The notes under the pieces: generated by a model
The model's input: only the letters and a program-made list of their open reading frames with translations
What the model was told of the DNA's origin: nothing
Database searches by the model: none
Shown: in pieces, positions 1-64,000 of the stretch
Position numbering within the stretch: position 1 is the stretch's first letter
Layout of the letters: the number at the start of each line of letters is the position of its first letter
Assembly (NCBI GenBank): GCA_041661625.1
Contig: JBAZUB010000003.1
Coordinates: forward strand, 69,004-133,003
Origin: Patescibacteria group bacterium
GTDB taxonomy: Bacteria > Patescibacteriota > Patescibacteriia > JAHIZJ01
Length of the DNA: 64,000 bases
Reading direction: 5' to 3'
Program-made: the position numbers and the translations under genes

Positions 1-2143
1 TCTGCCGGAGATCTTGGTGCGCGAGGATCAAACCCAGCCGGTACTTCCGTGCACCCGAGAGGATCTGCTCCATCGTCGGCGTGATGAAGTTCTGGAATTC
101 GTCGATGTAGACGTAGAACGGGCGGCGCTCGGCTTCGGCCACCTCTTGACGGCTCATTGCGATCTGCTGAAGCTTGGAGACGAGGAGACTGCCGAGAAGG
201 TGCGCGTTCTCCTCGCCGATCGCACCCTGGGAAAGCCGAGCGAGCAGGATCTTCCCCCCGTCCATCATCCGGCGGAAGTCGAGACGATCGTCCTTCTGCG
301 CGACCATGTACCGGATGAGCTTCGGCCGAAGGAAGGTATCGAGACGGGTGAGGATAGATGCCTGCGGGCTCCCTCTGAGGAGGGAGAACTCCTTCTGCCA
401 GTAGTACACGACGTCAGGATCGCGAACGGTTGCGAGGAATTCTTCTCGGAAACCCTTCTCGACCAGGAACCGACGCAGATCGATCAGAGTCCCGCCCCGG
501 TCGCTTTCAAGGAAGGCGAGGATCGCGTTCCCGAGGACCGATGTCATCTGATCGCCCCACGAGGTGGAGAGTCTCCGGAAGACGGAGGCGAGATCGGAAG
601 AGAGGAGCGTCTTTTCGAGTTCTGAGTGCGCCGAGAGGATGTTGAACCCCACCGGGAATTCGGCATCGGCCGGATCCAAGAGGATGACGTCGTCGATCCG
701 TTCTTCCGGCACTCGCTCCAGGATCTGGTCGATGAGATCACCATGCGGATCCAGAACGGCGATACCCTGGCCTGTCTTCAGATCCTGAAGGATGAGGTTC
801 AGAAGGAGCGTGGACTTCCCCGTGCCCGATGCGCCGATGACGTACATGTGCCGTGATCGCTGGTCCGCAGTGAGCGCCACTTGCGCGGTTTTTCCGGCGT
901 GGACATTCGCGCCGAGGAGTAATCCCTGTCCGGTGGCAATTGCCGGTGCGGCCCGTGTCTTCCGTTCCTCGCGTTTCAGTTTCTCGACACGCACGGAGGC
1001 CGAGGGCGGGTGAACCAGGGAGACGAGCTCCTCAGTCGAGAGGATCATTCCGCTCCGATGGCTCTTGCGGAGCAACAAATCCGACTGGTGCTCGGCGTCA
1101 TCGTACCCGTCGTTTGCTAGCGGCATGAACTCGTTCCCGGCCGGGTTGGCGAAGCTTCTGAGGCTACCACCGACCGCGCGGGCGATCTCCCAGGCGCGAC
1201 CCAGGTCCGGGCTCTTCACGCCGATCCGAACGACCGCCGCGAGGAGTGGATGCGCGATCTTGACCTTGGCAGCAGCGGCGATCTCCGGTGCATCCTCGAA
1301 GAAAGCTTTCCCCTCGTGATCCAGAACCGCCCGCATCATACTCTTGGCCCACGGATGACGGACCGCCTGGAAGAGCACTTGCACGACGGCTACTTCACCC
1401 ATTTCGAGGTCCGAATGCGCCGAAACGACACCGATCAGGGGATCGATCTCGAAACCCTTGAAGGTGCGAAGCGGCAGCATGAATTCGTGGGAGAGCCCGA
1501 AGTCGACCAAGATCGCGGCTCCATCCGGCGACGCTTCCCAAGTCGACCGGAGGAAGTCGTTCTCCTGGGTCAGAACGACTTCGGGAAAGTAGCCCTTGAG
1601 CTGCTGTGACACCTTCGCCGCGTCGGTCTCCCGAACGGCCAAATGGACCATGATCGAATCAGGTAGGCCGACGACCTCGAACGACAGCGGGCCGGCCGCG
1701 ATCGGAAGACTCGCGAGAAACTGCTCGACCGCCTCCCGAGAGACTTTGAGCGGAGGAGGGACCGAAAGCTTCAGTTCGACGATCGGGGAATCGTCATCAT
1801 CAACCTCGACTTCCGGCGTCTCGGGCTCCAGTTCGTCGAAATCCCACGACACCGTTGGCCGACGCTTGCCGGTGACGATCCGTTCGATACCCTCCGTGAT
1901 TCGGGAGACGAGCGTGGGTCTGCGTCCATCGTCGGTCCCCGGATCACGCGGCGGCACCCAGTGGTACCTGAACGGGACGAATGGCGGCTCGAGTTCGACC
2001 GGAAACGGGTGGAGAAGCCATCCTCGGCCGCGCTTCTCCCAGTCGTAGAACTGGGTGGTGAGACGTTCGACCTGGCTCGGTGCATATTCGTCGGCCGAGG
2101 TCTGGTCATCCTCCCAGGGGACGATGTCCCGTTCGTCCACCAT
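1..2143 (-). CDS. P-loop ATPase of the VirB4/VirD4/HerA(DUF87) conjugative-transfer superfamily; partial, C-terminus runs off the window start
   Basis: Manual minus-strand translation: ATG at 2143-2141, 8 bp after the stop of the upstream gene. Walker A is MYVIGASGTGKST (about 811-847), followed by VLDPHGD, then Walker-B-like YVYIDEFQNF (about 100-130). About 380 aa of N-terminal domain precede the P-loop, as in VirB4. Not in the ORF track because there is no in-window stop. Confidence 0.7.
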   Translation of the reverse strand, partial: MVDERDIVPWEDDQTSADEYAPSQVERLTTQFYDWEKRGRGWLLHPFPVELEPPFVPFRYHWVPPRDPGTDDGRRPTLVSRITEGIERIVTGKRRPTVSWDFDELEPETPEVEVDDDDSPIVELKLSVPPPLKVSREAVEQFLASLPIAAGPLSFEVVGLPDSIMVHLAVRETDAAKVSQQLKGYFPEVVLTQENDFLRSTWEASPDGAAILVDFGLSHEFMLPLRTFKGFEIDPLIGVVSAHSDLEMGEVAVVQVLFQAVRHPWAKSMMRAVLDHEGKAFFEDAPEIAAAAKVKIAHPLLAAVVRIGVKSPDLGRAWEIARAVGGSLRSFANPAGNEFMPLANDGYDDAEHQSDLLLRKSHRSGMILSTEELVSLVHPPSASVRVEKLKREERKTRAAPAIATGQGLLLGANVHAGKTAQVALTADQRSRHMYVIGASGTGKSTLLLNLILQDLKTGQGIAVLDPHGDLIDQILERVPEERIDDVILLDPADAEFPVGFNILSAHSELEKTLLSSDLASVFRRLSTSWGDQMTSVLGNAILAFLESDRGGTLIDLRRFLVEKGFREEFLATVRDPDVVYYWQKEFSLLRGSPQASILTRLDTFLRPKLIRYMVAQKDDRLDFRRMMDGGKILLARLSQGAIGEENAHLLGSLLVSKLQQIAMSRQEVAEAERRPFYVYIDEFQNFITPTMEQILSGARKYRLGLILAHQDLRQ

Positions 2144-2151
2144 CGTTCATC

Positions 2152-2862
2152 CTACCTGCGCAGAAGATCCCGCATGATCGGCTTCTTTTCGTCCTCGGTC
2201 ATCGCCCTCAGGCCCTTCGCCGTGGTGACAGCGTCGATCGACTCGTTCACCGCCGCGCTGACGGCGGACTGGAACATGAGTTTCGTGTCGATACGGTAGT
2301 AGGTCTCGGGGCGGAAGAAGTGCTCATATAGAGGACCTAGAAGCGGGACAGCCAGGATAGGGTCATCCGGATCCATGTCGAAAAGCCGTGTGATCCCTCG
2401 ATAGATAAGGTAGACCACGATGATCGTTGCCAGCGTGATGAGCAGCCGGATGAGCAGGCCTGGTCCATAGCGGTGGAACATCTGAACCCACAGGCGGGAG
2501 ACGACCTTGCCGACGCCGCTGCGAAGAACGAAGTATCCGATGATCGCACCAAGCAGGATGGCCCAGCAAAGGACCCGGTTCGGCCGTTTCTCGCCGAGCC
2601 ACCAAGAAAAGAAGTACCCGGTGCCGTAGGGTGCCGCGCAGAGGTCGAACGCCAGCTTCTGGCGGGTGAAGCGAAGGTACTCACGCTTGGCGGAGAGCGT
2701 CCCGCCCTCGTGGAGGTCGACCCGGGATACTGAGACGTCCGGAATCTGACGCTGTTGCACGGCGGCCTCGACCGAGGCGTAGAAATCCATGGCCGAAGTT
2801 TGGAATCCATCGAACGGCTTGTGCCAGTGCGAGAACATGTTGGCCAGCAAGGTCTTCGCCAT
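2152..2862 (-). CDS. Polytopic membrane protein, unknown function; co-oriented and nearly contiguous with the downstream ATPase
   Basis: 236-aa ORF with several hydrophobic helices (WAILLGAIIGYFVL, LLITLATIIVVYLIY). Its stop lies 8 bp before the ATPase start. Confidence 0.55.
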   Translation of the reverse strand: MAKTLLANMFSHWHKPFDGFQTSAMDFYASVEAAVQQRQIPDVSVSRVDLHEGGTLSAKREYLRFTRQKLAFDLCAAPYGTGYFFSWWLGEKRPNRVLCWAILLGAIIGYFVLRSGVGKVVSRLWVQMFHRYGPGLLIRLLITLATIIVVYLIYRGITRLFDMDPDDPILAVPLLGPLYEHFFRPETYYRIDTKLMFQSAVSAAVNESIDAVTTAKGLRAMTEDEKKPIMRDLLRR

Positions 2863-3124
2863 CTCCCCTCCCCATTGTGAACCGACAATCTCGATTAGGC
2901 ATTTCCCAGGCTAGTCCCCGACGCGCCGCAACGCAACCGCCAAGTGTTGCCCGTACCTAGACTCCCACTCCCCGTACTCCGGGACCGCGGAACAGAGGAA
3001 GGCAGAAGGCGGTGTCGTCGAAAACGAGGGAAAGAGCCCCTCGTTGGGGATGGGGAACGGTACTCCCAAAGAGCCGAGGAAGTCGGAACTACCGGGGGAC
3101 GGCGCACGACTATATTGAAGTCCG

Positions 3125-4294
3125 CTAGCTTCTCTTGAAGAGCAGGACATGCTCATGGGTTATTCTACTATTCCGAACATTGAACGAGCGCTTCGTCGCC
3201 TGAAGCGTACGAATCCATCTCTCTTCCAGAGGCATACCATGATTTCGAAACAGTTTGATGAATGTGTCACCCACAGGCACAGCGCGCTTATTGACGATCG
3301 CATCTCCGACAACAAACAAACACCTGCCACCCGGACGCAACACCCTGGACCACTCGCGCAGGCAATTCTCCATATCGGTAAAGTACTTGTCTGCGGTGGC
3401 CTTCGGCCGGGTGAACTCGTCGTGGCTTCCAATCTCGAGGTCACGAGCAAATGCGACGTCCCCGTCTAACCAGTGAATGCGTTGGCGGTGATACTTGTGA
3501 TAGTCATAGGCGTTCAGGTAAGGAGGCGATGTGACGATCAGAGTCACGCTCCGATCCCGAATGAATGGCACTTTGCGGGCATCAGCCAGCTTGAGTGTCA
3601 CTTTGGCGCGCGGCCCTCGTGGAGCGTCATCCAACCTTCTTACCGTGTCCAGCAGTCGAAGACGGAACAGCGAACCGACGTCCGCAACGGTCACGTCTCG
3701 TGGCACTCGCGCATATCTTGTGTCGCTATCCTGAAAGGAGACGCGCACAATAATGGACGAAAAGATGGACTGAAGCAAAACCTTCTCGGGTTGTTTCTCG
3801 CTAAGTATCAGTCCTTTGAGAGCCGCGAGCCGGTCCATGATGTCCTTGGTGAACCAATAGGGAACATGGTCGTTGCTCGGTATCAACTCCGGCCGGGCAA
3901 CCGCTGCAGTCAGCCAGTTCTCTACGGACTCTGCAAAGATCCGTAAACGGCTGATACTGCGCTTTGTATAGTGAAGAGTCTTGGCTCGGCTCACCAGTAT
4001 AGCAATGTCGTTATTGTCTGTCCCGATTGACGGCCGTCCAAGAATGCTGGCCTCGAGCAAGGTAGTACCGCACCCGCAAAACGGGTCGTATACCAGTTCT
4101 CCGGGCTTGCTCCACTGCTCGATCGCCTTTCGCGGTATCTGCGGAATAAACCGGGCAGGATAGGGATGCAGAGAATGAAGGTGCTCCTGCGTGTCGACAC
4201 CATGGAAATTCCAGCCCTTCCCGTTTGTGACGAGAGCGCCTTCATCTGCTGTTGTGTATATTGCTCGGCGTTCCATGGTTATGCTTTGAAACAC
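3125..4294 (-). CDS. SAM-dependent DNA amino-methyltransferase (N6A/N4C type)
   Basis: Motif-X-like HPYPARFIPQIPRKAI, motif I DPFCGCGTT, motif IV IVTSPPY. Overlaps the upstream MTase gene by 16 nt. Confidence 0.7.
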   Translation of the reverse strand: MFQSITMERRAIYTTADEGALVTNGKGWNFHGVDTQEHLHSLHPYPARFIPQIPRKAIEQWSKPGELVYDPFCGCGTTLLEASILGRPSIGTDNNDIAILVSRAKTLHYTKRSISRLRIFAESVENWLTAAVARPELIPSNDHVPYWFTKDIMDRLAALKGLILSEKQPEKVLLQSIFSSIIVRVSFQDSDTRYARVPRDVTVADVGSLFRLRLLDTVRRLDDAPRGPRAKVTLKLADARKVPFIRDRSVTLIVTSPPYLNAYDYHKYHRQRIHWLDGDVAFARDLEIGSHDEFTRPKATADKYFTDMENCLREWSRVLRPGGRCLFVVGDAIVNKRAVPVGDTFIKLFRNHGMPLEERWIRTLQATKRSFNVRNSRITHEHVLLFKRS

Positions 4295-5898
4295 AAGATT
4301 GTCTCGGCCGACCCCCGATTCTCCCGAAAGATATCACGCGACACTAGCAGCTCCATCGGGATCATTTCAAGGCCCTTCCAGCCAACCTGTTGTCCAATCG
4401 CAAACAGGAATCGGTCGGTAGGAATCTCCACCTTCTCACCGTTTACGGTGCTGCTGTTGTTCCCGACTACATAATACGCGTAGCTCCCCGGGGCCATGAG
4501 TGATCGCGCTGAGCGCATGGCATCGCTCATGGCGAGGAAGTATCGAGCCAGCAACGAGGGCAGGTTACGTCTACGAAAGCCGACATCCGGACCGTGGTTG
4601 TGCGACGCAATTCGCTCGATCAGTGAGATGGTTTCGCGAGGCAGTTCCTTCTTTCGGGTCTCGAACTGGCTCCATCCCTGGAGTCGTTCCTTGTCAGTGA
4701 TCTCTCGCGTGCCTACCATCAAGCTCTCAACATCCCCATGGCGTTGTCGCGAGAGGAGGCCAAGGACGACAAGGCTAAGCCTATCCGTGTCAATGTAAGG
4801 CAAGGCTGTCGCGTATGGAGGCGACGTCACCAGCAAATCGACCTTCCCCACATACTCGGGGAAAAGCTCATCAAGTTGCACCGCGTTGCCCTGCACGACT
4901 TTGAGGGTTCGCTTTCGGGACCGTGGAAGTACACAGAGGTACGGATAGATCCGGTCGGTCTGCTCCTCCACCTGGGTCCGAAACTTCTCCAGTGCTGCTC
5001 CCTGAAGATACGGTCTGACGTCCTTACGAACGCGGAGGTCCACCTCCTTTTGCCAGGATACTGAGCGCACGATCTCGCTCAGGCAGACTCGTAGGAAATC
5101 TCGGTAGAGAGCGGAATCGACTCTTTCTATGCTTCGTAAAATAGCCGCGATGTCCTTGAGGGCGGGTTCTGCAAACCACCGGCGCAGGTACGCAAGATCG
5201 TGCCCTTGCCAGAAGTGGTCGGGTTCGGAGTCCCGGAACTTCAGTTTGCGAAGGTATGCGTCGATGGTCTCGGCGAACACCTCGGGGCGTTCGCGGACAA
5301 TGCCAGCTTTCACCTTGGCAATAAGGACCGAGAGCGGGTTCAGGTCCGCTGCCAAAGCGGCGCGGCCGGCTGCTACTGTCTCGCATGGTGTTGTGCCGCT
5401 GCCGCACATCGGATCGAGGACTAGGCCGTCATCCGGCACCCCGGATATGTTCATCAGACTGCGAACGAGTTGGGGGAAGAACTTCCCCCGATATTCATGC
5501 AGGTCGTGAGGCCCGTAGCGAAGCCTTCGTGCCCGGTGAAGTTCGGTCTTCTCCGTGGTGCTCTCAGATCCGTTCTGAGTGAACTCAAGTGCGTTCTGCA
5601 CCGTAGGTTCAAGAACGGTTGTGCCGACCCGTTGCCAGTAGGTCAGGCGTTCCCGGAAGTACTGAACAGGTCGTCCTGAACGAACAAGGTGAAGGCCATA
5701 CTTCTCGGCAACCGGGCCGTCTCCCTGGAGAAGGGCTTGCAGTTCGCGAGTGGCCAGCTCGCGCTCGAATGGTTGGAGATAGGGTTTCATCTCAAACTTC
5801 AGTGAGTCCTTGTCGTTGGCGAGCAGCAACGGAGGGAAAATCGAAAATCTCCGCTGAATCATGTTCGCGATATCTATTGGCATCATGCGTTTTGGCAT
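4279..5898 (-). CDS. SAM-dependent DNA amino-methyltransferase (N6A/N4C type), second copy
   Basis: LHEYRGKFFPQLVRSL then motif I LDPMCGSGTT, motif IV LLVTSPPY. 539 aa. Overlaps both neighbouring genes by 16 nt. Confidence 0.7.
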   Translation of the reverse strand: MPKRMMPIDIANMIQRRFSIFPPLLLANDKDSLKFEMKPYLQPFERELATRELQALLQGDGPVAEKYGLHLVRSGRPVQYFRERLTYWQRVGTTVLEPTVQNALEFTQNGSESTTEKTELHRARRLRYGPHDLHEYRGKFFPQLVRSLMNISGVPDDGLVLDPMCGSGTTPCETVAAGRAALAADLNPLSVLIAKVKAGIVRERPEVFAETIDAYLRKLKFRDSEPDHFWQGHDLAYLRRWFAEPALKDIAAILRSIERVDSALYRDFLRVCLSEIVRSVSWQKEVDLRVRKDVRPYLQGAALEKFRTQVEEQTDRIYPYLCVLPRSRKRTLKVVQGNAVQLDELFPEYVGKVDLLVTSPPYATALPYIDTDRLSLVVLGLLSRQRHGDVESLMVGTREITDKERLQGWSQFETRKKELPRETISLIERIASHNHGPDVGFRRRNLPSLLARYFLAMSDAMRSARSLMAPGSYAYYVVGNNSSTVNGEKVEIPTDRFLFAIGQQVGWKGLEMIPMELLVSRDIFRENRGSAETILCFKA

Positions 5899-6911
5899 TG
5901 TGACACGTGATATGAAGCGTTGATCGCTTCGATCGGTGTCTTGTCGGATCCAAATGGCAGAGGGATGTCCCGCATTTGAAAAGCGGGAATATCCATCGGC
6001 AGCGTCCTCAAGTGTGATCGATATGCGGCCAGCCTGTCCGAACCAGCGGCGCGTATGGCGTCGTCCGTCTCTCTCAACAGGAGCGTCTCTACCTGGGCCG
6101 AAACCAGTGGCGAATGGATCGGTTTATCGCGAGCCGTTCTCTTAGCCGTGCCCATATAGGCGTCGATCTTGCCAGAAATGGCGAAGTCGCACCATCCGAT
6201 GGGAAGTGCGTCCGCGCAAGCAGCGATGATAGTGCCAATCCCCGGAGGGAAGAGCTCGGCATGCTCCAGTACCAGTAACGCTCGCAGTCGGAAATACTCC
6301 ATACTGATATATCCCAAACGAGGGCACTTTGCCGGGGCGACGATGTCAGTGGCAAGGTCTTCAGCGAGAGTTGGTGTCAGTTGGCCTGCCGAGCGAATGA
6401 CCTCGACGGCCAGCGCCATGGACAGGGTGAGTTCCGATTTCATTCGATGCCGTAGCATCGTCGCGCTGACGTCCTTGTCGTAAATCAGCCCGTCAGTTTG
6501 CCGCTTGTTCAGCAGAAGCGCGGAGTACCTAACGTGATCGATGCCGTTGGGGCGTAGCTGGCGCTCGATCCACCATCGGGTATGAATGGCATGGATGGTT
6601 GGTTGGAGGTACTGTCCTCCGAAGTGGTATAACTGATTGCCGTATTGTTCTGAGTAGGCAACTGGGACATCGTTGACCGTGAGAAGTTCCTCCATGATGC
6701 CGAGCCAGTCGTGCCGAATGTGTCCATCCAATACCAGGTCGATGAGCGACGCCTGCAGGCAGACGGAAGCGGCTGCCAAACCGTGGTCAGCCTGCTGGAT
6801 TGCATTCTCGCGCCATTCTTTCAGGTAAGCGGCATGGATTGGCAGAATGAAGCCCGGAGCTAGCGTGATCTGGGGTGTAATAATGTGTTCAGGCATTGTA
6901 AAAAGCCGCAC
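5883..6911 (-). CDS. Hypothetical protein, 342 aa, third gene of the 4-gene overlapping operon
   Basis: Long ORF, translationally coupled by overlap on both sides. No motif recognised. Confidence 0.5.
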   Translation of the reverse strand: MRLFTMPEHIITPQITLAPGFILPIHAAYLKEWRENAIQQADHGLAAASVCLQASLIDLVLDGHIRHDWLGIMEELLTVNDVPVAYSEQYGNQLYHFGGQYLQPTIHAIHTRWWIERQLRPNGIDHVRYSALLLNKRQTDGLIYDKDVSATMLRHRMKSELTLSMALAVEVIRSAGQLTPTLAEDLATDIVAPAKCPRLGYISMEYFRLRALLVLEHAELFPPGIGTIIAACADALPIGWCDFAISGKIDAYMGTAKRTARDKPIHSPLVSAQVETLLLRETDDAIRAAGSDRLAAYRSHLRTLPMDIPAFQMRDIPLPFGSDKTPIEAINASYHVSQCQNA

Positions 6912-8475
6912 AAGGATCAGGAGCTATCCGGTGAAATACTGCATACATCAGCAAAGGGAAATACCATCTACAGAGAGAGGATGATGCCCAGAAGTCGATA
7001 CGGGCGACGCCGGCTCCGGTGGGCTCGACGTGGGAGTATCTGTCCCCGTAGTTTGCCCGAAGAAGACTCGGTTGTTCGAGGGGCATATCAGCGACGTTGA
7101 GAGCCCACTCCTTTATGGGCAACGATACCTCGATAGTACGGAGTTTGCCGTCACCGCTGTTACCTCCGCGGAGCATCGGCACGCCGTTCTTGAGCGCGGT
7201 CACCACGAGTTCGGGGAAGTACTGGGAACCGACCTTCACTTTCCATGCGTCCAGGCAGTACTGGACCGGAAAGAGGCGTTGTAGCGAGCGGAGCATCAAT
7301 TCAAGACTGGTGCCCTCCGAGGATGTGAATCCCAGAGCGAGCGGACCAGGGCTCGAGTTGAACATCGTTATGAGCTTTTCTTTGGGCGTCGATCCTTCGG
7401 CTAGGTATAGGCCGGCTACATACGACCATAGTGGGTCGATACGAAGCGAGCGGTGAAGTACGACCTCGCTTGATTGTCGCCATTGGCCGACGAGATTATT
7501 GCCTACAGGCGCGAGGCGCAACGGTCGAGTGCAGTTGATTTGACCATAGGGATTATCGGCAAAGAACTGTGCGACGTCAATATGTTCGCCGACCGTGGAA
7601 GGGGTGGCGGCCCATTGGACCAGGCCCGAGCTCGAGGTCTGAGAGTCGCTCAGAATCGAGTCCTCGACCTCATGCATCATCTTCAGGAACAATTCCCCAA
7701 TACCGTTAAGACCGCCGACACCGAGTTCATCCGATCTGCTGGAGCCTCCTGGAAGTCTTGCGCCCTTCTTGAATGGTCGACGGACTGACGCGGCGACTTT
7801 GATATCCGGGCCGATGGGAATGCCGACGGCAGCTATTTGGGCCGTCTTTTCACGCGCGAGAATAATCTCCATCGCGGTCTTGTGCTGGTAGTAGAAAGAA
7901 AGGTGCTCTTCAGGGGTGCCAGGAACGTCCGGGCGCACTTCGGCCAAGTACCGCGAGTCTGGGTCCGTAAGTCTGGCGCGCACTGTGGCGAGGGGGACGG
8001 GAGCAGGGACGTCCGAATTGGCTGTTTCCCGATAATACAATCGGAGCCTATCGGCACCGACGCCGTCCATGAAGTAGGCACTATCCTCGCCAAGGTAGAA
8101 TGTGAAGCGGACCTGGCTCGGAAAGAATTTGCGGAACTGGTCGACCGCAAAACGGATGAGATTCTGTTCCTTTTGGGAAAAGGAAATCGTAGGGACGATC
8201 CGAGTGGTGTCGTGCCTGTCCTCAGACCCTTTCGCTCCGTCACCGCTATAGAGCCCCAAGAAGGCGACCAGCTCTTCATCGAGCTCGACTGTGCGCGGAA
8301 TCGTGACCGTATCGCCGAAGCCATCCTCGCGGCGCAGGACGAGGTTCTCACCCTCAATCGCGAAGGAATACCGCTGGCGGTACTTCCGGTCCTTCGCATC
8401 CGTGATGACGCTCCCGGTGACGAGCCCCTGTACTGCGATCAAGTATTGTTCTGTTCGTAGGTGTCCTAGAATCAC
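6889..8475 (-). CDS. Hypothetical protein, 528 aa, with two LAGLIDADG-like motifs (possible nuclease)
   Basis: FLGLYSGDG at about aa 72-80 resembles an intein/I-DmoI motif 1. VAGLYLAEGS at about aa 353-362 resembles I-DmoI motif 2 GLYVAEG. First gene of the operon, with a 320-bp intergenic region upstream. Confidence 0.45.
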   Translation of the reverse strand: MILGHLRTEQYLIAVQGLVTGSVITDAKDRKYRQRYSFAIEGENLVLRREDGFGDTVTIPRTVELDEELVAFLGLYSGDGAKGSEDRHDTTRIVPTISFSQKEQNLIRFAVDQFRKFFPSQVRFTFYLGEDSAYFMDGVGADRLRLYYRETANSDVPAPVPLATVRARLTDPDSRYLAEVRPDVPGTPEEHLSFYYQHKTAMEIILAREKTAQIAAVGIPIGPDIKVAASVRRPFKKGARLPGGSSRSDELGVGGLNGIGELFLKMMHEVEDSILSDSQTSSSGLVQWAATPSTVGEHIDVAQFFADNPYGQINCTRPLRLAPVGNNLVGQWRQSSEVVLHRSLRIDPLWSYVAGLYLAEGSTPKEKLITMFNSSPGPLALGFTSSEGTSLELMLRSLQRLFPVQYCLDAWKVKVGSQYFPELVVTALKNGVPMLRGGNSGDGKLRTIEVSLPIKEWALNVADMPLEQPSLLRANYGDRYSHVEPTGAGVARIDFWASSSLCRWYFPLLMYAVFHRIAPDPCAAFYNA

Positions 8476-8797
8476 AGCATCTGTTCCTGTTTAGTATTAA
8501 TAGCCGGCCTGATCCGACCATTCCTTGGCGAAGACGCCGGATATGCTACTGGTCCAAGGCGACCGCCTGTCACCCCTCATGTCGAATCTTCCTGAAGCCC
8601 CTCCAAGCCCATCCCAAGGACTGGGTCGGAATGGCGCGCCGCAGGACATCGGAAGTGGCGCAAGTTACAAAAAATCATCAGCTTACGCCTCTTTATCATA
8701 CCGATTTGTTCGAGCCTAGTCAATCTGCCACAACTCCGTAAGTTAGCGCAACTCAATAGAAAGAGGCTGGTCCTTCGGGGAGCAGCCTCATGGTGGA

Positions 8798-9526
8798 TCA
8801 GAGCGCGAGTGCGCTCCGGAAGGTGCTGGAGAGTCGGAGCCCGGAGTCCATTTGGACCCGCGGACTCCGGGACTTGCTGACTTCGGTGAAGGCGTTGTAG
8901 AGCGACCAGGCGGTCCGGGGAGCAAACTCCTCGTGGGCGGGCGTCTCCCACGCCTCGATCACCTTCGGGAGGTTCGAGGCTGGCAGGACGTCCTGCCGGA
9001 CGGCCTCGACCATGAGGTGGTCAGCCGCCTCGACGGAAAGCTCAAGCGCCTTCATCGCCACGATTTCGGCGTGGATCCGGCTCTGCATTGAGGAGACCTT
9101 CGAGAGCATGCGGTAGATCAGGTCCGGAAGATCCCGAAAGATGTTGATGGTGTGCCTGCGGGTCGCGGCGGCCTCTCCAGAGAAGGCGAGGTTGTCGCAG
9201 ACGAAGACGTGGTGGCCGGCGGTGAGATTTGCAGAGAGGGACCGGTCGTAGCTGTTTCGGAGACCGATCGCGAGGGCGTAGTCGGCGTGCTTCCCGCCGT
9301 TCCGGCAGGTCAGTACCCCGAACATCTGGGCGCCGTCGCGGGCAAGCGCGTAGCAGGCATCGGTGATCGTGAGGCCGAAGCGCGGAACATGGAGTTCGAC
9401 TTCCTCGACGAACCGGCCGTAGGGCACCGGGACGTAGGAGTCGGTTTCGGAAGGAACAGGGACGGAAGCCAGGTCGGCTTTGGTCGCCTCCCAACCTCCG
9501 CGATGGAGAATGAGCTGACTGGACAT
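8798..9526 (-). CDS. Conserved hypothetical protein typical of integrative/conjugative elements (DUF932-like?)
   Basis: 242-aa ORF containing HHVFVCDNLAFSG. The family assignment is from memory only. Confidence 0.35.
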   Translation of the reverse strand: MSSQLILHRGGWEATKADLASVPVPSETDSYVPVPYGRFVEEVELHVPRFGLTITDACYALARDGAQMFGVLTCRNGGKHADYALAIGLRNSYDRSLSANLTAGHHVFVCDNLAFSGEAAATRRHTINIFRDLPDLIYRMLSKVSSMQSRIHAEIVAMKALELSVEAADHLMVEAVRQDVLPASNLPKVIEAWETPAHEEFAPRTAWSLYNAFTEVSKSRSPRVQMDSGLRLSSTFRSALAL

Positions 9527-9551
9527 GACGGGGACCTTCCTTTCCAGAGTT

Positions 9552-10235
9552 TCAGATCAGACCGCGTTCACGAAACGACAGGTAGGAGCCGCCGGCGCCG
9601 ATGATCACGTGGTCGATGACCTCGATGCCGAGCATCTCGCCGGTGCGGACCAGCCGATGGGTCATCTCGACGTCGTCTTCCGACGGTTCGGGGTCGCCTG
9701 ACGGGTGGTTATGAGCCAGGAGCATGGAGGCGGCCGCCGCCTGGATGGCGGGTCGGAACACCTCCCGAGGATGGACGATCGATGCATTGAGGCTTCCCAC
9801 ACTCACCGTCTCGAACTTCAGGAGGCGGTGCCGGGTGGTGAGCAGAAGCGTGACGAACATCTCGCGCTTCAAGTCTCCCAGGACGGGACCGACGACCTGC
9901 ACGGCGTCCTGCGCCGTGCGGATGATGAGGTTCTGTTCGGTACGAGGAACGGCTGCGCGGCGCGAGAGCTCGAACGCAGCGAGCACCTGGGTCGCCCGGC
10001 GCCGTCCGATCCCCGGGATCGCGACCAGGTCGGCTGTCCCGGCGTCGGCGATGACATCGAGCGAGCCGAATCGGGAGAGCAACGCCGCGGCCGCGTTTCC
10101 GGAGCAGAGCACGGCGGAAAGCAGGCGCGTCACGGGCCAAGACCGGCAGTCTTCCCGACAGTGGATCAACGGGTCCTCCAGCATCGGGATTGCGGGATCG
10201 ATCATGTGAGCCTCCTTCTTCCGGCAAACGCTCAT
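9552..10235 (-). CDS. radC: RadC-like JAB/MPN domain protein
   Basis: N-terminal HhH (LLSRFGSLDVIADAGTADLVAIPGIGRRRA) and JAMM motif LLAHNHPSGDPEPSEDD. Confidence 0.85.
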   Translation of the reverse strand: MSVCRKKEAHMIDPAIPMLEDPLIHCREDCRSWPVTRLLSAVLCSGNAAAALLSRFGSLDVIADAGTADLVAIPGIGRRRATQVLAAFELSRRAAVPRTEQNLIIRTAQDAVQVVGPVLGDLKREMFVTLLLTTRHRLLKFETVSVGSLNASIVHPREVFRPAIQAAAASMLLAHNHPSGDPEPSEDDVEMTHRLVRTGEMLGIEVIDHVIIGAGGSYLSFRERGLI

Positions 10236-10321
10236 GCGTTTCCGGCGGGTTGAGAGATCGCTGGGTAGAGAAAGAGGGGGTCTTCAAGCGAAGACCCCGG
10301 GACGAAGTGGAAGGCGGGCGG

Positions 10322-11080
10322 TTACCCGCGCCACTGTTGGCAATGAGCGAAGTACTCACACTCGGAGCAGCGATACGAAGGATTCGGGAAGCAGCAACCG
10401 GACTGGATAGCCAGAGCCACGCTTTCGATCAGCCGGGCGGTCCAGGCAAGGTCCTCAATTGTGCGGGTGGCAGGCAGGTGCACCAAGCGCGGGACCTTGG
10501 TCTTCAGAAGCGCGTCAATGCGGAGAGGTGGAACCGTTCCGGTTGCGAGGAAACGAACGAGCGCGTAGGTGGAAAGCTGGAGGTGTCGTTCGAGCGAACC
10601 CGTGTCGAAGGTCCGGGCGGCAGTCTTGAGTTCCACGAGCGTGCCGTCCGCCTCGACCAGATCAATCACCCCGCGCAGTCGGATGTCGAACACTTCACCG
10701 GTTTCGGGATCCACGAGGTCGATCTCGAAGCGGTCCTCGGTCAGGAGCGGCATTGTGCCGGATGAATCCGCGACATACAGAGCAACGAGTTCGTGACCCT
10801 TCTCCGCGAGGATCTCCTTGGATTCCTTCTCGGCGAACACCACGGGCTCGAGGTTCTGTGCGAACCAGTCGGCATCGAAGATCTTCGCGACCGCCTCCGG
10901 TTCCGGCGTGCGTCCGGCCAGCCGTTCGCGGTGGAACCACTCTACGGCAGCATGGACGGAAGAGCCGAACACCAGCGCGGCAGGCCGCCAGGGCGGCGGG
11001 ATCTTGTCGATGTACTGGAAACGGTGCTTGAGTGGACAGGTGAGGTAGGTCTGAACCCGGCTAACGCTGAGGGGCTCCAT
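10322..11080 (-). CDS. Cas4/RecB-like PD-(D/E)XK exonuclease with Fe-S Cys cluster
   Basis: N-terminal YLTCPLKHRFQY, core IDLVEADGTLVELK, C-terminal CCFPNPSYRCSECEYFAHC. Overlaps the upstream recT-like gene by 20 nt. Confidence 0.7.
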   Translation of the reverse strand: MEPLSVSRVQTYLTCPLKHRFQYIDKIPPPWRPAALVFGSSVHAAVEWFHRERLAGRTPEPEAVAKIFDADWFAQNLEPVVFAEKESKEILAEKGHELVALYVADSSGTMPLLTEDRFEIDLVDPETGEVFDIRLRGVIDLVEADGTLVELKTAARTFDTGSLERHLQLSTYALVRFLATGTVPPLRIDALLKTKVPRLVHLPATRTIEDLAWTARLIESVALAIQSGCCFPNPSYRCSECEYFAHCQQWRG

Positions 11081-11744
11081 CGGGGGCCTCCTGCAGGAGC
11101 TGGTCGATCGCCTCCGTTGCCCTGGCTTTGCTGACCTGGGTAAGCGTCTCGACCCCGAAGAACTCCTTCAGGTACTCGTGGGCGGCGTCATTCTGAAGCC
11201 CTTGGCCGGCGAGAATCCGGAAGAGATACCGACGCTGAGCTTCGGTCATGAGCGCTCCGTTGCCATTGCCGTTGCCGCCGGGCTGCGGTGTTCGGGGAGA
11301 GGTCCGACCGTTGCCGCGGGCGGCGCGAACCGGCGCGGGTGCAGCACCCGATCCGAGGTCCGATTCACCTGGCGGGAAGCCATCGCCGTCCAGCTCCTCG
11401 AAGGAGACGATGCCGATATTTACGGCATCACGGAGGGCGCGAGCCTTCGCCCGGGTCTCGGCCATGCGGATCAGGTGTGGGACGATGAACGAGTTGACGT
11501 TCTCGGGATTGGCGTCGCCGATCCCGTCGAACTTCCCCTTCTTCGTCTCGACGAGCGCCTTGGCGATCGCCGTCCGGCCGTTCTCGTCCGAGGGGATCTG
11601 AACGAGCCGGGTAGCGATGCGCTGCAAGCCTTCGTCGTGGGCCTTGCTGAGGAGGCCCTGGTAGGTGACCACCTCCTTCGTGCCGACGACGCGGCCGGTC
11701 CGGTCCTTGATCTCGATCGTGCGGATGAGGCCGTTCTGGGTCAT
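11061..11744 (-). CDS. RecT-family single-strand annealing protein (SSAP)
   Basis: Start chosen at the ATG at 11744, preceded by AGGAGG. The RMAETRAKARALRDA helix resembles RecT EMAKKTAIRRL. Paired with the exonuclease immediately downstream. Confidence 0.5.
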   Translation of the reverse strand: MTQNGLIRTIEIKDRTGRVVGTKEVVTYQGLLSKAHDEGLQRIATRLVQIPSDENGRTAIAKALVETKKGKFDGIGDANPENVNSFIVPHLIRMAETRAKARALRDAVNIGIVSFEELDGDGFPPGESDLGSGAAPAPVRAARGNGRTSPRTPQPGGNGNGNGALMTEAQRRYLFRILAGQGLQNDAAHEYLKEFFGVETLTQVSKARATEAIDQLLQEAPDGAPQR

Positions 11745-11950
11745 GGGGACACCTCCTGTTCCGTGGGGGGATTTGGAAAGGGCGGGCAAGACGGAGAGCG
11801 AGTCTCCACCCTTCACGGTACGGGAGGTGGGCCTTGGGACGTAGGGAGGGCGATGCGTCGTTGAGCGCACATCCTGTGGAAAACCCACCGTCGTAAGGCC
11901 TTCACAGAACCGAATGATTATGGTAAGGTTGCTTACCTTGATATTGATCT

Positions 11951-12172
11951 ATGCAGACGATGACAAACGTACCCCAAAACACGTACGCCAACCCGACCGA
12001 CGGCAATACGTACTACCTTGCTTCGCTTGAGGACGGGAACAGCAAGGTTCTTTGGGCGTGTCCGACAAACCGCGACGGCTCGGCTGATTTCGTTTCAGCC
12101 ATCCCGGAAACCGACTTCGCCGAACCGCTCACACCCGATGATCGGGAGCGGATCGTGCGCGCTCTCACATAG
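11951..12172 (+). CDS. Small hypothetical protein (73 aa), opposite strand within a 460-bp intergenic region
   Basis: ORF in an otherwise noncoding gap. No motifs recognised. Confidence 0.3.
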   Translation: MQTMTNVPQNTYANPTDGNTYYLASLEDGNSKVLWACPTNRDGSADFVSAIPETDFAEPLTPDDRERIVRALT

Positions 12173-12207
12173 GAAAGCGCAAGGGAATCGTGAAGACGTG
12201 ATGCGCT

Positions 12208-12732
12208 TCACGAGTTTTGTCGTCTGGATAATTGGACGGCTACCGCAACTGCGAGTGCGTCAAACATATGAAGCCAGTACCTATCCTTGGGCTTGTAGCC
12301 GAGGACGGGATGCGGTGGCTCCTTCGGGAGCTTGATCCGAAGGTCCTCAAAGCCCATGCGGACGATGGCGTGTGCGACGTCGAACTTTTTCGCGTGGCGA
12401 TCACCGACCACGACTCGCCGCACGTCGGGCGGCGCTATCTCCAACACCCGGATGCCGAGTTCGCGAGATCGTGCCTGAAGTTCCTGGACGATCACCGAAA
12501 CGAGAGCGGCGCGTTTCGTAGGGACAAGCAGGGGCTTTTCGATTGCGACGACCGAGGGAGCGTGCTCGGCGACATACGACAGAATCACCCGACGAGCCTG
12601 GCCGATCACGTCGTGCGGCCGTTCTCCGTTGTGGAGGGTGTGGACGCCGAAGCCAAGAAGGGTCGAGCCCGTGATGACCACCGCTCCCATGTATTTCGTT
12701 CCAGGATCGATGCCGAGGATTTTTTCTTCCAT
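12208..12732 (-). CDS. RuvC-like Holliday-junction resolvase (phage-type), copy 1
   Basis: LGIDPGTKYMGAVV, VVAIEKP, C-terminal MFDALAVAVAV (RuvC D/E/D/H layout). Confidence 0.7.
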   Translation of the reverse strand: MEEKILGIDPGTKYMGAVVITGSTLLGFGVHTLHNGERPHDVIGQARRVILSYVAEHAPSVVAIEKPLLVPTKRAALVSVIVQELQARSRELGIRVLEIAPPDVRRVVVGDRHAKKFDVAHAIVRMGFEDLRIKLPKEPPHPVLGYKPKDRYWLHMFDALAVAVAVQLSRRQNS

Positions 12733-12904
12733 TGTTAATTGGCCGTTTAGATGGTGAGTACGAACGGGTTCCCTCCCGAGAGACCGCGACGGTGTGGACC
12801 CGGCTTGCGCGGGTGACCACGATGTCCGCGGCGGCGGTCCGCAAGACGGAAACCGCCTGGCTTTCCAGCCGAAGAATCGGCTCCGGGAGGGCTGTATGAG
12901 TGGT

Positions 12905-13405
12905 TCAGGCGGCCGTGGCCTGATGGTGAAGAGCGAGGGCGACGGCGTCGAACATGTTCTGGAAGTACGCTTCCTTCCAGCGGCGGTCTTGCGTGAGATA
13001 GACCCGCAGGGCGGGCAGGCGTCCGGCGACAGCCTCGGCCGTCTGGCGTTTGTTCGCCCAGCCGTGGCCGACGAGGCCCTTGCGGACGGTCTGGGGCGCG
13101 TATGTCGCGACCGTCAGCCCTTTCAGGGCAGCCATGCGGCGAACCCGACGGGCCAGACGGTCCAGCCGATCCAAGGAGTTCACGCGGTTCGGGTGGGTGG
13201 CTTCAAGGACGACGATCGAGGGTCTGAACTGACCGATCCAGTCGCCGATGGCCTTCACGGCGGCGGGGAGGCGCTGCTTCGATGGCAGCAACCGGAGCGG
13301 GAGGACTCCCGACTCGATCAGGGATCCTCCTCGGAGAATGGCGTACCCGAGGTCCCGGAGGCCGGGATCAAGGGCGAGGATCGTCTTCGCTGTGGCTTTG
13401 GGCAT
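12905..13405 (-). CDS. RuvC-like Holliday-junction resolvase, copy 2 (paralog)
   Basis: ILALDPGLRDLGYAIL, IVVLEAT, MFDAVALALHH. Start reassigned to the ATG at 13405; the track start at 13558 adds an implausible extension. Confidence 0.6.
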   Translation of the reverse strand: MPKATAKTILALDPGLRDLGYAILRGGSLIESGVLPLRLLPSKQRLPAAVKAIGDWIGQFRPSIVVLEATHPNRVNSLDRLDRLARRVRRMAALKGLTVATYAPQTVRKGLVGHGWANKRQTAEAVAGRLPALRVYLTQDRRWKEAYFQNMFDAVALALHHQATAA

Positions 13406-13922
13406 GGCGTTTGAGTAGATAAAGAAATAAAGCTGTGCGTGAGCGGCGGATCTCGGCCGCCGGAACGGCGAGGGTGCCGGCGAGCGCGCGTTTGATGATC
13501 GCGTCGTCGTGGAGCTCAAGCGCCGATTCGAGCGCTCCACGGTCCCCGTTCTCCCCAAGTGCTCGCTCCAGCTTCCCGATGGTGAAGAACCGTTTGATTT
13601 CCGGCGGCGATTCAGCCTGCGCCGGCAGCTGGGGAAGGTGCCGGACAGTCACGCGAACGGTTTGTCCGGAACGCTGGAGCCTCACATAGCGACGCGTTCG
13701 GAGATGGCCAAGCCAGCTTCGGACGGTTCCGTCGGGGAGCCCCATGGCGGAGGCGATCTCCGCCGTGTCCAGCTCCAGCGTGTTCTGGCCGGCGGGCAGT
13801 CGGACCAGAAGTCCGAGGTAGAGCCAGACGGCCGACCGCATCCGGCGGATGTGGAGCGCCTGCGGGTGCTCCAAGAGTCCTCGGTCGAGTCGGATTATAA
13901 TGGGCATCGGGTTTCGGGTCAT
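13368..13922 (-). CDS. Winged-helix DNA-binding protein (replication/regulatory), paralog A
   Basis: HTH IASAMGLPDGTVRSWLGHLRTRRYV. C-terminal motif IRRSRTALFLYLLKRH is shared with the next gene. Confidence 0.5.
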   Translation of the reverse strand: MTRNPMPIIIRLDRGLLEHPQALHIRRMRSAVWLYLGLLVRLPAGQNTLELDTAEIASAMGLPDGTVRSWLGHLRTRRYVRLQRSGQTVRVTVRHLPQLPAQAESPPEIKRFFTIGKLERALGENGDRGALESALELHDDAIIKRALAGTLAVPAAEIRRSRTALFLYLLKRHAQSHSEDDPRP

Positions 13923-14536
13923 AGGTGGCTGTCGATCTTCGTGATGAGGTAGCGGAAGAGAGCGAGCTTGGATTTCCTGATCTTCTCGAGCGGCGTGTTG
14001 CGTACCCGGTCGAGAGCGCGGGTAACATGATCGGGCGAGTGACGAGCGAGGATTGCTGGCAGCTCCGTTTCGACCTCGGGTCCGACAACCTCCCGGGCCA
14101 GCCGCGCCAGCGCCCCTTCCCCCGCACCCCCATCCCCGATAGCTATAGCCTGCTTGCCTGATAATTGCTTAGAACAGCTATTGCTATAGCTATCTTCAAT
14201 ATGTGATCCGGGAAAAGCTTCGGAATTGCTCTGATTCTCGCGCTCCGACGCCACTTCGCCAGACCACGAAACGAGGTGCGCGACAAGGTACGGCAATGGC
14301 GACTGCACGCGCACGAGTCCGGCATCAACGAGGCGAGATAGCCACCGATCGATCCGGTCTTCCTCCACACTTAGCTCCCGGGAAAGGCGGGCGCGGGTAC
14401 GAATCACCACTCCGTGTGATCCCGCGTGACGGATGAGAGCGAGGTAGAGAAACGCGCTGTTGCCGATCCGGTCAACGGGACGAGAAAAGTCGAGCACGGC
14501 GTCGAGAGCGCGGGTGGGAATACGTCGCTCGGTCAT
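13919..14536 (-). CDS. Winged-helix DNA-binding protein, paralog B
   Basis: LSRELSVEEDRIDRWLSRLVDAGLVRV. C-terminal IRKSKLALFRYLITK. Overlaps its neighbour by 4 nt (ATGA). Confidence 0.5.
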   Translation of the reverse strand: MTERRIPTRALDAVLDFSRPVDRIGNSAFLYLALIRHAGSHGVVIRTRARLSRELSVEEDRIDRWLSRLVDAGLVRVQSPLPYLVAHLVSWSGEVASERENQSNSEAFPGSHIEDSYSNSCSKQLSGKQAIAIGDGGAGEGALARLAREVVGPEVETELPAILARHSPDHVTRALDRVRNTPLEKIRKSKLALFRYLITKIDSHL

Positions 14537-14808
14537 CCTTCTTCGTGCTTAGATTTATCCTCACGCTTAGGGAAGTAAAGGGCAGCGTAAAGCGACTCCG
14601 CCAACGTCCCGAGGGATCGGGCCAGGCGGAACACGTTCGGCAGGCTCGGCAGGGAGCAGCCCCGCTCCCAGGCCGACACGATTGGCCGGCTCCTACCGAT
14701 AAGCTTTCCCAACATGGTCTGGGTGAGGCCAGCCCGAAGCCGGTATTCGCGGATGCGGTTCGGAAACCGGGCTGTGACTCTTGATCGGCGAAGGGTGAAT
14801 TGAAACAT
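14533..14808 (-). CDS. XRE-family HTH transcriptional regulator (repressor-like)
   Basis: IREYRLRAGLTQTMLGKLIGRSRPIVSAWERG. Start moved to the ATG at 14808 (MFQFTL). Confidence 0.7.
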   Translation of the reverse strand: MFQFTLRRSRVTARFPNRIREYRLRAGLTQTMLGKLIGRSRPIVSAWERGCSLPSLPNVFRLARSLGTLAESLYAALYFPKREDKSKHEEG

Positions 14809-14874
14809 GTACCAAGAATACAGACACGAACAGAAACCGAACAGAGGGGGTGAGGTGCATAACTGTTCGCCTCC

Positions 14875-14899
14875 TGTGGACAGCGGGCAGATATCCACA
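14875..14899. promoter_or_regulatory. 6-bp inverted repeat TGTGGA-N13-TCCACA in the divergent xre/small-ORF region; candidate operator
   Basis: Read directly from the sequence. Confidence 0.3.
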
Positions 14900-14965
14900 A
14901 AACAAGCCGCTTTCTGGACCTCTCGCACTCTACGACCGTTCCCGGAAGTGTGAGACGATTCGGGC

Positions 14966-15166
14966 ATGAATACCCCAAACGAGCCGTCCGACCATGATGC
15001 CGGGACCATACTCCCCCAGAAAGCAATCGACGACCTCAAGGCGATCTACCGCCGGAAATGCGGGTCGGATCTCTCCGACCATGACGCCAGGGAGATGAGC
15101 AACCGCCTCCTTCGTGTTTTCGCCGTGCTGACGCGCGAACCGACGGACCGGCGAGACCGAGTTTGA
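14966..15166 (+). CDS. Small hypothetical protein (66 aa) divergent from xre
   Basis: ORF only. Cro/antirepressor-like position. Confidence 0.35.
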   Translation: MNTPNEPSDHDAGTILPQKAIDDLKAIYRRKCGSDLSDHDAREMSNRLLRVFAVLTREPTDRRDRV

Positions 15167-15245
15167 ACCGCGTCCACCCGCCTATCTTGACGGGATCCGG
15201 GAGTTAATTCTACACTTCAACACTAAACATCTGACACCTAAGTCA

Positions 15246-16760
15246 TTGCCTTCCTATATCCTCTATGCGCGCAAGTCCTCCGAATCGGAGGATCGTCAAG
15301 TTCTCTCCATCGATTCGCAAGTCCGCGAATTGGAGGCCTTCGCGCAATCCCAGAACTTCACGGTTGCCTCGGTCCTGGCTGAGTCCCGCTCGGCCAAGGC
15401 CCCCGGCCGGCCGATCTTCGCGAAGATGCTCCGATCCGTCAGCCAGGGAAAGGCCGACGGCATCCTCTGCTGGAAGCTCGACCGCCTCGCCAGAAACCCG
15501 GTCGACGGGGCCGCCCTCATCTGGGCGGTCGACGAAGGCAAGCTCCGGGAGATTGTCACCCGGGACCGGGCCTTCCAGAACACCGGGAATGACAAGTTCT
15601 GGATGCAGCTCGAGTTCGGCATGGCCAAGAAGTACGTGGACGATCTCTCCGACAATGTCAAACGCGGCAACCGAGCCAAACTGGAGCAGGGCTGGCTCCC
15701 GGGGCTGCCCCCAATCGGGTATCTGAACGACGCGGTGACGCGGAAGATCGTTCGCGATCCGGACCGGTTCGACATTCTGCGGAAGATCTGGGACGCCGTG
15801 CTGGCCGGTGAGTCTCCCCTCGAAGTGCTTTCGACCGCCACCGACGAGTGGGGGTTACGCACGCGAAAACACCGGCGCACGGGGGGTAAGCCGCTCGGCC
15901 GGAGCAACTTCTATGTCATGCTCTCCAACCCATTCTACTATGGGCTGCTTGTTCGCAACGGTGAGTCCTATCCTGGATCGCACCCTCCCATGATCTCGCA
16001 GGACGAGTTCGACCGCGTCCAGGAGCTACTCGGCCGTCCGAATCGGGCACCGCAACGGCGGCACGAATTCGCCTTCACGGGACTGATCCGCTGCGAGGAG
16101 TGCGGCGCTTCGATCACCGCCGCGGAGACGGTGAATCGGTACGGCTACCACTACGCCTACTACCACTGCACGAAACGGAAGGCCGGCACTTCCTGCAGAC
16201 AGATGCCGATCCGCGAGGAAAAGCTGGAAACACAGATCCGCGAGGTATTGAGCCAGGTGGCCATTGACGACGACTATCGCGACTGGGCTTTGGAGAACCT
16301 TCGGATTGTCCACGAACGGGAAAGCAAGAGCCGGCAAACGGTGGACCGTTCCCTGGACGAGACTCACCGGGACGTTCAGAAGCAGATCGACGCGCTCCTC
16401 CAGGTCCGCCTCCGTGGATTGGTCACCGACGAGGAATATGCCGCCAAGAAGCACTCTCTTGTTTCCGAGAGCCTTCGATTGAAGGAACGCCTCGTCGACA
16501 CCGATGGCCGAGCCACCCGTGGGTTGAAACTTTTCGAGCAAGCGATATTGTTCGCACACCTAGCCCCGAAACGCTTCGCGGAGGGAACAACCGCGGAGAA
16601 GCGCGAGATTCTCATGGCCCTCGGTTCCAACCTCTTGCTCAAGGACAGAACTCTGCGAATCCAACTGCAAAAACCCTTCCACCTGATCGGGGAAGGGCGG
16701 CACAGTATTTCCTGGTACCGGAGGAGGGACTTGAACCCTCAATCCCTTACGGGAACGTGA
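15246..16760 (+). CDS. Large serine recombinase (integrase)
   Basis: Resolvase-domain catalytic region YARKSSESEDRQVLSIDSQ, recombinase domain, zinc ribbon CEECGASI...YHCTKRK, C-terminal coiled-coil region. TTG start. The last about 16 codons are encoded by the tRNA-Leu sequence. Confidence 0.85.
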   Translation: MPSYILYARKSSESEDRQVLSIDSQVRELEAFAQSQNFTVASVLAESRSAKAPGRPIFAKMLRSVSQGKADGILCWKLDRLARNPVDGAALIWAVDEGKLREIVTRDRAFQNTGNDKFWMQLEFGMAKKYVDDLSDNVKRGNRAKLEQGWLPGLPPIGYLNDAVTRKIVRDPDRFDILRKIWDAVLAGESPLEVLSTATDEWGLRTRKHRRTGGKPLGRSNFYVMLSNPFYYGLLVRNGESYPGSHPPMISQDEFDRVQELLGRPNRAPQRRHEFAFTGLIRCEECGASITAAETVNRYGYHYAYYHCTKRKAGTSCRQMPIREEKLETQIREVLSQVAIDDDYRDWALENLRIVHERESKSRQTVDRSLDETHRDVQKQIDALLQVRLRGLVTDEEYAAKKHSLVSESLRLKERLVDTDGRATRGLKLFEQAILFAHLAPKRFAEGTTAEKREILMALGSNLLLKDRTLRIQLQKPFHLIGEGRHSISWYRRRDLNPQSLTGT

Positions 16761-16799
16761 TTTTGAGTCACGCGCGTATGCCAATTCCGCCACTCCGGC
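16713..16799 (-). tRNA. tRNA-Leu (anticodon CAA), 87 nt including encoded CCA
   Basis: The reverse complement gives GCCGGAGTGGCGGAATTGGCATACGCGCGTGACTCAAAATCACG...GGGTTCAAGTCCCTCCTCCGGTACCA. It has a long variable arm and a T-loop TTCAAGT. G1-U72 is a wobble pair at the acceptor end facing the island. Confidence 0.85.
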
Positions 16800-16868
16800 A
16801 TGATTTCTTAAACTTACATTGTCAACGATTTTGCCCAGCACCACTCACTTTGTTCGGATGCTGGGCGC

Positions 16869-16881
16869 GAGTCACGCGCGT
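16869..16881. repeat. 13-nt copy (GAGTCACGCGCGT) of the tRNA-Leu D/anticodon-arm segment, about 100 bp beyond the tRNA 5' end
   Basis: Identical to 16765-16777. The following about 14 nt are also similar to the tRNA. Confidence 0.5.
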
Positions 16882-16945
16882 CTTCCAACTTGCCCCGTAA
16901 CGAACGAGCCTGGCGAGTTCTGTTGCGGGGTTCCCCCCGGGGCTC

Positions 16946-16992
16946 GTCCCGCTCAGCGGGACACGCCCGTCCCCGCCTGCCAAAGCACAGCG
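16946..16992. repeat. GC-rich element: hairpin GTCCCGC-TCA-GCGGGAC plus the 21-mer CCCGCCTGCCAAAGCACAGCG, which is also found next to tRNA-Val
   Basis: The 21-mer at 16972-16992 is identical to 35862-35882. Confidence 0.6.
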
Positions 16993-17127
16993 GCGGGCAG
17001 GTCGATGGCCGCGAGTGAAGCAGTTCACTCGCTATCCCGCACGGCGGGATGCCATCTCGACCCACTCCGGCCTCAATTGGGCAGGATGTATTATGCTCTA
17101 AAATGTGCGATAACGTGTTTGCTGGTT

Positions 17128-17157
17128 CGTAGGCGAACAAGCGCTTGTTCGCCTACG
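17128..17157. promoter_or_regulatory. 30-bp perfect palindrome CGTAGGCGAACAAGC|GCTTGTTCGCCTACG upstream of parA. An AT-rich tract with TTAATTA repeats follows at 17220-17340.
   Basis: Read directly. Possible operator, terminator or origin-proximal element. Confidence 0.4.
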
Positions 17158-17396
17158 GTTGTGTTTAAACGAACGACCGTGTTTCCACAAATGCAGGATG
17201 CTCTGCTATTGGCGTGTAATTCGCATTAATAATATGTAAAATAAGCCGATTTGTCAATTATTCCAGTTAATTAACCATTTAATTAAAAGGTTAATTGGCG
17301 GGTGTGGTCTATCGCTCGATAAACATTGAATAATCATCGTTTTCCTTGTATAATAATAGCAGTTGCTAAGACAATGACGCAGCTTGTGTTATACCC

Positions 17397-18176
17397 ATGG
17401 CGAGAATTATTTCCATAGTCAATCAGAAAGGCGGAGTCGGAAAAACCACCACCGCGATCAACCTGGGTGCCAGCCTGGCGGCCCAAGGTAAATACGTTTT
17501 GTTGGTCGATATTGACCCGCAAGCCAATGCCACCAGCGGTCTGGGGATCAACCATCGGGAATTGCCGCACGGCATTTACGAAACTCTGGTGTCGCCGCTA
17601 TCGATCCGAGAGGTCATCAAAGACACCAATATTTACGGGTATAGCATCGCGCCCTCGACCATGTCGCTGGCCGGCGCCACGGTCGAGCTGGTGGATTTAC
17701 CCCGCCGGGAGCATCTTTTGGCCGATAATTTGAAGGAAGTAATTCACGATTACGACTATATTCTGATAGATAATCCTCCCTCACTTGGTTTATTGACCAT
17801 CAATGGCTTGGTAGCCTCCAACGAGGTGTTAATCCCGGTGCAATGCGAGTATTACGCGCTGGAGGGCTTGAGCCAGCTGATGAACACGATTAATCTGGTG
17901 CGGGACAATTTACAGCCCGATTTGAAGATTCTGGGAGCCATCATGACGATGTATGATCCGCGGTACAAGCTGACCCAGGCGGTAATGGACGAACTCTATA
18001 AGTTTTTCCCAAATCGGATATTTCGCTCGGTGATACCGCGCAATATTAAGCTGGCCGAGGCGCCCAGCCACGGCCGTTCGATCCGGGAATACGCTCGGCA
18101 TTCTCGAGCCGACAAGGCCTATGAACGTTTGGGCCGTGAATTAATTGATACAGAAACTAATACTAAACTATCATGA
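17397..18176 (+). CDS. parA: ParA/Soj chromosome-partitioning ATPase
   Basis: KGGVGKTTTAINLGASLA deviant Walker A. 259 aa. Confidence 0.9.
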   Translation: MARIISIVNQKGGVGKTTTAINLGASLAAQGKYVLLVDIDPQANATSGLGINHRELPHGIYETLVSPLSIREVIKDTNIYGYSIAPSTMSLAGATVELVDLPRREHLLADNLKEVIHDYDYILIDNPPSLGLLTINGLVASNEVLIPVQCEYYALEGLSQLMNTINLVRDNLQPDLKILGAIMTMYDPRYKLTQAVMDELYKFFPNRIFRSVIPRNIKLAEAPSHGRSIREYARHSRADKAYERLGRELIDTETNTKLS

Positions 18177-19030
18177 GTAATTTTCAAGGATTGGGACGGG
18201 GATTGGGTTCGTTGATTCCGGGAGCCGGAAACAACTCAGTATCGGTTAACGGCATAAAAGGCAAAGAAGTGGCCGAGATACCCCTTGAACAGATTGAGGC
18301 TAATTCCCGCCAACCGCGGGCAAAAATCGAGCGTCACGAGCTGGAGGATTTGATGAATTCCATCAAGGAACATGGTATACTTCAGCCGGTACTGGTTACC
18401 CCGACCAAATCGGGTTACCAGCTGATCGCGGGCGAACGGCGGTTCCAATCGGCTAAAATACTGGGTATGAAGACTATTCCGGCCATTGTCCGGCCGGTGG
18501 ACGAACTGGAAAAGCTGGAATTAGCCCTGATTGAGAACGTTCAGCGCCAGGACCTCAACGCCCTGGATCGGGCACGGGCGTACCAGCAGCTGGTCGACGA
18601 ATTCGGGTTGACCCAGGAGGAAGTGGCCAAAAAGATCGGTTTCAGCCGCAGTCAGATCACGAACACACTCCGGCTGCTGACCTTGCCGGCCGAAGTGCAG
18701 CAGGCGATTGCCGAGCACAAAATCACCGAAGGCCACGCCAAAGCCTTATTAGCCCTGGATTCACCGGCGGAACAGATCGCCTACTTGAAAAAGATTGTCG
18801 TCAACGAGTTATCAGTCCGGGATGTCGAGATGCAGGTGCGCCAGATTCAGTCTCGAACCAAAGCCCGCCGGCCATCGACTGACCCGGAGGTGGCTCAACA
18901 CGAACAGGCAATAGCGGATGTGCTGGGCACAAAGGTTAAAATCCGGCGCCGAGCCGGACGGGGACAGCTGACCATTGAGTTTTATTCCGATGAAGAATAC
19001 AAAGCTTTAATAGATAAACTGACTAAATAA
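18173..19030 (+). CDS. parB: ParB/Spo0J
   Basis: GILQPVLV, GERRFQSAKILG, HTH region. 4-nt overlap with parA. Confidence 0.9.
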   Translation: MSNFQGLGRGLGSLIPGAGNNSVSVNGIKGKEVAEIPLEQIEANSRQPRAKIERHELEDLMNSIKEHGILQPVLVTPTKSGYQLIAGERRFQSAKILGMKTIPAIVRPVDELEKLELALIENVQRQDLNALDRARAYQQLVDEFGLTQEEVAKKIGFSRSQITNTLRLLTLPAEVQQAIAEHKITEGHAKALLALDSPAEQIAYLKKIVVNELSVRDVEMQVRQIQSRTKARRPSTDPEVAQHEQAIADVLGTKVKIRRRAGRGQLTIEFYSDEEYKALIDKLTK

Positions 19031-19040
19031 TTAAGCACCT

Positions 19041-21386
19041 ATGGACGAACACACTCAGAATCTGGGGGGAACCGCGAGCGAAACAAACAAACCAAAGTCA
19101 TCATCGGGTTGGTTAAAATGTATTTCATTGTGGTCGGTATGGGCGGCTATTTTTCTGATACCGCTGTTCTTTTTACCGTCCACGGCTAATCCATTCGATC
19201 AGAACAAGGCGCTGCTTTTCGGCATTCTGACAGTCATTGCCGCCTTGGCTTGGCTCGGTCGAATAGTGTTTTACCGTACGGGCAGTTTCGTACGCACGCC
19301 GCTCGATCTGCCGATTATGATTTTCGGCCTGTTATATGCCGTTACCACGTTTTTTTCCAAGAACTGGTACGCCAGCTTAGTCGGCCAGACCGGCTATGTG
19401 CACAATTCGACCATTGTGGTGCTGATGTTAATCATTTGGTATTTCCTGCTGACGAATTTAATCAATTCGAAGGAGCGGTTGCGGCGCGCTATTGAAATAC
19501 TGCTATCATCTGGTTTCGTCGTGTCGGTGTTGGCTCTGATATATATGCTGGGCGGGCGAATACTGCATTGGGACTTCATGCAAAGCAATAGTTTCAATAC
19601 CGTTTTCAATTCCAATATTATCCTGGGACTGTTTTTGATATCGCTAGTGCCATTCCAGCTAATCTGGCTGGTGACGCGTCGGCAGAATATCTGGCGCTGG
19701 TTCCTAGTGGCCTCATTATTGGCTGAAACGGCCGCATTTGTCCTGATTGACGCGAATGAGGTTTGGTATGCTCTGATTGGTGTATTGGTGGTGGTGATGG
19801 CCGCGATGATAGTACGCACGGGAAAATTCGACCCGCGCTGGGTGATATTACCCACGATCATGTTGATCATCTCGCTGTTGCTCGTGTTCATCGATGCCAG
19901 CTCACTGACCAAGCACAGCCTGCCTTCCGATATTATTCTCGATCAGGGCTCCTCGGCTAAGATAGCTGGTTCGGTATTATCAAAGGCGCCACTCTATGGT
20001 ACCGGGCCGGGACTGTTTTCATACGCTTTCAACGCCTATCGTCCCGTCAGTTTCAATAATACCAGTTATTGGAGTCTCGGGTTTATCAAAGGCGGCAGCG
20101 AGTTCTGGCAGATGCTGGTGACAACCGGCGTAATTGCTACCGGCGTGTATATTCTAGTAGCGCTGATATTTCTAATATCAATAGGTCGGAAACTATGGCG
20201 CGAACGTTCCGCGAACGAAGACTGGTTGAATCAAGCGGCGCCGTATATTGCCTGGCTGGTGCTACTCGCCTTTGGATTCTACTACCCGTACAGTTTTGTG
20301 TTGGCGTTTCTGTTTTGGACGTATTTGGCACTGGGTATGCGGCACAATGGAATGGCCAAAGATTCAGTGGCACAAACGGCAGCCAGCAACACCACCAGCT
20401 TGGTCAGCTCGCTGGCCTTCTCGGTAGTAGCTGTTCTATCGGTGGCCTTCGTGTACTACGGCATTAGGCTCTGGATGGGCGACTATCATTATGCCCGCGG
20501 TAATGCCGATCTCAATGCCGGCCAATACCAATCAGCCCAAAAGGAGTATAGCAAAGCAATCGACAACATCAGCCGCCGGCCGGAATATTACTTCGGCTTG
20601 GCTCAGTCGTATATCGAAGAAGTTACCGCCTCAAACACAACCGATCAGGCGGAGATTGCTAAATTACGGGATAAAGTCACCGCTGCCATCGCGGCCGGTA
20701 ATAGCGGCATTGACGTCGATCAGAATAATGTCAGTTCGTATCAGGCTATGGTGGGCGTGTACCAGCAGCTCAATGGATTCTCCCAACCGAGTCAAAAGAC
20801 CGTTGTCGAGCTGTATGACAAATTGATGGCCAAGAATCCAAATAACCCGCTGGTTTGGTTGGGTTCGGGCGACGCCTTAGTGGCGTATGGTCAGGTATTG
20901 GAACAAAATATGCCTAAAGACGACGAGACCCTGAAATCTCAATATCAGACCGAAGCGCAAAAAGCCTATACGACGGCGGCTGATCGCTATCAACGAGCCG
21001 GTGAATTGAAGCCCGATTACCAGACCGCCTTGCTCAGAAAAGCCGCCTTACCGGAGCTGACCGGCGATGACGATCTGACCTTGACCCAGGTTGGCGAATT
21101 CTTGAAGAAATATCCAAACAATATTGACGCCCAGTACGAAATGTCCCAGCTTTATCTCAAAAAAGGCGATAAAGCCAAAGCCAAAGAATATTTAGTAGCG
21201 GTATTGAATCTGAATCCACAACACGCCAATGCCGGCTATCAGCTGGGCAGCATCGTCATGGAAGAGGGCGACAAAGAAACCGCCAAGGCGCTGTTTACGC
21301 GGGTATTCATCAACAATCAAACCAATCAACAAGTACGCGACAAGCTGACGGCGCTGGGTGTGAACCCCGACGATTTGCTCAAGTAA
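19041..21386 (+). CDS. Polytopic membrane protein (O-antigen-ligase/Wzy-like) with C-terminal TPR repeats
   Basis: More than 10 TM helices, then Y/A/L-rich TPR-like repeats (YYFGLAQSY, AYGQVLEQ, LYLKKGDKAKAKEYL). Confidence 0.5.
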   Translation: MDEHTQNLGGTASETNKPKSSSGWLKCISLWSVWAAIFLIPLFFLPSTANPFDQNKALLFGILTVIAALAWLGRIVFYRTGSFVRTPLDLPIMIFGLLYAVTTFFSKNWYASLVGQTGYVHNSTIVVLMLIIWYFLLTNLINSKERLRRAIEILLSSGFVVSVLALIYMLGGRILHWDFMQSNSFNTVFNSNIILGLFLISLVPFQLIWLVTRRQNIWRWFLVASLLAETAAFVLIDANEVWYALIGVLVVVMAAMIVRTGKFDPRWVILPTIMLIISLLLVFIDASSLTKHSLPSDIILDQGSSAKIAGSVLSKAPLYGTGPGLFSYAFNAYRPVSFNNTSYWSLGFIKGGSEFWQMLVTTGVIATGVYILVALIFLISIGRKLWRERSANEDWLNQAAPYIAWLVLLAFGFYYPYSFVLAFLFWTYLALGMRHNGMAKDSVAQTAASNTTSLVSSLAFSVVAVLSVAFVYYGIRLWMGDYHYARGNADLNAGQYQSAQKEYSKAIDNISRRPEYYFGLAQSYIEEVTASNTTDQAEIAKLRDKVTAAIAAGNSGIDVDQNNVSSYQAMVGVYQQLNGFSQPSQKTVVELYDKLMAKNPNNPLVWLGSGDALVAYGQVLEQNMPKDDETLKSQYQTEAQKAYTTAADRYQRAGELKPDYQTALLRKAALPELTGDDDLTLTQVGEFLKKYPNNIDAQYEMSQLYLKKGDKAKAKEYLVAVLNLNPQHANAGYQLGSIVMEEGDKETAKALFTRVFINNQTNQQVRDKLTALGVNPDDLLK

Positions 21387-21410
21387 ACCAAGAAAGAATA
21401 TAGAACCAAA

Positions 21411-21440
21411 GCTCCGTCGTCAGACGGAGCTTTTCGGTAG
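21411..21440. terminator. Bidirectional rho-independent terminator between the convergent membrane-protein gene and topA
   Basis: GCTCCGTC-GTCA-GACGGAGC followed by TTTTCGGTAGTTTT, with an A-rich tract on the other side. Confidence 0.6.
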
Positions 21441-21459
21441 TTTTGAGTGCGATAGTATA

Positions 21460-23697
21460 TTACTCCCTGTCCGTTGATTTAGTGTATTTGCACGTTTTGT
21501 TGCTACAGGCGATCAAACCTTTTTTGCCGAAGACCAGAAGTGATTCGCATTCGGGGCATTTTTCGCCGGTCGGTTTTGACCACAGGGCGAATTTACATTC
21601 CGGATATTTGTTACAGGCGTAAAAGTTACGACCCTGGCGGCTACGTTTCTCAATAATTTCACCTTCGTGGCATTGAGGACAGCTCACGCCCGTTTTCTTT
21701 TCGATATTCTTGATGTATTTACAATCGGGATAACCAGTGCAACCGTAGAATGGCCCAAACCGACCGACCTTCTTTTGCAGCGGTTTACCGCATTCGGGAC
21801 ATTTTTCATCAATGGCTTCAGTAACTTCCACCTGGCCATCTTTGGCCAGCTGTTTGGTGTTTTTGCAATCCGGGTAACCACTACAGGCCAGGAATTTACC
21901 AAACCGGCCGATCTTGATAATCATCGGTTTACCGCACTTGTCGCAAACTTCGTCAGTCTGGCTTTCGGTTAGGTCTTTCTTGGACAATTCCTGCTCTTTC
22001 TGGGCCAGGGTCGCCTTGAACGGCTCGTAGAATTCCTTGATCACCGGCGTCCAAGCCATCTCGCCCTGGGCAATTTTATCCAGATCTTCTTCCATGTGGG
22101 CGGTGAACTTATAATCAACGATATTGCCAAAGTGTGTCACTAAAACGTCATTAACCAGCTGGCCGATCTCGGTAGGCTTGAGGCGTTTCTCCTCCTTTTC
22201 AACATATTTACGCTCCACGATTGTGGAAATAGTCGGGGCGTAAGTCGAGGGGCGTCCGATGCCGTATTCTTCCATCGCTTTGACCAGCCCGGCTTCGGAG
22301 TAGCGGGCGGGCGGCTCAGTAAATTTTTGTTGGGGATCCAGTTTCTCGAGTTTAACTTTTTCCTGGTCCGCCAAAACCGGTAAAATTGCGTCTTTCTGGT
22401 TGGTCTGGTAGATTTTCTGATAGCCGTCGAATACGATCACCGAACCGTTGGCGCGGAATATATCGCCGTTCTTAGTACTGATATCGACGGCGGTCTGCTC
22501 GAAGACGGATTCGGGCATCTGTGATGCTACCGCTCGGCGCCAGATCAGGTCGTACGTTTTCCACAACTTTGGTTCCAGAAACTCTTTGACTGATTCCGGT
22601 GTGCGGCCGACATCCGAGGGACGGATAGCCTCGTGAGCTTCCTGCGCCAGTTGCTGTTTTTTAGCGAAGGTGCGCGGTTCCGGCAGCGCGTACTTATTAC
22701 CCAGTTCCTTAGTTAAGTAATCCTTGGCTTCGTTTAAAAATTTAACCGAGAGATTGACCGAATCGGTTCGCATATAGGTGATCAGACCGACCGAGCCGGC
22801 GCTGCCCAATTGCATACCTTCGTATAACTGCTGGGCAAAATACATGGTTTGGCGTGATGAATAGCCGAAGCGCCGGTTGGCCTCCTGTTGCAGTGTAGAT
22901 GTGGTAAACGGAGGCAGGGGCGAGCGCTTGGCCTGCTTCTTGTCCACTCGGCTGATGTGATATTCGGCCGTCTCAAGACCGGCTACGATTTTCTTAGCTT
23001 CATCGCCCTGCGATAATGAAAACTTATCTAATTTCTTGCCCGCTTGTTGCACCAACCGTCCGGTTATATTTGGTTTGTTGCCATTGATTTTGGAAAACTC
23101 CGCTTCGATCGCCCAGTACTCTTGGGGTTTGAATTTTTCGATTTCCTGCTCGCGATCAACGATCAGACGCAGGGCGACTGATTGCACCCGTCCAGCTGAT
23201 AAGCCCTTGGCCACTTTTTTCCAGAGAAAAGGAGACAGCTCATAGCCCATTAATCGGTCGAGGACGCGCCGAGCTTGTTGGGCATCCACCAGGTTTTGAT
23301 CGATTTTACGAGGGTGGGTAATTGCATCTTTGATCGCCGACTCGGTAATTTCATGAAAGGTGATCCGCTGTACTTTTTCTGACGGGGTATCGAGCAATTG
23401 GGCCAAATGCCAGGTAATCGCCTCGCCTTCGCGATCTTCGTCAGTCGCGAAGTAAATCACAGCGGCTTTTTTGGCGGCTTTTTTCAGTTCAGTCACTTTC
23501 TTGCGGCTTTTGGTCGGAATGACGTATTGCGGCGCGAAATCGTGTTCGATATCAATGCCCATCTTGCTTTTGGGCAGGTCGCGCACGTGGCCGTTGGACG
23601 ATTGAATATCAAAATCTTTCCCGAGAAACCGGGAGATAGTCTTGGCTTTGGTGGGTGATTCGACGATGACGAGATGTTTGGGAATGAGTTTGGGCAT
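21460..23697 (-). CDS. topA: DNA topoisomerase I
   Basis: LVIVESPTKAKTI, TOPRIM and cap domains, C-terminal Zn ribbons (CDKCGKPM, CPECGKPL). Start moved to the ATG at 23697; the track start at 23739 is TTG. Confidence 0.9.
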   Translation of the reverse strand: MPKLIPKHLVIVESPTKAKTISRFLGKDFDIQSSNGHVRDLPKSKMGIDIEHDFAPQYVIPTKSRKKVTELKKAAKKAAVIYFATDEDREGEAITWHLAQLLDTPSEKVQRITFHEITESAIKDAITHPRKIDQNLVDAQQARRVLDRLMGYELSPFLWKKVAKGLSAGRVQSVALRLIVDREQEIEKFKPQEYWAIEAEFSKINGNKPNITGRLVQQAGKKLDKFSLSQGDEAKKIVAGLETAEYHISRVDKKQAKRSPLPPFTTSTLQQEANRRFGYSSRQTMYFAQQLYEGMQLGSAGSVGLITYMRTDSVNLSVKFLNEAKDYLTKELGNKYALPEPRTFAKKQQLAQEAHEAIRPSDVGRTPESVKEFLEPKLWKTYDLIWRRAVASQMPESVFEQTAVDISTKNGDIFRANGSVIVFDGYQKIYQTNQKDAILPVLADQEKVKLEKLDPQQKFTEPPARYSEAGLVKAMEEYGIGRPSTYAPTISTIVERKYVEKEEKRLKPTEIGQLVNDVLVTHFGNIVDYKFTAHMEEDLDKIAQGEMAWTPVIKEFYEPFKATLAQKEQELSKKDLTESQTDEVCDKCGKPMIIKIGRFGKFLACSGYPDCKNTKQLAKDGQVEVTEAIDEKCPECGKPLQKKVGRFGPFYGCTGYPDCKYIKNIEKKTGVSCPQCHEGEIIEKRSRQGRNFYACNKYPECKFALWSKPTGEKCPECESLLVFGKKGLIACSNKTCKYTKSTDRE

Positions 23698-23707
23698 GAT
23701 TCTAAGT

Positions 23708-24817
23708 CTAGATGTTGAGTGTGTAAACGTCGGGTCCAACCGGGCGGATTTTGCCCGAAACCTCTAAAAACGTTAACGTTGAGTTAATGACGCTAATACC
23801 CAGTTTACACTGATCGCTGATTTGGTCAACTGATAGAGGCTGTTGGGCGAGTAATTCGAGTATCACAGCTTCGTCTGGATTGGCTGGAACCGGTGGCGGT
23901 TTTCGCGCATGACCGGTTTGAATGGCTGGTCGGTAATTACCGGTTGCTCGATAAGATTCCCAGATATCTTCCGCACCGGTGACCGGCCGCGCGCCTTGCT
24001 TGATCAGCCGGTTGGGACCGTAAGCATTTGGGGAAAACATATCGCCCGGTACGGCCAGTACATCGCGGTTTTGTTCGAGTGCAAACTGGGCGGTAATCAG
24101 CGCACCCGAATGTTCGGGCGCTTCGACTACCAGCACCGCTTGGCTTAAGCCGGAGATAATCCGATTGCGGGCTGGGAAGTGGTGGCGTAGCGGTTCGCTT
24201 CCCAGAGGATATTCCGATAGAATCAGCCCACTCGACTTGATTATCGCCTCGGCCACGTGGCGGTTTTCAGTTGGGTAAATCTGATCCAAACCACAGCCCA
24301 GCACGGCCCAGGTGCGCAGTTTATTGTCCAATGCGGCTTGGTGCGCCACGGTATCGATGCCCAATGCCAAGCCAGAAACAATAGTCAGGCCAGAGCCGGC
24401 CAGCTGGCTTACTAATTGTTGGGTGGAGCGCCGACCGTACAAAGATGTCTTTCTGGTGCCAACTACACCCAGAAAATTACCGGAGGCGCTTGTTAGATTA
24501 CCGCGATAGTATAGAAGGGTTGGCGGGGCGTATATCTGTTTCAATAACGCCGGATATTCACCTTCATCGGCAGTGACAAAACGACAATCAAACCGTGTCA
24601 ACCGGGTTAATTCAGATACCAGATCAATTTTGCTTCTCTTCTCCACCAACCGACGCGCTGGTTTTGGCGTCAAACCAGCCTGAATCAATTCGGGTTCACT
24701 CGCCGACCAAGCTTGGGCTAGCGAACCAAAGCGCTGTCGCAAAGCGATAATAATATCCAATTGGGTACAGCCGGCCAGCGTTAATGCCAGCCAATACTCA
24801 CGTTCATTGAATGCCAT
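23708..24817 (-). CDS. dprA: DNA-processing protein DprA/Smf
   Basis: IVSGLALGIDTVAHQAAL. Rossmann-like DprA core. Confidence 0.85.
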   Translation of the reverse strand: MAFNEREYWLALTLAGCTQLDIIIALRQRFGSLAQAWSASEPELIQAGLTPKPARRLVEKRSKIDLVSELTRLTRFDCRFVTADEGEYPALLKQIYAPPTLLYYRGNLTSASGNFLGVVGTRKTSLYGRRSTQQLVSQLAGSGLTIVSGLALGIDTVAHQAALDNKLRTWAVLGCGLDQIYPTENRHVAEAIIKSSGLILSEYPLGSEPLRHHFPARNRIISGLSQAVLVVEAPEHSGALITAQFALEQNRDVLAVPGDMFSPNAYGPNRLIKQGARPVTGAEDIWESYRATGNYRPAIQTGHARKPPPVPANPDEAVILELLAQQPLSVDQISDQCKLGISVINSTLTFLEVSGKIRPVGPDVYTLNI

Positions 24818-25193
24818 AAAACAGGGTGAATCACCCTGACGCCACTACTAGTTTAGCAGATTCTACAAAACTGACAAGAAAAATAGAATCAAGATTAGCT
24901 AAACAACATTACGCAAAACGTTGGATTGAAATATTGGCAAACCTTTTCGCGAAAACCTGCCCGCTCGTGTCTCGCAGTGGCAGGCGGGGGTGAAAAGGTG
25001 CTAATATTGGCTTAATAATAGATGGTACCGTTGACATAGTTGAGTGTTTACACTAACATCACATATTCTGGCTCTTTAATAATTCTGGCAGTCTTAGCCA
25101 ATAGCGTTTGATAACATCAAGGGTTACTGGCTATGACTGCCACAAAAGTGGTGGCCCTCTGGCAATGTGTTCAAAACCCAAAGGAGGCCAGCC

Positions 25194-25844
25194 ATGTCGA
25201 GAACCAAGTCGTGCGCTAAGAGTGGGACTGTGGAGGTTGGGTTGGAGGTTCTTTCTTTCCATAGAGTTTGTAAAGTGATAAACAACCTGAACAAGAGGCT
25301 TGAAGGCATGGTGGGGCCAGTGTGGCTCCGCGCGCTTGAGGAATTACTCCTTCAAAACCCATGTATCAACATTCAAACGACAATGACCGTCGAGATAGTC
25401 ACCGACGGGCGGGATGGTAAACAGGCCGTCGAAAACCTGGAGCGGGGTGGCTATCAAGTGGAGGAGGAAGTGAAGGAACTTATTCGTGGTGGTGTGTTCT
25501 CCGCCACGGTTGGCAAGACCTACAAGCTCGCCGTGGTTTACAGCGAAGAAGGCGCCACCAACCAGAACATAAGAGCCAAGGCAGCCGCTCGTGGTTACCT
25601 CACGCCACCGATGGAGCTCGCGTCTTACTTGCGCGAGTTATTCACGAACGCGGATCTTATGCTGATGGGCGTCTGGGATCTCGTCCTTATGCACGAGCCC
25701 GTCGCCCATTCGAGCGGCTGCCCGGTTATGCTCGGTGTCAACCGTCATGGCGGTGATCGTACGCTGGGCACCTACCTTGGTCGTCCTGGCGGCAAGTGTG
25801 ACGATGAGGTTGCTTGCCTATTCCTTGTCCCAAGTGACGAGTAA
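25194..25844 (+). CDS. Orphan hypothetical protein (216 aa), GC-richer than the surrounding chromosome
   Basis: Strong SD AAAGGAGG 7 nt before the ATG at 25194. A terminator follows. No recognisable motif. Confidence 0.5.
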   Translation: MSRTKSCAKSGTVEVGLEVLSFHRVCKVINNLNKRLEGMVGPVWLRALEELLLQNPCINIQTTMTVEIVTDGRDGKQAVENLERGGYQVEEEVKELIRGGVFSATVGKTYKLAVVYSEEGATNQNIRAKAAARGYLTPPMELASYLRELFTNADLMLMGVWDLVLMHEPVAHSSGCPVMLGVNRHGGDRTLGTYLGRPGGKCDDEVACLFLVPSDE

Positions 25845-25867
25845 AGTACTTGGGTTTCGATTCAACG

Positions 25868-25904
25868 ACCCGCACTGGCTACACCGGTGCGGGTTTTCTT
25901 TTTA
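25868..25904 (+). terminator. Rho-independent terminator
   Basis: ACCCGCAC-N11-GTGCGGGT followed by TTTCTTTTT. Confidence 0.7.
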
Positions 25905-25926
25905 TAGTGTAGTCAAAATACTTAAC

Positions 25927-26077
25927 GCAAACCTCCCCCATACTCACCGGCTTATTCAAATAACACAAAGTGGGCTGGTACTACAAACGGTCCTCTCCTT
26001 AATTAAGGAGGGGACGCGTTGGAGTATCATGCTATACTTGAAATTGCTTTAGGGTTTGTGAGTATGGGGGAGGTTTG
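25927..26077. repeat. About 150-bp element bounded by 21-bp perfect inverted repeats (GCAAACCTCCCCCATACTCAC / GTGAGTATGGGGGAGGTTTGC)
   Basis: Arms at 25927-25947 and 26057-26077. An inner palindrome CCTCTCCTTAATTAAGGAGGGG. It lies just 3' of the mfd stop codon. Confidence 0.6.
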
Positions 26078-26086
26078 CGTGTCGGT

Positions 26087-29000
26087 TTACTCTTCCTCAT
26101 CTTCATCAATCGGCTCGGGTTTGACTCGGAAAATCTTAATTACCTTTTCCAGGCGCTCGAGCCAAGGCTGGGGCAATTTGGCCAAATCGATCTTGATCTG
26201 ATTTTCACCCAGCACCCAGTCGGGATTCATATCGAGCAATGACTTGATTTGCGGCGGGGTGTAAGTTTCGGAGAATTTGATCAACAAACGATTGGTCGGT
26301 ACGCCGTACTCAGTGCGCTGGACGGTTTCAATGCCGTCGATCTTGGTGTCCTGGGCGATAATTTTCAGGCGCAGTAACTGTTTCAAGTTCAACACATTGG
26401 GCGGCAATTCGCCGTACCGCTTGGCCAGATCCTGGAAATGCACTTCCAGTTGATCGATGTCGGCAATCTCGGTTAACTCGCGGTATGCCTGTAACCGCTG
26501 TTTCTCGTTATTGATGTAATCAGTCGGTATGGTGATGGCTACCGGCATATCCATCATGATATCGCGCAGGACTTTGACCGGCTGGCCCGTCTCCAGTTCG
26601 GTGACGGCCTGGTTAACCAAACGGAGATAGAGGCTCAAGCCCACCGCGTTAACCCGGCCGTGTTGTTCCCGGCCCAGGATATTGCCTACGCCGCGAATTT
26701 CCAGGTCGCGCATGGCCACCTGGAAACCCGAACCCAGTTCTTTGGCTTCCATCAATGCTTGCAAACGCTTCTTGGCCTCGCCGGTGACTTTGCGCTGCGG
26801 ATATAGAAAATAAGAAAATGCCTGGCGCTGGCCGCGTCCGATCCGGCCGCGCAACTGATATAATTGGGCTAAGCCAAACCGGGTGGCGTCTTCCACCACC
26901 AGCGTATTAACGTTGGGCAGATCCAATCCGTTCTCAATGATGCTGGTAGCCACCAGGATGTTGGTTTCATTCAAGTCAAACTCCGACATAGTCTTGGCTA
27001 GCTCGTTTTCCGGCAGGCGGCCGTGGACAATGCCGATATTTGCTTCTGGAATCAACTTCTTAATCTTACTGGCGGCCAGATTGATGGTTTCGACGCGATT
27101 GTGCAGGTAATAAGCCTGTCCGCCGCGGCGCAACTCAAACATCAGCGCCTCTTTAACTGTCTCATCGGAAAACGGCGCCAGCGCGGTTTCGATCGGCTGC
27201 CGGCCTTCCGGCGGAGTGCGAATCACGCTCATATCGCGCAAAGCGGCCAGCGCGAGATTGAGCGTGCGTGGAATCGGGGTGGCGCTCATCGTGAGCACTG
27301 GCGTACTGACCCGGATGCTTTTTAATTTCTCCTTATGCCGAACACCGAAACGCTGCTCTTCATCAACGATGATCAGACCGAGATTTTTAAAGTCCACATC
27401 TTTCGAGAGCAAGCGATGCGTGCCGATAATAATGTCGATTTCTCCGGTTTTTAGTTTGGCCACTGATTCTTTTTGCTGGGCGGCGGTTTTGAACCGGCTC
27501 AATGACTCGATAGCTACCGGAAAGTTCTTCAAGCGCTGCACGAAAGTATCATAGTGCTGTTGCGCCAAAATAGTCGTGGGAGCCAAAATGGCCACCTGGC
27601 GCTTGTTCATGACCACTTTGAAAGCCGCCCGGATTGCCACTTCGGTTTTGCCAAAGCCGACATCACCACAGACTAATCGGTCCATTGGCCGGGCGTTTTC
27701 CAGGTCTTCGTTCACGTCCACGATCGCCCTCATTTGATCGGGTGTTTCTTGGTATTTGAAGCTCTTACCCAGCTCCACCTCGGCCTGAGTCATGCGCTTG
27801 CACGGTTCAGTGCGGGCGTTTTGGCGCTCGGCGTAAAGTTTGAGCAATTCATCGGCGATCTTTTTTGTTTCAATCTTGATCCGGCGCTTGAGCTGGTGCC
27901 AGGTAGAATTTGACAGCCGATGGACGATGGGTGAGTCGGAGCCGATATATTTATCAATCTTGTAGGCCAACTCAATCGGCACGGACAGCTTGTCGTTGGC
28001 GGCGTATTCGAGTTGGAAATATTCCTTGGTGATACCATCGATAGTGTGCGTGGCCAAGCCTTTGAATCGGCCAATGCCATGGTCGAGATGGACTACGTAA
28101 TCACCCGGGGTCAATTCGGCGATGAAGCTGACGTCGAGGCGCTTGGCCCGGCGGTGGCTGGGCGGTTTAATGTTGGTTCTTTCACTCCGGCCATACAACT
28201 CATATTCGGTTATTAAGACGGTTTTTTCTTGGGCAGAAATGAAGCCCAGCTCCGGTGTCAGCAGGGGGCTAAGGTCGATATATTTTACGGTCAGGGGCGC
28301 TTGCTCGTTACGTTCTTTTTTCCAGAGCCGTTCAATATCGTGCGCCAGGTTTTTGGGAGAGTAGATATTCCAATGCTGATTTTGCCAGATGGCCAGTTGG
28401 TCGAGGAAGGCGTTGATGTTTTTATGAAACAGGGGCGCGGCGGCAAAGTCAAATATGTTTTGATGCTGACGCCGACCTGGTAAAGTGTGGAATATGATCC
28501 GGGGCTGTGCGCTGATCTCTTTTTCTATTCCCGACCACTGTGAGCTAGAGCGGGCGATATCGTCCGGGTCGCTGTAAATATGAATGTTCTGGCATTTGAA
28601 CGCTAGATCCAGATAATCGCGCAAGGAGGATTCGGTAGCGGTCTGGTCGATACGAGCCGGCAGAATAAATGCTTCACGAAGCAAACGCTGAGTTTTATTG
28701 GAGGCGCTTTCAATAATATAGATGTTTTCAATCGTTGAGTGGCCGAACTCAATCCGATACGGCCAGCTGGTATCGGGTGGAAAAATGTCGACGATATTGC
28801 CGCGGCGGGAAAAAGTTCCCGGCGCGTCCGCGGTCACGTTGAAATCGTAACCAATCAAAACCAGCTCGTGGGACAGCTGGGCGGGGGAGGTGATATCGTT
28901 TTTTGTTAACTGTAGCGCTTGTTTTTTAAATAACTCCGGTTTGACGAACGGGTGGGCCAGATATTCAACCGGTATAATCAAGAATGAATCTGTGCCCTCG

Positions 29001-29266
29001 ATCAGTTCCCACAGGCAGAGCGAGACATTATCCCGGCCGAATAGGCGCACTTTGCGATCATATCCCGCCTCTTTAAGCCAAGCCGTCAAAAGACTGGCCA
29101 GAATCTGTCCTTCGGCCAAATTACCGACATACCACAAAACCCGCCCGTCATTTAGTCTCGGGGAGCGCAGTCGTGACAATAAAAAACTTTTGGCGGAAAC
29201 AGACGAGGTGCCGGTCACGTGAAAAACGTCACCGGTATCCGGTTCCAGGATGAATTCCTTTTTCAT
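26087..29266 (-). CDS. mfd: Transcription-repair coupling factor Mfd
   Basis: 1059 aa. DVGFGKTEVAIRAAF helicase motif I, DEEQRFGV, and C-terminal TRCF domain. Confidence 0.9.
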   Translation of the reverse strand: MKKEFILEPDTGDVFHVTGTSSVSAKSFLLSRLRSPRLNDGRVLWYVGNLAEGQILASLLTAWLKEAGYDRKVRLFGRDNVSLCLWELIEGTDSFLIIPVEYLAHPFVKPELFKKQALQLTKNDITSPAQLSHELVLIGYDFNVTADAPGTFSRRGNIVDIFPPDTSWPYRIEFGHSTIENIYIIESASNKTQRLLREAFILPARIDQTATESSLRDYLDLAFKCQNIHIYSDPDDIARSSSQWSGIEKEISAQPRIIFHTLPGRRQHQNIFDFAAAPLFHKNINAFLDQLAIWQNQHWNIYSPKNLAHDIERLWKKERNEQAPLTVKYIDLSPLLTPELGFISAQEKTVLITEYELYGRSERTNIKPPSHRRAKRLDVSFIAELTPGDYVVHLDHGIGRFKGLATHTIDGITKEYFQLEYAANDKLSVPIELAYKIDKYIGSDSPIVHRLSNSTWHQLKRRIKIETKKIADELLKLYAERQNARTEPCKRMTQAEVELGKSFKYQETPDQMRAIVDVNEDLENARPMDRLVCGDVGFGKTEVAIRAAFKVVMNKRQVAILAPTTILAQQHYDTFVQRLKNFPVAIESLSRFKTAAQQKESVAKLKTGEIDIIIGTHRLLSKDVDFKNLGLIIVDEEQRFGVRHKEKLKSIRVSTPVLTMSATPIPRTLNLALAALRDMSVIRTPPEGRQPIETALAPFSDETVKEALMFELRRGGQAYYLHNRVETINLAASKIKKLIPEANIGIVHGRLPENELAKTMSEFDLNETNILVATSIIENGLDLPNVNTLVVEDATRFGLAQLYQLRGRIGRGQRQAFSYFLYPQRKVTGEAKKRLQALMEAKELGSGFQVAMRDLEIRGVGNILGREQHGRVNAVGLSLYLRLVNQAVTELETGQPVKVLRDIMMDMPVAITIPTDYINNEKQRLQAYRELTEIADIDQLEVHFQDLAKRYGELPPNVLNLKQLLRLKIIAQDTKIDGIETVQRTEYGVPTNRLLIKFSETYTPPQIKSLLDMNPDWVLGENQIKIDLAKLPQPWLERLEKVIKIFRVKPEPIDEDEEE

Positions 29267-29856
29267 ATTCTAAGGTAATGATAGCACAGTTCCTGTAAAG
29301 ACGCAATATTTATTCCGGAAAAAGCGTGCCCGGCTTCATAATCAAGCTGAAATTAGGCCAATCTTCAGGTGCCGGGCGCTTGACAAAAACAGCTATTATG
29401 CTAAGATGCCCCACTATGTGACTGGCCGGTCAGAATTGGTTGGCCGGTTTCTACCTGCAAGTGGCGAACCGGCGGTAACCCCTCCTTAACTGCCTAGTAG
29501 CCAATAAGTCAGGATCCGCCCGATTTCGGGTTTATTCTGCGCTTGCGGGTAGTGACTGGATAATCAAGGCTGACTGACTTCGGTCAGCGCGGCTGGTTCC
29601 AGAAGCAGTCTGGTCGTTCGGTTGGGTGGGGTAGTGATGGGAGGTTGATGTTTCCCCGGCATCTTGGGCGACCAGCCCTATTTCCGCGTCAATACGACGT
29701 ACGTGTTCATGGTTCTTTGCGGACATAATTAGGGGCGAGACCCCACATCCGCAGATATTCCAGCGTCTTACATTCTATGATTCCCGCGAGGATCTGATGT
29801 CGGGCGCTTTTCTTATTGAAAGTAAGAATTAAGAAGTAACAAGTAACAAGGAAGGA
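29267..29856. other. Unassigned 590-bp noncoding region upstream of mfd: candidate ncRNA or long leader with GC-rich stem-loops
   Basis: No ORF beyond 64 aa. Plus-strand sigma70-like TTGACA-N16-TAAGAT at about 29375-29405. Several long hairpins. No match found to tmRNA, RNase P or SRP signatures. Confidence 0.25.
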
Positions 29857-29874
29857 AGCTCCCGTAGCGGGAGC
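29823..29874 (-). terminator. Rho-independent terminator (hairpin GCTCCCG-TAG-CGGGAGC, with a T-rich tract on the minus strand) ending the lcp-der-pth-orf operon
   Basis: Hairpin at 29858-29874. The minus strand downstream reads TTCCTTCCTTGTTACTTGTTACTTCTT. Confidence 0.6.
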
Positions 29875-29960
29875 TAAAATGATTTATTAAAATAAATAGG
29901 AGAGACAGAAACCAACACATTAAAACCCATTGACGCTTAAAAACTTTTTATCTGTCCAAC

Positions 29961-30356
29961 CTATTTATAGATTACAGCGGCATCATTGATAGTAATCTGA
30001 TCGGTCACGTCTCCAATCTGATACCAATATACGCCATTACTTCCGAAAGCATAAGAAAAAACTTCGTTCGGTTCGATCATAACGTCATTATCCTGATTGG
30101 CAAAGTCGGCATGAAATCTGACAGCGTGGTCGGTTAAATTGCGCCACACGACCGTATTGGGATTGGAACACTGGCCACGATTGATTGTAAAGCCTTGCAT
30201 AGACAGGCCGTCTTTCATGTACAAGTTGGTGTTTTTGTATTCTTCGGAATTGAGCAGCCTGTAATCAATAGTAAACTTTTCTGCTTGTTTACAGCCATTA
30301 CGATCGGCAATTATTGACCACATAAATAACGTGGCTATAGTCGCTACAATAACCAA
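29961..30356 (-). CDS. Small secreted/membrane-anchored hypothetical protein
   Basis: N-terminal hydrophobic segment VIVATIATLFMWSIIA. TTG start in the track; an in-frame ATG at 30323 is an alternative. Confidence 0.45.
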   Translation of the reverse strand: MVIVATIATLFMWSIIADRNGCKQAEKFTIDYRLLNSEEYKNTNLYMKDGLSMQGFTINRGQCSNPNTVVWRNLTDHAVRFHADFANQDNDVMIEPNEVFSYAFGSNGVYWYQIGDVTDQITINDAAVIYK

Positions 30357-30411
30357 ACATGCCAGAAGAAATGTTCTATTCGGGTGTAACCTTGATATGA
30401 TTATTTAAACA

Positions 30412-30987
30412 TCAGTTAAAATGATTCATCGCCGTCGGCAGGCCCTGCTCGAGCGCGAGAATGATGGCTTCAACGGTACGGCCGACCAGCTCGGGCAATT
30501 TGGCGGCTTGTTCGGCTGACCAGGGATTGAGCACGTAGTCGCCGGTGTCGTTGTTCTGGATCAGGTGCTCGTTGTCCATCGGTCGAATGCCGAACTTAAA
30601 CCGCGGAAAGCGGTCAGTGCCCAGCTGTTCAATCACTGACATGACGCCTTTATGACCCGCGGAAGAACCAATTGCCTTTATTTTCATGGCGCCGAATTCA
30701 ATATCGATATCGTCATAGACCAGCCAGATATTCGAGGGATCGATTTTATAGTAGCGCGCAATCATACTGACGGATTCACCGGAGTCATTCATGAACGTGG
30801 TCGGCTTGGCCAGATAGATCCGGTGATGCTGGTGGGTGGTTTTGCCGAGTTCAGCGTGGAATTCCTTGTCATCACGCAGATCCGTGCCGAGGCGCCGGGC
30901 CAGGGCATCGACCACATTAAAGCCGATGTTGTGGCGTGTGTGAGCGTACTTTGGCCCGGGGTTACCTAGGCCGGCGATGAGTTTCAT
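30412..30987 (-). CDS. pth: Peptidyl-tRNA hydrolase
   Basis: MKLIAGLGNPGPKYAHTRHNIGF. Confidence 0.9.
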   Translation of the reverse strand: MKLIAGLGNPGPKYAHTRHNIGFNVVDALARRLGTDLRDDKEFHAELGKTTHQHHRIYLAKPTTFMNDSGESVSMIARYYKIDPSNIWLVYDDIDIEFGAMKIKAIGSSAGHKGVMSVIEQLGTDRFPRFKFGIRPMDNEHLIQNNDTGDYVLNPWSAEQAAKLPELVGRTVEAIILALEQGLPTAMNHFN

Positions 30988-32336
30988 TGTCGTCCTTTAT
31001 ATTGGGTAAAATTAAACTGCAGTGGCGCACCGGTAAAATCGAAGTGTGCCCGCAGCGTGTGTTCAATATAGCGATAGTAGAATTGGGGCAGACTGCCGGG
31101 CAAATTTGATTTGATCGTGAAGGTGGGCGGTTCGATACCGGTCTGGCTCATTTTAAGTTTGGCTGGCTGGGTACGCTTGGCGGTGATCAGCGGCGCGCGC
31201 TGTTTGCGCTGGAGCAGATCGGTGATTTCCAACAGGGCGGCCGGATCCACCCAGCGCTTCATGGCATCCTGCACCAGTCCGGCCATAGGCAGAAGCTTGG
31301 CGACATTCCAGCCCGACTTAGCGGATAGCGGCAGGATCGGCGCCCAGTTCAGGAATGGCAGAGAACCGCGAATTACCTCACTGATGGCGACGGCGGTTCG
31401 CTTATCTTTTGGGACCAAATCGGCTTTGTTAGCCACTACGACCAGGCCTTTATGCAGGTCGGCGATGGTTTGAGCCAGGCGCTTATCCTGGGCGCTGACA
31501 TTTTCGGTTAGATCCAGCATCAATATGGCTACGTCGCACTGCTTTATGGTCAGGGTAGTTTTGGCCTCGCTTTCCCGCTCCAACGGACTTTCCGGTCCGC
31601 GGGCATTGCGAATCCGAGCCGAACGGCGCAGGCCGGCCGTGTCGATCAAACAGTAGTCGCGTCCGTTGTTTTGCAGCAGCTCGTCATGCGATTCGCGGGT
31701 GGTGTAGGGCGTCGAGGCGACAATCGAGCGTTCCTCGCCCAGCAGGCGATTAAATAGAGAAGACTTGCCGACATTCGGCCGGCCGATCAGGGCCAGTTTC
31801 ACGGCGTCGACGGGCGGCCGGGGGACCAATGTCGGCTTCATATGCGCCACGATAACGTCGAGCAGGTCGCCCGACGACCGGCCGTTCAGGCCGGAGACCA
31901 TGGCAATTTCCGGCAGTCCCAGTTTGTGGTAGTCGGGACTGCAACGGCGCTCCTTTTGGGTGCTGTCGATTTTATTGATCACCAAGATAGCCGGCCGTTT
32001 CATTGCCAGAGCGGTACGAGCCGACTGCCGGTCGAGCGGCGTGGGATCAACTTTGCCATCTACCATCACCAAGACAACATCGGCCGTCTGCATCGCCCGC
32101 TTAATGTGTTTGTGAATATTCTGCTCGACTTCGCTATTGGGATTGGTATCAAAACCGCCGGTATCGATCAGCTTAAAGGCAATGCCGCGCCATTCCACGA
32201 TGGCGTGGTTGCTGTCCCGGGTCGTGCCGGGTATGGCAGATGTTATCGCTTGAGATTTTTCGATCAACCGGTTAAACAGGGTTGATTTCCCAACATTGGC
32301 CCGTCCGATAATAATTGCGTTGGGTAGGGAGGTCAT
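30984..32336 (-). CDS. der: GTPase Der (EngA), two tandem GTP-binding domains
   Basis: GRANVGKSTLFNRL and GRPNVGKSSLFNRLLG G1 motifs, DTGG, NKID/NKAD, and a KH-like C-terminal domain. Confidence 0.9.
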   Translation of the reverse strand: MTSLPNAIIIGRANVGKSTLFNRLIEKSQAITSAIPGTTRDSNHAIVEWRGIAFKLIDTGGFDTNPNSEVEQNIHKHIKRAMQTADVVLVMVDGKVDPTPLDRQSARTALAMKRPAILVINKIDSTQKERRCSPDYHKLGLPEIAMVSGLNGRSSGDLLDVIVAHMKPTLVPRPPVDAVKLALIGRPNVGKSSLFNRLLGEERSIVASTPYTTRESHDELLQNNGRDYCLIDTAGLRRSARIRNARGPESPLERESEAKTTLTIKQCDVAILMLDLTENVSAQDKRLAQTIADLHKGLVVVANKADLVPKDKRTAVAISEVIRGSLPFLNWAPILPLSAKSGWNVAKLLPMAGLVQDAMKRWVDPAALLEITDLLQRKQRAPLITAKRTQPAKLKMSQTGIEPPTFTIKSNLPGSLPQFYYRYIEHTLRAHFDFTGAPLQFNFTQYKGRQ

Positions 32337-32344
32337 AAAATAAC

Positions 32345-34087
32345 TTAATGGCTGTTAGTATTAGAGTTTCGGTTGGAGTTGGTAATTACGTTCTGATTTA
32401 CGGTCGCGTTGGCATTAGAATTCCGATTTGTGTTGGAGTTAACGTTTGTATTGGTATTTGAATTGGTATTGGCATTTCGATTGGTCACAGCTGAGTTGAC
32501 GTTCAGATTGCTATTCGTATTTAAGTTGGCACTGATGATGGTATTGGCATTAGTATTGGTTGTTTTGGATTTGGTCGCCAGTTGATCCGCGCCCAGCACA
32601 ATCACAATATCGCTAGTGGTCGATTGGGGATTCGGCTGTTGTTCGTTAACCAAGGTGGAGCTGGTGGGGTATGACGAATTATTTGTAACATTCTGCGACA
32701 GGTCTTTATTGGTGGGCACGACCGCCGGCCGTTGCTGGTACACTTGGGCGTGCAGCGTCTTTCGAAGATATTCCACCGTCGCTGGTTTCTGTCCCAGGGT
32801 CAGGTCATAGATCACCGTCGTTTTGGTATTGCGATCCTGGGTGGCTGATTGACTTGATATTGTTAAGCCAATATCGATCAGGTCGCTGGCAATGCGCTGG
32901 CTGATGGCGGTATTCTTGGTCCCGTTTTGGATCTCAATACGGGCCTGTTCCTTGATCAGCAAGCTGCGTTCAAATATCGTGCCGGCCAGATCTCGGATCT
33001 CGGAATAATTACCCAGGCCGGCATTAGGTTCGAGTAAATAGGCTCCATCGGTGCCGGTGGTAGTATGGAGCAGGCCAGTGGCTGAATTATCCAATACATG
33101 GGTGATGATCTGGCTCTGGTCAATGTCTTTCGTCAGGTCGACCAGACGCAATAATTCCCAAATTTCCATATCGGTTTTGAGATGCTGGCCGATGGTGTCG
33201 GTAATATCCATGATCTTTTTCGGGTTGGCCAACGTACCCAGCGACAAAGCCTTTTTCTTTACGGCGGAAATAATCTTTTGCTGCCGCTTGGAACGGGCAA
33301 AGTCGGAACCCTCGCCGTTATTGCCATGACGCGAACGGGCGTACTTCAGGGCCGTTTCGCCATCCATATGCTGGAGGCCGGCTTTGAAGCTGATGGTCTG
33401 GTAGCCGTAATTGGTCGTGGGATATTCATAATCGGTAAAAGCCTGGTCGACTGTCACGTCCACGCCGTTCAGTTGGTCGATCAGTTTCTTGAAGCCAGAA
33501 AAATCCACCGACCCATAATAGTCGATTGGCTGCTGTAAGACATCTTCCAGTATGCCGGCTAGTATCTTCTCGCCACCTTGCTTCGGGTCGGTTTGGTAGC
33601 CGAAGGCATTGGCATTGTTTATCTTACGCCAGCCATAATCAGGAATATTTACCACCAGATCCCGGGGGATGGACAGCATGGCCACTTCATTGGTCGACGG
33701 CTTGATGCTGGCCACAATGATGGTATCGGCCAGATAGGCGCCGTCATGTCCGGCACCGCCCATACCGACCAACATGATATTTACCCGGTCCCGAGATTCA
33801 CCCTCGATCTGCTTGTCATTGCTTGTCACCAGGTGTTTGAGCTGATCCAACGGGCTGCTGCTTTGCCGACTGAAGATGCCGCCATTGGAAAAAATAACCT
33901 TATACGAAAAAGCAAAACCCAAAATTACAATGATCGCGATAGTGTATAAAAAAATCTTCAACACTAAAAACGGCCAGCGCTGGTTTGGTTTTTTATTAGC
34001 GTTGGCGGCTGCGATGTTAGAAGCGGGTGGGGGAGTCGGCGGAGTCTCCGCGGGTAGCTTGATATCCAACTTTGTTTTTTTGGCCAT
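32345..34087 (-). CDS. LytR-CpsA-Psr (LCP) family protein with an about 60-aa N/T-rich low-complexity C-terminal tail
   Basis: N-terminal TM, VNIMLVGMGGAGHDGAYLADTIIV, LSIPRDL. The tail (NTNSNLNVNSAVTNRNANTNSNTNTNVNSN...) is encoded at about 32345-32530. Confidence 0.8.
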   Translation of the reverse strand: MAKKTKLDIKLPAETPPTPPPASNIAAANANKKPNQRWPFLVLKIFLYTIAIIVILGFAFSYKVIFSNGGIFSRQSSSPLDQLKHLVTSNDKQIEGESRDRVNIMLVGMGGAGHDGAYLADTIIVASIKPSTNEVAMLSIPRDLVVNIPDYGWRKINNANAFGYQTDPKQGGEKILAGILEDVLQQPIDYYGSVDFSGFKKLIDQLNGVDVTVDQAFTDYEYPTTNYGYQTISFKAGLQHMDGETALKYARSRHGNNGEGSDFARSKRQQKIISAVKKKALSLGTLANPKKIMDITDTIGQHLKTDMEIWELLRLVDLTKDIDQSQIITHVLDNSATGLLHTTTGTDGAYLLEPNAGLGNYSEIRDLAGTIFERSLLIKEQARIEIQNGTKNTAISQRIASDLIDIGLTISSQSATQDRNTKTTVIYDLTLGQKPATVEYLRKTLHAQVYQQRPAVVPTNKDLSQNVTNNSSYPTSSTLVNEQQPNPQSTTSDIVIVLGADQLATKSKTTNTNANTIISANLNTNSNLNVNSAVTNRNANTNSNTNTNVNSNTNRNSNANATVNQNVITNSNRNSNTNSH

Positions 34088-34286
34088 ACGTCAGCAAATT
34101 ATACTATAACCAGGGGGCAAAGTCAAAAGAAACATTAATTCACCGAACCCAATACATTGGATAGTGAAATCCTAATATCTAACTTCAAAATCCTAAATAA
34201 TATCGAATTACCAATCTCGAATATTTCAAACATTAAAAAAATCGAGATTGGAATTTGTTTAGTATATCGATATTCTAATTTCGAAT

Positions 34287-35231
34287 TTATTGCGGCACTT
34301 GCTTCATGCCCGCCTTGATGTCCGATAGTTTCATACCGCGCAGATTGGTCAGGATCAGGGCAATACTTAATGGCGCCAGAAAACCGATGGTACGGGACAG
34401 GAATACCACAATGGTGGCCGGTTCATTGGCAATGCCCAACTGGCCGTACAGAAAAAGCATCGACAGATCCATCGCGCCCAATCCCAGGGGCAGGAATGAA
34501 AATATCGCCGCCAGCGTGCCGATTGCCTCCACGCCGATGACTGCCAGCGGAGAAACGTGGACGCCCAGTGCCGCCAACGTGGCCCAAGACAACATCGCTT
34601 GGGTCGACCAGGTAGCAATGCTATGAAATGTAGTCCAACCCATCGCGCGTAATCTTCCGGTGGCGCGGGAATCGTGCAATTGCAGCAATGCCGGCCGCCA
34701 GCGTATCGGTACGAAACGAATAAACATGGAAATATATCGAAAAACCAGCAGCAAACCCAGCATCAAGAGTAATAGCAGGCTAAACAACCAAATCAACCTC
34801 GAGTCATTTAGCACGATATACACAAAAACAATCGAAGCCGCGCTTAAAAAAAGAAAATCGAATATCCGTTCAAAAATTGTCGCAGCCGTACCGGTTACCG
34901 CCGGGATAGATTTTTGATGCAATAAATATATCTTGCTGGCTTCACCCAGCCGTCCCGGCGTCATCATGGCGATGGCGATCGCGGTCATCTGGATAAAAGA
35001 CAGGTCGCGCCAAGGCAATCGGAAACCAAAATAGTTGGTCACGCTGCCCAGTCGGGCAATCTTGAAATAGAGACTGAATAAATAGGCTACAATACCCAGC
35101 AATAGCCACCAAAGATTAGCACTGCGAAAAAGACGACCCATCGTGGCATAGTCGAGCCGCGATAGAAAATAGATCAAAAAGCCAATAATAACTACGTTCA
35201 GAGCGATAAAAATTATCTTGGCTTTTTTCAT
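34287..35231 (-). CDS. UPF0104 / flippase-like (lysylphosphatidylglycerol-synthase TM-region type) integral membrane protein
   Basis: About 8 TM helices. MKKAKIIFIALNVVIIGFLIYFL start. ATG at 35231 preferred over the TTG track start at 35246. Confidence 0.5.
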   Translation of the reverse strand: MKKAKIIFIALNVVIIGFLIYFLSRLDYATMGRLFRSANLWWLLLGIVAYLFSLYFKIARLGSVTNYFGFRLPWRDLSFIQMTAIAIAMMTPGRLGEASKIYLLHQKSIPAVTGTAATIFERIFDFLFLSAASIVFVYIVLNDSRLIWLFSLLLLLMLGLLLVFRYISMFIRFVPIRWRPALLQLHDSRATGRLRAMGWTTFHSIATWSTQAMLSWATLAALGVHVSPLAVIGVEAIGTLAAIFSFLPLGLGAMDLSMLFLYGQLGIANEPATIVVFLSRTIGFLAPLSIALILTNLRGMKLSDIKAGMKQVPQ

Positions 35232-35346
35232 GAGAGAAATATTCAATTGATAGATGATACAAAAACGTTGTCAGTATATCAGCTAACCGGATATATAGCC
35301 ACGTAAGGGTGTCATCCGCCTTCGGTAAAGGGTCGAATATTGACAT

Positions 35347-35375
35347 TTGCAATTACTTAAAAAAAGTGCTATACT
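35347..35375 (+). promoter_or_regulatory. Sigma70-like promoter TTGCAA-N17-TATACT upstream of the tRNA-Val locus
   Basis: Read directly. Confidence 0.35.
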
Positions 35376-35491
35376 ATACCTACTTTTTGCGAAAGTTAGC
35401 CAAGAATTGAGAGTTAATTAGTATAATTGGTTAATTAGTTGATTAGGTTTCGATTACTAAGTTAGTTGCTTTCACAACGTCTTTTATTTAA

Positions 35492-35614
35492 GGGTGATTA
35501 ACTCAGTTGGGCCCCGCTTTGCGGGGCGGGCAGGAGTGAACCAGCCCATAGGGCGCAGTGAACGTCGGCTGCTCCGAGCGTGCGCAGGAGCAGACGCTGC
35601 CCAGGATAGAGCGC
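35492..35614 (+). pseudogene. Truncated tRNA-Val-like 5' fragment (GGGTGATTAACTCAGTTGG ... TAGAGCGC) with a 95-bp GC-rich insert in the D-loop
   Basis: 18 of 19 nt are identical to the real tRNA-Val 5' end, and the segment after the insert resumes with tRNA D-stem sequence. No anticodon, T or acceptor 3' parts follow. The insert (35511-35605) starts with the hairpin GCCCCGC-TTT-GCGGGGC. Confidence 0.55.
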
Positions 35615-35645
35615 ACCATTGAAATATATATCAATGTTTTTTCGA

Positions 35646-35722
35646 GGGTGATTAGCTCAGTTGGTTAGAGCGCTGTCCTCACACGACAGAGGTCCCTGGT
35701 TCAAATCCAGGATCACCCACCA
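35646..35722 (+). tRNA. tRNA-Val (anticodon CAC), 77 nt including CCA
   Basis: GGGTGATTAGCTCAGTTGGTTAGAGCGCTGTCCTCACACGACAGAGGTCCCTGGTTCAAATCCAGGATCACCCACCA. Cloverleaf checked by hand. Confidence 0.9.
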
Positions 35723-35861
35723 GTCTACGCTTATAGCGAAAGATGTCCACCGAAGCTTCAAGCGTAGGTGGACAAAAGTATTGTTTGTTGCTTTATCCAA
35801 TCATGATACTTCGGCTGGCGGGGCCCCCTAGGAATGAGCGCACGATTCACACCCGCCTGCC

Positions 35862-35938
35862 AAAGCACAGCGTCTGCCTGTCGGCAGACAGGGCAGACAG
35901 GGCGGGCGGGTTCGTGAGGTCGCCCCGCTAAGCGGGGC
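35862..35938. repeat. GC-rich element downstream of tRNA-Val: the 21-mer CCCGCCTGCCAAAGCACAGCG plus hairpin GCCCCGC-TAA-GCGGGGC, an inverted copy of the start of the 35511-35605 insert
   Basis: The 17-nt GCCCCGCTT(T/A)GCGGGGCG is shared, inverted, with 35511-35528. The 21-mer is shared with 16972-16992. CAGACGCTG / CAGCGTCTG is also shared. Confidence 0.6.
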
Positions 35939-35983
35939 ATCGTCCACCACGGGCCAAAGCTCGAAAATTAATACGCTAAACCA

Positions 35984-36418
35984 TTGGAAAATATTTTCAA
36001 TAATCTGATACTGGAGTTACACGTTCCGGATTTCGTAAAAGCGCGTAAGTTTTATTCTACGTTTAATTTCCATCAAATAAGTTATATTCCAGCTGGCAGC
36101 GAATTAGGATATATGGTATTGGCACGCATCGACACAATTGGAAAAACGTGTATAAATTTCTATGGTGATAACGAGAGAGTGGCTCGACATACACATTTTG
36201 CAGATTATCCCACAGGAACGCCGCGTGGGTATGCTGTGGAAATTACAATTCCAGTATCAAATGTCGAAGAATTATGGAAATTAGCAAATAGCGTTTTGGA
36301 TTCATCTCAGATCGCTCAACCTCTGGAACTAAAGCGCTGGGGTAAAAAAGATTTTAGAGTAGTCGATCCATTTGGTTTCTATGTCCGATTTACAGAGCTA
36401 GTCGACTGGTTCAATTAA
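35984..36418 (+). CDS. VOC/glyoxalase-bleomycin-resistance family protein
   Basis: VDPFGFYVRFTE C-terminal motif. 144 aa. TTG start. Confidence 0.6.
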   Translation: MENIFNNLILELHVPDFVKARKFYSTFNFHQISYIPAGSELGYMVLARIDTIGKTCINFYGDNERVARHTHFADYPTGTPRGYAVEITIPVSNVEELWKLANSVLDSSQIAQPLELKRWGKKDFRVVDPFGFYVRFTELVDWFN

Positions 36419-36456
36419 TTCTCCAATAAACAAATTAACTTAATCATCACTACCCC

Positions 36457-37110
36457 ATGACATTCTTAGACAAAATCAATCAACCGAGAACGGGTACGCC
36501 CGAAGAAGCGAAGTCCGATAAGCAAATGGAGTCTAAGGGTGGTCTGTCATTTTTCGCGTCGATGGGCGGATTCGCCCTGGAAATAGTCAAGGTGGTGGTA
36601 ATATCACTGGCGATTATCATTCCCGTGCGGTATTTCCTGATTCAGCCGTTTTACGTCAAGGGCGCGTCGATGGAGCCGAGTTTTTACGATAATCAATATC
36701 TGATGATCGATGAAATAAGCTATCGGTTTGCCGAACCGCATCGGGGTGATATCATAGTTTTCAAATATCCCGAGAATCCCAGTCAGTTTTTCATCAAGCG
36801 GGTGATCGGCGTACCGGGTGAGACGGTCGAAATCCGCAACGGCCACGTGATTATTTATAATACGCAGGCACCGCGCGGCGAGGTATTGGACGAAAGCCCT
36901 TATTTGGCAGCCGATGTCTACACTTCGGGCAATGAAACCGTCGAATTAAAATCAAACGAGTTTTACGTGATGGGCGATAACCGCGAGCAGAGTCTGGATT
37001 CGCGCCGGATTGGCCCGATCACGAAAAACTATATTGTTGGTCGGACCTGGATCAGAGCTTGGCCGCTAAACAAATGGCAGGTATTTCACGACCCAGCCTA
37101 TAATCTGTAA
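36457..37110 (+). CDS. lepB: Signal peptidase I
   Basis: GASMEPSF (catalytic Ser), GDIIVFKYP, FIKRVIGVPGE, MGDNREQSLDSR. Confidence 0.9.
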   Translation: MTFLDKINQPRTGTPEEAKSDKQMESKGGLSFFASMGGFALEIVKVVVISLAIIIPVRYFLIQPFYVKGASMEPSFYDNQYLMIDEISYRFAEPHRGDIIVFKYPENPSQFFIKRVIGVPGETVEIRNGHVIIYNTQAPRGEVLDESPYLAADVYTSGNETVELKSNEFYVMGDNREQSLDSRRIGPITKNYIVGRTWIRAWPLNKWQVFHDPAYNL

Positions 37111-38487
37111 ATGATGAAACCATCTATGGAAAAGGAAAAGAAAGAACCCAGCAAGGCCAAATTCACCCAGCCGCGGCTGGTGCGGGGTATGAAAGATATC
37201 CTGCCCAGCGAACAGGCTTATTGGGATTGGATTCGCACGCGGGTGTTTGAATTGGCGCGGGATTACAGCTTTGGCCATATTACCACGCCGGTATTGGAAC
37301 AAGAGGCCCTGTTTGTCCGATCGATCGGCGAGGGCACTGACATCGTGGAAAAAGAAATGTTTGCTTTTTCCGACCAGGGCGAGGACAAGCTGGTCATGCG
37401 TCCCGAAGCCACCGCTTCGATTGTGCGCGCCTACAATGAACACGGCATGGTCAATCTGCCCCAGCCGGTTAAATTATTTTATTACGGCCCGATGTTCCGG
37501 CGGGAACGGCCCCAGGCCGGGCGATATCGGGAATTCAACCAATACGGTTTCGAAGTATTGGGCGAGGAACAGCCGATCGTAGACGCCCAATTGATGGTCA
37601 TGGCCTATAATTTCTTCAAAGAACTGGGCTTGCCGGTCAGTCTTCAGGTCAATAGCTTGGGCAATGCCGCCAGCCGCACCAAATACCGCAAGGAACTAAA
37701 CGATTACTTCAAGCCTCGTCGCAATCAGCTGTGCGATGATTGCAAAAAGCGTTTATTGACCAACCCACTGCGGGTGCTGGATTGCAAAGTGCCGACCTGC
37801 CAAGAGTTGGCCGTGGACGCACCGCAAATCGTGGATTATCTCGATGAGGTAGACAATAAGCACTTTACGCAAGTATTGGAATATCTCGAAGAGCTGGAAG
37901 TGCCGTATATCCTGAATCCGCGCATTATTCGCGGGCTGGATTATTATTCGCGCACCACGTTTGAAATCTGGCCGGAAAACGAAGCCGATGCCCGGCAAAG
38001 TACGCTGGGCGGCGGCGGCCGCTATGACGGTTTGGCTGAAATGCTGGGCGGACGGCCCACGCCGGCCTGTGGATTCGCGGTCGGGATCGAACGGGTGATA
38101 TTGAAACTGAAAGAAGCCGGTCTCACTACACCCAGTCTGCCGGCACCAGAAGTATACGTGGCTCAACTGGGCGACCAGTCCCGCCGCAAGGCCCTGTTGC
38201 TCTACGAGCGTCTGCGCCGCGAAGGTTTCCTGGTGGCGGAAAACTTTTCCAAGGAGGGGATCAAGGCGCAATTGGAATCGGCCAACCGCCAGGATATCAA
38301 GATCGCGTTGATCCTGGGCCAAAAGGAAAATATCGATGGCACGATCCTGATCCGCGACATGGAAAGCGGCACCCAGGAAGTGCTGAACTTCGAAAAGGTG
38401 ACCAATGAGCTCAAGCGCCGATTGCGCAAGAATGGCAATGGCGCCACGAACGGAAATGGCACCACCGAGAAGCCGCCAGTGGCTTAA
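37111..38487 (+). CDS. hisS: Histidyl-tRNA synthetase
   Basis: RGMKDILPSEQAYW, class-II motifs, anticodon-binding C-terminal domain. Confidence 0.9.
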   Translation: MMKPSMEKEKKEPSKAKFTQPRLVRGMKDILPSEQAYWDWIRTRVFELARDYSFGHITTPVLEQEALFVRSIGEGTDIVEKEMFAFSDQGEDKLVMRPEATASIVRAYNEHGMVNLPQPVKLFYYGPMFRRERPQAGRYREFNQYGFEVLGEEQPIVDAQLMVMAYNFFKELGLPVSLQVNSLGNAASRTKYRKELNDYFKPRRNQLCDDCKKRLLTNPLRVLDCKVPTCQELAVDAPQIVDYLDEVDNKHFTQVLEYLEELEVPYILNPRIIRGLDYYSRTTFEIWPENEADARQSTLGGGGRYDGLAEMLGGRPTPACGFAVGIERVILKLKEAGLTTPSLPAPEVYVAQLGDQSRRKALLLYERLRREGFLVAENFSKEGIKAQLESANRQDIKIALILGQKENIDGTILIRDMESGTQEVLNFEKVTNELKRRLRKNGNGATNGNGTTEKPPVA

Positions 38488-38580
38488 AGCTCTACACTCG
38501 ATCTCTATAAAATGCGATAATACCTGGCTTAATCGGGGTATTTCGCATATACTCTAGTTAAGTGAAATAAATCCTCTCTT

Positions 38581-39252
38581 ATGAACGGTGTTTGTATGAT
38601 TTTTTCAGCGGTCATTCTTTCGATCATTTATATCGGCTACTATCTTTTTGCTACTGGAATACCCGAAGCTGCTATCTCTAGTAGTGAAATATTAGGTTTC
38701 GTTTATGCTATAGCAATATCTATTATTGCTGCTGGTATTTTTTATCTATTCCAAGTTTATATACCAGAAAAAAAACGAAAGGACATTATAAGGGGTAATT
38801 TTAAATTGAATTACACACACTTTAAGGAAGACAGCATTTCAATCTTTTTATCTGCTCTAGGCCATAGCCACGACGTGCAATTACTAAAGAAATTGTCAGG
38901 GCTGGAAGAATTCAAAAACTATTTCAAAGAGAACCATAAAGAAGGGCGGGACAGGTGGAACGGCGTACTCAATGGCTTAAATGAATCCTTACTCAAAGAC
39001 CTTCTGGTTCAATTTGAAATATTAACTCAAGAAATTGATTTTTACCTCAGTAATATTTCATTGCACGACGAAGAAGTGTTTTCCTTCTTAAAGAGATTGA
39101 AAATTACGACTCAAACCCTAAAAAATACCAGCCTTAATTACGATGAAGTTAAGAGGCTTTCTGGATTTTTGTGGGAGCTATTTTCAGGTTGGAGTTTTAT
39201 TTCAGGGTATCGAAAGAATGACATATTTGAAGAAATGCTCGATAGGGTATAA
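38581..39252 (+). CDS. Hypothetical membrane-anchored protein (223 aa), very AT-rich
   Basis: N-terminal TM helices. No motif. Confidence 0.5.
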   Translation: MNGVCMIFSAVILSIIYIGYYLFATGIPEAAISSSEILGFVYAIAISIIAAGIFYLFQVYIPEKKRKDIIRGNFKLNYTHFKEDSISIFLSALGHSHDVQLLKKLSGLEEFKNYFKENHKEGRDRWNGVLNGLNESLLKDLLVQFEILTQEIDFYLSNISLHDEEVFSFLKRLKITTQTLKNTSLNYDEVKRLSGFLWELFSGWSFISGYRKNDIFEEMLDRV

Positions 39253-39319
39253 TTGTGTAGGATTTACTTCACTTAACACGGGCTAGCCGGTTCGCTTACC
39301 AAATAATTAACCAAAGAAT

Positions 39320-39511
39320 ATGATTACTGCACTCGGTATTGCAACAGTCGTTCTACTAATAATTATTGCCTATTTGTTACTAAGCATCAAAGGAACGCTT
39401 GAGGGTTTTTACGAAAGGGTATGGAATCATCTTTACTACGGAAAACAAAAGAGTCCGAGTGTTCTTGATGCTCTTGATAAGGTGATTAAGGACAAAGAGG
39501 CAAAGGGTTAA
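39320..39511 (+). CDS. Small TM protein (63 aa)
   Basis: ORF with one hydrophobic helix. Confidence 0.4.
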   Translation: MITALGIATVVLLIIIAYLLLSIKGTLEGFYERVWNHLYYGKQKSPSVLDALDKVIKDKEAKG

Positions 39512-39619
39512 AAATCTCCGCTCACCCAAATTGCTCCTTCATTCCGGCGGTGTGCTCCGCACAATTGTACCGCCTCCATTCCGTCGCAACTTCGGCTAGC
39601 CCGAAACGTTATGTGACAT
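39512..39619 (+). repeat. attC-like element 1 (long form). Its 3' end reads CCGAAACGTTATGTGACAT; no matching 5' box.
   Basis: Shares a central module (CTCACCCAAAT...CCGCACAATTGTACCGCCTCCATTCC...CTTCGGCT) with elements at 41077 and 43833. Confidence 0.45.
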
Positions 39620-39678
39620 ACTGCCCAATCTCAACAATTAATAATTTATCTACCTTATAACAATTATTTTAATCAAAC

Positions 39679-40035
39679 ATGGCGCATGAAACAGGTTCGG
39701 AACATATCGTTAATTTAGAGAGGTTTAGAAGTGCTCTAGCGACGAAAGCTGAAGAATATGCTGAAGCATCCTATACTACTTTTAACCTGAGCACAGATCT
39801 TAAAGATGTGGCTCATAAACAGGAACTATCAGCGGGGCTTCTTCAAGAGCTTTTAACTACTTGTGCGGTAGAACTTCAACAATCTCCTGACCCAGATGAA
39901 ACGATGATAATAATTAAAGAAGCTCTCGTTGATTACCAGCATGAAAATGGTACCTTGCTATTCTCTGACAGTGGTAAAGCAAAATTCTACCACGATTTAG
40001 TGATAGCAATTGCACGGCTGAGTAACCGGGCCTAG
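39679..40035 (+). CDS. Hypothetical protein (118 aa)
   Basis: ORF. Confidence 0.45.
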   Translation: MAHETGSEHIVNLERFRSALATKAEEYAEASYTTFNLSTDLKDVAHKQELSAGLLQELLTTCAVELQQSPDPDETMIIIKEALVDYQHENGTLLFSDSGKAKFYHDLVIAIARLSNRA

Positions 40036-40052
40036 ATATTGGGCAGTACATC

Positions 40053-40105
40053 ACATAACAGCGTGTATTCGATATTTTTACATCGCATACACGCAAACGT
40101 TGTAC
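40053..40105 (+). repeat. attC-like element 2: ACATAAC-AGCGTGTATTCG...CATACACGC-AAAC-GTTGTAC
   Basis: 5' box and 3' box, with inverted L segments. Confidence 0.5.
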
Positions 40106-40129
40106 GCCATAACAAATTATTGCAAGTTT

Positions 40130-40423
40130 ATGTTCTATACCTTGATATATAAAATATTTAAACTAGTCTCTAAAGAAAAACCTGTTCCAGCTATGATTCA
40201 AGGAGGTAAGATCATAGACTCAAAAATTGAAGACAATCGTGTAGATGGAGGGACCTTGCTGAATGTAAAGGAACTGCAAAATACTTCAGTTAAAAGAAAC
40301 TGGGTGAATCTTCCGTCACCGAGAAAAATATCTTGGTTTTGGAAAGCCCTCATAGATCTTGCTATCTTAATTATTGGGGGTTTTATTCTCTACAAAACTG
40401 GCTGGAATGGATCACAGCAATAA
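40130..40423 (+). CDS. Hypothetical small protein with C-terminal TM helix
   Basis: ATG at 40130 preferred over the TTG at 40100, which lies inside the preceding repeat. Confidence 0.4.
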   Translation: MFYTLIYKIFKLVSKEKPVPAMIQGGKIIDSKIEDNRVDGGTLLNVKELQNTSVKRNWVNLPSPRKISWFWKALIDLAILIIGGFILYKTGWNGSQQ

Positions 40424-40435
40424 TTTGTTACGGGC

Positions 40436-40488
40436 GTACAACACGGCGTATCTGGCTCAGCAAGGAACACCAATTTGAAACGTAGAAA
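40436..40488 (+). repeat. Degenerate attC-like element (GTACAAC-ACGGCGTAT ... GAAACGTAGAAAAT)
   Basis: 5' half conserved, 3' half decayed. Confidence 0.3.
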
Positions 40489-41076
40489 ATGGCTAACTTA
40501 CGACCAAACGAAAAAGAGAAAGCGTTTCTCAATCTGGCATATAATCGATTCTATGATATTTTTGAGGAAATCGAAAAAGATGATTTTTGGCAGAAAGAGG
40601 ATTGGCACCGATTCACCAAGATACGTGACGCCTTTCTAATATATACTGAACTACTTAACTATGAACCGATCCAATGGATAATTGAACAGATCAGAAAACA
40701 CAGGCCACCAATGGAGGCAGAAATCGGTAGCGATTTATTCAAGTTTGTTAGAAACATCATTTCACATTTCCCATTCTACGAACGTTGGAATGATGTGTGG
40801 GTTTCAAAAGACCTGGTGAATTGGTACAAAGATGGCCAATCTATAGACAAATTTATTGAAAAGTACAAAAATCATCCCGAGGTAAAATATCGAGTTTGGC
40901 AACCAAAAAAGAAGTTGATGACATATCTAAGTATCAATTTCCCTCAAAAATATCAAAGCGACACTAAGCTGTATTTACGAGAATTACTTACAGAAAAAGA
41001 AGGTATCATCTTTTCTATGACTTTCATGAAACAGATATTGGATATACAAGTTGAAGAAATGAAGGTTCCAAATTGA
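40489..41076 (+). CDS. Hypothetical protein (195 aa)
   Basis: ORF. Confidence 0.5.
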   Translation: MANLRPNEKEKAFLNLAYNRFYDIFEEIEKDDFWQKEDWHRFTKIRDAFLIYTELLNYEPIQWIIEQIRKHRPPMEAEIGSDLFKFVRNIISHFPFYERWNDVWVSKDLVNWYKDGQSIDKFIEKYKNHPEVKYRVWQPKKKLMTYLSINFPQKYQSDTKLYLRELLTEKEGIIFSMTFMKQILDIQVEEMKVPN

Positions 41077-41185
41077 TGTCCCCAGCTTCGCCCATATCTC
41101 TCGTTCGTTACGGGGTGCGCCCCGCGCAATTCTACCCCTTCACTCACTTCGAGACATCAGATACGCCGAAACGTTATACGGCATA
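41077..41185 (+). repeat. attC-like element 3 (long form) ending ATACGCCGAAAC-GTTATAC
   Basis: Central module with GGGGTGCGCCCCGCGCAATTCTACCCCTTCACTCACTTCGAG. Confidence 0.45.
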
Positions 41186-41278
41186 TTGCTCTTGACGAAA
41201 AGTACATCTAGCACTAAGATTGCGTATTAGTTATTTGACAGCAAAATACTCTCGGGGAGGCGAATCAAAGGAGGGCAG

Positions 41279-41434
41279 ATGTTTAATTATCTGATTGGAC
41301 TGATTCTGGGTGCAACAATCTCAATAGTCACAGTAAATATCAAGATCAGGCCGGGCGATGCGCTTTTGTGGGTACTCCTCTTACTCCTTGTCGTAAGTGT
41401 GATTCTCAACGCCGTTCGTATCAACAACAAGTGA
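41279..41434 (+). CDS. Tiny TM peptide (51 aa), below the track threshold
   Basis: ATG...TGA ORF encoding two hydrophobic helices. Followed by hairpin GGGGAAG-N7-CTTCCCC. Confidence 0.3.
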   Translation: MFNYLIGLILGATISIVTVNIKIRPGDALLWVLLLLLVVSVILNAVRINNK

Positions 41435-41537
41435 AAACATACGACGCTGGAGAGCTCCGATGCTTCCTCGGGGAAGGTCTAAACTTCCCCACTCCCCAAG
41501 AGTATTTTGTACCATTCAAAAAACATAGCAATACACC

Positions 41538-41599
41538 GTATAACACGGCATATACGTCACTCCACGTTGTTCCGCGCCGCATACGCCGAAACGTTGTAC
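41538..41599 (+). repeat. attC-like element 4: GTATAAC-ACGGCATATACG...GCATACGCCG-AAAC-GTTGTAC
   Basis: Boxes and inverted L segments. Confidence 0.5.
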
Positions 41600-41619
41600 G
41601 AAATAATTAATCTACAAAT

Positions 41620-41877
41620 ATGGAAAGAATTAATTACCCAAATCCTAGAGAAGCTGAATCAATGGGCATAGAAGCCGCTGCTTCATTCGAAGGTCTTTAC
41701 AGTATTTTACGCACAATGCTGGAAGTTGTAGGTACGGCAAAAACCTATACACCAGATGAACTGATTACAAAGATTGAAGATGTTCGACGAGGCGATAGAG
41801 ATATCAGCTTTATCACCCGAAGTCATGGTTTACGCAACACCGTAGAACGACTATTAACGAATGAGCAGACTGATTAA
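41620..41877 (+). CDS. Hypothetical protein (85 aa)
   Basis: ORF. Confidence 0.45.
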   Translation: MERINYPNPREAESMGIEAAASFEGLYSILRTMLEVVGTAKTYTPDELITKIEDVRRGDRDISFITRSHGLRNTVERLLTNEQTD

Positions 41878-41884
41878 TTACTTC

Positions 41885-41938
41885 GTACAACAGCGTGTAT
41901 ACGATATTGAGACATCGTATGACACGCAAACGTTATAC
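41885..41938 (+). repeat. attC-like element 5: GTACAAC-AGCGTGTATACG...ATGACACGC-AAAC-GTTATAC
   Basis: Boxes and inverted L segments. Confidence 0.5.
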
Positions 41939-41962
41939 GCCATTACCACATTAATTGAAACT

Positions 41963-42361
41963 ATGAACAGCCCGGAATCTCCAAGCCCAAACGAGACTGA
42001 AAAAATAAAGGAATATAGTAGCTTTGATGACATCCCTAACGATCCCAGATCAGAAGGCTTGCGGCCTGATCACGGTTATGCCGGGGGAGATCCAGATGAA
42101 ATTATTGTTGTTAGTGGGATAAAGTACAGAAAAATAGTTGCCATGCGCGCTTATAACCAGCGGGGGGATGGGGTCATTACTTTGAATCGGCCCTATACTG
42201 AAAAAGAATATTTTTCGCACAGCACTGTCGACGTGGGTCCGGGGCCGGGCTGGGATCAGCTCATGACTTATTTACGAGATCTTGGTATTTTTGATTTTGA
42301 CCCTGACCACCTTTCTGATTTGCCATTCTATCGACTCCAGCCGGTTGAACAAAAGGGATAA
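41963..42361 (+). CDS. Hypothetical protein (about 132 aa)
   Basis: Start moved to the ATG at 41963; the track start at 41861 would run through the preceding repeat. Confidence 0.45.
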   Translation: MNSPESPSPNETEKIKEYSSFDDIPNDPRSEGLRPDHGYAGGDPDEIIVVSGIKYRKIVAMRAYNQRGDGVITLNRPYTEKEYFSHSTVDVGPGPGWDQLMTYLRDLGIFDFDPDHLSDLPFYRLQPVEQKG

Positions 42362-42373
42362 TGTCGTAATGGC

Positions 42374-42436
42374 GTATAACAGCGTATATCCGCCATGCGC
42401 TACCGCGACACAGCAGATGATACGCAAACGTTATAT
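42374..42436 (+). repeat. attC-like element 6: GTATAAC-AGCGTATATCC...GATACGC-AAAC-GTTATAT
   Basis: Boxes and inverted L segments. Confidence 0.5.
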
Positions 42437-42590
42437 GACAGAACAACACATTCTTTCCGTCACTGCTATGACGGTTGGGAATCAGGGCAATTTTTCTTCT
42501 GCTGTTTGAAATCATAAATCTGCCTGGATCAAGTCGTGTGTGTCCGACCCGACCCAGGCAGCTAGACTGTGCAGACGATGATGTGAGAGC

Positions 42591-42944
42591 TCAGTCAGTG
42601 CTTTCGTTGTCCCATTCACGCTGGAAGTTCGTTCCATCAGGGAAGGCGATGTAGAGCGTGAACCGAGCCAGAAACTGGTGGGGAAAAAGCTTCGGCAACA
42701 GCTCGCCGAACCGGGCATACGCCTTGGTCGAGACGGACAACCCCCGAATTTCAGGAAGCGATCCTTCCGCGGCATCGTCGAATGTCCCGACAGGGAATCT
42801 GAGTGCCCAACGCGGAGGTCGCTCGCATTCGAAGTCAAAGCCTGCGGGGATGTTGACGTTCGGAATCGCAGGTTTCCTCTCTTCAATGACCGCATAAGCG
42901 CGGACTGTGGCCTGGGGTTTCTGCGCTTCGTTCACCTCAGCCAT
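42591..42944 (-). CDS. Hypothetical protein (117 aa), opposite orientation, GC-rich cassette
   Basis: ATG at 42944 with SD GGGAGGG. Confidence 0.45.
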   Translation of the reverse strand: MAEVNEAQKPQATVRAYAVIEERKPAIPNVNIPAGFDFECERPPRWALRFPVGTFDDAAEGSLPEIRGLSVSTKAYARFGELLPKLFPHQFLARFTLYIAFPDGTNFQREWDNESTD

Positions 42945-43194
42945 GATCCCTCCCTTTGCTGAATCAATGAGCCGACCGGCGTCTTCGCCGATCACTGCTT
43001 ATCAGTATTGGATACCACCATTACCCTGCTTAGCAGCTGTCTACCGACACAATCGACAGTTCAGCTGACAACCAAGAAAAAGATACTTAAATATAGGCTT
43101 TTCGATAATTTTGTCAAGTCAAAAACACGAAGAAAGATTGACCTGATTCCCAAAACCCTTCCCTTTGGTCAGGTAAAGAATGTATTGTTCCATC

Positions 43195-43284
43195 ATATAA
43201 CAGCGTATATCTGGCTTCGGTTCGCCTCCGGCGAGCCTCCGCCCATATCGCTAGCGCGACATCAGATATACGCAAACGTTAAAC
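43195..43284 (+). repeat. attC-like element 7: ATATAAC-AGCGTATATC...GATATACGC-AAAC-GTTAAAC
   Basis: Perfect GTTRRRY 3' box. The central part resembles element 3. Confidence 0.5.
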
Positions 43285-43408
43285 GAAATGTTGGTCAACA
43301 AATAATTTCAGATATTCGGATTGGGCTCTTTTCAATTTTTCTTATAAAGAAGTTCGCGCCACCCGAGGAATCTCGAATGGCGCGTTACAAGCAGGGCCGT
43401 AGGGCGCT

Positions 43409-43702
43409 CTACTGTTCGGACGAAAGGGCGTTGTACAGCTCTTGGGGCATATTGGGAGAGTTAATGCTTAACTCCCACTGATCCGCGGTCAGATGTAGTT
43501 CCGCGAGAACGCTCTCCCGCTCATTCTCCGGGATGGCCATATCTCGCAGCACATCGAGCAGGACAGAGATTGCCCCAAGGGAACTGAAGTAATTGTATGT
43601 GCGGCTTTCTGTGCCCCCCATACATTCGAGCTCTTCGATTCGCTCCTTCAGCCTCTGTAGGATCACCTCGTGTGCTGGTCGCTTTGCCTGCTGGTCGGTC
43701 AT
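43409..43702 (-). CDS. Hypothetical protein (97 aa), opposite orientation
   Basis: ATG at 43702 with SD AAAGGAGGG. Confidence 0.45.
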   Translation of the reverse strand: MTDQQAKRPAHEVILQRLKERIEELECMGGTESRTYNYFSSLGAISVLLDVLRDMAIPENERESVLAELHLTADQWELSINSPNMPQELYNALSSEQ

Positions 43703-43832
43703 ATCGCGCCCTCCTTTCTGGTTTTCGCGATATTCCTGTATATCACAAGTATACTTTCGCGTCAATACTTGTTCAATAAACAATTAAAAGAGCCCATAAA
43801 GAAAAGGTTGATTATTTGTTGCCCAAAACATC

Positions 43833-43994
43833 GTTTAACAGCGTATAGCAGGTTCAGGAAAATGCGCCTATAATAAGGGTATTAAGGTCGCGCATGTTCC
43901 TTCACCCAAATCGGCTTCCGTTCCAGCGGTGGCGCTACCGCGCAAGTATACCGCTTCCACTCCAGCCGACTTCTGCTATACGCAAACGTTATGT
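43833..43994 (+). repeat. attC-like element 8 (162 bp, long form): GTTTAAC-AGCGTATAGC...CTATACGC-AAAC-GTTATGT
   Basis: Perfect RYYYAAC 5' box. The central module is shared with elements 1 and 3. Confidence 0.45.
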
Positions 43995-44062
43995 GACATT
44001 TTTGTGGGCTGGTGTAGATAGCTACTTGCCCGAGGGATCCGCTCCTCTTTTTCACTCAATAT

Positions 44063-44701
44063 ATGGACAACAGCCAAAAAGCAGTTCAGGTATACAACAA
44101 AATAGCTGAGGACTATGCTAGTGTGTTTTCGAAACCTTCGGAATATCTTGATGAGTTTTTGGAACTCGTACCAACCAATGGAAAGATTCTCGATGTTGGC
44201 TGTGGCAACGGCGTTGATTGCCTTTATGTGAAACAAAAAGGCTTCAATGTTGTCGGTGTCGACATGTCAGCAAAGATGCTTGAAATCGCACGAAGCAAGG
44301 CTCCAGGTATTGAATATCGTCAGGGAGACATGAGGAACCTTCAGTTCCATGAAAACGAATTCGACGGTATTATTGCTTCTTGCTCTCTAATACATATCCC
44401 AAAACAGGACGTTCCAAAAACTCTACAGCGGTTTACGGGGTTTCTCAAACAAGATGGGGCGATCTACATTCAGTTACAGTCCGGTACGTCAGAGGAGGTC
44501 TTTGTCGATGAACCCTTCAAGCCTGACGAAAAGCTATTTGTGAACGTCATTTCGCCTGACGAAATCGAACTGCTTTTACGCAACGCTGGTTTTGAGATTG
44601 TACATAAACATGAAATACAATCACTGAAAAAAGAGGAGCTAGACTATACTCACTTAATCGTCATTGCCCGATATACCAGCGCCCACAAAAACATCACATA
44701 A
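44063..44701 (+). CDS. Class-I SAM-dependent methyltransferase (small-molecule/RNA type), paralog 1
   Basis: ILDVGCGNGVDCLYV motif I; acidic motif II VVGVDMS. About 75% identical to the 48914-49540 product. Confidence 0.75.
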   Translation: MDNSQKAVQVYNKIAEDYASVFSKPSEYLDEFLELVPTNGKILDVGCGNGVDCLYVKQKGFNVVGVDMSAKMLEIARSKAPGIEYRQGDMRNLQFHENEFDGIIASCSLIHIPKQDVPKTLQRFTGFLKQDGAIYIQLQSGTSEEVFVDEPFKPDEKLFVNVISPDEIELLLRNAGFEIVHKHEIQSLKKEELDYTHLIVIARYTSAHKNIT

Positions 44702-44748
44702 CAGCGTGTATACGATATTATCACATCGCATACACGCAAACGTTGTCC
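44696..44748 (+). repeat. attC-like element 9: ACATAAC-AGCGTGTATACG...CATACACGC-AAAC-GTTGTCC. The gene stop codon lies inside the 5' box.
   Basis: The TAA at 44699-44701 sits within ACATAAC. Confidence 0.5.
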
Positions 44749-44805
44749 GAAGATCAGCCTCCAGCGCAGTAGGATAAGCACGGGTGCTAAAATAGTTAGA
44801 AAAAG

Positions 44806-45585
44806 TTGTATAATACTATGCCAAACGTTGCACACAGAATAAGAAACAACCAGCGAGCATGGGATAGAGTAGCCGATCTTTTTCTGGAAGCTACCGCCCT
44901 ACCAGCGTGGGCTGTCTTTGGTGTTGGAAAAGATTTAGGGCTTATCCCAACAATTAAAGGGAAATCGTTCCTAGAAATAGGGTGTGGCAGCGGGCGATCA
45001 ATCGCATACCTAGCGCGCCATGGAGCAAAGAAAATTTACGCCATTGACGCATCACCCACACAAATACGCGAAGCCGCAAAATTCAATCACGTCGCACATC
45101 AGCGAGAAACCGTAAAATTGTTTACTGGTCCGATGGAAAAAAAGTACCCGATTCCACCAGTAGACATAGTTTTTTCAATTTACGGGCTGGGTTGGACACA
45201 AAGACCAGAAATTACTTTGAGACACATTTATCGCTACCTGAAGCCTGGGGGACGATTCATTTGGAGCTGGGACCACGCTCTCTTTTTCGATGTAGGTTAT
45301 GAAAAGGATAAATTCGTCGTTCAGCATTCGTATCACGATGAGCGTGTATTACACCGTAAAGATTGGAAAAGACCTGGAGTCAATATATTCATTACCTATC
45401 GCAAAACTGAAACATGGTTTCGGCTTTTGACCGAAGCAGGATTTAATATTATCGAATACCACGAGCCAAAGCCAAAAAACACCGATCGTGCTCATCGTGA
45501 TCCCAAAAAATATTACTCCCTCCAGAAGGCAAAACTCATACCCGCATCATTTATTTTTGTCTGTCAGAAACCAATAAAGTCTTGA
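44806..45585 (+). CDS. Class-I SAM-dependent methyltransferase (259 aa)
   Basis: FLEIGCGSGRSIAYLARHGAKKIYAIDAS. Confidence 0.7.
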   Translation: MYNTMPNVAHRIRNNQRAWDRVADLFLEATALPAWAVFGVGKDLGLIPTIKGKSFLEIGCGSGRSIAYLARHGAKKIYAIDASPTQIREAAKFNHVAHQRETVKLFTGPMEKKYPIPPVDIVFSIYGLGWTQRPEITLRHIYRYLKPGGRFIWSWDHALFFDVGYEKDKFVVQHSYHDERVLHRKDWKRPGVNIFITYRKTETWFRLLTEAGFNIIEYHEPKPKNTDRAHRDPKKYYSLQKAKLIPASFIFVCQKPIKS

Positions 45586-45677
45586 AACCGCTCTTATCTT
45601 TATTGGGTGGGAGGCAAATCATCGGACAACAGCACATGATATACTAACATAATCAGCCACTAATTTATTCATATTGT

Positions 45678-46139
45678 ATGAATAGCATCAAAAGCATTGA
45701 ATACCTGAAAGGCAAAAACGTTTCTTTTCGGGTCATCAAATTTGCCAAAATTCCTAAGACCGCCGCCGATGTTGAACGCATATACAACTGTCCCTTGAGA
45801 GAGGTTTTGAAAGCCCTACTATTCATTGGTAAAGACAAGCCCTTTCTCGTGGTTCTAGAGGGCGACAAACGATTAGACTACAAAAAACTGGGTCCGGTTG
45901 TTCAAGAGGAGAAAATGAGAATGGCTAGACTAGAGGAGGTATTGGAAATCACCGGTTATTCGGTCGGTAGCGTGTCGCCATTCTCACTAAAGCAAGACAT
46001 CCTAAAGATCATGGACAACAACGTATTCAAGAACAAAAAGATCAACATCGGTAGTGGTGATCCTTATGCAGGAATCGAAATGGAATCCGTGGAATTACGA
46101 AAGGCGTGGGATGGCAGATTTGCTGAAATCTCGGGATAA
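45678..46139 (+). CDS. YbaK/ProX-like aminoacyl-tRNA deacylase domain protein
   Basis: 153 aa. GSVSPF and INIGSGD segments. Confidence 0.5.
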   Translation: MNSIKSIEYLKGKNVSFRVIKFAKIPKTAADVERIYNCPLREVLKALLFIGKDKPFLVVLEGDKRLDYKKLGPVVQEEKMRMARLEEVLEITGYSVGSVSPFSLKQDILKIMDNNVFKNKKINIGSGDPYAGIEMESVELRKAWDGRFAEISG

Positions 46140-46182
46140 TTTAACAACGTAAAACACGGCGTATACGCCGAAATGTTATGTG
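46140..46182 (+). repeat. attC-like element 10 (short): ATTTAAC-AACG...CGGCGTATACGCCG...AAAT-GTTATGT
   Basis: Perfect RYYYAAC box. Palindromic core CGGCGTATACGCCG. Confidence 0.45.
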
Positions 46183-46223
46183 AAATATGCCAGGCTCAAA
46201 TTTAGTCATTATTGACAATATCA

Positions 46224-46547
46224 ATGGGAACATCATCGAGAAACGATCGTATCAAAGCGTTTATCCTGTGGTACATCGGCACTGGAGCGCTTGTTTACAT
46301 CGTTGAGATTGCTTTTCTGCATGAACGACAATGGTTAGGCACGGATGGAAATTTTTCCTTCCTACAGTTATTACTTCAAATTCTCAGCCGTGCGGTGGCT
46401 TGGCCGATGCAAGTTCTTTTTGGTATCAACGGACTTGGTTTCAGCGCGGAGGGATTGTACGGTTCCTGGTATCTCATTGGCATAACGATTGTTTCTCTTT
46501 TTATTGGGTGGTGGATAATTCACACAAAGACTAAAAAACCCGCTTAG
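46224..46547 (+). CDS. Small polytopic membrane protein
   Basis: ATG at 46224 preferred over the TTG at 46212. Three hydrophobic helices. Confidence 0.45.
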   Translation: MGTSSRNDRIKAFILWYIGTGALVYIVEIAFLHERQWLGTDGNFSFLQLLLQILSRAVAWPMQVLFGINGLGFSAEGLYGSWYLIGITIVSLFIGWWIIHTKTKKPA

Positions 46548-46701
46548 CATGATGTTTGGACGTTATACGAAAGGATGCCATGAAATTTAAAATATTCTTT
46601 GCGTGGTTTGACTTTTGGGTCGGTTTTTTCTGGGATGCAAAGAAGCGGATACTATATTTTTGTCCACTGCCTTGCGTCGTTTTTTCGATCGCGTTCCCAT
46701 C

Positions 46702-46766
46702 ATCTAACAGCGCCAATACGCCATCCCATTAATTGGGGGCGGGCGCAGGAAGCTCAAACGTTATAC
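46702..46766 (+). repeat. attC-like element 11: ATCTAAC-AGCGCCAATACGCC...AAAC-GTTATAC
   Basis: Perfect RYYYAAC box. Preceded by a 47-aa ORF (46569-46709). Confidence 0.5.
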
Positions 46767-46802
46767 GACATCGAATAGCATCATTAATTAGCGCATAGAC
46801 AA

Positions 46803-47453
46803 ATGAAAAGAACCCTGGAAAAAGAGATAATGGACGACAAAGAACAGGTTACCGCCTACGCCCGGGCTGATTTTTCTACGACAAATAATTTATTTATTGC
46901 CAAAGTATCCAGATATAACAGAAAAAATATATTGGACCTGGGCTGTGGCCCGGCTGATATTCCAATCATTCTGGCCGGAAACAATCCCAATATCAGAATC
47001 ACGGCGGTTGACGCGTCCAGTGAGATGTTGGACTATGCCAGAAAACAAATAAAGTCGCGCAAACTGGATAAAAACATTACTTTGGTTAAGGGTAAAATTC
47101 CGGGGTTAGCCAAATCACTAAACAACCGACGATACGATTTTATTATTTCCAAAGATTTACTGCATCACTTGCCGCAACCGGCACCGTTTTGGGAGGAAAT
47201 CAAAAAGCTATCCAACAAAGGAACGGCGGTAATGGTCATGGACTTAATCAGACCCGATAATAAGGAACAGGCGAGAAAAATGGTTGAATCGGGTGCCAAG
47301 AATGAAGCGAAGATATTAAAAACTGATTTCTATAATTCCTTATTAGCCGCTTTTACCATTAAAGAAATTAAACAGCAGTTAAAAACGGCCAAATTGAATC
47401 TTAAGGTGGAAAATATAGGCAGCCGGCATTTTTTGGTCAAGGGTAAAATGTAA
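46803..47453 (+). CDS. Class-I SAM-dependent methyltransferase (216 aa)
   Basis: ILDLGCGPADIPIILAG motif I, AVDASSEML. Confidence 0.7.
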   Translation: MKRTLEKEIMDDKEQVTAYARADFSTTNNLFIAKVSRYNRKNILDLGCGPADIPIILAGNNPNIRITAVDASSEMLDYARKQIKSRKLDKNITLVKGKIPGLAKSLNNRRYDFIISKDLLHHLPQPAPFWEEIKKLSNKGTAVMVMDLIRPDNKEQARKMVESGAKNEAKILKTDFYNSLLAAFTIKEIKQQLKTAKLNLKVENIGSRHFLVKGKM

Positions 47454-47469
47454 GTATCGCCGACATTTC

Positions 47470-47500
47470 ACGTTATACAACAGACGTGGGCGTAAACGAG
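47470..47500 (+). repeat. Degenerate attC-like remnant (CACGTTATACAACAGACGTGGGCGTAAACGAG)
   Basis: Fused 3'-type and 5'-type boxes. Confidence 0.3.
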
Positions 47501-47533
47501 TTCAGGCGCATGGTAAAGTATTAATAAAGCTCC

Positions 47534-47950
47534 ATGGCAGACTTCAATAAAATCGGCGTACTAATACTAAACGAGGACGCGACGAAATTCCTGGTTTGCG
47601 AAGTGCATCCACGGGTTCTGCCACCAACATATCTCATGCCGGGCGGTGTTTTCCACGAGGATTCGATCGAAGAGTGCATCGCCAATGAAATAAAGGAAGA
47701 GCTGGACAGCGCAGTCGATACTTCCACAATAGAGTTTATTGGCGAGTATATCGATGTGGCCGCGACCAATCCCGATAAAACGGTGGCTATTCAACTCTAC
47801 AAAGGTGCGTTATTAAATGAGCCAAAGCCATCTTCCGAGGTTAAGCAGCTTCATTGGATCGGCAAAGAAGGGGAGAACCTTGAAGTTGTATCGCCGATTA
47901 TCCGGAATAAGATTATTCCCGATCTCATCAAACGAGGTATATTGAAATAA
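47534..47950 (+). CDS. NUDIX hydrolase
   Basis: GGVFHEDSIEECIANEIKEELD Nudix box. Confidence 0.7.
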   Translation: MADFNKIGVLILNEDATKFLVCEVHPRVLPPTYLMPGGVFHEDSIEECIANEIKEELDSAVDTSTIEFIGEYIDVAATNPDKTVAIQLYKGALLNEPKPSSEVKQLHWIGKEGENLEVVSPIIRNKIIPDLIKRGILK

Positions 47951-48021
47951 AATTCATCGTCCAAAAGTAAGCATTCCAAAATTTTTGATATAATACCATT
48001 CTACACATTACACACTACCAA

Positions 48022-48390
48022 ATGGAAAACGACGCAATGAAAAAACACACTTCCCCATTCATCGTAATAGCTGTTGTTATTCTTGCGGTGGGATTGGCAT
48101 TTTTCGCTTTTCAATTATTATTTATCCAACCGGACAGTAAAAAAGTCGCCTGTAGCGAACTTCCTTCGGCTGAACAAGTCCAAAATATTCTTACCGAGCA
48201 TACTGATATTATTCAGGAGCTGGGACGTCTCGGTCCCGAAAACACCATTCGATTTGATGCCGACGCGACTAGGTGTCCAGGTAAGGCCGACATTTTTATC
48301 ATTTACGGCACAGAGAAGCAACGTCATCAGATAAAAGATAGAATCGGCGATAATTTCTTCGGAATACCTTACCGAATGGCAAATATGTAA
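48022..48390 (+). CDS. Small secreted hypothetical protein
   Basis: N-terminal signal/TM IVIAVVILAVGLAFFAF. Confidence 0.4.
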   Translation: MENDAMKKHTSPFIVIAVVILAVGLAFFAFQLLFIQPDSKKVACSELPSAEQVQNILTEHTDIIQELGRLGPENTIRFDADATRCPGKADIFIIYGTEKQRHQIKDRIGDNFFGIPYRMANM

Positions 48391-48413
48391 TAAAACCTTG
48401 AGAGAATAGCAAC

Positions 48414-48872
48414 ATGTCCAAACTAGATCTCCAAAACGGCATTATCAAGAATTCGCGTGGACTAGTGTACAAAGTCGAAAATGGCCAACGGTTTTTTCTG
48501 TTGACGCAAGAGCTCGATGGCATCTACACGCTTCCGGGAGGCTGTAAGGATCTCGACGATGTCGACTCGCTGTCCGCCATGCAGCGTGAAATAAAGGAAG
48601 AATTAAACTTGAATACAACAGATTACGAAATACGTGGCTCGGATATCCAAAAGACATATCAGAATGTATATCCCGATCCCACCTCGGAAAGGTTCGGCAA
48701 GGACACAATCATTTGTTTGTTTCTTATTCAGTGTATTGATTCACAGTCAATCAAGTTATCAGATGATATAAAAAGTTTCCAGTGGTTTAATGAAATAGAT
48801 GCTTTAAAGTCGTTAACCACAAACCACATGAAGGAAATGTTTCGGCTCGGTATGGAGTTATTGCAGAAATAA
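48414..48872 (+). CDS. NUDIX hydrolase (second copy)
   Basis: LPGGCKDLDDVDSLSAMQREIKEELNL. Confidence 0.7.
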   Translation: MSKLDLQNGIIKNSRGLVYKVENGQRFFLLTQELDGIYTLPGGCKDLDDVDSLSAMQREIKEELNLNTTDYEIRGSDIQKTYQNVYPDPTSERFGKDTIICLFLIQCIDSQSIKLSDDIKSFQWFNEIDALKSLTTNHMKEMFRLGMELLQK

Positions 48873-48913
48873 TTTTACCCAAAGGTATCGTTTCATTGAT
48901 TCGATCAATAAAT

Positions 48914-49540
48914 ATGGACAATAGTATAAAAGCGGTTCATGTATATGACCGGATAGCTAACGCGTACGCCGACGTGTTTTCGGAACCTTCCGAAAATATC
49001 GATGAGTTTTTGGAACTTTTACCAACCAAAAGCAAGATTTTGGACGTCGGCTGCGGTAACGGAGTTGATTGTATTTACGTAAAAAACAAAGGTTATGACG
49101 TTGTCGGCGTCGATATGTCAGAAAAAATGCTTGATATCGCTAGAAGCAAATATCCTGAGATCGATTTTCGTCTGGGTGACATGAGAAAACTTGAGTTCGA
49201 CAAGAATGAATTCGATGGAATTATTGCAGCTTGTTCGCTGATTCACATACCTAAGCGGGACATTCCAAGTACATTGAATCAGTTTGCAGGATTTCTTAAA
49301 CATGGCGGCGCAGTATACATTCTGTTACAATCTGGAAAATCTGAAGAATTGTTCGTAAATGAACCTTTCAAACCCGATGAAAAGTTGTTTGTGAATGTCA
49401 TTTCGTCGGACGAAATCGAACGGTTGCTCCAAGACGCTGGTTTCGAGATAGTACATAAACACGAACGTAAATCTTTAATAGAGAAGGAGCTCGACTTTAT
49501 TCATTTGATCGTGATTGCTCGATATATAGGCGTCCATTAA
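48914..49540 (+). CDS. Class-I SAM-dependent methyltransferase, paralog 2 of 44063-44701
   Basis: MDNSIKAVHVY...ILDVGCGNGVDCIYV. Collinear with paralog 1 along its whole length. Confidence 0.75.
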   Translation: MDNSIKAVHVYDRIANAYADVFSEPSENIDEFLELLPTKSKILDVGCGNGVDCIYVKNKGYDVVGVDMSEKMLDIARSKYPEIDFRLGDMRKLEFDKNEFDGIIAACSLIHIPKRDIPSTLNQFAGFLKHGGAVYILLQSGKSEELFVNEPFKPDEKLFVNVISSDEIERLLQDAGFEIVHKHERKSLIEKELDFIHLIVIARYIGVH

Positions 49541-49543
49541 CAT

Positions 49544-50134
49544 ATGAACCGTCCATTTGATTGTATTACCGACTTCATTTTTATTGAAAATCAACCTGCC
49601 AAGGCTGATATTATTCTAATTCCGGGTGGTTTACGGCCCCAGCTGATGGATAAAGCCGTGGAACTCTATCGGCAAGGTTTTGCCCCATACATACTTCCAT
49701 CAGGAGGGGCTGGCCCAAAACTTAGTCGAGAAATAGAGGCCGGAACCGCACATTGGAAAAGTGAGTGGGAGTTTTTACAAAATATTGCCCTGCAAAAAGG
49801 AGTTCCGGAAAAAATGGTGTTGAAGGAAGACAAAGCCTTGAACACCTACGACAATGCTAGACTGTCGTGGCGAGTCGTTCAGCAACAGAATATCGAGGTT
49901 AATAAAGCCATCCTCGTGTGCAAGGCATTTCACGCTCGACGCGCACTACTGACTTATCAAGCCGCTTTTTCTTCAAAAATCGAATATATTATTTGTCCGA
50001 TTATTGACGATCGTGATGTTCGACGGGACAATTGGTTCTTGGATGAAAAAAAGATTGAGCTAGTGATGGGTGAAATGGAAAAAATCGGGAAATATTTTGT
50101 GAAGCGTATTACCCAGTTAAATAATAACGCCTAA
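49544..50134 (+). CDS. DUF218 (YdcF/ElyC/SanA-like) domain protein
   Basis: ADIILIPGG...ILPSGGAG...NTYDNARLS. Confidence 0.5.
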   Translation: MNRPFDCITDFIFIENQPAKADIILIPGGLRPQLMDKAVELYRQGFAPYILPSGGAGPKLSREIEAGTAHWKSEWEFLQNIALQKGVPEKMVLKEDKALNTYDNARLSWRVVQQQNIEVNKAILVCKAFHARRALLTYQAAFSSKIEYIICPIIDDRDVRRDNWFLDEKKIELVMGEMEKIGKYFVKRITQLNNNA

Positions 50135-50145
50135 ACAATAAACCC

Positions 50146-50481
50146 ATGGATTGCCTCTTCTGTAAAATCATTGAAAAAAGTATTCCCGGTGAGATTGTCT
50201 ACGAGGACGATCAAGTGATCGCGTTCAAAGATATCCATCCCAAAGCGGATATCCACGTGCTGGTAATCCCGAAGCGGCACATTCAGTCGCTGGCTGGTTT
50301 GAGTGAGGCCGACGCGGCTTTGATCGGGCACTTAATTGTGGTAACGAGCCGGTTGGCGAAGGAATTGGGGATTGAATCGGGTTTCAAAGTAGCGGTAAAC
50401 AGCGGGCTTAAGGCTGGCCAGGAGGTGGACCATCTCCACATCCATTTGATGGGCGGGCGCTTCCATAGTCACTTGGCCTAA
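50146..50481 (+). CDS. HIT-family (histidine triad) hydrolase
   Basis: HVLVIPKRH and HLHIHLMGG. Confidence 0.85.
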   Translation: MDCLFCKIIEKSIPGEIVYEDDQVIAFKDIHPKADIHVLVIPKRHIQSLAGLSEADAALIGHLIVVTSRLAKELGIESGFKVAVNSGLKAGQEVDHLHIHLMGGRFHSHLA

Positions 50482-50564
50482 TTTGACGCACGTTGCCATC
50501 CGTGGTATATTCAACACGTTAGTATTTTTTAAATTATCTTATATTCACAAGGGAGGTGAATAGA

Positions 50565-50837
50565 GTGGTCGAAGTCCGCCGCAAGGATGGAGAATCTGGA
50601 GAAAGTCTGCTGCGCCGTTTTACTCGAAAGGTTCAACAAAGTGGCACATTGATTCGGGCCAAGAAAAGACGTTTTTACGAACCGCCCAAGAACAAACGGG
50701 CCGTGCGCGAAGATGCAATTCGCCGGAGTGTTATTCGGGGAAAGCGCGAATATCTCAAGAAAATAGGCAAATTGGACGATTGGATGGAACGTAAAGGTTA
50801 TCGAACATACAAGGGTTCAAAAAGATCAGGTTCTTAA
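50565..50837 (+). CDS. rpsU: 30S ribosomal protein S21
   Basis: VEVRRKDGES...LLRRFTRKVQQSGTL...KRRFYEPP. GTG start at 50565, 7 nt after AGGGAGG. Confidence 0.8.
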   Translation: MVEVRRKDGESGESLLRRFTRKVQQSGTLIRAKKRRFYEPPKNKRAVREDAIRRSVIRGKREYLKKIGKLDDWMERKGYRTYKGSKRSGS

Positions 50838-50850
50838 AACATAGCTCGTT

Positions 50851-51306
50851 TTGATCCGAGAAAAAATTGAACAAAATTTGAAGTTAGCCCAGAAAAGCCA
50901 GGATGAGGCGACAGTTTCGACGCTGCGCCTGGTTTTGGCATCTATGAAGAATTTTCAGATCGAACAGCGGGGTCGCGATTTGACTGATGATGACATGATT
51001 ATGCTGTTGAAAAGGGAAGCCAAGAAGCGCACTGAAGCGATCGAGGCCTACACCAAAGGCGGCCGGGAAGAATTGCGCGCCAAAGAGGCTCACGAACTGC
51101 AAATTATTAGGGAATATTTACCGCCGGAAATGTCTGAAGAAGAGGTAAGTAAGGTCATCCAGGCGGTTATCGGTGATCTGGGTGTTACTGATCCCAGCCA
51201 ATTTGGCCGGGTAATGTCTGAGTCTATGAAACGCTTGGGTAACCAAGCTTCGGGCCAAATTGTTTCAGCGGTTGTCAAAAAGGCTCTCACTAAACCAAAA
51301 GACTAA
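50851..51306 (+). CDS. yqeY: GatB/YqeY domain protein
   Basis: Conserved rpsU-yqeY arrangement and typical YqeY helical sequence. TTG start. Confidence 0.7.
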   Translation: MIREKIEQNLKLAQKSQDEATVSTLRLVLASMKNFQIEQRGRDLTDDDMIMLLKREAKKRTEAIEAYTKGGREELRAKEAHELQIIREYLPPEMSEEEVSKVIQAVIGDLGVTDPSQFGRVMSESMKRLGNQASGQIVSAVVKKALTKPKD

Positions 51307-51322
51307 GTAATCGAAAGCGCCA

Positions 51323-54300
51323 ATGGGAGGACCAATACCAAAAACTAACCAAAAATACTGGAGAGGCTTTGTGCTGGGAGCCGGCATCTGGTGTCTGCTG
51401 CTTTTGGCCGTTATTCTAGTCTGGCCGTACCGATTTGCCTGGGCGGCGACTTTTGACAGTAATACCGGTAGTGCTCTGGGCTTAGGTACGGTGCCGTTGG
51501 ACCAGGTAGTACGGAACATTATCCGCTGGGCGCTGGGATTTTTGGGTCTGATCGCGGTGATTATGGTCATTTATGGCGGCTTTTTGTGGATGACCGCGGC
51601 GGGCAATGAGCAGCGGATCGAAAAGGCCAAGAAGATTATCATGGGCGCGATCATTGGCCTGGTTATAATATTGTTGTCTTTCGCCATAGTGCAGTTTGTA
51701 TTTTTCGGTGTGACAAATTCTACCGGAAACGGAAATGACAATACTAACGGCGGCCCACCGCCGGATGGTGGTGATAGCGCTCAGTTCTATGTCCGGCTCG
51801 TCTCACCGCACGAGGATGAAGACAATGTTTCATTATGCCGCTTCGTTCAGGGCGTATTTAACCGCCAGATCAACCAATCGACTGGCGCACTGACACTGAC
51901 CCAGGTGGACAATGGCCAAGCAGTCGCGGGCGCCATCACCTACCAGGATGGCAATAAGATAAAACTGGACCCGAGCGCCGATCTGGCTCCGCAAAAACAA
52001 TACCGCGCTTTAATACCCGACACAGTCGAGGATTCATCCGGCAATCAGCTGGATCAGCAGAAAGAGTGGTATTTTACGACCGGTTCCGAGTCGGATAATG
52101 AGCCGCCGCGGGTATTTGATACCTGGCCCGATACGGGCGCGACGGATATCTGCCTGTCCACGCCGATTGTGGTCGAGTTTAATGAACCGATGGATCTGTC
52201 TACTCTGATTGTGGCCAATGTCACGGTCGCCGGTCCCGGCAACCCGCAGGTCAGGTCGGTGGATATTCCCAACGATCGCACAATGGCGATCACATTGAAT
52301 TCGCCCTTGGAACCCAACCAGGATTACACGGTGACTTTAAACGGCGCGCCGGGGCATATTGCCGATGCCTGCGGTAATCCACTGGACGGTAATGGCGACG
52401 GTACGGGCGGTGATAATTATGACTGGTCATTTACGACCGGCATTGGCGCTGATTGCGCCCCCAAGATCAACTCGATCAGCGGATCGGGCTACTATGAGAC
52501 CGACGTGACGATCGAGGGCACGAATTTTACCAGCATTCCCACCACGACGGTGTTTAATAACGACGCTACGGCTTTTAATAACTGTTTCAATGCCAGCTAT
52601 ATTCCTAACGCGGTTTGTGTCAAAGAGTGGACTAATACGCGTATTAAAGTCACCCTACCGGCCAGCGGCGGCGCCAGCAACGGCGCCATCGACGGTCTGG
52701 TTAAGGTTAGGGTAGGTGCGCTGGAAAGCAACGGCAAGGATTTTGACGTCAAGGCGCCGCACGTCAGCCAGGTCAACCCGGCCAGCGGCGGACCGGGGCA
52801 ATTCGTCACCATCACGGGAACAAATTTCGGCAGCAGCGCCGGCCGGGTGCTATTCCGCAAGACCGGTGATCCGGATATCGAGGGTGATCGGCCATCCTGC
52901 TCGTCTTGGTGGCAAAATGATCAGATTATTGTCAAAGTACCGGAAGGTTTCAGCCTCAATGACGTTACACAAATACAGATTGATACTTCGGGCAACCGCC
53001 GTTCCAATCTGGAAGATTTTCAAATAACGAACCAAGTTGGGCCGGGATTATGTTCGATCACCCCGGCTTGCGGTGGTGCGGATACTGATGTCACATTAAT
53101 CGGCGAGGCATTAGGCGGCGCCGGCCAGCTGAAATTCGACGGTACAACGGCTGACACCACGGTCTGGACCGAAGGCCAGATCAAGGGCAAGGTACCGGAT
53201 ATCGCCGACAGCGTAAATCCTTATTCGGTCACCGCGACTGTCGGCGGACTGGTCAGCAATGGGCTGCCATTCCACAAACCCTGTGGAACCGGCGATGATG
53301 GCGAACACCGCGCCTGCGCTGGCGCTACTTGTATCACCGCTTCCGGTGAGGCGCCCGATGAATGCGCTAACGACTCGCAATGTACCGGCACAAACACTCA
53401 CTCAGAATGCGCCGGCGCGATGTGCAACGTAGTTGATGGCGCGGGCGCCAATCAATGCGACACACCCGATGACTGTGATGGCGAACACCGGGCTTGTGCC
53501 GGTACCAGCTGTATAACCGTTTCGGGCGAAGCGGCCGACGAATGTACCGACGATTCGCAATGTACAGACGCGAATACCCACTCGGAATGCGCCGGCGCGA
53601 TGTGCAACGTAGTTGATGGCGCGGGCGCCAATCAATGCGACACACCCGATGACTGTGATGGCGAACACCGGGCTTGTGCCGGCACAACCTGTATTACCGC
53701 CTCAGGCGAAGCCCCAGACGAGTGTTCCAATGATTCCCAGTGCACCGACGCGAATACCCACTCGGAATGCGCCGGCGCGATGTGCAACGTAGTTGATGGC
53801 GCGGGCGCCAATCAGTGTGCCGTGCCGGATGACTGTGCCGGATCGGGTACGGACTGCGACTCCGACCCTGCTACGCCGGCTTGCCAGCCAGGCGCCTGCC
53901 CTGTGGGAGAAACTTGCCGCGATACAGATTGCCGTTGTTGGGTATTGCCCTCCTATGCCTGCAGTACTACCCAGTGGAGCTGCACGCCCAATCCGGCGGG
54001 TTGCGCTGCTACGCAAGGATGTTTGAATGATTGTTCTTGCGCCGACAGGCCAACGTTGACGAGCAGCATTCCTGCGAATCTCAGTGTCGACATATGTCGC
54101 AATGTTCAGTTCAGCTGGACTTTTTCGGAGACAATGAGCGGTTCTTCGGCTGACAATGATGCTATTCAGCTAACGATCGATGGCGGAGCCGCGGCAGGTG
54201 CTGCATGCAGCGTGGACAAAGATTGCGCATCGGATAATTGCAGCAGCAATCTCTGTGTCGGCAGCGTAGTCAGGGGTAGCTACTCCCAGCCATCCGATAA

Positions 54301-55837
54301 GCACAACATCTATGGAAACTTTGGCTTACTGGAGGCTGACACGGATTATCGAACCAAACTGCTGGGTTTGGCCAACGGTGTTTTGAGCACCGACGGTTTG
54401 GGTATGACCAGCGATGTCGAGTATACGTTCAAAACCTCCACCGCGATTTGTGATGTCAATCAAGTTAGGGTCGATCCGAGCAGTTGGCAATTTGTCCAGC
54501 GGGATGCCTCGAGGATGTTTACCGCTTCGGCTTACCATGGCGACCAGATGATCCTGTCCATTCCCGGTGTGTATGAATACAATTGGACTTGGTCAACGGA
54601 TGACGCCACGATTATAGTTGTCGGTCCGATCAATGTTGCGGCGACGGTGGGAACCATCCAAAACAAGAACGGCAGCACCCGAATCAACGCCAAGGCTTCC
54701 GTGACTACCCCCGGCAAGGAAAAGGAGGTTACCGGCCGGGCGGAAATACGGGTCAATATGTGCGAACACCCCTGGCCCGATCCGGGTGCCGGATTATTCG
54801 TGCCATTTACCGATGCTGACACGCACTTTTCTTTCTGGTACTGCACTGACGATGGATTGCCGATGATTACAAATGTTACCAATGGATCCAGCGGTGCTGA
54901 CCTAATCAAGGAATATTTCTTTAATGGTTTGCATGTCTGTGAGGGCGCGGCCAAAGCCTGCACGGTAGACGCGGATTGTGACGGCATGGCCTGCACGGTG
55001 CTGCCGGATGCGGTTGGCGTACGTGTAATGACGAACCCGAATAGTCAATCACCCAAACTTTGGTATGAAAAAAGATTACCCAATGAGCCGATCCCCAGCG
55101 GCGCCGAGCGGACCATTGATGGTTTTCAGTCCATTCGAGTCGGTCGGACTAGCTATGTCGATGCGGCTAATTCCTACTTTGATGGTGCCTGGCATACTTA
55201 TACCAATATTTATCTACTGTCCTTCAGTGAGAATTCGAAATCTGTAACCCAGGAGGTAGCCAACGCATTGATCGGGAACTGGAAATTTGTCACCAATGCG
55301 GGTGTTGATTTTGGCGATTTTGCCAAACCCTGGCTGATACGTGACACCAAGCGGTTGGCCGACTTAGCCGATATTGAGCACTATCTGGACGATTATCGGG
55401 CTACCAGTAGCACCTATCCCAATCTGCAAGCCGGCAGCTATCTAACACGACGGTCCACTAGCGCCTGGCCATCATGGCAAGCTTCCTTGGGTAACGCATT
55501 GGGCAAGGGATTGCCCACTGACCCGTTGAACTTGTTTTTGTACGGCTCCGGCCCGGGTACGTGTGAGGTGCCGCCGTATGATCACGATACCTGTTGGTGG
55601 GGCAATAAGACTCTGTACCCGACTGACGGTGGCCGGTTCACCTGCCAGGCCAACTCGCATGTTTATATGTACAATTTCGTTCCCGATCCGGCCGACCCCG
55701 CGCTCGATAAGTCCTATTTGTACACGATGCTAGAATATCCGCAATGGGGTGCGCTGGCACCAGCTAATCCATGTGCCGGTTTAGCCGATGGCTCTAGTTG
55801 CGCTTGCTTTAATTACACCAGAGAAGTCACACCATAA
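51323..55837 (+). CDS. Giant (1504 aa) cell-surface protein: signal peptide, VirB2/TrbC-pilin-like two-helix N-terminal module, Ig-like/beta-rich region, three Cys-rich 60-aa tandem repeats
   Basis: AWA|A signal peptidase site. IYGGFLWMTAAGNEQRIEKAKKIIMGAIIGLVIILLSFAIVQFVF. Repeats DGEHRACAG.CIT.SGEA.DEC..DSQCT..NTHSECAGAMCNVVDGAGANQC..PDDC. Confidence 0.7.
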   Translation: MGGPIPKTNQKYWRGFVLGAGIWCLLLLAVILVWPYRFAWAATFDSNTGSALGLGTVPLDQVVRNIIRWALGFLGLIAVIMVIYGGFLWMTAAGNEQRIEKAKKIIMGAIIGLVIILLSFAIVQFVFFGVTNSTGNGNDNTNGGPPPDGGDSAQFYVRLVSPHEDEDNVSLCRFVQGVFNRQINQSTGALTLTQVDNGQAVAGAITYQDGNKIKLDPSADLAPQKQYRALIPDTVEDSSGNQLDQQKEWYFTTGSESDNEPPRVFDTWPDTGATDICLSTPIVVEFNEPMDLSTLIVANVTVAGPGNPQVRSVDIPNDRTMAITLNSPLEPNQDYTVTLNGAPGHIADACGNPLDGNGDGTGGDNYDWSFTTGIGADCAPKINSISGSGYYETDVTIEGTNFTSIPTTTVFNNDATAFNNCFNASYIPNAVCVKEWTNTRIKVTLPASGGASNGAIDGLVKVRVGALESNGKDFDVKAPHVSQVNPASGGPGQFVTITGTNFGSSAGRVLFRKTGDPDIEGDRPSCSSWWQNDQIIVKVPEGFSLNDVTQIQIDTSGNRRSNLEDFQITNQVGPGLCSITPACGGADTDVTLIGEALGGAGQLKFDGTTADTTVWTEGQIKGKVPDIADSVNPYSVTATVGGLVSNGLPFHKPCGTGDDGEHRACAGATCITASGEAPDECANDSQCTGTNTHSECAGAMCNVVDGAGANQCDTPDDCDGEHRACAGTSCITVSGEAADECTDDSQCTDANTHSECAGAMCNVVDGAGANQCDTPDDCDGEHRACAGTTCITASGEAPDECSNDSQCTDANTHSECAGAMCNVVDGAGANQCAVPDDCAGSGTDCDSDPATPACQPGACPVGETCRDTDCRCWVLPSYACSTTQWSCTPNPAGCAATQGCLNDCSCADRPTLTSSIPANLSVDICRNVQFSWTFSETMSGSSADNDAIQLTIDGGAAAGAACSVDKDCASDNCSSNLCVGSVVRGSYSQPSDKHNIYGNFGLLEADTDYRTKLLGLANGVLSTDGLGMTSDVEYTFKTSTAICDVNQVRVDPSSWQFVQRDASRMFTASAYHGDQMILSIPGVYEYNWTWSTDDATIIVVGPINVAATVGTIQNKNGSTRINAKASVTTPGKEKEVTGRAEIRVNMCEHPWPDPGAGLFVPFTDADTHFSFWYCTDDGLPMITNVTNGSSGADLIKEYFFNGLHVCEGAAKACTVDADCDGMACTVLPDAVGVRVMTNPNSQSPKLWYEKRLPNEPIPSGAERTIDGFQSIRVGRTSYVDAANSYFDGAWHTYTNIYLLSFSENSKSVTQEVANALIGNWKFVTNAGVDFGDFAKPWLIRDTKRLADLADIEHYLDDYRATSSTYPNLQAGSYLTRRSTSAWPSWQASLGNALGKGLPTDPLNLFLYGSGPGTCEVPPYDHDTCWWGNKTLYPTDGGRFTCQANSHVYMYNFVPDPADPALDKSYLYTMLEYPQWGALAPANPCAGLADGSSCACFNYTREVTP
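53297..53836 (+). repeat. 3 x 180-bp in-frame tandem DNA repeats inside the giant surface-protein gene; about 105 nt are identical between successive copies
   Basis: Period exactly 180 bp (53477 to 53657). Confidence 0.85.
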
Positions 55838-55839
55838 TT

Positions 55840-56472
55840 ATGCCAAACTCAACCAACCAGCCCAGTAGCGCGGAAGATATTTTTGCCCCAACCGATCCAG
55901 CCGGCACTCGAACTCCGTCCGTGCGTCCAACTCGGCGTCCGGCAGCACCTTATCATGACAGCCCCCTGCCACCGGTGCGCTCTGGTGGCTCTCGTAATCG
56001 CACCATATACCTAACAATAATCGTGATCGTGGTAGTATTGGTTGTCGGCAGCATAGCGGGGTTGGCTTGGTGGAAAAATCGTTCCCAGACCAGCGCTAAC
56101 GCCAGCAACCGAAACACCAATCAGCTAGTAAATCAGAATGCCAACTCTTCCATTGTTAATGTATCCAATCAGAACGCTAACGCAACAATCATCCCCAATG
56201 TCAATGAGTCGACCAATGCTCCTGCCGACAGTGATCGCGATGGATTGTCGGATACGGAAGAGGCCAGTCTTGGCACAAATCCGCAATTGAGCGATACTGA
56301 TGGTGATGGCTTATCGGATCTTCGCGAAGTCAGGATCTATCATTCAGATCCTCTGGTATCAGATTCCGATGGCAACGGCGTTTCGGATGGCGACGAAGTA
56401 TCAGCAGGTGATAATCCCACCGGCAGCGGCTCACTTTTTGATATTAGCAATAAGACCATAAATTCAAACTAA
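55840..56472 (+). CDS. Membrane-anchored surface protein with N-rich linker and thrombospondin-type-3-like DxDxDG calcium-binding repeats
   Basis: TM IYLTIIVIVVVLVVGSIAGLAWW. NASNRNTNQLVNQNAN linker. SDTDGDGLSD and SDSDGNGVSD repeats. Confidence 0.6.
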   Translation: MPNSTNQPSSAEDIFAPTDPAGTRTPSVRPTRRPAAPYHDSPLPPVRSGGSRNRTIYLTIIVIVVVLVVGSIAGLAWWKNRSQTSANASNRNTNQLVNQNANSSIVNVSNQNANATIIPNVNESTNAPADSDRDGLSDTEEASLGTNPQLSDTDGDGLSDLREVRIYHSDPLVSDSDGNGVSDGDEVSAGDNPTGSGSLFDISNKTINSN

Positions 56473-56726
56473 TGCCCGACCAGTCACCATATACGATGTC
56501 CAACAACCCAGCCCAGGGCATCAATAATACCGTCCCCGAAAATCCCACCGAGATTCGCGTGATGCCGGAACGGTTTTTAGCGCGCGGCGAGGCCAAAGGA
56601 TCGAGTCGCATGCGTTGGTGGATATATGTCGTTATTTTGATTGTTGTCGCCGGTTTGATCGGCGCGGGTATATTGTTGTTGAATCGCATAGTGGTGAATA
56701 ATAATACGGCACCGTATCGAATCTGA
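56472..56726 (+). CDS. Signal-anchor fragment (84 aa). Probably the N-terminal part of the following gene, separated from it by a frameshift in an AAT-rich tract near 56696-56704.
   Basis: TM anchor WWIYVVILIVVAGLIGAGILLL. The downstream frame is open from 56705 and encodes an N-rich linker. Confidence 0.45.
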   Translation: MPDQSPYTMSNNPAQGINNTVPENPTEIRVMPERFLARGEAKGSSRMRWWIYVVILIVVAGLIGAGILLLNRIVVNNNTAPYRI

Positions 56727-56806
56727 ATAACGCGGCTATTAACCAGAACAATAACGGCAACACGAACCTCAATACCAATAATTCTAATAACAATACCAAT
56801 TCTGTA

Positions 56807-58132
56807 GTGACGATAAAGGAATTGTCCGATACACTGCTGAACAAGGCCGACCTAGGAGAGGGTTATGAAGCCTACCAAGAACTGAAAATCACTACCGACA
56901 CTGGCAGTATTGCTGGCGTAGCTTTGTCGCGCGCCCAACGCATTTTTACGCTTGAGGATACGAAATCTAACAGCGTCAGTATTACCATAAAAGTTATGGA
57001 AGCCCCCTCAAAAACGGATGCAAACGCCGTATTTCAATCGGAAAATAGTGAACTGAAGCGTTCAGTTGGCAACCAGGAAGGCCGGTTTGTAAAAGCTTCC
57101 ACAGTCGGCGATCAATCACTGCTGTATGAACAAACCGACGGTAATAAAATCGAAACCATCTTTAGCTGGAAATATCTAATAGCCGATATCTCGATTGATG
57201 TATTCAAAGGCTCGGCACCATCGACTGAAGATGTGAAATCTTGGTTGGCGCGGCTACTTCAAAACTTTAAGGCCTATGATAGCACTAAGCCGGTTACCAA
57301 TACTAACGAAAACGATAACGCAAATATTAACGCGAACACCAACACTAATATAAATCAAAACGCGAACGGGAATATCAGCGCTCCACCACCGACCAGCAGC
57401 GCCGATCAGGATCAGGATAGCTTGACCGACACGGAGGAGCTGCTTTACAAAACCGATGTAGCTAAGCCGGATACCGACGGTGACAGTTATCTGGATGGTC
57501 CCGAAGTGGCCACTGGCTACAGTCCGATCGCAGCCTCAGGCGCGAAATTGGAGGCGTCTGGTTTGGTAAAAGTATTTTCCAGTCAAATCTACAATTATCG
57601 AATCCTGTATCCTTCGCCCTGGATAGTACAGAACGCTGTCGCCGATGGATCTAGCGTGGTCATGACTTCGGATACCGGTGAGTTTGTCAGCGTAACAATC
57701 GGTGAAAATTCGGAACGTTTGTCAGCTAAGCAGTGGTACATGAATCAAGCTCCTGGAATTGATGAGTCCAAAATTACTAGTGTCGTTGTCGGAGAGCTGA
57801 CGGGCGTGAAAAGTTCCGACGAATTGAATGTGTATTTAAGCAATGATACCGCCATATATATTATAACTTATAGTCTGGCCAACCACGAAACCGCTAATTT
57901 TCTGACTACCTTTGAAATGATGGTGCGCAGTTTCCGGGTAACCGGCTCACCACCGTCAATCAACGGTAATACCAACGCTAATACTAATACAAACACCAAC
58001 TCGAACGTTAATGCTGGCATCAACGTCAACAATAATGTCAATGTGAATACCAATACTCCAGATGGCACCTCTAGGGCGCCGAGCGGAACAGCCATACCGG
58101 CACCGATATTAAACACCGAACTTGGCATCTAA
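56807..58132 (+). CDS. Secreted/surface protein with N/T-rich linkers and a TSP3-like Ca-binding motif. The track start is GTG; the frame is open upstream to 56705.
   Basis: DQDQDSLTDTEELLYKTDVAKPDTDGDSYLDGPE. NTNENDNANINANTNTNINQNANGN. C-terminal NGNTNANTNTNTNSNVNAGINVNNNVNVNTN. Confidence 0.55.
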   Translation: MTIKELSDTLLNKADLGEGYEAYQELKITTDTGSIAGVALSRAQRIFTLEDTKSNSVSITIKVMEAPSKTDANAVFQSENSELKRSVGNQEGRFVKASTVGDQSLLYEQTDGNKIETIFSWKYLIADISIDVFKGSAPSTEDVKSWLARLLQNFKAYDSTKPVTNTNENDNANINANTNTNINQNANGNISAPPPTSSADQDQDSLTDTEELLYKTDVAKPDTDGDSYLDGPEVATGYSPIAASGAKLEASGLVKVFSSQIYNYRILYPSPWIVQNAVADGSSVVMTSDTGEFVSVTIGENSERLSAKQWYMNQAPGIDESKITSVVVGELTGVKSSDELNVYLSNDTAIYIITYSLANHETANFLTTFEMMVRSFRVTGSPPSINGNTNANTNTNTNSNVNAGINVNNNVNVNTNTPDGTSRAPSGTAIPAPILNTELGI

Positions 58133-58577
58133 TAAAAAAACGCAGCCAGCGATCAGCCTATCCGGTATTGCTGGCGGTTGCACGTCAGTAGAGCGGGTTA
58201 CGGTCAACCGGATTATCCGATCCGCCAATCAACTATGGCAGCGGACTCCCGCCGCCGAAGTAACAGCGAATTTTGTCAGCGCTCCGGTTATTCAGCAATT
58301 GAATCGGCAATACCGCCGGGTCAACCGACCGACTACCACGCTGTCCTTCGTCTACCAGGGGAGTGGCAGCCAGCGTGATCCCTGGATCGGTGAAATAATG
58401 TTTTGTCGCCGAGCCATTAAACAATGGGCAGAAGATTCAGGTAAAACCTACCTGATAGCCCTGGCTGATTTGACTGCTCACAGTTTGCTCCACATATTGG
58501 GCTATCACCACCAGAACGATACCCAGGAACGGACCATGGAGCGTTGGGCCAAAAGAATAACCAAATCAATAACATGA
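58122..58577 (+). CDS. ybeY: Endoribonuclease YbeY
   Basis: TTLSFVY, IMFCRR, HSLLHILGYHH metal-binding motif. TTG start. Confidence 0.8.
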   Translation: MASNKKTQPAISLSGIAGGCTSVERVTVNRIIRSANQLWQRTPAAEVTANFVSAPVIQQLNRQYRRVNRPTTTLSFVYQGSGSQRDPWIGEIMFCRRAIKQWAEDSGKTYLIALADLTAHSLLHILGYHHQNDTQERTMERWAKRITKSIT

Positions 58578-58930
58578 TCGAGAAGATCAGGCAAACAATC
58601 CGCAGTTTTCAATATGCCGCCCGTGGCCTGTGGTATGTTATTCGGCGGGAGCGCACTTTTCAAATCCATATTATTGCCACCCTTGTGGTGGTGGCCCTGA
58701 GTGTTGTCTACCCGCTGAAAACTTGGGAGATTATTATATTAATCATAATGATCGTGCTGGTGCTGGTGCTGGAAATTGCCAATACGGCGGTGGAAAAGAT
58801 TATTGACGCCCTCAAGCCGAGATTGCATTTCTACGTCCAAGTAGCCAAGGACCTGATGGCGGCAGCCGTACTGGTAGCGGCAATTGGCGCGATTATTATC
58901 GCACTATTGATATTTTGGCCATATTTTTAA
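58574..58930 (+). CDS. dgkA: Diacylglycerol kinase (prokaryotic DgkA family)
   Basis: Three TM helices. EIANTAVEKIIDAL. ATGA overlap with ybeY. Confidence 0.7.
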   Translation: MIEKIRQTIRSFQYAARGLWYVIRRERTFQIHIIATLVVVALSVVYPLKTWEIIILIIMIVLVLVLEIANTAVEKIIDALKPRLHFYVQVAKDLMAAAVLVAAIGAIIIALLIFWPYF

Positions 58931-59002
58931 ACTAGCTAGTTGTCTCATCGGTAAAAATATATTATAATAACTTTACTAAGATAGTCTAAAACAGTTCCGC
59001 GT

Positions 59003-60241
59003 ATGGCAAGAGAAGAAATTTATACCGGCCTTGATCTGGGTTCCAGCACCGTCAGGATCGTTGTCGGCCAACACAGCGAAAATGGCCAGTTCCAGATTTT
59101 GGGAGTGGCCGAGCATCCGTCTGAAGGAATCAGCCGGGGGGTGATTACTAGTATTGAAGACACTGTTTCCAGCATTTCCGGCGCTCTGGAGAAAGCCGAA
59201 CGTATGACCGGACTACCCATCGAGCATGCTTTTGTGGGAATTAATGGCAACCACATCACTTCGCAGAACAGCCACGGTGTCGTGGCCGTGTCTAAAGCGG
59301 ATGGTGAAATTAAGGAAGACGATGTGGTGCGAGTGATTGAGGCGGCTCAGTCGGTGGCCATTCCGCCAAACTACGAAACACTGCATGTGATACCGCGGTC
59401 CTTTTCGGTTGATAACCAATCGGGCATAAAGGATCCAGTGGGTATGACCGGTATACGGTTGGAGGTCGACGCTCAAATAATTCAGGGCTTATCGAGCCAG
59501 GTTAAAAATACCACCAAATGTATTTACCGCACCGGGCTGGATATAGATGATTTGGTACTGGGTGTTTTGGCTGCATCCGAGTCGGTATTGACCCACCGTC
59601 AAAAGGAATTAGGAGTAGCGCTGATTAATATCGGTGCGGCCACAACCAGTGTGGCGGTGTTCGAAGAAGGAGACATTATTCACATGACAGTGCTGCCGGT
59701 GGGTAGCGGTCATATCACCAACGACATCGCAATTGGTTTACGCACATCGATTGAAGTGGCCGAACAGGTCAAGATTGAGGCCGCCTCCTGCGTACCGGAA
59801 GAAGTCAACAAGCGCGATGAAATAAACCTAAACGAAATATCCGACAGCGAGAATACGGTGGTATCCCGGAAGCATATTGCCGAGATTGCCGAAGCCCGGG
59901 TGGAAGAAATTTTTACGATGGTGGATAAGGAACTGCAGAAAATAGAACGGAGCGGCTTGTTACCGGCTGGGGTAATATTAACTGGCGGTGGCGCCAAGTT
60001 GCCCGGCGCCATCACGGTGGCTAAGCAGATTTTCAAGCTTCCGGCCGCTCTGGGTACCCCGCGTGATATTGTTTCATCAATTGATAAGATAACCGATCCG
60101 GCCTTTGCCACGGCAATTGGTTTAGCGATCTGGGGTGCCCAGGCCAATTCCAAGAGCCATGCCTTTTCCGGCAGCAGCTTTTCCTCGGTCGCCGATGTGA
60201 CCGGAAAACTGCGTAAGTGGTTTCGATCCCTGGTACCCTAA
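59003..60241 (+). CDS. ftsA: Cell division protein FtsA
   Basis: YTGLDLGSSTVRIVVG actin-like fold motifs. Confidence 0.9.
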   Translation: MAREEIYTGLDLGSSTVRIVVGQHSENGQFQILGVAEHPSEGISRGVITSIEDTVSSISGALEKAERMTGLPIEHAFVGINGNHITSQNSHGVVAVSKADGEIKEDDVVRVIEAAQSVAIPPNYETLHVIPRSFSVDNQSGIKDPVGMTGIRLEVDAQIIQGLSSQVKNTTKCIYRTGLDIDDLVLGVLAASESVLTHRQKELGVALINIGAATTSVAVFEEGDIIHMTVLPVGSGHITNDIAIGLRTSIEVAEQVKIEAASCVPEEVNKRDEINLNEISDSENTVVSRKHIAEIAEARVEEIFTMVDKELQKIERSGLLPAGVILTGGGAKLPGAITVAKQIFKLPAALGTPRDIVSSIDKITDPAFATAIGLAIWGAQANSKSHAFSGSSFSSVADVTGKLRKWFRSLVP

Positions 60242-60361
60242 GGAAAATGTTGACGTCAGCCAGTTTTGCGTGGTAGAGTATAAGCCAGTACGTCGTATAT
60301 TATGAAATATAAGGCTAAACGGGACCCCTCTGTCGATGGTCTCTCACGAAGGAACACTCTC

Positions 60362-61522
60362 ATGGAAGTGAAACCAGCTATCGAAACCTTTGCGAAAATC
60401 AAAGTAGTCGGATTGGGAGGTAGCGGTGGCTCGGCTATCAATCGCATGATTGCCTCGAAAATAAAGGGCGTTGATTTTGTCGTGATCAATACCGACGCGC
60501 AGGCGCTGCATCACAATCAGGCGCCGACCAAGATTCAAATTGGCAAGACTACCACACGTGGCCTGGGTGCTGGCATGGACTCCGAAACTGGTCAGAAAGC
60601 GGCCGAAGAGAACCAGGATGAAATTTACGATAACTTAAAAGGTGCCGATATGGTGTTTCTGACCTGTGGCCTGGGCGGCGGTACTGGCACGGGTTCGGCG
60701 CCAGTGGTGGCGGATATCGCAAAGGATGTGGGTGCCCTGACGGTCGCCGTGGTTACCAAACCATTCCAGTTCGAAGGTGAGGAACGTCGCCGGATCGCCG
60801 AAGATGGCCTATCCAAGCTAATCGAGAAAGTCGACACCATCATTACCATCCCGAACGACCGCTTGCTCCAGATCATCGACAAGAAGACCTCTTTGCTCGA
60901 AGCTTTTGAAATAGTGGATGACATACTGCGCCAAGGCGTTCAAGGTATTTCAGATTTGATCACCGTGCCGGGCTTAGTCAACGTCGACTTTGCCGACGTT
61001 AAGGCGATTATGCAGAATGCCGGTTCGGCTCTTATGGGCATTGGCCGCGGTACCGGCGAAAATCGTGCCGTCGAGGCTGCCAAGCTGGCCATCGAAAGCC
61101 CGTTACTGGAAATGTCGATCGAGGGCGCCAAAGGCATCTTATTCACTGTTACTGGCGGTACCAGCATGAGCATGTACGAATTGAATGAAGCAGCCAAGAT
61201 AATTACCGGCTCAGCCGATCCGGGTGCTAAGATCATCTTCGGCTCGGTGATTGATGAAAATCTCAAAGATGAACTCAAGATTACCGTGGTGGCGACTGGA
61301 TTCGGTGACAAGCGGGTGAAAAAAGTGAAGCTGGAAACGGTCACACCATTTACTCGCGACGAGAAGCCACCCCTGAACACATTTCAGCGTCCCGCCCCGC
61401 AAAACGTAACTCCTAAACGGGTGTTCAAGGACGAAGAACCATCTATGGAGAGCGCGCCTCAAAAATCTAAAGAAGAGGAAGAGCTGGAAATACCCGCGTT
61501 CATTCGCAAGAAAATGATGTGA
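60362..61522 (+). CDS. ftsZ: Cell division protein FtsZ
   Basis: GLGGSGGSAINRM and GGGTGTGSAPVVA tubulin signature. ATG at 60362 with an AAGGAA RBS preferred over the track start. Confidence 0.9.
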   Translation: MEVKPAIETFAKIKVVGLGGSGGSAINRMIASKIKGVDFVVINTDAQALHHNQAPTKIQIGKTTTRGLGAGMDSETGQKAAEENQDEIYDNLKGADMVFLTCGLGGGTGTGSAPVVADIAKDVGALTVAVVTKPFQFEGEERRRIAEDGLSKLIEKVDTIITIPNDRLLQIIDKKTSLLEAFEIVDDILRQGVQGISDLITVPGLVNVDFADVKAIMQNAGSALMGIGRGTGENRAVEAAKLAIESPLLEMSIEGAKGILFTVTGGTSMSMYELNEAAKIITGSADPGAKIIFGSVIDENLKDELKITVVATGFGDKRVKKVKLETVTPFTRDEKPPLNTFQRPAPQNVTPKRVFKDEEPSMESAPQKSKEEEELEIPAFIRKKMM

Positions 61523-61545
61523 GCGTGAGTAAGATGATTGTTCGG

Positions 61546-61575
61546 CCCACTCTCCGGAGTGGGATTTAGTATTGA
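61546..61575 (+). terminator. Rho-independent terminator after ftsZ
   Basis: CCCACTC-TCCG-GAGTGGG followed by ATTTAGTATT. Confidence 0.5.
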
Positions 61576-61662
61576 CGATCCGGTTCGGTGGGCTCTTCAG
61601 CTCTTGTTCAGGTGAGAGTCGTTATATATACTGGTAGTGTCATATAATTAAAAAGTATCCAA

Positions 61663-62904
61663 ATGGATTCGCAAACAAATAAGCCCAACTTTATTAGTAA
61701 CGTCGTGCTGGTTAGTTTTGTCGTGGGGGGCGTGATGGGCGGACTGGTGGGGGCGGTGACCGGCGGTATTTCGGTGGATCATATCGTGCCTTGGTTTGAT
61801 CGGACATTTCTAGGTAAGGAGGCTACCGTAAACAATGCTAATACCACCTCAATAAGTACGACTAAAGTATCACAAGCCGAAGAAGAATCAGCCACAATTG
61901 ATACGGTCAAAGGTGTGTCGCCGTCGGTGGGTAGCATTATCGTCAAGCAGAACATTGTTCAGCCAAACACTGATCAACTTTCGCCGATCGACCTTTTCTT
62001 TGGTCAGCAACAACCCAATACAGATTCCAGTAGCCCAAGAGAGGTGGCAGCCGGAACCGGATTTATTATTTCCAGCGATGGCTATATTTTGACCAATAAA
62101 CACGTTATAAACATTAATAACGCGGCCTACACATTTGTGACTAACGAAGGCAATGAATATGACGCCAAACTAATCGCGACCGACCCATTTAACGATATCG
62201 CGGTCATAAAAATTGAAGCGAACGATCTGCCGGCGCTCGAGTTGGGCGATTCAGATTCGCTTAAGATCGGCCAGACTGTCATTGCCATCGGCAACACCTT
62301 GAGCCAATTTCCCAATACGGTCACCAAGGGCATCGTGAGCGGAATCGGACGAACCATTACGGCTGGTGATAGTCAGGGTAGCTCGGAAACGCTAGAACAG
62401 GTAATCCAAACCGACGCGGCCATCAATCAAGGTAATTCGGGCGGGCCGTTATTGACCCTGGATGGGAAAGTGGTGGGCATCAACACCGCTGTCAGCCAAG
62501 AGGGTCAATTGCTTGGTTTTGCCATTCCGATCAGCCAAGTTAAACCGGCCATTCAAAGCGTGCGGACGGATGGGAAAATTACCCGACCCTATTTGGGTGT
62601 GCGATATCAGATTATTACCCCGGAATCAGCTGAAGCGAATAATTTAAGTGTCGACTACGGTGCCTTGATTATTCGGGGGAGCAATAATTCGGTGGCGGTT
62701 CTGCCGGGTAGTCCGGCGGACAAGGCGGGTTTGGTTGAAAATGATATAATATTGGAAATGAACGGTCAGCGTATTACCGAAGACAATTCGCTGTCCCAAA
62801 TGATGAAGAGTCGGTCGGTGGGGGATTCCGTGACACTGAAATATCTTCATGACGGTGCCGAAAAGACTGCTACCACGATTTTGGAAGAGTATAAAGCCAC
62901 CTAA
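61663..62904 (+). CDS. htrA: HtrA/DegP-family trypsin-like serine protease with C-terminal PDZ
   Basis: N-terminal TM, TNKHVI (His), DIAVIK (Asp), GNSGGPLL (Ser), PDZ GDIILEMNG. Confidence 0.85.
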   Translation: MDSQTNKPNFISNVVLVSFVVGGVMGGLVGAVTGGISVDHIVPWFDRTFLGKEATVNNANTTSISTTKVSQAEEESATIDTVKGVSPSVGSIIVKQNIVQPNTDQLSPIDLFFGQQQPNTDSSSPREVAAGTGFIISSDGYILTNKHVININNAAYTFVTNEGNEYDAKLIATDPFNDIAVIKIEANDLPALELGDSDSLKIGQTVIAIGNTLSQFPNTVTKGIVSGIGRTITAGDSQGSSETLEQVIQTDAAINQGNSGGPLLTLDGKVVGINTAVSQEGQLLGFAIPISQVKPAIQSVRTDGKITRPYLGVRYQIITPESAEANNLSVDYGALIIRGSNNSVAVLPGSPADKAGLVENDIILEMNGQRITEDNSLSQMMKSRSVGDSVTLKYLHDGAEKTATTILEEYKAT

Positions 62905-62914
62905 CCAAAGTTTC

Positions 62915-64000
62915 ATGAAAGAACTAATCCAATCCATCCGCGATCTCAAGGACAAAGTCGAGCGGACTTGGGGGTTACTTTGACCTCGATCGAAAGAAGA
63001 CCGAATTAAAAGTATTGGGTATCGAAGCCGCCCAGCCCGAATTCTGGCAAGATCAGGAACGGGCGCGTTTGGTTAGCCGGCAGATGGAGGAACAGCGGCG
63101 CGAGATTGAAACATGGGAATCAATCGACCGTCGTTTGGTCGACCTATTGAGTATTGCTCGTGAGGCGGAGCATGATCACTCGGAAGGTATTCAAGTCGAT
63201 ATTCAGAAACAATATGATGAGCTCAATGGTGAATTTGACCATTTAGAATTTTTCGTGTTGTTGGGTGGGCCGTATGACGTTCGAAATGCTCTGGTGGCGA
63301 TTCATGCCGGCACGGGCGGTGTCGAGGCGCAGGACTGGGCGGCGATGCTACTGCGCATGTATTTACGTTATAGTGAAAAAAAAGATTGGTCGGTACGCAT
63401 TCTGGATCGGTCGGTTGGAGAAGAAGCGGGAATTAAAAGCGCCACGCTGGAAGTGCAGGGTCGCTATGCCTATGGTTATTTGAAGGCCGAGGCTGGCGTG
63501 CACCGATTGGTTCGGTTATCTCCCTTTGATGCCGATCATCAGCGCCACACTTCATTTGCCTTGGTAGAAGCATTGCCCGAGATTGCCGAGGTTGAAGAAG
63601 TTGAGATTGATCCAAAAGATTTACGAATCGATACTTTTATGGCCTCGGGACATGGCGGTCAGAGTGTTAACACCACTTACTCTGCTGTGCGCATTGTGCA
63701 CTTGCCAACTAAGATTACGGTATCGTGCCAGAACGAACGTTCCCAGCAGCAGAATCGGGAAACCGCAATGAAAGTATTGAAGAGCCGATTGCACGCGCTG
63801 GCTGAAGCTGAGAAGCAGTCTGAGAAACAACAACTGCGCGGGGCGTATACCTCAGCCGAGTGGGGGAATCAGATTCGTTCTTATGTGCTTCAACCATATC
63901 AGATGGTTAAGGATCATAGAACAAAACATGAAACCTCAGATACCGGGAAGATTCTCGATGGAGACTTGGATGAGTTTGTTGAAGCCTATTTAAAGTTTGC
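62915..64000 (+). CDS. prfB: Peptide chain release factor 2 with programmed +1 frameshift (site CTT TGA C at 62968-62974); 3' partial
   Basis: ORF0 MKELIQSIRDLKDKVERTWGLL-stop. SD-like GGGGG immediately 5' of TTA CTT TGA C. The +1 frame continues DLDRKK...SGHGGQSVNTT (GGQ motif). Confidence 0.9.

Follow-up and report, generated by a model that had tools for sequence, protein, structure and literature searches.

How a complete tRNA-Val gene came to lie between tRNA fragments and blocks of GC-rich DNA is the question raised by this locus of a Patescibacteria (CPR) MAG. Bacterial tRNA genes are regarded as uninterrupted, group I introns aside, and tRNA gene turnover is usually ascribed to duplication or to integrases that rebuild the 3′ end. 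We analysed a stretch of 64,000 nt (the window), together with related genomes; a second assembly of the same organism (L006) was 100% identical. The genes around tRNA-Val were those of an LPG-synthase-like protein, LytR, Der, lepB and hisS. We favour, with a probability of about 50%, the reading that one tRNA gene was replaced by another here and that GC-rich palindromic modules, which seek out loops, colonised the scar. The features of the locus are given below, T4 being the type of the intact gene (GGGTGAT...ATCACCCACCA) and T1 that of a second, apparently older tRNA-Val(CAC) (GGACGAT...ATCGTCCACCA).

35340..35399, forward strand: promoter-like site, TTGACA... with an extended -10 TGCTATACT at 35367-35375 (promoter scan).
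Within 35340..35399, forward strand: transcript start CTTTTTGCGAAAGTTAG, conserved (sequence comparison with relatives).
35492..35510, forward strand: 5′ fragment of tRNA-Val, positions 1-19, GGGTGATTAACTCAGTTGG (18/19 identity to 35646-35664).
35511..35606, forward strand: GC-rich insert A in the D-loop, 96 nt (72% GC; fold; orthologue in L018).
35607..35621, forward strand: 5′ fragment continued, D-stem 3′ strand and T1-type anticodon stem 5′ strand, TAGAGCGCACCATTG (repeat 35600-35620 versus 35827-35847).
35646-35722, forward strand: intact tRNA-Val(CAC), type T4 (ARAGORN; Rfam tRNA, 71.1 bits).
35723..35804, forward strand: spacer with two overlapping hairpins, CTACGCTT/AAGCGTAG and TGTCCACC/GGTGGACA (inverted repeats).
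35805..35833, forward strand: GATACTTCGGCT and GC-rich GGCGGGGCCCCCTAGGA, at the expected place of the old acceptor 5′ strand and D-arm (sequence).
35834..35851, forward strand: T1 D-stem 3′ strand, anticodon stem 5′ strand and loop to nt 37, ATGAGCGCACGATTCACA, anticodon CAC (16/16 versus the L015 outer tRNA).
35852..35910, no strand assigned: module H, a hairpin of 59 nt set exactly at the 37/38 junction (repeats, fold, junctions).
35911..35921, forward strand: T1 nt 38, anticodon stem 3′ strand and variable region, TTCGTGAGGTC (12/12 versus L015, including the next G).
35922..35938, no strand assigned: h1 hairpin GCCCCGC-TAA-GCGGGGC in place of the T-arm (sequence, tRNA alignment).
35939..35949, forward strand: T1 acceptor 3′ strand, discriminator and CCA, ATCGTCCACCA (12/12 versus L015, including the preceding C).

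The site at 35340..35399 was the sole promoter-like site found by the scan on the forward strand upstream of the whole array, and its TGnTATAAT-N7-ACTTTTTGCGAATATTAG arrangement recurred in L007, L010, L015 and L016. The intact tRNA-Val(CAC) is presumably functional. In the spacer behind it, 61 nt were 90% identical to L013, and ATGTCCACC is a possible relic of a T1 3′ end. At the gathering threshold, Rfam recognised only the two tRNAs in the window, and known ribozymes, group I introns, tmRNA and large ornate RNAs were rejected as candidates; at E <= 10, no family besides tRNA appeared in 35300-36050 or 16650-17300. The 10 kb to the right of the window held no tRNA, and its AT-rich spacers held no GC modules; a plasmid collection searched with distant BLAST matched the tRNA itself only.

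Upstream of the intact gene, the initial annotation had described a near-exact copy of tRNA-Val positions 1-19, followed by a 95-bp GC-rich insert in the D-loop. The copy is real: 18 of its 19 nucleotides (GGGTGATTAACTCAGTTGG) match tRNA-Val(CAC), a match found nowhere else in the 64 kb, and it spans the acceptor 5′ strand, the D-stem 5′ strand and the start of the D-loop. The insert is also where it was placed, with TAGAGCGC behind it, but measures 96 nt. Its GC content (72%) contrasts with the 28% of the leader upstream. It begins with the h1 hairpin GCCCCGC-TTT-GCGGGGC (35511-35527), and the remainder is predicted to fold into a branched domain closed by GGGCAG/CTGCCC, enclosing the hairpin CTGCTCC-GAGCGTGCGCA-GGAGCAG. 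L018 carried an orthologous insert at the same D-loop site, directly after CAGYTGG; 49 of 51 bases of its 3′ part were identical to insert A (96%) and h1 differed by a compensatory change, although the lepB proteins of the two genomes are only 69% identical. At this same site L013 had a different insert. Behind insert A, TAGAGCGC and the ACCATTG that follows it fit the T1-type anticodon stem (GAGCGCACGATTC), not that of the neighbouring intact gene (GAGCGCTGTCCTC), and tRNA homology stops at about the anticodon loop. Repeat D2 links 35600-35620 with 35827-35847 (81% identity, a score reached by 2 of 500 shuffles) and, read from the sequence, GGGUGAU of the 5′ fragment can pair with AUCGUCC at 35939-35945 through two G-U pairs among others. 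The piece at 35492-35621 is the 5′ part of a gene of the same older type, T1, as the block downstream.

That downstream block had been taken for the inverted counterpart of the insert. It is instead a degenerate tRNA-Val, because it matched the outer tRNA of L015 in exact blocks of 16/16, 12/12 and 12/12; on this alignment, 35805-35949 is the 3′ two-thirds of the older T1 gene, which ends in ATCGTCCACCA in L010 and L074 as well. The motif GATGCTTCGGC at its start (35805..35833) recurred in L013, L016 and L007. H sits between junctions 35851/35852 and 35910/35911, with arms CCCGCCTGCC and GGCGGGCGGG, a loop starting with AAAGCACAGCG and a nested hairpin GTCTGCCTGTCGGCAGAC, in the orientation opposite to that in L015. 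Further on, h1 fills exactly the 17 nt of the T-arm and lacks the T-loop consensus. ARAGORN accepted no tRNA from the T1 pieces after in-silico removal of the modules. The 5′ fragment represents positions 1 to about 34-37 and the 3′ fragment about 21-76; a 21-nt core (81% identity) is present in both.

The modules were not confined to tRNA-Val. The initial annotation had pointed to a 21-mer, CCCGCCTGCCAAAGCACAGCG, common to the tRNA-Leu flank, and it was indeed present at 35852 and at 16972, where none is expected by chance. The additional features are the following.

16713..16799, reverse strand: intact tRNA-Leu(CAA) (ARAGORN, Rfam).
16833..17071, reverse strand: 5′ half-copy of tRNA-Leu, upstream of the intact gene (same anatomy as the tRNA-Val locus).
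24956..24988, forward strand: H-like hairpin CCTGCCCGCT-CGTGTCTCGCAGT-GGCAGGCGGG in an AT-rich palindrome (ACCTTTTCGCGAAAA...GAAAAGGT), with no tRNA nearby.

The tRNA-Leu half-copy starts with GCCGGAGTGG (17071-17062), is interrupted in the D-arm by a 171-nt insert of 70% GC, and resumes as AGTTGGAAGACGCGCGTGACTC (16890-16869), which ends in the anticodon loop and is followed by a GC hairpin (16866-16833). Its insert contains module H (16972-17001) and an h1-type hairpin (16946-16962). The alignments showed the anatomy of the tRNA-Val locus, the homologies of its parts and the modules that it has in common with tRNA-Leu. The consensus of h1, found at 16946, 35511, 35922 and in L018, is GYCCCGC-NNN-GCGGGRC. 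That of H is CCTGCCCGCC-loop-GGCAGGCGGG; within the window it occurred at 16972-17001, at 35852-35910 (inverted and expanded) and, in H-like form, at 24956-24988, and outside it in L013, L015, L073, L001 and L004. H was identical over 30-33 nt between the tRNA-Leu flank and two MAG contigs labelled as Bacteroidota, and in L004 two inverted copies flanked a fragment of a GxxExxY / PD-(D/E)XK gene. A 20-mer scan of the genome collection returned five matches, two of them true H copies; those in L002, L003 and L005 lay inside GC-rich coding DNA and were discarded as chance. The viral collection gave no match to the H core or the insert A core. Four of the five hairpin copies found lie in tRNA gene remnants. 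Several metagenome contigs end inside these GC blocks.

In several related genomes, hairpin modules were present in D-loops and exactly at 37/38 of tRNA-Val, in both orientations, with exact junctions and no target-site duplication at those of the window and the relatives. The proposal that small hairpin modules enter tRNA genes is hence sustained by the D-loop and 37/38 sites, the several genomes and the tRNA-Leu half-copy, whereas the two inverted copies of one element that went with it are not. It had also been suggested that recombinase or TnpB-like genes might accompany the repeats. Near tRNA-Val we found no transposase, integrase, nuclease, recombinase or TnpB-like gene, and six-frame motif searches of the window found no GIY-YIG or GxxExxY protein. 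A single recombinase was present in the window; this large serine recombinase (15246-16760) lies beyond tRNA-Leu on its opposite (3′) side, within a 60% GC island of large serine recombinases, a TrwB-like protein and methylases; more of this GC-rich island fills the 7.8 kb left of the window.

The relatives showed the older gene in several states. T1 was the only intact tRNA-Val at the lepB-hisS locus of six more distant relatives (L056, L058, L068, L078, L089 and L090); in the window, L010, L015 and L074 it was the disrupted one of the pair. In L015, L016 and L073 a complete tRNA-Val lay inside the anticodon loop (37/38) of another tRNA-Val, and the same nesting was seen in L014 as far as its contig extends. 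The boundary stem of the nest, CCTGCCYGCC...GGCAGGCGRG, was common to these four and to the tRNA-Leu flank. Intron-allowing ARAGORN was silent on the outer genes because the inner gene masks the outer one, and in-silico removal of the inserts was used in its place: the outer gene of L015 was then recognised as tRNA-Val(CAC) and that of L016 as a tRNA with anticodon CAT, both nearly undamaged. The outer halves in L015, L016 and L073 abut exactly at 37/38, with no shared core. In L013, the closest relative, the T1 remnant lacked H. Filled 37/38 sites (TTCACA-H-TTCGTG) differed from empty ones (TTCACATTCG) solely by the insert. Comparison of these relatives shows that insertions at 37/38 were independent and repeated. 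L047 had a 5′ half-copy of tRNA-Val with a GC insert in the D-arm, and a GIY-YIG nuclease gene between this fragment and the intact tRNA; its fragments overlap like those of the window, and the unit duplicated there extends over 14 nt of the upstream flank.

Under the replacement reading, the older resident T1 gene would have been split and the newer complete tRNA-Val (35646-35722) would have taken over, leaving the 5′ part of T1 upstream (35492-35621) and its 3′ two-thirds downstream (35834-35949). The short GC-rich palindromes h1 and H and the larger insert A would then have colonised these remains. The modules may enter loops of hairpin-forming DNA or RNA precisely and without target duplication, their putative targets being the D-loop, the 37/38 site of the anticodon loop, the T-arm and loops within other modules. 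In relatives, module H holds a whole tRNA-Val in its loop, and the nested gene would disrupt the resident gene and replace it. A single conserved promoter, at about 35340-35375, seems to serve the whole array, and the T1 fragments would be leader and trailer of the working tRNA. In the predicted leader-trailer stem beside the inner tRNA, three adjacent double changes keep the pairing (GCUGGU/ACCAGC in L015 versus GUCAGU/ACUGAC in L007), a covariation that speaks for selection on structure. Between-species comparisons suggest that the modules are mobile at the DNA level, and the old tRNA pieces are probably without function. Several observations count against the scar: a selected RNA function would better explain the strong conservation of insert A and the exact 17-nt swap of the T-arm by h1, L015 and L016 have outer tRNAs that could still be used, one H-like copy (24956) lies outside any tRNA gene, and the lack of a mobility gene at tRNA-Val is joined by a 21-nt fragment overlap and a further repeat that blur the exact history.

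Some of these observations would be accounted for if the modules and fragments were functional RNA parts of one long tRNA-lepB-hisS transcript, a reading that we consider rather unlikely. The hairpins would then serve as processing stems (RNase III-type cuts, as in rRNA intervening sequences), stabilisers or decoys for RNase P/Z, and nesting would allow one promoter to yield the inner tRNA, or two tRNAs. Strong folds were predicted, with z scores of -4.7 (35806-35950), -5.3 (nest of L015) and -6.2 (entire array of the window): in the L015 transcript one cloverleaf would stand on the anticodon arm of another, and in the global fold of the window array the two copies of h1 can form 17 bp with each other, enclosing the tRNA. 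The covariation of the leader-trailer stem between L015 and L007, the 96% identity of the 3′ part of insert A with L018 over 51 nt at the same D-loop site, the compensatory change in h1, the single promoter and the almost intact outer tRNAs of L015 and L016 point the same way. Yet the leader-trailer stems are missing in many relatives, and the kind, size and orientation of the modules vary even among close ones, as in L013, with its other D-loop insert and no H. Nor does such a role sit well with H beside a nuclease gene fragment in unrelated genomes, the failure of ARAGORN to accept a tRNA from the window pieces, or the lack of an Rfam family even at E <= 10.

An origin by integration and loss of larger elements is improbable. 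Integrative elements would have entered the anticodon-arm region of tRNA-Val and tRNA-Leu and later been deleted, the GC-rich DNA being their ends. The 21-nt overlap of the 5′ and 3′ fragments (81%), with L047 alike, agrees with such attachment-site scars, as does the resemblance of 35615-35635, just after the core, to 35980-36001 (a further direct repeat), like a hybrid junction; at tRNA-Leu, moreover, the 60% GC island, which might have split the old gene, adjoins the intact one, and its recombinase ORF overlaps the 3′ part of the tRNA. However, only 24-110 bp separate the tRNA-Val fragments from the intact gene, no integrase lies near, and neither the island nor the 7.8 kb beyond the window yielded a 3′ piece of tRNA-Leu. 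Halves that abut at 37/38, as in L015, L016 and L073, are not a product of reciprocal site-specific recombination; identical H and h1 at unrelated sites are left unexplained, and the window and L013 together suggest that H entered without duplication of a tRNA core. Local tandem duplication of parts of the tRNA gene, with GC-rich filler of no identity, would produce partial copies in direct orientation on both sides, as observed, and the 14 nt of flank in the L047 unit are in keeping with it. This history, which the initial annotation had named as the alternative, is highly improbable and largely refuted by module recurrence: the filler is not random, since H recurs exactly at tRNA-Leu and in other genomes, insert A is conserved in L018 and h1 is found at four places, and the fragments are of T1 type, not copies of the adjacent intact gene. 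The original picture of one hairpin-ended mobile element, bracketing the intact tRNA as two inverted copies in the manner of transposon ends or a recombination substrate, is hardly credible. GCCCCGCTTTGCGGGGC (35511) and its inverted counterpart GCCCCGCTAAGCGGGGC (35922) do exist, with 0.02 matches expected by chance, and the two h1 copies pair in the global fold. But alignment of the insert region with the reverse complement of the downstream block returned only the self-complementary hairpin, at best 18 nt with 17 identical; the two GC blocks have this 17-18-nt hairpin and one 10-mer in common and nothing else, and because the hairpin is self-complementary the relative orientation of its copies is undecidable. 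Past it, the downstream block aligns as tRNA, and relatives show other arrangements with no such bracket.

The replacement reading can be extended into a general, tentative proposal: Patescibacteria may carry previously undescribed loop-seeking GC-rich hairpin elements, precise in tRNA genes at 37/38 and the D-loop, that could also bring a complete tRNA gene without promoter into the anticodon loop of a resident of the same specificity. Taken furthest, the proposal would have a bacterial splicing or fragment-assembly route still mature the interrupted outer tRNAs. If true, tRNA genes would turn over by 'disrupt-and-replace', and the elements would be a bacterial counterpart of archaeal transposable tRNA introns. 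The hairpins occupy tRNA loop positions used by archaeal and eukaryotic introns, and whole tRNA genes are nested in others; if the modules are mobile, they would represent new tRNA-directed selfish DNA in the most gene-poor bacteria known, and the origin of tRNA introns and split tRNAs would become testable. There are practical effects as well: such remnants and nested genes mislead tRNA annotation, and metagenome assemblies break at them. In the literature, incompletely covered, we found no account of tRNA genes nested in one another or of bacterial tRNA genes with hairpin inserts.

Several known systems resemble the locus in part. Like tRNA-targeting integrative elements, it has inserted DNA flanked by partial direct tRNA copies (here with the 21-nt core at 81%) and the anticodon arm as junction. 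Integrases fall into anticodon-loop and T-loop site classes, and classical elements bring along the 3′ part of the tRNA and so restore it; in the window, by contrast, the old gene was left broken beside a complete new one, the insert is about 100-300 bp, and tRNA-Val has neither an integrase nor element-sized DNA between the repeats. The intervening sequences of bacterial 23S and 16S rRNA likewise take the place of a loop in a stable RNA, or lengthen one, as extended stem-loops that sometimes hold a small ORF. They are known from rRNA and not from tRNA; RNase III cuts them out and the ends stay unjoined, a break that would not be tolerated in an anticodon loop. Some REP, MITE-type and Rickettsia palindromic elements insert into functional genes. 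Like the modules, these are small non-coding imperfect palindromes in either orientation (PMC3733652 for REP), and H is such a palindrome, present in several copies and both orientations. Unlike REP/REPIN, H and h1 showed no GTAG/CGTC tag, no RAYT gene was seen within the window, and their copy number in 64 kb is very low.

Group I introns of Patescibacteria tRNA genes, which standard tRNA finders miss, share with the modules the phylum and the anticodon-loop position (PMC13011429). The modules differ in being hairpins of 20-96 nt (or a tRNA gene); the inserts of 96, 59 and 17 nt fall short of the group I size of about 200 nt or more, and Rfam RF00028 found no match. Thermoproteales and Nanoarchaeum provide examples of archaeal tRNA introns and split tRNAs. 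Archaeal tRNA introns ('transposed' ones at non-canonical positions among them) and split tRNAs share with the modules the canonical 37/38 position, the D-loop, GC-rich complementary ends and the occurrence of related inserts in different positions and genes (PMC4090602). H lies at 37/38 in the window, L015, L016 and L073. At the L015 junctions, however, a hand-drawn fold gave no bulge-helix-bulge, a motif of two 3-nt bulges on either side of a 4-bp helix: nt 32-35 (UUCA) make only two of four pairs with the intron bases ahead of the 3′ junction, and the insert ends pair with each other straight from the junction. The host is a bacterium, for which we know of no splicing endonuclease, and, unlike in archaea, an intact copy of the same tRNA was always present. 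The GC clusters of yeast mitochondrial DNA, double-hairpin elements and other fungal and sponge mitochondrial hairpin elements are short GC-rich palindromes in AT-rich spacers that, like the modules, evolve fast, merge and nest, can lie inside stable-RNA genes and have no transposase of their own known (PMC4478555, PMC2800124). They are organellar, and GC clusters spread through spacers with a putative target-site duplication, whereas the modules of the window reside in a free bacterial genome, insert precisely in tRNA loops (D-loop, 37/38) and include one that can carry a whole tRNA gene.

The window comes from a metagenome-assembled genome of the Patescibacteria (CPR): the product of its lepB gene (36457-37110) is 100% identical to the NCBI entry 'MAG: signal peptidase I [Patescibacteria group bacterium]', and the relatives of this protein bear the same NCBI label (Patescibacteria group bacterium). 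The tRNA-Val locus lies among genes of ordinary chromosomal type: its left-hand neighbours encode Mfd, peptidyl-tRNA hydrolase, Der, LytR and an LPG-synthase-like protein, and lepB and hisS follow to its right. Of 80 related metagenome loci, about 35 have a tRNA-Val(CAC) gene in front of lepB-hisS, as do most loci retrieved via protein look-ups. The structure of the locus is not a one-off assembly error, because L006, another assembly of this organism, matches the window at 100% identity across 13.3 kb that include it. Two intact tRNA genes are considered here:

35646-35722, intact tRNA-Val(CAC), type T4 (ARAGORN and Rfam, 71 bits)
16713-16799, minus strand, intact tRNA-Leu(CAA) (ARAGORN and Rfam)

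According to the initial annotation, the GC-rich blocks on the two sides of the intact tRNA-Val were inverted copies of one mobile element. When the region around insert A, the GC-rich insert in the D-loop of the upstream tRNA-Val fragment, was aligned locally with both strands of 35780-36000, only a self-complementary hairpin of 17-18 nt was returned, and the only other piece common to both blocks was a 10-mer. It was the comparison with relatives that revealed the identity of the downstream block. The related locus L010 carries, directly 3' of its intact tRNA, a second tRNA-like gene that lacks a D-arm and ends in ATCGTCCACCACGGG, while L015 contains a gene of the same type that is complete yet interrupted, which we named T1 (GGACGATTAGCTCAGTTGGTTAGAGCGCACGATTCACA ... 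TTCGTGAGGTCGGAGGTTCAAGTCCTCCATCGTCCACCA). The window block at 35834-35949 matches T1 in three exact pieces:

T1 piece 1, GAGCGCACGATTCACA, 16/16 identical
35852-35910, 59-nt hairpin between pieces 1 and 2, exactly between nucleotides 37 and 38 of the anticodon loop (37/38)
T1 piece 2, TTCGTGAGGTCG, 12/12 identical
T1 piece 3, CATCGTCCACCA, 12/12 identical

In this remnant, the 17 nt of the T-arm are substituted by the hairpin GCCCCGCTAAGCGGGGC, and the acceptor 5' strand and the D-arm by GC-rich sequence. T1 is the sole intact tRNA-Val at the locus in six relatives (L056, L058, L068, L078, L089 and L090), which identifies it, by sequence comparison, as the older resident and the T4 gene at 35646, common to the closest relative L013, as the newcomer. 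Directly 3' of the remnant lies a 144-codon ORF (35984-36418) with a borderline glyoxalase-fold match (E = 9e-4); it is not annotated as a gene in the record of the other assembly, L013 has no space for it, and its start falls within a 22-nt repeat of 35615-35635.

On the upstream side, 35492-35510 proved to be the described near-copy of the first 19 bases of tRNA-Val, with 1 change, and no further partial copy was found in the window with any tRNA 20-mer at up to 4 mismatches. The GC-rich D-loop insert is present as claimed (35511-35606, 72% GC against 28% GC in the leader), although its length is 96 nt and not 95, and the tRNA register does pick up again after it, with TAGAGCGC. Past the D-arm the fragment is of T1 type, with GAGCGCACCATT like GAGCGCACGATT and unlike GAGCGCTGTCCT of the adjacent intact gene, and its GGGUGAU could pair with the downstream AUCGUCC using two G-U pairs. 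A relative with 69% lepB identity (L018) has an insert at the matching D-loop site (after CAGCTGG, against CAGTTGG in the window); the final 51 nt of this insert are 96% identical to insert A, and its h1 hairpin differs from that of insert A by a compensatory change from C-G to U-A. Since the remaining spacer sequence is unalignable, the likeness may reflect either selection or recent transfer, the covariation coming from n = 2 sequences only. The insert that L013 carries at this D-loop site is another one, with the hairpin module H inside.

Upstream of the minus-strand tRNA-Leu, GCCGGAGTGG is followed by a 171-nt insert (70% GC) that holds H and h1, and then by AGTTGGAAGACGCGCGTGACTC (18/20 identical to the gene), a GC hairpin, an AT-rich promoter-like spacer and the intact gene. 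Both window tRNA loci therefore share a half-copy pattern, in which an upstream 5' half-copy ends in the anticodon loop and has a GC insert in its D-arm. In L047, a more distant locus (lepB identity 55%), the D-loop of a 5' tRNA-Val fragment contains a GC hairpin of 52 nt, and the duplication of the tRNA 5' part includes 14 nt of upstream flank. At L047 30-590, the broken and the intact tRNA-Val are separated by a GIY-YIG nuclease gene of 85 codons (Pfam E = 2.5e-17), whose stop codon lies within the first bases of the intact tRNA-Val, and a 3' tRNA fragment beginning at the D-stem is found 3' of the intact tRNA. A 60% GC island adjoins the 3' end of tRNA-Leu, covering window positions 1-16760 and continuing 7.8 kb to the left in contig L101. 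One of its ORFs, at 15246-16760, encodes a large serine recombinase and overlaps tRNA-Leu, on the opposite strand, by the last 48 nt of the tRNA gene. The island also encodes DNA methylases, DUF932, RadC and a PD-(D/E)XK nuclease and, outside the window, a TrwB-like coupling protein, a second serine recombinase and a CBASS-type SMODS gene; it is probably an integrative mobilisable element.

Module H is a 30-nt hairpin (CCTGCCCGCC-GCTGTGCTTT-GGCAGGCGGG) whose two arms form the ends of the inserts in the nested genes of L015 and L073. Copies of H without cargo ('empty'), of the smaller module h1 and of a similar hairpin were located as follows:

16972-17001, minus strand, 'empty' H in the tRNA-Leu flank of the window
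D-loop insert of L013, 'empty' H
contig L001, labelled Bacteroidota, 'empty' H
contig L004, labelled Bacteroidota, 'empty' H
35511, 35922, 16946 and in L018, module h1 (GYCCCGC-NNN-GCGGGRC)
24956-24988, H-like GC hairpin at the centre of an AT-rich palindrome (spacer, no tRNA nearby)

The initial annotation was right about the hairpins at 35511 and 35922 and about the 21-mer that recurs in the tRNA-Leu flank: all are real and far above chance. At L004 3866-4135, a truncated GxxExxY / PD-(D/E)XK gene lies between two inverted H copies, each then followed by GAGAACACAGAGAA, with H plus 14 further bases on both flanks; the modules may have an autonomous relative in this unit. Within the downstream block of the window, H has the orientation opposite to that in L015 and a further hairpin in its loop. 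L013 (lepB identity 79%) has the array of the window (5' fragment, T4 and conserved spacer), and in its T1 remnant the anticodon arm is plain, with no H; either H would have entered the window remnant after T1 broke, or it would have been lost precisely in L013. The absence from L013 together with the opposite orientation in L015 points to repeated, independent insertion of H at the same inter-nucleotide position. Between filled and empty sites the insert is the only difference, with no target duplication. Given the copy at 24956-24988, the modules do not occur in tRNA genes exclusively, and their target may be hairpin loops of any kind, for which tRNA genes are the chief source in these spacers; in the 10 kb beyond the right end of the window, ordinary AT-rich spacers contained none. 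Another conserved GC-rich module (TTAGGGCGCATGCCCCTTTCCCCAC, a hairpin and ATGGGG) occurs 3' of tRNA-Val at L010 5860-5930 and L018 195-245, and the changes in its hairpin are fully compensatory (GACATCGGAATGTC vs CCGTCGGAACGG).

Other repeats were also observed. Between 39500 and 47000, about 10 copies of an imperfect 60-75-nt palindrome (e.g. 40047-40117, CATCACATAACAGCGTGTAT...ATACACGCAAACGTTGTACG) lie 0.5-2.3 kb apart in 37-44% GC DNA, separated by small ORFs that mostly have no Pfam matches or encode methyltransferases. This looks like an integron-type gene-cassette array with attC-like sites; no integrase gene was seen for it, and the second assembly of the genome breaks at 39744, right where it starts. 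Three tandem 180-nt repeats (53296-53835, 79-84% identity) are found within a 1504-codon ORF (51323-55837) with pilin-like and Big_5 domains. The spacer before mfd (25925-26080) contains a perfect 23-nt inverted repeat (ACGCAAACCTCCCCCATACTCAC and its complement, 110 nt apart) with a second palindrome (the TTAATTAAGGAGGGGAC region) in its middle. Some 3 kb past the right end of the window, at 12960-13670 of contig L099, five copies of the palindromic motif TTCACGAAAAGGTGAAT, probably an operator array, surround an uncalled ORF resembling a small transcription regulator.

In relatives, the 37/38 position holds whole tRNA genes. T1 of L015 is interrupted there by CCTGCCCGCCGCTGGT, a complete tRNA-Val (GGGCGGC...GCCGCCCACCA) and GCTTTGGCAGGCGGG. 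In L016 the outer gene is of the GGGCGGC type, with a 20-nt hairpin in its D-loop, and its insert of about 170 nt at 37/38 encloses a third type of tRNA-Val. The same nesting, with different tRNA types, is seen in L073 and, as far as the contig extends, in L014. After in-silico removal of the inserts, ARAGORN recognised the outer gene of L015 as tRNA-Val(CAC) and that of L016 as a tRNA with anticodon CAT. The predicted fold of the L015 transcript (-84 kcal/mol, z = -5.3) places a cloverleaf on the extended anticodon arm of another cloverleaf, and the stem beside the inner tRNA remains paired although L015 and L007 differ in it by three adjacent double changes. The nested contigs were obtained in different studies and with different assemblers, a point against chimeras. 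A third partial tRNA-Val (GCTCGTGTAGCTCAGTGGTTATGGTGCC, L015 2925-2960) lies 3' of the nest after about 200 nt of GC-rich hairpins, and it corresponds to the 5' part of the tRNA type that forms the inner gene in L016.

Our main reading, to which we give roughly even odds (about 0.5), is that an old tRNA gene was replaced by a new one and that its pieces were colonised by loop-seeking GC-rich modules. Pieces of the old gene persist around the new one, their loops are occupied precisely by GC-rich palindromic modules, and these modules recur in identical form at unrelated sites and in other genomes and bound the nested tRNA genes of relatives. The modules would be selfish loop-seeking DNA, or RNA-derived DNA, able to carry a promoter-less tRNA gene. 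Such a cassette would destroy and replace its target and persist only in a gene of the same specificity; inner and outer genes would both be tRNA-Val because only these landings survive. The newcomer would be co-transcribed from the resident promoter: one promoter-like site (extended -10), conserved in relatives, lies 117 nt upstream of the 5' fragment, and none was found between this fragment and the intact tRNA-Val. The window would represent an old, decayed state of such a replacement. The spread may be nuclease-driven, as the GIY-YIG gene of L047 and the fragmentary PD-(D/E)XK gene of L004 hint; a six-frame motif search of the window found no GIY-YIG or GxxExxY nuclease genes.

The conservation of insert A and the strong predicted folds would also fit functional RNA, with the modules acting as processing or stabilising elements of a long transcript, but their turnover between close relatives speaks against this explanation, which we consider unlikely. 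Still more doubtful is that the fragments are att-site scars left by deleted integrative elements: the 21-nt overlap of the tRNA fragments and a junction-like repeat are compatible with it, whereas the exact 37/38 nests and the lack of an integrase contradict it. Random GC-rich filler and an inverted bracket of one element around the intact tRNA-Val are both essentially excluded. The initial observation is real at the sequence level, and its proposal that small hairpin elements target tRNA genes was right in spirit; its main structural claim, the inverted bracket, was wrong. On the reading of replacement and colonisation, the modules would be selfish palindromic elements, unusual in what they target and, in relatives, in the cargo they carry.

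The searchable, incomplete literature yielded no account of nested tRNA genes, nor of bacterial tRNA genes with hairpin inserts at 37/38 and in the D-loop. Group I introns have recently been described in Patescibacteria tRNA genes (PMC13011429), but the modules reported here match no ribozyme model and differ from them in size and position. Archaeal tRNA introns are nearest in position, although the modules have no bulge-helix-bulge motif. Nearest in behaviour are mitochondrial GC clusters and hairpin elements (PMC4478555, PMC2800124), together with bacterial REP/MITE repeats and the Rickettsia palindromic elements.

Follow-up and report, generated by a model that had tools for sequence, protein, structure and literature searches.

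A probable integron-type gene-cassette array with an attI-like site behind hisS in a Patescibacteria (CPR) chromosome

In E. coli, the dif site reads GGTGCGCATAA-TGTATA-TTATGTTAAAT, and in the single-recombinase Xer systems (XerS, XerH) dif adjoins the xer gene. Gene cassettes are also found away from any integrase: CALINs are common, and most of them have no intI pseudogene nearby (Cury 2016, PMC4889954). Recombination of single-stranded attC sites is held to require the I2 helix of IntI (PMC7790495), a requirement for which PMC9668308 cites Messier & Roy 2001. A recombinase without I2 might therefore work otherwise, for example on double-stranded sites. The tyrosine recombinases of candidate phyla have been classed as Xer-related (Smyshlyaev 2021, PMC8138268).

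A preliminary description of the DNA studied here, whose host NCBI labels "Patescibacteria group bacterium", took integrons to be essentially undescribed in CPR-like genomes. In agreement, we found no paper in the searchable literature describing CPR integrons, and no account there of such an array, of an attI-recombinase association in CPR or of attCs with a gene in the loop. Our analysis of the window (the whole 64-kb stretch of DNA) indicates that positions 38,506-47,486 are very probably a chromosomal integron-type gene-cassette array in an ultra-small Patescibacteria (CPR) bacterium, with the recombinase absent from the window.

Anatomy of the array

The repeat array is located just behind hisS and counts about 14 cassettes. 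From 38.5 kb the DNA is AT-rich, as first described: GC content is 47-52% before and 37-44% after, except at 42-44 kb (47-51%), which holds two GC-richer minus-strand cassettes. No attI had been seen initially, but an attI-like site was found at the head of the array. The proximal part reads as follows.

38506-38569, plus strand: attI-like, dif-like insertion site, 70 nt beyond the hisS stop (38487)
38512-38523, plus strand: its upstream motif, ATGCGATAATAC
38542-38549, plus strand: its left arm, TTCGCATA, followed by a 7-nt spacer
38557-38563, plus strand: its GTTAAGT; cassette 1 begins at T38558
38581-39252, plus strand: cassette 1 gene, 223 aa, no Pfam/PADLOC match
39271-39614, plus strand: attC 1, split "type-G" complex site, 344 bp: R'' ACTTAAC, L'' CGGGCTAGCCG, embedded gene, P3 module (39513-39592), L' CGGCTAGCCCG, AAAC, R' GTTATGT
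39320-39511, plus strand: gene in the attC 1 loop, 63-aa predicted membrane peptide
39679-40035, plus strand: cassette 2 gene, 118 aa, no family match
40053-40105, plus strand: attC 2, simple, 53 bp, ACATAAC ... GTTGTAC; covariance model 79.4 bits, and fold
40193-40423, plus strand: cassette 3 outer gene, 76 aa (alternative starts 40100, 40131)
40436-41179, plus strand: attC 3, split complex site, 744 bp: R'' GTACAAC, L'' CGGCGTATCTG, embedded gene, P3 module (41080-41157), L' CAGATACGCCG, AAAC, R' GTTATAC
40489-41076, plus strand: gene in the attC 3 loop, 195 aa, conserved protein of unknown function
41279-41434, plus strand: cassette 4 gene, 51-aa membrane peptide, GGAGG Shine-Dalgarno site
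41538-41599, plus strand: attC 4, 62 bp, GTATAAC ... GTTGTAC; 64.3 bits
41620-41877, plus strand: cassette 5 gene, 85 aa
41885-41938, plus strand: attC 5, 54 bp, GTACAAC ... GTTATAC; 75.1 bits
41963-42361, plus strand: cassette 6 gene, 132 aa
42374-42436, plus strand: attC 6, 63 bp, GTATAAC ... GTTATAT; 61.5 bits, and fold
42520-43117, minus strand: cassette 7 cargo, reversed; 117-aa gene (42591-42944) with a strong Shine-Dalgarno site, promoter-like site 43117-43090, terminator 42561-42520
43195-43284, plus strand: attC 7, 90 bp, ATATAAC ... GTTAAAC; 54.9 bits, outside the training set
43355-43776, minus strand: cassette 8 cargo, reversed; 97-aa gene (43409-43702), promoter-like site 43776-43748, terminator 43384-43355
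43833-43994, plus strand: attC 8, complex, 162 bp, GTTTAAC ... GTTATGT
44063-44701, plus strand: cassette 9 gene, class-I SAM methyltransferase, 212 aa, stop inside R''
44696-44748, plus strand: attC 9, 53 bp, ACATAAC ... GTTGTCC; 78.5 bits

For the cassette 6 gene, a 166-aa call from 41861 would run through attC 5. The strong Shine-Dalgarno sites ascribed earlier to the two minus-strand cassettes were borne out, and both also carry their own promoter-like sites and terminators. Two of the attCs (344 and 744 bp) hold an entire gene in the hairpin loop, an arrangement that recurs in related loci. In attC 1 the L boxes are 11-nt exact complements found nowhere else in the window, the bottom-strand fold preserves the R/L stem around the insert, and the shell is common to L005, L024 and L044; the embedded gene was also called as a gene by another pipeline, in L042. 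The gene embedded in attC 3 has 689 homologues (60-76% identical) in several phyla and no Pfam/PADLOC match.

The distal part is less regular.

44806-45585, plus strand: cassette 10 gene, class-I methyltransferase, 259 aa
45624-45650, plus strand: attC 10 remnant, 5' half only, R'' GGACAAC and a degenerate L''
45678-46139, plus strand: cassette 11 gene, YbaK/aminoacyl-tRNA editing domain protein, 153 aa
46149-46181, plus strand: attC 11, minimal 33-bp hairpin, GTAAAAC-A-CGGCGTATACGCCG-AAAT-GTTATGT; 40.4 bits, outside the training set
46212-46547, plus strand: cassette 12 gene, membrane protein, 111 aa
46536-46574, plus strand: attC remnant after the cassette 12 gene, 3' half only, GTTATAC at 46562-46568; 9.9 bits
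46580-46732, plus strand: cassette 13 small ORF, about 50 aa, membrane-like, running into the next R''
46702-46766, plus strand: attC 13, 65 bp, degenerate, ATCTAAC ... GTTATAC; 27.6 bits, outside the training set
46803-47453, plus strand: cassette 14 gene, class-I methyltransferase, 216 aa
47469-47486, plus strand: last recognisable attC remnant, CACGTTATACAACAGACG
47534-50481, plus strand: genes past the last remnant (NUDIX, hypothetical, NUDIX, methyltransferase, DUF218, HIT)

The R'' of the attC 10 remnant still complements the 5' end of its cassette (GTTGTCC). The cargo agrees with that first listed (four class-I methyltransferases, two NUDIX proteins, one YbaK/tRNA_edit protein), although the NUDIX pair and methyltransferase number four are encoded past the last attC. 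That methyltransferase shares 73% amino acid identity with the one in cassette 9, and the genes at 47534-50481 are probably former cassettes now without attC. Intact cassettes lie close to attI and decaying ones farther away. Each of the last four sites is degenerate or reduced to a half.

We trained a covariance model on 21 attC-like sites and, with filters switched off, searched the entire 64 kb on either strand. Every match at E<1e-4 fell inside 40,047-46,772, none elsewhere in the 64 kb, and plus-strand scores were far above minus-strand scores. At least 11 repeats had been reported; we count 11 well-formed ones, all on the plus strand between 39,271 and 46,766, besides three plus-strand remnants at 45,624, 46,562 and 47,472. 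These attC-like repeats exceed chance expectation by far. Their layout in the window is NNNNAAC-N-L''...L'-AAAC-GTTNNNN, and the spacer geometry (1 nt versus 4 nt) differs from that of a canonical attC, which has an unpaired central spacer and two extrahelical bases. Element length, put initially at 45-160 bp, is 33-162 bp apart from the two split sites. The boxes first given as RYYYAAC/GTTRRRY are RYWYAAC/GTTRWRY in the window, where strict AAACGTTRRRY fits one site only; across the attC family the original pattern fits just 18/80 R'' and 16/80 R' boxes, and the R'' consensus over 80 short sites is R-B-A/C-Y-AAC. The gene stop at 44,699-44,701 does lie inside an R'' box, ACATAAC (44,696-44,702).

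Cassette ends, hairpin folds and the insertion site

The 5' and 3' boxes had been described as co-varying within elements. Our results showed that R'' and R' are exact complements inside a single site in 0/9 cases, whereas in 10/10 consecutive cassettes R'' pairs with the R' of the preceding site and is an exact reverse complement to the 5' end of its own cassette. Only 1 in 200,000 permutations reaches the observed match (p ~5e-6), and complementarity at the cassette ends extends to 10-13 of 13 nt. This between-neighbour pattern is more diagnostic than the one first described, and it is a chimeric-site signature, with exchange at G|TT. Breaks in independent assemblies of the window strain fall 4-6 nt from two crossover points, which we counted for the integron reading.

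In the proposed check of bottom-strand folding, the sites formed hairpins whose L stems covary, and the bottom strand was preferred. The L stem is 91.6% paired, with compensatory changes in 9/13 pairs (21 sites). Covariation scored 0.297, compared with 0.119 after shuffling; none of 500 shuffles reached 0.297, and slid controls collapsed. In 18/21 sites the bottom strand folds more stably than the top (mean difference 2.4 kcal/mol, Wilcoxon p = 1.4e-4), a bias that stems from a conserved top-strand A.C mismatch, G.T on the bottom strand (11/21 sites). Bottom-strand folds reach -15.2 kcal/mol (z -4.7) for attC 5 and -39.4 kcal/mol (z -5.9) for attC 8, a three-way junction of R/L stem, P2 hairpin and P3 module, the latter homologous to the other such modules analysed.

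At the attI-like site, two inverted arms of about 10 nt flank a 7-8-nt centre, and GTTAAGT exactly complements the cassette 1 R''. TTCGCATA-N7-GTT has a single match in the window (0.10 expected), positioned at the cassette 1 start. TTCG[CT]ATA-N7-GTT occurs with the same spacing in 11/11 loci, 78-142 nt ahead of the recombinase start codon on its upstream side, and a slightly stricter form is present in 53/70 metagenome loci. Strains with identical attI left halves differ immediately past GTT.

It is extremely improbable that the repeats are inert intergenic palindromes (REP-like or terminator-like), spread or duplicated locally, with the intervening units immobile. Several hairpins do have terminator-like minus-strand scores, and the cassette shuffling expected between strains was not observed, the array being 100% identical across the other assemblies found of the same strain. 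However, the cassette rule holds throughout, the repeats occupy a single locus in 64 kb with attI heading the array, and the same site family borders unrelated genes in many phyla. One cassette is moreover common to another MAG at a different locus: the ends of cassette 7 recur in the Patescibacteria MAG locus L002 at 75-89% nucleotide identity. Discrete cassette units, chimeric-site ends, hairpins and confinement to one array thus support the integron-like interpretation, upheld on all testable points.

Recombinases beside related arrays

As reported initially, no intI is visible in the window; no tyrosine recombinase is encoded in the 64 kb, and the CALIN label therefore fits. The array is a CALIN with attI retained. 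The same attC family occurs at 22 loci of GTDB genomes, for the most part CPR, with every array on one strand. In related genomes, attI and the array adjoin, divergently, a gene for a Xer-like recombinase of about 270 aa that lacks the IntI-specific (I2) domain. One Kerfeldbacteria locus (L010) combines the recombinase, attI and at least four cassettes, the cassette rule being exact in three and one base off in the fourth. We also fetched 80 metagenome loci by recombinase similarity alone and scanned them with the attC covariance model: 54/55 matches lay upstream on the opposite strand, with 0 in 240 kb downstream. The association of recombinase, attI and attC in relatives is thereby directly observed.

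The relatives' recombinase is equally similar to IntI and archaeal XerA, with the I2 domain of IntI missing. Against VchIntIA (PDB 2A3V) it aligns in two blocks skipping about 43 residues, whereas the alignment with P. abyssi XerA (4A8E) runs from end to end. It scores 219 bits on TIGR02249 (cutoff 265) and 213-220 bits on NF040815 (XerA_Arch). Because the IntI-specific domain is lacking, we call the elements integron-like and not canonical integrons by current definition.

A canonical integron, whose IntI with the additional domain is encoded elsewhere or was recently deleted while the short recombinases near similar arrays are bystanders, is very unlikely. The frequency of CALINs and their usual lack of an intI pseudogene would suit it, as would the fully canonical GCCTAAC/GTTAGGC boxes at some related-locus sites. 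Yet the domain is missing from all adjoining recombinases (the DNA-pattern scan gave 3 loci, protein look-ups 8 and the metagenome scan 80), and no fetched locus contains a domain-bearing IntI. The divergent orientation and the distance of attI from the start codon (78-142 nt) are also fixed, and the attC matches are strongly one-sided (54:1:0).

The end-to-end XerA alignment, with a score equal to that of IntI, and the Xer-related class of candidate-phyla recombinases bring in another alternative. The enzyme might be the host's ordinary chromosome-dimer resolvase ("Cand" Xer-related group) and "attI" its dif; the cassettes would then be IMEX-like, small Xer-exploiting elements that accumulate at dif in the manner of CTX-phi/TLC in Vibrio, with no dedicated integron. 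The arms and centre of attI resemble E. coli dif, and its place beside the recombinase gene in relatives recalls XerS and XerH systems. We consider this unlikely. The window attI has no adjoining recombinase gene and no GC-skew sign change, so it is not a terminus; a recombinase gene with its own attI elsewhere, as in the 53/70 loci, would give two sites, whereas dif is unique. In addition, recombinases from different CPR classes share 58-81% identity, and MAGs of Zixibacteria and Gammaproteobacteria encode them too, a distribution that fits horizontal spread better than vertical housekeeping inheritance. This alternative is compatible with the integron reading, since one enzyme could do both jobs.

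Candidate mechanism

Under the integron-type reading, each step of which rests on analogy, about 14 cassettes would have been inserted successively at the attI-type, dif-like double-stranded site 70 nt past hisS. The cassette unit would be TTNNNN, then the gene or genes, then the hairpin site R''(NNNNAAC)-N-L''-loop-L'-AAAC-G. The single-stranded bottom strand would fold so that the R and L duplexes form two recombinase-binding arms with a 3-nt one-sided bulge between them. A tyrosine recombinase would cleave the bottom strand between A and C of AAC (top, G|TT) and exchange one strand, with attI for insertion or with another attC for excision, and replication would resolve the product. In the window genome this recombinase would have to work in trans, encoded outside the window, unless it has been lost. 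Most cassettes, promoterless and in the orientation of hisS, are presumably transcribed by read-through; the two reversed ones would each use their own promoter and terminator. Sequence anatomy, exchange position and folding strand bias are direct observations; we infer by analogy that the recombinase is catalytically active, exchanges a single strand and acts in trans, and that cassettes are expressed by read-through. The array itself may be a fossil. It looks like a novel variant of a known gene-capture system.

The cassette array downstream of hisS

Past the hisS stop codon at 38,487, the GC content falls from 47–52% to 37–44%, with an exception at 42–44 kb. Sequence reading combined with an AAACGTT scan gave 11 sites of the form NNNNAAC-N-L''...L'-AAA(C/T)-GTTNNNN (R'' and R' being the outer boxes, L'' and L' the inner ones), all on the + strand between 39,271 and 46,766; outside the array, the scan returned scattered chance-level matches only. 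With three remnants in the same + orientation, these sites form a cassette array whose attC ends all point one way. The preliminary description had proposed a strict RYYYAAC/GTTRRRY consensus, which does not fit, as AAACGTTRRRY was found at one window site only. Strict searches (AAACGTTRRRY, RAAACGTTRNNY) recovered just 1–3 window sites because the boxes are GTTRYRY-like. The window boxes read RYWYAAC/GTTRWRY, and among 80 short sites the strict form is present in 18 R'' and 16 R' boxes. AAC and GTT are invariant in 21 aligned sites; the 80-site set was chosen by requiring AAC/GTT and is therefore no test of this invariance.

Relaxed scans and a covariance model were used in place of strict consensus patterns. 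For training, the model was given 21 simple sites, of which 5 lie in the window and 16 in other genomes; its E-values are rough. When both strands of the 64 kb were searched with filters off, all matches at E<1e-4 fell inside 40,047–46,772, and we conclude from this that the repeats are real, numerous and limited to one locus. Sites outside the training set were recovered at 43,189–43,290 (54.9 bits), 46,143–46,187 (40.4) and 46,696–46,772 (27.6), and the 3' halves of the long sites appeared as weak partial matches. A scan of the array against Rfam, which contains neither the IntegronFinder attC model nor HattCI, gave two chance-level matches at E<=1 and otherwise nothing; at gathering thresholds, the whole window returned two tRNAs and nothing else.

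The 5' and 3' boxes had been described as complementary within each element, a relation that is exact in none of nine window sites. R'' is the exact reverse complement of the R' of the preceding site, that is, of its own cassette's 5' end, in 10/10 consecutive cassettes (38,557–45,624), a number of matches reached by 1 in 200,000 permutations; the complementarity extends over 10–13 of 13 nt. Complementarity between R'' and the 5' end of its own cassette is the signature of classical integron cassettes. For all short sites at other loci, neighbouring pairs matched in 18/38 cases, compared to 7/80 within sites. The crossover falls 3' of the L'-AAAC segment and 5' of the four variable bases of R'. 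Because exchange takes place between G and TT, every attC in the array is a chimera whose last six bases are those of the next cassette, and this G|TT crossover is seen in 10/10 cases in the window. That the repeats are simply inert palindromes is hardly credible, given the cassette rule and their limitation to one locus.

Over the 21 aligned sites, pairing in the L stem amounts to 91.6%, and compensatory changes are seen in 9 of 13 pairs. The covariation score (0.297 vs 0.119 shuffled) was reached by 0/500 shuffles, and pairing was lost when partners were slid by 1–3 columns as a control; the imperfect inverted L''/L' hairpin is kept by covariation. With DNA energy parameters, the bottom strand was more stable in 18/21 sites by a mean of 2.4 kcal/mol (Wilcoxon p = 1.4e-4), mainly because a top-strand A.C mismatch (11/21 sites) becomes a G.T pair on the bottom strand. 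Folding energies alone predict that the bottom strand is the better-folding, recombinogenic one. In the predicted fold, the R stem is followed by a 3-nt bulge on one side (TTT, bottom strand); the L stem beyond it has no more than one bulged or wobble position and leads into a variable loop. The terminal structure ranges from a 4-nt loop (46,149–46,181) through three-way junctions to gene-holding inserts of ~300 or 700 nt. Canonical attC sites have an unpaired central spacer and two extrahelical bases (PMC7439510); the folded sites show neither the unpaired spacer nor the two extrahelical bases, typically G and T.

Core genes flank the array, with topA, dprA, mfd, der, lytR and hisS on one side and HIT, yqeY, a giant T4SS-pilin protein, ftsA, ftsZ and htrA on the other. 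Pfam and PADLOC gave no match for 9–10 of the cassette proteins. The ends of cassette 7 are common to a locus of another Patescibacteria MAG (75–89% nt identity), and when the array was compared with the other loci by tblastx, no shared protein of 50 aa or longer came up. The sequence is 100% identical in three other assemblies of this strain, whose contigs stop at 39,602/39,604 and 42,426, 4–6 nt from the crossovers at 39,608 and 42,430, and two MEGAHIT contigs overlap by exactly k = 141 nt (39,604–39,744). These ends suggest assembly-graph branches at cassette junctions, which falls short of proof of rearrangement. Beyond the array, 47,534–50,481 is AT-rich and tightly packed with NUDIX, hypothetical, NUDIX, methyltransferase, DUF218 and HIT genes and has zero attC sites; its methyltransferase (48,896–49,540) is 73% identical to that of cassette 9 (44,063–44,701). 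This stretch probably represents old, former cassettes. Sites are intact at the proximal end of the array and decayed at the distal one, in line with insertion at attI over time.

Apart from the array, window 1–16,800 is an island of ~60% GC compared to 47–52% in the remaining window. It ends at a tRNA-Leu(caa) (16,713–16,799, - strand), with which a large serine recombinase gene overlaps at its 3' end; an element or prophage integrated at tRNA-Leu is the probable explanation. At 51,323–55,837, a 1,504-aa protein with T4SS_pilin, Big_5 and TIG domains is encoded.

Genes of the GC island and protein records of the source contig
15,246–16,760, + strand, large serine recombinase gene
3,125–4,294, - strand, DNA methyltransferase-like gene
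4,279–5,898, - strand, DNA methyltransferase-like gene
NCBI proteins of the source contig, MFA6198568-610, locus tags WC734_

An attI-like site and the recombinases of related loci

The array had been thought to be devoid of attI. An attI-like site exists 70 nt past hisS, at the start of cassette 1, which begins at GTTAAGT (38,557–38,563), the complement of its own R'' ACTTAAC. Directly 5' of this start stands TTCGCATA, then 7 nt, then GTT (attI core 38,542–38,563), which places attI at the proximal end with the first cassette starting at G|TT. The pattern TTCGYATA-N7-GTT has a single match in the window vs 0.10 expected. A second attI motif, ATGCGATAATAC, lies 30 nt further upstream, and TATAAAAT is found at 38,506–38,513, upstream of the attI core. 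Both attI motifs, with equal spacing, were seen by eye 78–142 nt upstream of the recombinase start codon in 11/11 related loci, and a slightly stricter attI pattern is present in 53/70 metagenome loci. Strains with an identical attI left half differ straight after GTT (locus L032 vs L033; L071, L073 and L074), as expected if different cassettes had been inserted at attI.

The attI consensus is AATTCGTATA-GAAACGAG-TTATACGAAAT, with two inverted ~10-nt arms around a 7–8-nt centre.

The window version of attI
TTCGCATAT-ACTCTAG-TTAAGTGAAAT

With this layout, attI has the architecture of a Xer/dif-type core site, namely a double-stranded two-arm site with ~11-bp arms and a 6–8-bp centre, and the consensus resembles E. 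coli dif. The GC skew shows no sign change at 38.5 kb, so that the terminus position of a dif site is not seen here; this test is usable for the window only, since at other recombinase loci the strand on which the cassette genes lie confounds it. As to Pc, a consensus scan of 38,300–38,600 found no + strand promoter. Read-through of the array from hisS is possible.

In agreement with the preliminary description, no integrase was found in the window. Phmmer with IntI1 and with the L010 recombinase (a ~270-aa Xer-like tyrosine recombinase from a Kerfeldbacteria locus) returned nothing at E<10 when all window ORFs of 60 aa or longer were searched. The IntI1 query served for this first screen only; what we say about domain absence is based on PDB 2A3V and NCBIfam, not on IntI1. 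No intI is adjacent to and divergent from the window array. A minus-strand 319-aa ORF at 34,287–35,246, intI-like in size and orientation, is an LPG-synthase membrane protein according to Pfam, which identifies the flanking genes as hisS, signal peptidase, glyoxalase and the LPG-synthase TM protein. With at least 2 attC sites and no integron-integrase nearby, the window is a CALIN, as had been proposed.

The GTDB species genomes were scanned once with AACAGCGTRTA-N(10-40)-AYACGCAAACGTTR. This gave 22 loci, mostly from Patescibacteria MAGs (Magasanik-, Uhr-, Kerfeld-, Gracili- and Saccharibacteria), the remaining ones being labelled Zixibacteria, Atribacteria and Gammaproteobacteria, with binning errors possible. 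All 22 carry several sites, on one strand each, and 3/22 include a tyrosine recombinase divergent from the array. The Kerfeldbacteria locus L010 forms a complete element: a recombinase, attI and at least 4 cassettes, of which three obey the cassette rule exactly and the fourth is off by one base.

As a non-circular test, 80 metagenome loci were fetched by recombinase similarity alone (58–70% identity) and then searched with the attC model. Our results showed that 54/55 attC matches (E<1e-3) lie upstream of the recombinase on the opposite strand and 1/55 upstream on the same strand, with zero matches in 240 kb downstream. At least one attC match was present in 26/44 loci having at least 1 kb of upstream sequence. 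Protein look-ups agree with this recombinase-attI-attC layout. Loci L032–L035 share an identical recombinase and attI and carry different cassettes in different samples. Altogether, ~90 independent loci tie the attC family to a recombinase without the IntI-specific domain.

The cassettes of these relatives include restriction-modification, Shedu-like and HEPN_AbiU2 genes. In one locus, L024, positions 3,931–9,098 (JGI contig Ga0502760_0000004) are one 5.2-kb cassette (R' GTTAGTC / R'' GACTAAC) carrying two D12-class methyltransferase genes, an AlwI-type endonuclease gene and a Shedu-like gene (SduA_C). Another, L023, has cassettes that include HEPN_AbiU2 and NUDIX. We conclude from both that defence genes travel as cassettes in this system.

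The recombinases of the relatives are ~270 aa long (264–319 aa, mostly 270–274) and retain R, K, HxxR, H and Y as catalytic residues. The alignment of the L010 recombinase with Pyrococcus abyssi XerA (4A8E; 153 bits) runs without a break from one end to the other. With the Vibrio cholerae integron integrase (VchIntIA, 2A3V; 151 bits), the alignment falls into two blocks, query 4–181 to 3–182 and query 202–273 to 246–317, so that ~43 residues of the IntI-specific domain are missing from the L010 recombinase. L010-type recombinases reach 219 bits in two stretches against TIGR02249 (integron integrase), below the cutoff of 265; in NCBIfam, they score 213–220 bits with XerA_Arch and 177–189 bits with XerC/XerD. 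The relatives' recombinases do not carry the IntI-specific domain (I2 helix, near patch III). The family comprises more than 7,800 proteins at E<=1e-30, named XerD or 'site-specific tyrosine recombinase/integron integrase', several of them from Patescibacteria. Since this domain is absent from every recombinase adjoining the site family, and since the recombinase-attI-attC geometry is fixed, it is very improbable that the window array depends on a canonical IntI encoded elsewhere in the genome.

Genes inside attC hairpin loops

Split sites are attC sites with a gene in the loop. In the one at 39,271–39,614, R''-A-CGGGCTAGCCG and CGGCTAGCCCG-AAAC-R', exact 11-nt complements unique in the window, sit 300 nt apart around a 63-aa ORF (39,320–39,511). 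In the one at 40,436–41,179, CGGCGTATCTG and CAGATACGCCG flank a 195-aa ORF (40,489–41,076), whose product has 689 homologues, 60–76% identical, in several phyla; this embedded ORF is therefore a real gene. The protein family, with members in Chryseobacterium, Bacillus/Cytobacillus, cyanobacteria and Bacteroidota, is uncharacterised and has no Pfam domain, and its cross-phylum conservation is unusually high for a hypothetical protein.

In the ~0.8 Mb gathered, the CGGGCTAGCCG L box belongs to 5 complete sites, each with a different ORF in the same conserved shell, and cargo-specific inverted repeats of 10–20 bp closely bracket the embedded ORF.

The type-G shell and the ORFs that it holds
Shell, AACACGGGCTAGCC ... 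GGCTAGCCCGAAACGTT
Window, ORF of 63 aa
Locus L005, ORF of 197 aa
Locus L024, ORFs of 110 and 86 aa
Locus L044, ORF of 104 aa

The conserved 3' module of the shell (P3) was found by nhmmer at 17 non-redundant places.

Positions of the P3 module (~80 nt, 3' arm of complex attC sites)
39,513–39,592, window
41,080–41,157, window
43,892–43,975, window
14 other loci

The outer stem of P3 covaries (GGCGGT/ACCGCC, AGCGGT/ACCGCT, GGGGT/ACCCC, GCCAGTGGT/ACCACTGGC and others), and the module further comprises GCGC-TCC-GCGC as an inner hairpin and an AATTATA-like stretch that is conserved and unpaired. RNAalifold recovered 5 core pairs and no more because MAFFT misaligned the stems of variable length. The 3' part of P3 (GCGCAATTATAC) resembles the attI upstream motif (TGCAATAATA / CGCATAATAAC). 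The bottom strand of the gene-free complex site at 43,833–43,994 folds into a predicted three-way junction (-39.4 kcal/mol, z -5.9), and in the predicted fold of the 344-bp split site, the R/L stem closes around the insert.

An origin of the split sites by deletions fusing two cassettes was rejected, as two precise deletions would be needed each time and as the cargo-specific inverted repeats sit tight around the embedded ORF. Long 'sites' given by the parser in L016, and possibly in L063, L087 and L031-1299, are probably cross-pairs between neighbouring attC sites with similar L boxes and were excluded from the gene-in-hairpin count. In the searchable literature, we found no account of genes in an attC loop, and we know of no mechanism for placing them there.

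Relation to known systems and significance

Taken together, we lean towards the view that CPR/Patescibacteria and some other uncultured lineages harbour a widespread, undescribed class of integrons, with an I2-less Xer-like recombinase, a dif-like attI, conserved attC hairpins that mimic attI and a sub-class of attC sites with a gene in the loop. If this holds, and we incline to both together, the window contains one array of this class, detached from its recombinase. Such a class could be a transitional state from Xer to IntI or an independent solution to single-stranded cassette capture. Xer/dif recombination with IMEX-like cassettes would be compatible with this view. It would account for the XerA-like architecture of the recombinases, for the dif-like attI and for the classing of the 'Cand' group as Xer-related (PMC8138268), but the window attI has neither a GC-skew switch nor an adjoining recombinase gene, and the recombinases are highly alike across phyla; we regard it as unlikely.

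XerCD acts on the folded single-stranded hairpin of CTX-phi, with one strand exchange that is resolved by replication. By analogy with this and with IntI, the attC bottom strand would fold, its R and L duplexes would stand in for the two arms of a dif-like site whose centre is bulged, the recombinase would swap one strand with attI or another attC, and the product would be resolved by replication. The inner L' (TCGCATA) resembles the attI left arm and, with the bulge flipped out, stands 6 helical steps from GTT vs 7 in attI; both the likeness and the spacing agree with a putative mimicry of attI by attC. The 3' part of P3 may, going by sequence, be an extra recombinase-binding site. In this genome, the recombinase would either be supplied from elsewhere or have been lost. 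Recombinase catalysis and strand exchange at the window sites are proposed by analogy.

With sedentary chromosomal integrons such as the Vibrio cholerae superintegron (VCR), the system shares co-oriented, mostly promoterless chromosomal cassettes of unknown function, attC sites at cassette 3' ends that are homogeneous in sequence within a family, G|TT exchange producing chimeric sites, a bottom-strand hairpin bias, attI at the head, reversed cassettes with their own promoter and, in the relatives, a divergent integrase gene. It differs in its cognate recombinase without I2 helix, in the one-sided 3-nt R-L bulge instead of a central spacer and two extrahelical bases, and in R boxes that are mostly RNAYAAC rather than RYYYAAC and pair over at most 13 bp. 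Further, its attC conservation reaches across phyla (mean column identity 70%), some attC sites have whole genes in the loop and the hosts are CPR. The likeness to a CALIN (Cury et al. 2016) lies in at least 2 attC sites on one strand and the absence of a nearby integrase, whereas the window array keeps attI and related 'CALINs' adjoin a recombinase that the PF00589 + intI_Cterm definition would not count. IntegronFinder defines IntI by these two profiles, and its reference survey holds that domain-less recombinases near attC sites are not integron integrases (PMC4889954).

XerCD/dif and IMEX, especially CTX-phi, have in common with this system a Xer-type recombinase, a double-stranded target with inverted ~11-bp arms, and incoming DNA whose hairpin imitates the two-arm site and has an unpaired centre; the single strand exchange and replication resolution of CTX-phi are what we infer here. 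In contrast to phages, we find small promoterless cassettes strung together in long tandem arrays, and unlike dif, the window site is away from a GC-skew terminus. The pdif modules of Acinetobacter plasmids have inverted double-stranded XerC/XerD sites, which are not found here, where direct hairpin units occur once per cassette. Archaeal integrons (Ghaly et al. 2022, PMC9668308) are likewise cassette arrays found in metagenomes of uncultured lineages, most without detectable IntI. The 6 IntI reported for 539 attC sites in 75 archaeal genomes carry the additional domain (PMC9668308), whereas the CPR recombinases do not; it is a speculation that I2-less XerA-like recombinases might serve archaeal arrays too. 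The 'Cand' simple tyrosine recombinases (Smyshlyaev et al. 2021, PMC8138268) are also short, Xer-related and from candidate phyla, but were grouped with Xer-related recombinases of other phyla, and a link to attI/attC was not described (PMC8138268). The present family is probably a candidate member of this subgroup or close to it.

Escudero et al. see the I2 helix as the novelty by which folded single-stranded attC sites became substrates for recombination (PMC7790495), and IntegronFinder 2.0 lists no CPR (PMC9024848). In searchable full text, with subscription-only papers outside its scope, we found nothing on integrons or attC in CPR, Patescibacteria or Parcubacteria. That an attC family showing all sequence hallmarks of cassette exchange goes with an I2-less recombinase touches the definition of an integron. 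If the elements are active, the I2 domain would be dispensable for cassette capture and surveys based on intI_Cterm would miss a whole class. With a dif-like attI and a XerA-like enzyme, the Xer origin of integrons becomes directly testable. Gene-in-hairpin sites may bear on how cassettes are made and give a new handle on the unsolved question of cassette origin. For the CPR, with their tiny genomes and host dependence, active elements would mean that they own a gene-capture platform.

Follow-up and report, generated by a model that had tools for sequence, protein, structure and literature searches.

The 64,000-nucleotide stretch of Patescibacteria DNA analysed here, referred to below as the window, encodes a giant protein belonging to a family that is widespread, previously undescribed, and restricted, or nearly so, to the ultra-small Patescibacteria (CPR). 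Members share a common plan: a pilin-like N-terminal domain (N-domain), a variable middle of Ig-like and Cys-rich modules, and a conserved 375-aa domain. The most likely function that we infer is that of a membrane-anchored, extended adhesin-like fibre, and we consider the chances slightly better than even that the giant is a Sec-exported, hairpin-anchored protein forming an adhesin-like rod with a C-terminal head. A large part of bacterial diversity belongs to the Patescibacteria, which apparently live attached to other cells, and the molecules that establish this contact are mostly unknown. The only large survey of their T4SSs reported many VirB2-like pilins and no adhesin (PMC12102498). The giants form a very large and positionally conserved family in which a pilin fold is joined to a giant ectodomain with a conserved domain new to databases. 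If they mediate host contact or form a coat, they would offer CPR cell biology a concrete target across lineages.

The open reading frame (ORF) of 1504 codons lies at 51323..55837 on the + strand, as a preliminary description of this DNA had stated, and the N-terminal sequence quoted there is found in the translation. The giant gene is composed of the following features:

51323..51445, + strand: predicted signal peptide, aa 1-41 (basic n-region, hydrophobic core, A39-W40-A41↓A42)
51497..51700, + strand: VirB2/TrbC-type pilin-like hairpin, aa 59-126 (PF18895)
51710..51775, + strand: Gly/Asn/Pro/Asp-rich linker, aa 130-151 (sequence read)
51776..52438, + strand: two Big_5 bacterial Ig-like domains, aa 152-253 and 258-372 (E 3e-15, 6e-21)
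52460..53275, + strand: three IPT/TIG Ig-like domains, aa 380-461, 479-567 and 578-651 (E 7e-5, 7e-9, 4e-6)
53297..53836, + strand: three Cys-rich tandem units of 180 nt or 60 aa, equal to six 30-aa half-modules
53837..54037, + strand: second Cys-rich module in one copy, aa 839-905 (alignment; kept in orthologues)
54047..54709 (together with the next region), + strand: third Big_5-like domain with a Cys-loop insert, aa 909-~1012 (partial Big_5, E 3e-5)
within 54047..54709, after the third Big_5-like domain, + strand: unassigned beta-rich region, aa 1013-1129
54710..55837, + strand: conserved C-terminal domain, aa 1130-1504, plus the stop codon

The protein terminates in ...CFNYTREVTP, and its 'mid' region is common to 36 homologues.

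Cleavage of the leader at AWA↓A, as proposed earlier, agrees with a signal-peptidase site read in the sequence after residue 41, where cleavage is predicted; AxA-type sites occupy the equivalent position in orthologues (VQA↓V, ALA↓L, AQA↓V). Behind this 41-aa leader, the sequence can be read as two hydrophobic helices (~aa 69-89 and 104-128) separated by a short charged loop, the basic segment TAAGNEQRIEKAKK. The Pfam model PF18895 (T4SS_pilin), which has a gathering score of 26.6 bits, matches at 42.1 bits in the whole protein and at 48.2 bits in the isolated domain (E 9e-11 to 1e-12). TrbC/VirB2 (PF04956) matches 14 of 31 related N-domains (best E 3.4e-8); the giant itself has no PF04956 listing at E<=1, and a weak match is precomputed for P0002, the orthologue nearest to it. 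In addition, the NCBIfam model NF045849 for pilin-like proteins of Mycoplasma ICEs aligns over 62 of its 80 positions (E 1.4e-8), its 34.3 bits falling under the 40-bit cut-off. The earlier reading of a VirB2/TrbC-pilin-like N-terminus is upheld because PF18895 passed its threshold and because 14 of the 31 related N-domains match TrbC/VirB2; these profiles support homology of the N-terminus to pilins of this type.

Within the family, conservation peaks in the hairpin, with a mean column identity of 51% and invariant Y, G, W, G, A, I and G residues. Such strong conservation suggests more than a passive anchor and counts against a simple-anchor reading. Together with the homology to VirB2/TrbC, the very high conservation of hairpin and loop speaks for a modular T4SS pilin. 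Here the hairpin would be the working module, and the giant would be drawn from the membrane by a Patescibacteria T4SS into a pilus otherwise made up of small VirB2-like pilins, perhaps at the tip or base, and the pilus would display the 1,370-aa ectodomain as its adhesin. Stand-alone small pilins with the same motif are indeed present in related genomes, Patescibacteria T4SSs possess essential pilin arrays, and no PrgB-like adhesin was found (PMC12102498, PMC10633639). We nevertheless regard this scenario as rather unlikely. The N-domains of the giants have mostly other giants as nearest neighbours and form a similarity group apart from the small pilins, with a mean identity of 48% among giants versus 37% among small pilins. 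Even small-pilin arrays of the same subtype have SBP and DUF2079 genes beside them, not VirB4, and a 1,370-aa appendage on each subunit would be hard to pack in a pilus.

Genomic context argues in the same direction. The giant gene lies within a gene order that is conserved in Patescibacteria and recurs in most related giants: rpsU, yqeY, giant, TSP3, unk553, ybeY, dgkA, ftsA, ftsZ. Around the giant, this locus contains:

50483..50511, + strand: best sigma-70-like promoter match, upstream of rpsU (10/12 hexamer positions, TG before the -10; consensus match only)
50556-50837, + strand: rpsU (S21; Pfam)
50851-51306, + strand: yqeY (Pfam)
55840..56472, + strand: first downstream partner, a membrane protein of 210 aa with one transmembrane segment and bacterial TSP3 repeats of the calcium-binding type (TSP3_bac E 6.5e-16)
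56472..58132, + strand: second downstream partner, a conserved membrane protein (553 aa in L001)

The rpsU and yqeY genes flank nearly all related giants, and the first TSP3 partner is syntenic in related loci. The gaps between rpsU, yqeY, the giant and the next gene measure 13, 16 and 2 nt, and no terminator-like site was found on the + strand between the promoter match and the giant gene. The putative promoter at 50483..50511 may therefore serve rpsU, yqeY, the giant and downstream genes as one operon, and the giant is probably co-transcribed with rpsU, yqeY and the two TSP3-type membrane proteins. Its codon GC3 equals that of the neighbouring genes, which indicates that the gene is native; it is a vertically inherited core gene. 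No T4SS family (VirB4, VirD4 etc.) was matched among window ORFs of at least 500 aa, one of which has no Pfam family at all, and the window contains no second pilin-like ORF. Neither in the window neighbourhood nor in the syntenic loci examined does the giant stand beside T4SS genes, its adjoining genes being housekeeping ones. By context, it is not a T4SS gene.

The second partner is split in two in the window by a 1-nt deletion near 56707. This single 1-nt indel, two genes downstream of the giant, distinguishes the window from another assembly and could raise the suspicion that the giant itself arose by an assembly or frame error joining a small pilin gene to a downstream adhesin gene. Two near-identical assemblies, however, yield the same 1504-aa product save for M/V at residue 1222. 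The same architecture recurs in dozens of independent genomes, and over 90 cluster representatives have it too, which for practical purposes refutes the artefact.

The family comprises 1,627 clusters at 50% identity. The pilin-like domain is present in 85 of the 120 best homologues, always N-terminally, and 33 of these 85 also carry the C-terminal domain; conversely, among the long proteins of the C-domain family, 96 of 110 have an N-domain within their first 150 residues. A genome scan detected at least 598 loci; among the 80 listed, most are titled as Patescibacteria/CPR candidate phyla and about a third bear other titles. In Patescibacteria co-cultures, the unknowns with the highest expression include proteins with a T4SS-pilin domain (PMC10936435), and the giants are probably highly expressed.

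Across the family both ends of the protein are conserved and the stalk alone varies. This pattern would also suit an envelope or S-layer-like structural protein, a hairpin-anchored housekeeping coat or spacer without a role in host attachment, whose C-domains would touch each other or the wall with participation of the TSP3 partners. The core-genome site by ybeY-dgkA-ftsA-ftsZ, in what is likely an rpsU operon, and the calcium-binding-type repeats of the conserved partners agree with such a role. Yet Pfam and NCBIfam searches detected no LPXTG motif, SLH or known S-layer domain in the giant, and stalk length ranges from ~1,200 to >3,400 aa between lineages, so that we hold a purely structural coat to be distinctly unlikely. 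A bolder proposition is that the giants are either a hitherto unrecognised class of modular VirB2-type pilins, and as such the missing adhesins of the essential Patescibacteria T4SS or pilus, or the main cell coat, built with a borrowed conjugative-pilin hairpin. We put it forward tentatively, as possible but doubtful. If true, a conjugation-pilin fold would have been recruited across much of the CPR as the module that anchors or assembles the main structure of host contact.

The C-terminal 375-aa domain has no Pfam model, and AF2 models it with a pLDDT of 88. It has two subdomains, one PsbP/Mog1-like and the other built from a long helix and a beta-sheet, and its conserved motifs are RDxxRxxDL, STSxWPSWQ and LPxDPxN. 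The helix/beta-sheet subdomain weakly resembles minor pseudopilins, every score being under the family thresholds; lying internally, from ~aa 1330, it has neither a class III signal peptide nor a hydrophobic segment before the helix. Since the domain is conserved across lineages with presumably different hosts, a common ligand or lattice contact fits better than host-specific binding.

In the anchored-rod model that we prefer, signal peptidase I would take off the 41-aa leader and the VirB2/TrbC-type helix-loop-helix hairpin would insert in the membrane with its basic loop in the cytoplasm, which would place the remaining ~1,370 residues outside the cell. Five to six Ig-like domains, spacer modules rich in disulfides and one more beta region would make the ectodomain an extended rod, with the conserved two-lobed head, the likeliest binding part, at its far end. 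The Cys-rich 60-aa units would act as spacers that set length, their number varying by lineage. The analysis establishes the domain content, the family, the synteny and the repeat history; topology, signal-peptide cleavage, rod shape and a role in adhesion are deduced, as is the hairpin's part, whether as an anchor only or in docking to pilin-like subunits. It is plausible that the giant is a component of an attachment organelle.

The Cys-rich tandem array comprises 2.9-3 copies (53296/7-53835/6), in frame with the ORF. A degenerate 54-nt pattern taken from the repeat unit gave 3 matches, and 0 in shuffled sequence. The preliminary description of three perfect 180-bp repeats was right as to the period, which is exactly 180 nt without indels, but the units are only 79-86% identical (unit 2 84% and unit 3 79% to unit 1; TRF matches 86%). 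The longest exact runs at an offset of 180 are 98 nt (53405-53502) and 68 nt (53567-53634), instead of ~105 nt, and each 60-aa unit, counted in the DGEH...DDC register, contains eight Cys rather than six. The unit is made of two related 30-aa half-modules of the form C-x4-C-x10-C-x5-C. AF2 gives no usable model of the Cys region (pLDDT 42.5), and calling it a rigid spacer is therefore a guess.

When unit 1 is compared with units 2 and 3, synonymous sites prove saturated across the first 108 nt: same-aa codons differ in 16 of 28 and 23 of 32 cases, against 16.6 and 19.1 expected under random codon choice. Identity or near-identity between units is confined to the last 72 nt and the opening bases of the following unit. 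This combination points to old duplicates, each homogenised in one half by recent local gene conversion. The array is a small, clear case of concerted evolution limited to half of a unit, of lesser importance than the family.

A very recent expansion had been proposed; saturation over 108 of the 180 nt, and the presence of three units in both near-identical assemblies, whose products differ only at residue 1222, speak against it. Repeat-number variation had been envisaged as well, and the number of Cys-rich modules does differ between relatives, four distant orthologues having 3, 2, 1 and 1 units (6, 4, 2 and 2 half-modules). In a sister strain (P0005/L084) a 120-nt module, present in at least 4.4 copies with 96% identity, takes the place of the 60-aa module; it corresponds to the second Cys-rich module (aa 839-905 here), and the contig breaks inside that array. 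Most aligned positions of this sister pair are identical over the first 680 aa, and the Cys segment is wholly different. Because unit counts differ and the sister expanded another module, the Cys segment is a structural hot spot. That it is a contingency locus, very recently expanded and generating frequent size or antigenic variation in the population, is very improbable. The 98-nt and 68-nt exact runs could support slippage or unequal exchange, and the sister array, near-uniform and broken by a contig end, could be taken likewise; but exactness is limited to tracts of 68-98 nt, synonymous differences elsewhere are at the random-codon level, the unit count is the same in both assemblies, and copy changes of an in-frame unit cannot turn the gene off.

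Several known systems share parts of this design. T2SS minor pseudopilins (GspI/XcpV/EpsI, T2SSG family) are comparable to the C-terminal subdomain only, which here forms the tail of a giant protein and lacks the class III signal peptide and hydrophobic alpha1-N. The Mbov_0395 family of pilin-like conjugal transfer proteins (NF045849) shares the hairpin match and belongs to an MPF-FATA-type T4SS of a wall-less/monoderm host, but consists of small proteins encoded by Mycoplasma ICEs. Modular type IV pilins, such as PilB and PilC of Streptococcus sanguinis, combine a pilin module and a functional module in one protein. As in the giant, an N-terminal filament or anchor module bears a bulky adhesive module; the type IV pilus system is unrelated, however, with a single alpha1 helix, a class III signal peptide and far smaller appended modules. 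VirB2/TrbC pilins, including the stand-alone pilins and arrays of Patescibacteria, resemble the giant in their long cleavable leader, two hydrophobic helices, short basic loop and a profile match above the Pfam threshold, and those of Patescibacteria also in phylum. VirB2-like pilins are precursors of ~110-160 aa, often encoded near virB4, whereas the giant has ~1,370 extra extracellular residues and a housekeeping locus; at 1504 aa it lies far outside the size of a small pilin (mature ~7-12 kDa). The Southlakia pilin array is essential and located inside a T4SS cluster (Quinonero-Coronel et al. 2025, PMC12102498; Wang et al. 2023, PMC10633639). Finally, the giant Ig-repeat adhesins of monoderms and diderms, namely SasG/Aap, that of Mobiluncus (PMC10619420) and SiiE (PMC6272769), use an LPXTG/sortase anchor or T1SS secretion and have neither a VirB2-type hairpin nor the giant's C-terminal domain, but share with it an Ig rod, variable tandem modules and surface display.

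The best-supported reading of the 1504-aa protein encoded by the intact ORF at 51323-55837 (+ strand) is that of a membrane-anchored, extended surface fibre belonging to a conserved Patescibacteria family of giant proteins. The VirB2-derived hairpin would act as the anchor, the Ig-like and disulfide-rich modules would form a stalk of variable length, and the last 375 aa (the C-domain, aa 1130-1504) would constitute a conserved head at the far end of this stalk. The protein is named 'Ig-like domain-containing protein' by NCBI.

Domain map of the 1504-aa protein (+ strand; residue numbers; Pfam results)
aa 59-126: T4SS_pilin domain (PF18895), 42 bits (cut-off 26.6), E 9e-11
aa 152-253 and 258-372: two Big_5 domains
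aa 380-651: three TIG domains
about aa 659-905: Cys-rich region, no match
aa 909 onward: third Big_5 domain, partial
aa 1013-1504: C-terminal stretch, nothing above threshold

The leader ends at A39-W40-A41|A42, and an AxA-type site is found at the same place in orthologues. Since the loop between both hydrophobic helices, TAAGNEQRIEKAKK, is basic, it is expected to lie inside the cell, with both ends and the remaining ~1,370 residues outside. As judged from profile matches, the pilin-like character attributed to the N-terminus in the preliminary description is borne out at the level of homology: PF18895 matches 31/31 aligned N-domains of related proteins, and the classical TrbC/VirB2 model PF04956, proposed there as a check, matches 14 of the 31 (best E 3.4e-8). 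An NCBIfam model for a pilin-like conjugal transfer protein of Mycoplasma ICEs gives an E of 1.4e-8, under its cut-off. The N-domain is the best-conserved part of the giants (mean column identity 51%; motif YGGFLWMTAAGNxxxVxKAKK); over their whole length, the remoter members of the family share only some 25-35% identity with one another. Searching PDB sequences with N-domain and C-domain profiles returned spurious matches only, namely a cutinase at E 1.5 and designer 'Pizza' propellers picked up via an 18-residue motif, and these were rejected.

The family is large and its two ends recur together. The pilin-like domain is present in 85 of the 120 top-ranking homologues, N-terminal every time, and 33 of those 85 have the final 375 aa in common as well, every time at or close to the C-terminus. 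Searching 1.84 billion proteins with a C-domain profile retrieved 1,627 cluster representatives (50% identity clusters), of which 1,338 scored E<=1e-30; of the long members newly found among the top matches, 96/110 have the N-domain within the first 150 residues. The C-domain is internal, followed by more than 300 aa, in 41 of these 110. Scanning genomes for the N-domain motif yielded at least 598 loci; most of the 80 kept are titled Patescibacteria or CPR candidate phyla, and the closest include several Kerfeldbacteria records. Many of the loci (L013, L016, L019 and L020 among them) come from TPA metagenome-assembled genomes titled 'uncultured Gammaproteobacteria bacterium' that carry the Patescibacteria-type locus, and these titles look like placeholder or wrong taxonomy. 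The 80 loci contain three size classes of N-domain protein.

Size classes of N-domain proteins in the 80 kept loci
Small pilins: 110-160 aa, two to seven per array
Medium pilin-domain proteins: 570-1,100 aa
Giants: 1,200 to >3,400 aa

N-domain likeness is 48% for giants against 37% for small pilins, and the nearest neighbours of the giants' N-domains are mostly other giants. The C-domain (54710-55834), for which there is no Pfam model, gave a confident AF2 model built on 19 sequences (pLDDT 88.2, pTM 0.88), and Foldseek against the PDB returned nothing at E<0.001. Pfam T2SSG matches the same stretch under threshold (E 0.01 on the fragment) and does so in 4/19 members; the pseudopilin likeness is a lead only. 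VirB2-like pilins of Patescibacteria were already known (PMC12102498, PMC10633639) and the Pfam architecture of the giants is already listed in databases; literature searches found no published account of giants with a pilin domain, nor of the conserved C-domain and fixed locus they share.

Within the putative stalk, Tandem Repeats Finder located a single array at 53296-53814 (period 180, 2.9 copies, 86% matches, zero indels), and a second repeat finder placed three 180-nt copies, in register, at 53296-53835, with copies 2 and 3 showing 84% and 79% identity to copy 1. Both finders agree with the 180-nt period and array coordinates of the preliminary description, whereas the alignment, exact-run and Cys counts correct its other figures: the copies are not perfect, the longest exact runs at 180-nt offset are 98 nt (53405-53502) and 68 nt (53567-53634) rather than about 105 nt, and each in-frame 60-aa unit, the first at 53297, holds eight Cys (DGEH...DDC register) instead of six. 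Two related half-modules of 30 aa, each of the form C-x4-C-x10-C-x5-C, make up a unit. In the unit alignment, columns 1-15 and about 110-180 are identical or nearly so, and columns 16-108 hold many third-codon-position differences. Two repeat units used as query in a homologue search gave zero matches, a degenerate 54-nt repeat pattern matched zero metagenome contigs, and modelling the Cys-rich stretch aa 640-905 with AF2 from four aligned sequences gave an unusable result (pLDDT 42.5).

The very recent expansion once proposed for this array is not borne out, since in unit codons 1-36 the synonymous sites of unit 1 have reached saturation relative to both units 2 and 3; dN between units is 0.05-0.10 in the same codons. 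Same-amino-acid codons differ there in 16/28 and 23/32 cases when unit 1 is compared with units 2 and 3; codons picked independently according to the gene's own usage would be expected to differ in 16.6 and 19.1. Between units 2 and 3 only 10/31 differ, which makes this pair closer than random. An excess of synonymous divergence over random codon choice would suggest selection against recombination, an explanation rejected because divergence between units is not above that expectation (P = 0.11-0.67). Codons 37-60 are identical in units 1 and 2, and unit 3 differs at seven nucleotide positions. The simplest reading of these patterns is that the triplication is old and has been under purifying selection, and that recent gene conversion was limited to the second half-module. 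Three units are present in both of two near-identical assemblies, whose products differ by M/V at residue 1222 and which are one indel apart, downstream of the giant gene. Four orthologues hold 6, 4, 2 and 2 half-modules. One strain of a sister pair, whose proteins agree at most aligned positions across the first 680 aa, is without the 60-aa module; its orthologue (P0005, L084 5043-5570) instead carries a different 120-nt Cys module in at least 4.4 copies with 96% nucleotide identity, and the contig ends inside the array. Judging from the orthologue module counts and the sister-pair swap, the Cys-rich segment is a structural hot spot of the family on a between-strain time scale.

Giants usually occupy the locus rpsU, yqeY, (sometimes a medium pilin-domain protein), giant, two TSP3-type membrane proteins, ybeY, dgkA, ftsA, ftsZ. 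This core-genome position and the two conserved ends would also suit an envelope coat, which the giant family may be. The giant gene is native, its GC3 of 0.60 lying within its neighbours' range; horizontal acquisition by base composition was rejected, as the raised GC stems from codon position 2, i.e. amino-acid composition. By consensus matching only, the top-scoring promoter-like site is upstream of rpsU, with no + strand terminator found ahead of the giant. Many Patescibacteria encode, between yqeY and the giant and directly upstream of the latter, a protein of 570-1,100 aa that shares this N-domain (e.g. related loci L044 7982-19051, L051 8020-18982, L056 8006-19435); the window is without this partner, and no second pilin-like ORF was found within it. 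The TSP3-repeat partner (55840-56472) weakly matches, far under cut-offs, TSP3-repeat regions of the Myxococcus gliding/cohesion proteins CglD and MtsD, probably reflecting a shared calcium-binding repeat only. At 56472-58132, an A-rich run near 56707 has one A fewer than in L001, another assembly of a near-identical genome. A conserved membrane protein of 553 aa is thereby broken into ORFs 56472-56726 and 56807-58132, by what is either a misassembly or a genuine frameshift. Elsewhere in the window, two DNA methyltransferase-like genes (3125-5898) and a large serine recombinase (15246-16760) abutting tRNA-Leu (16713-16799) may mark an integrated element or restriction-modification island.

Alternatively, the hairpin may let the giant join a pilus made of small VirB2-like pilins. 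For Southlakia, arrays of these pilins are essential, and the phylum has yielded no PrgB-like adhesin (PMC10633639, PMC12102498). This reading is weakened by the absence of T4SS neighbours: no T4SS family (VirB4, VirD4 etc.) was found among window ORFs of at least 500 aa, one of which is without any Pfam match. It is also weakened by the setting of this subtype's small-pilin arrays in other genomes, where T4SS genes were not found alongside; the arrays sit instead between solute-binding and DUF2079 genes, or near sugar-nucleotide genes. This subtype of 'T4SS pilin' may not be part of any T4SS at all. L027 (7601-10270), L052 (7474-10721) and L079 (5793-9268) each contain four to six small pilin-like genes in an array, all sharing the N-domain motif, with a solute-binding-protein gene ahead of the array (3/3) and no VirB4 seen nearby; a DUF2079 membrane protein follows in L027 and L052, and a GDP-mannose dehydratase-type sugar-nucleotide gene in L079.

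For a membrane-anchored surface fibre, adhesion would be the most likely role, going by analogy with Ig-repeat adhesins and by the epibiotic life of cultivated Patescibacteria (PMC12857230).
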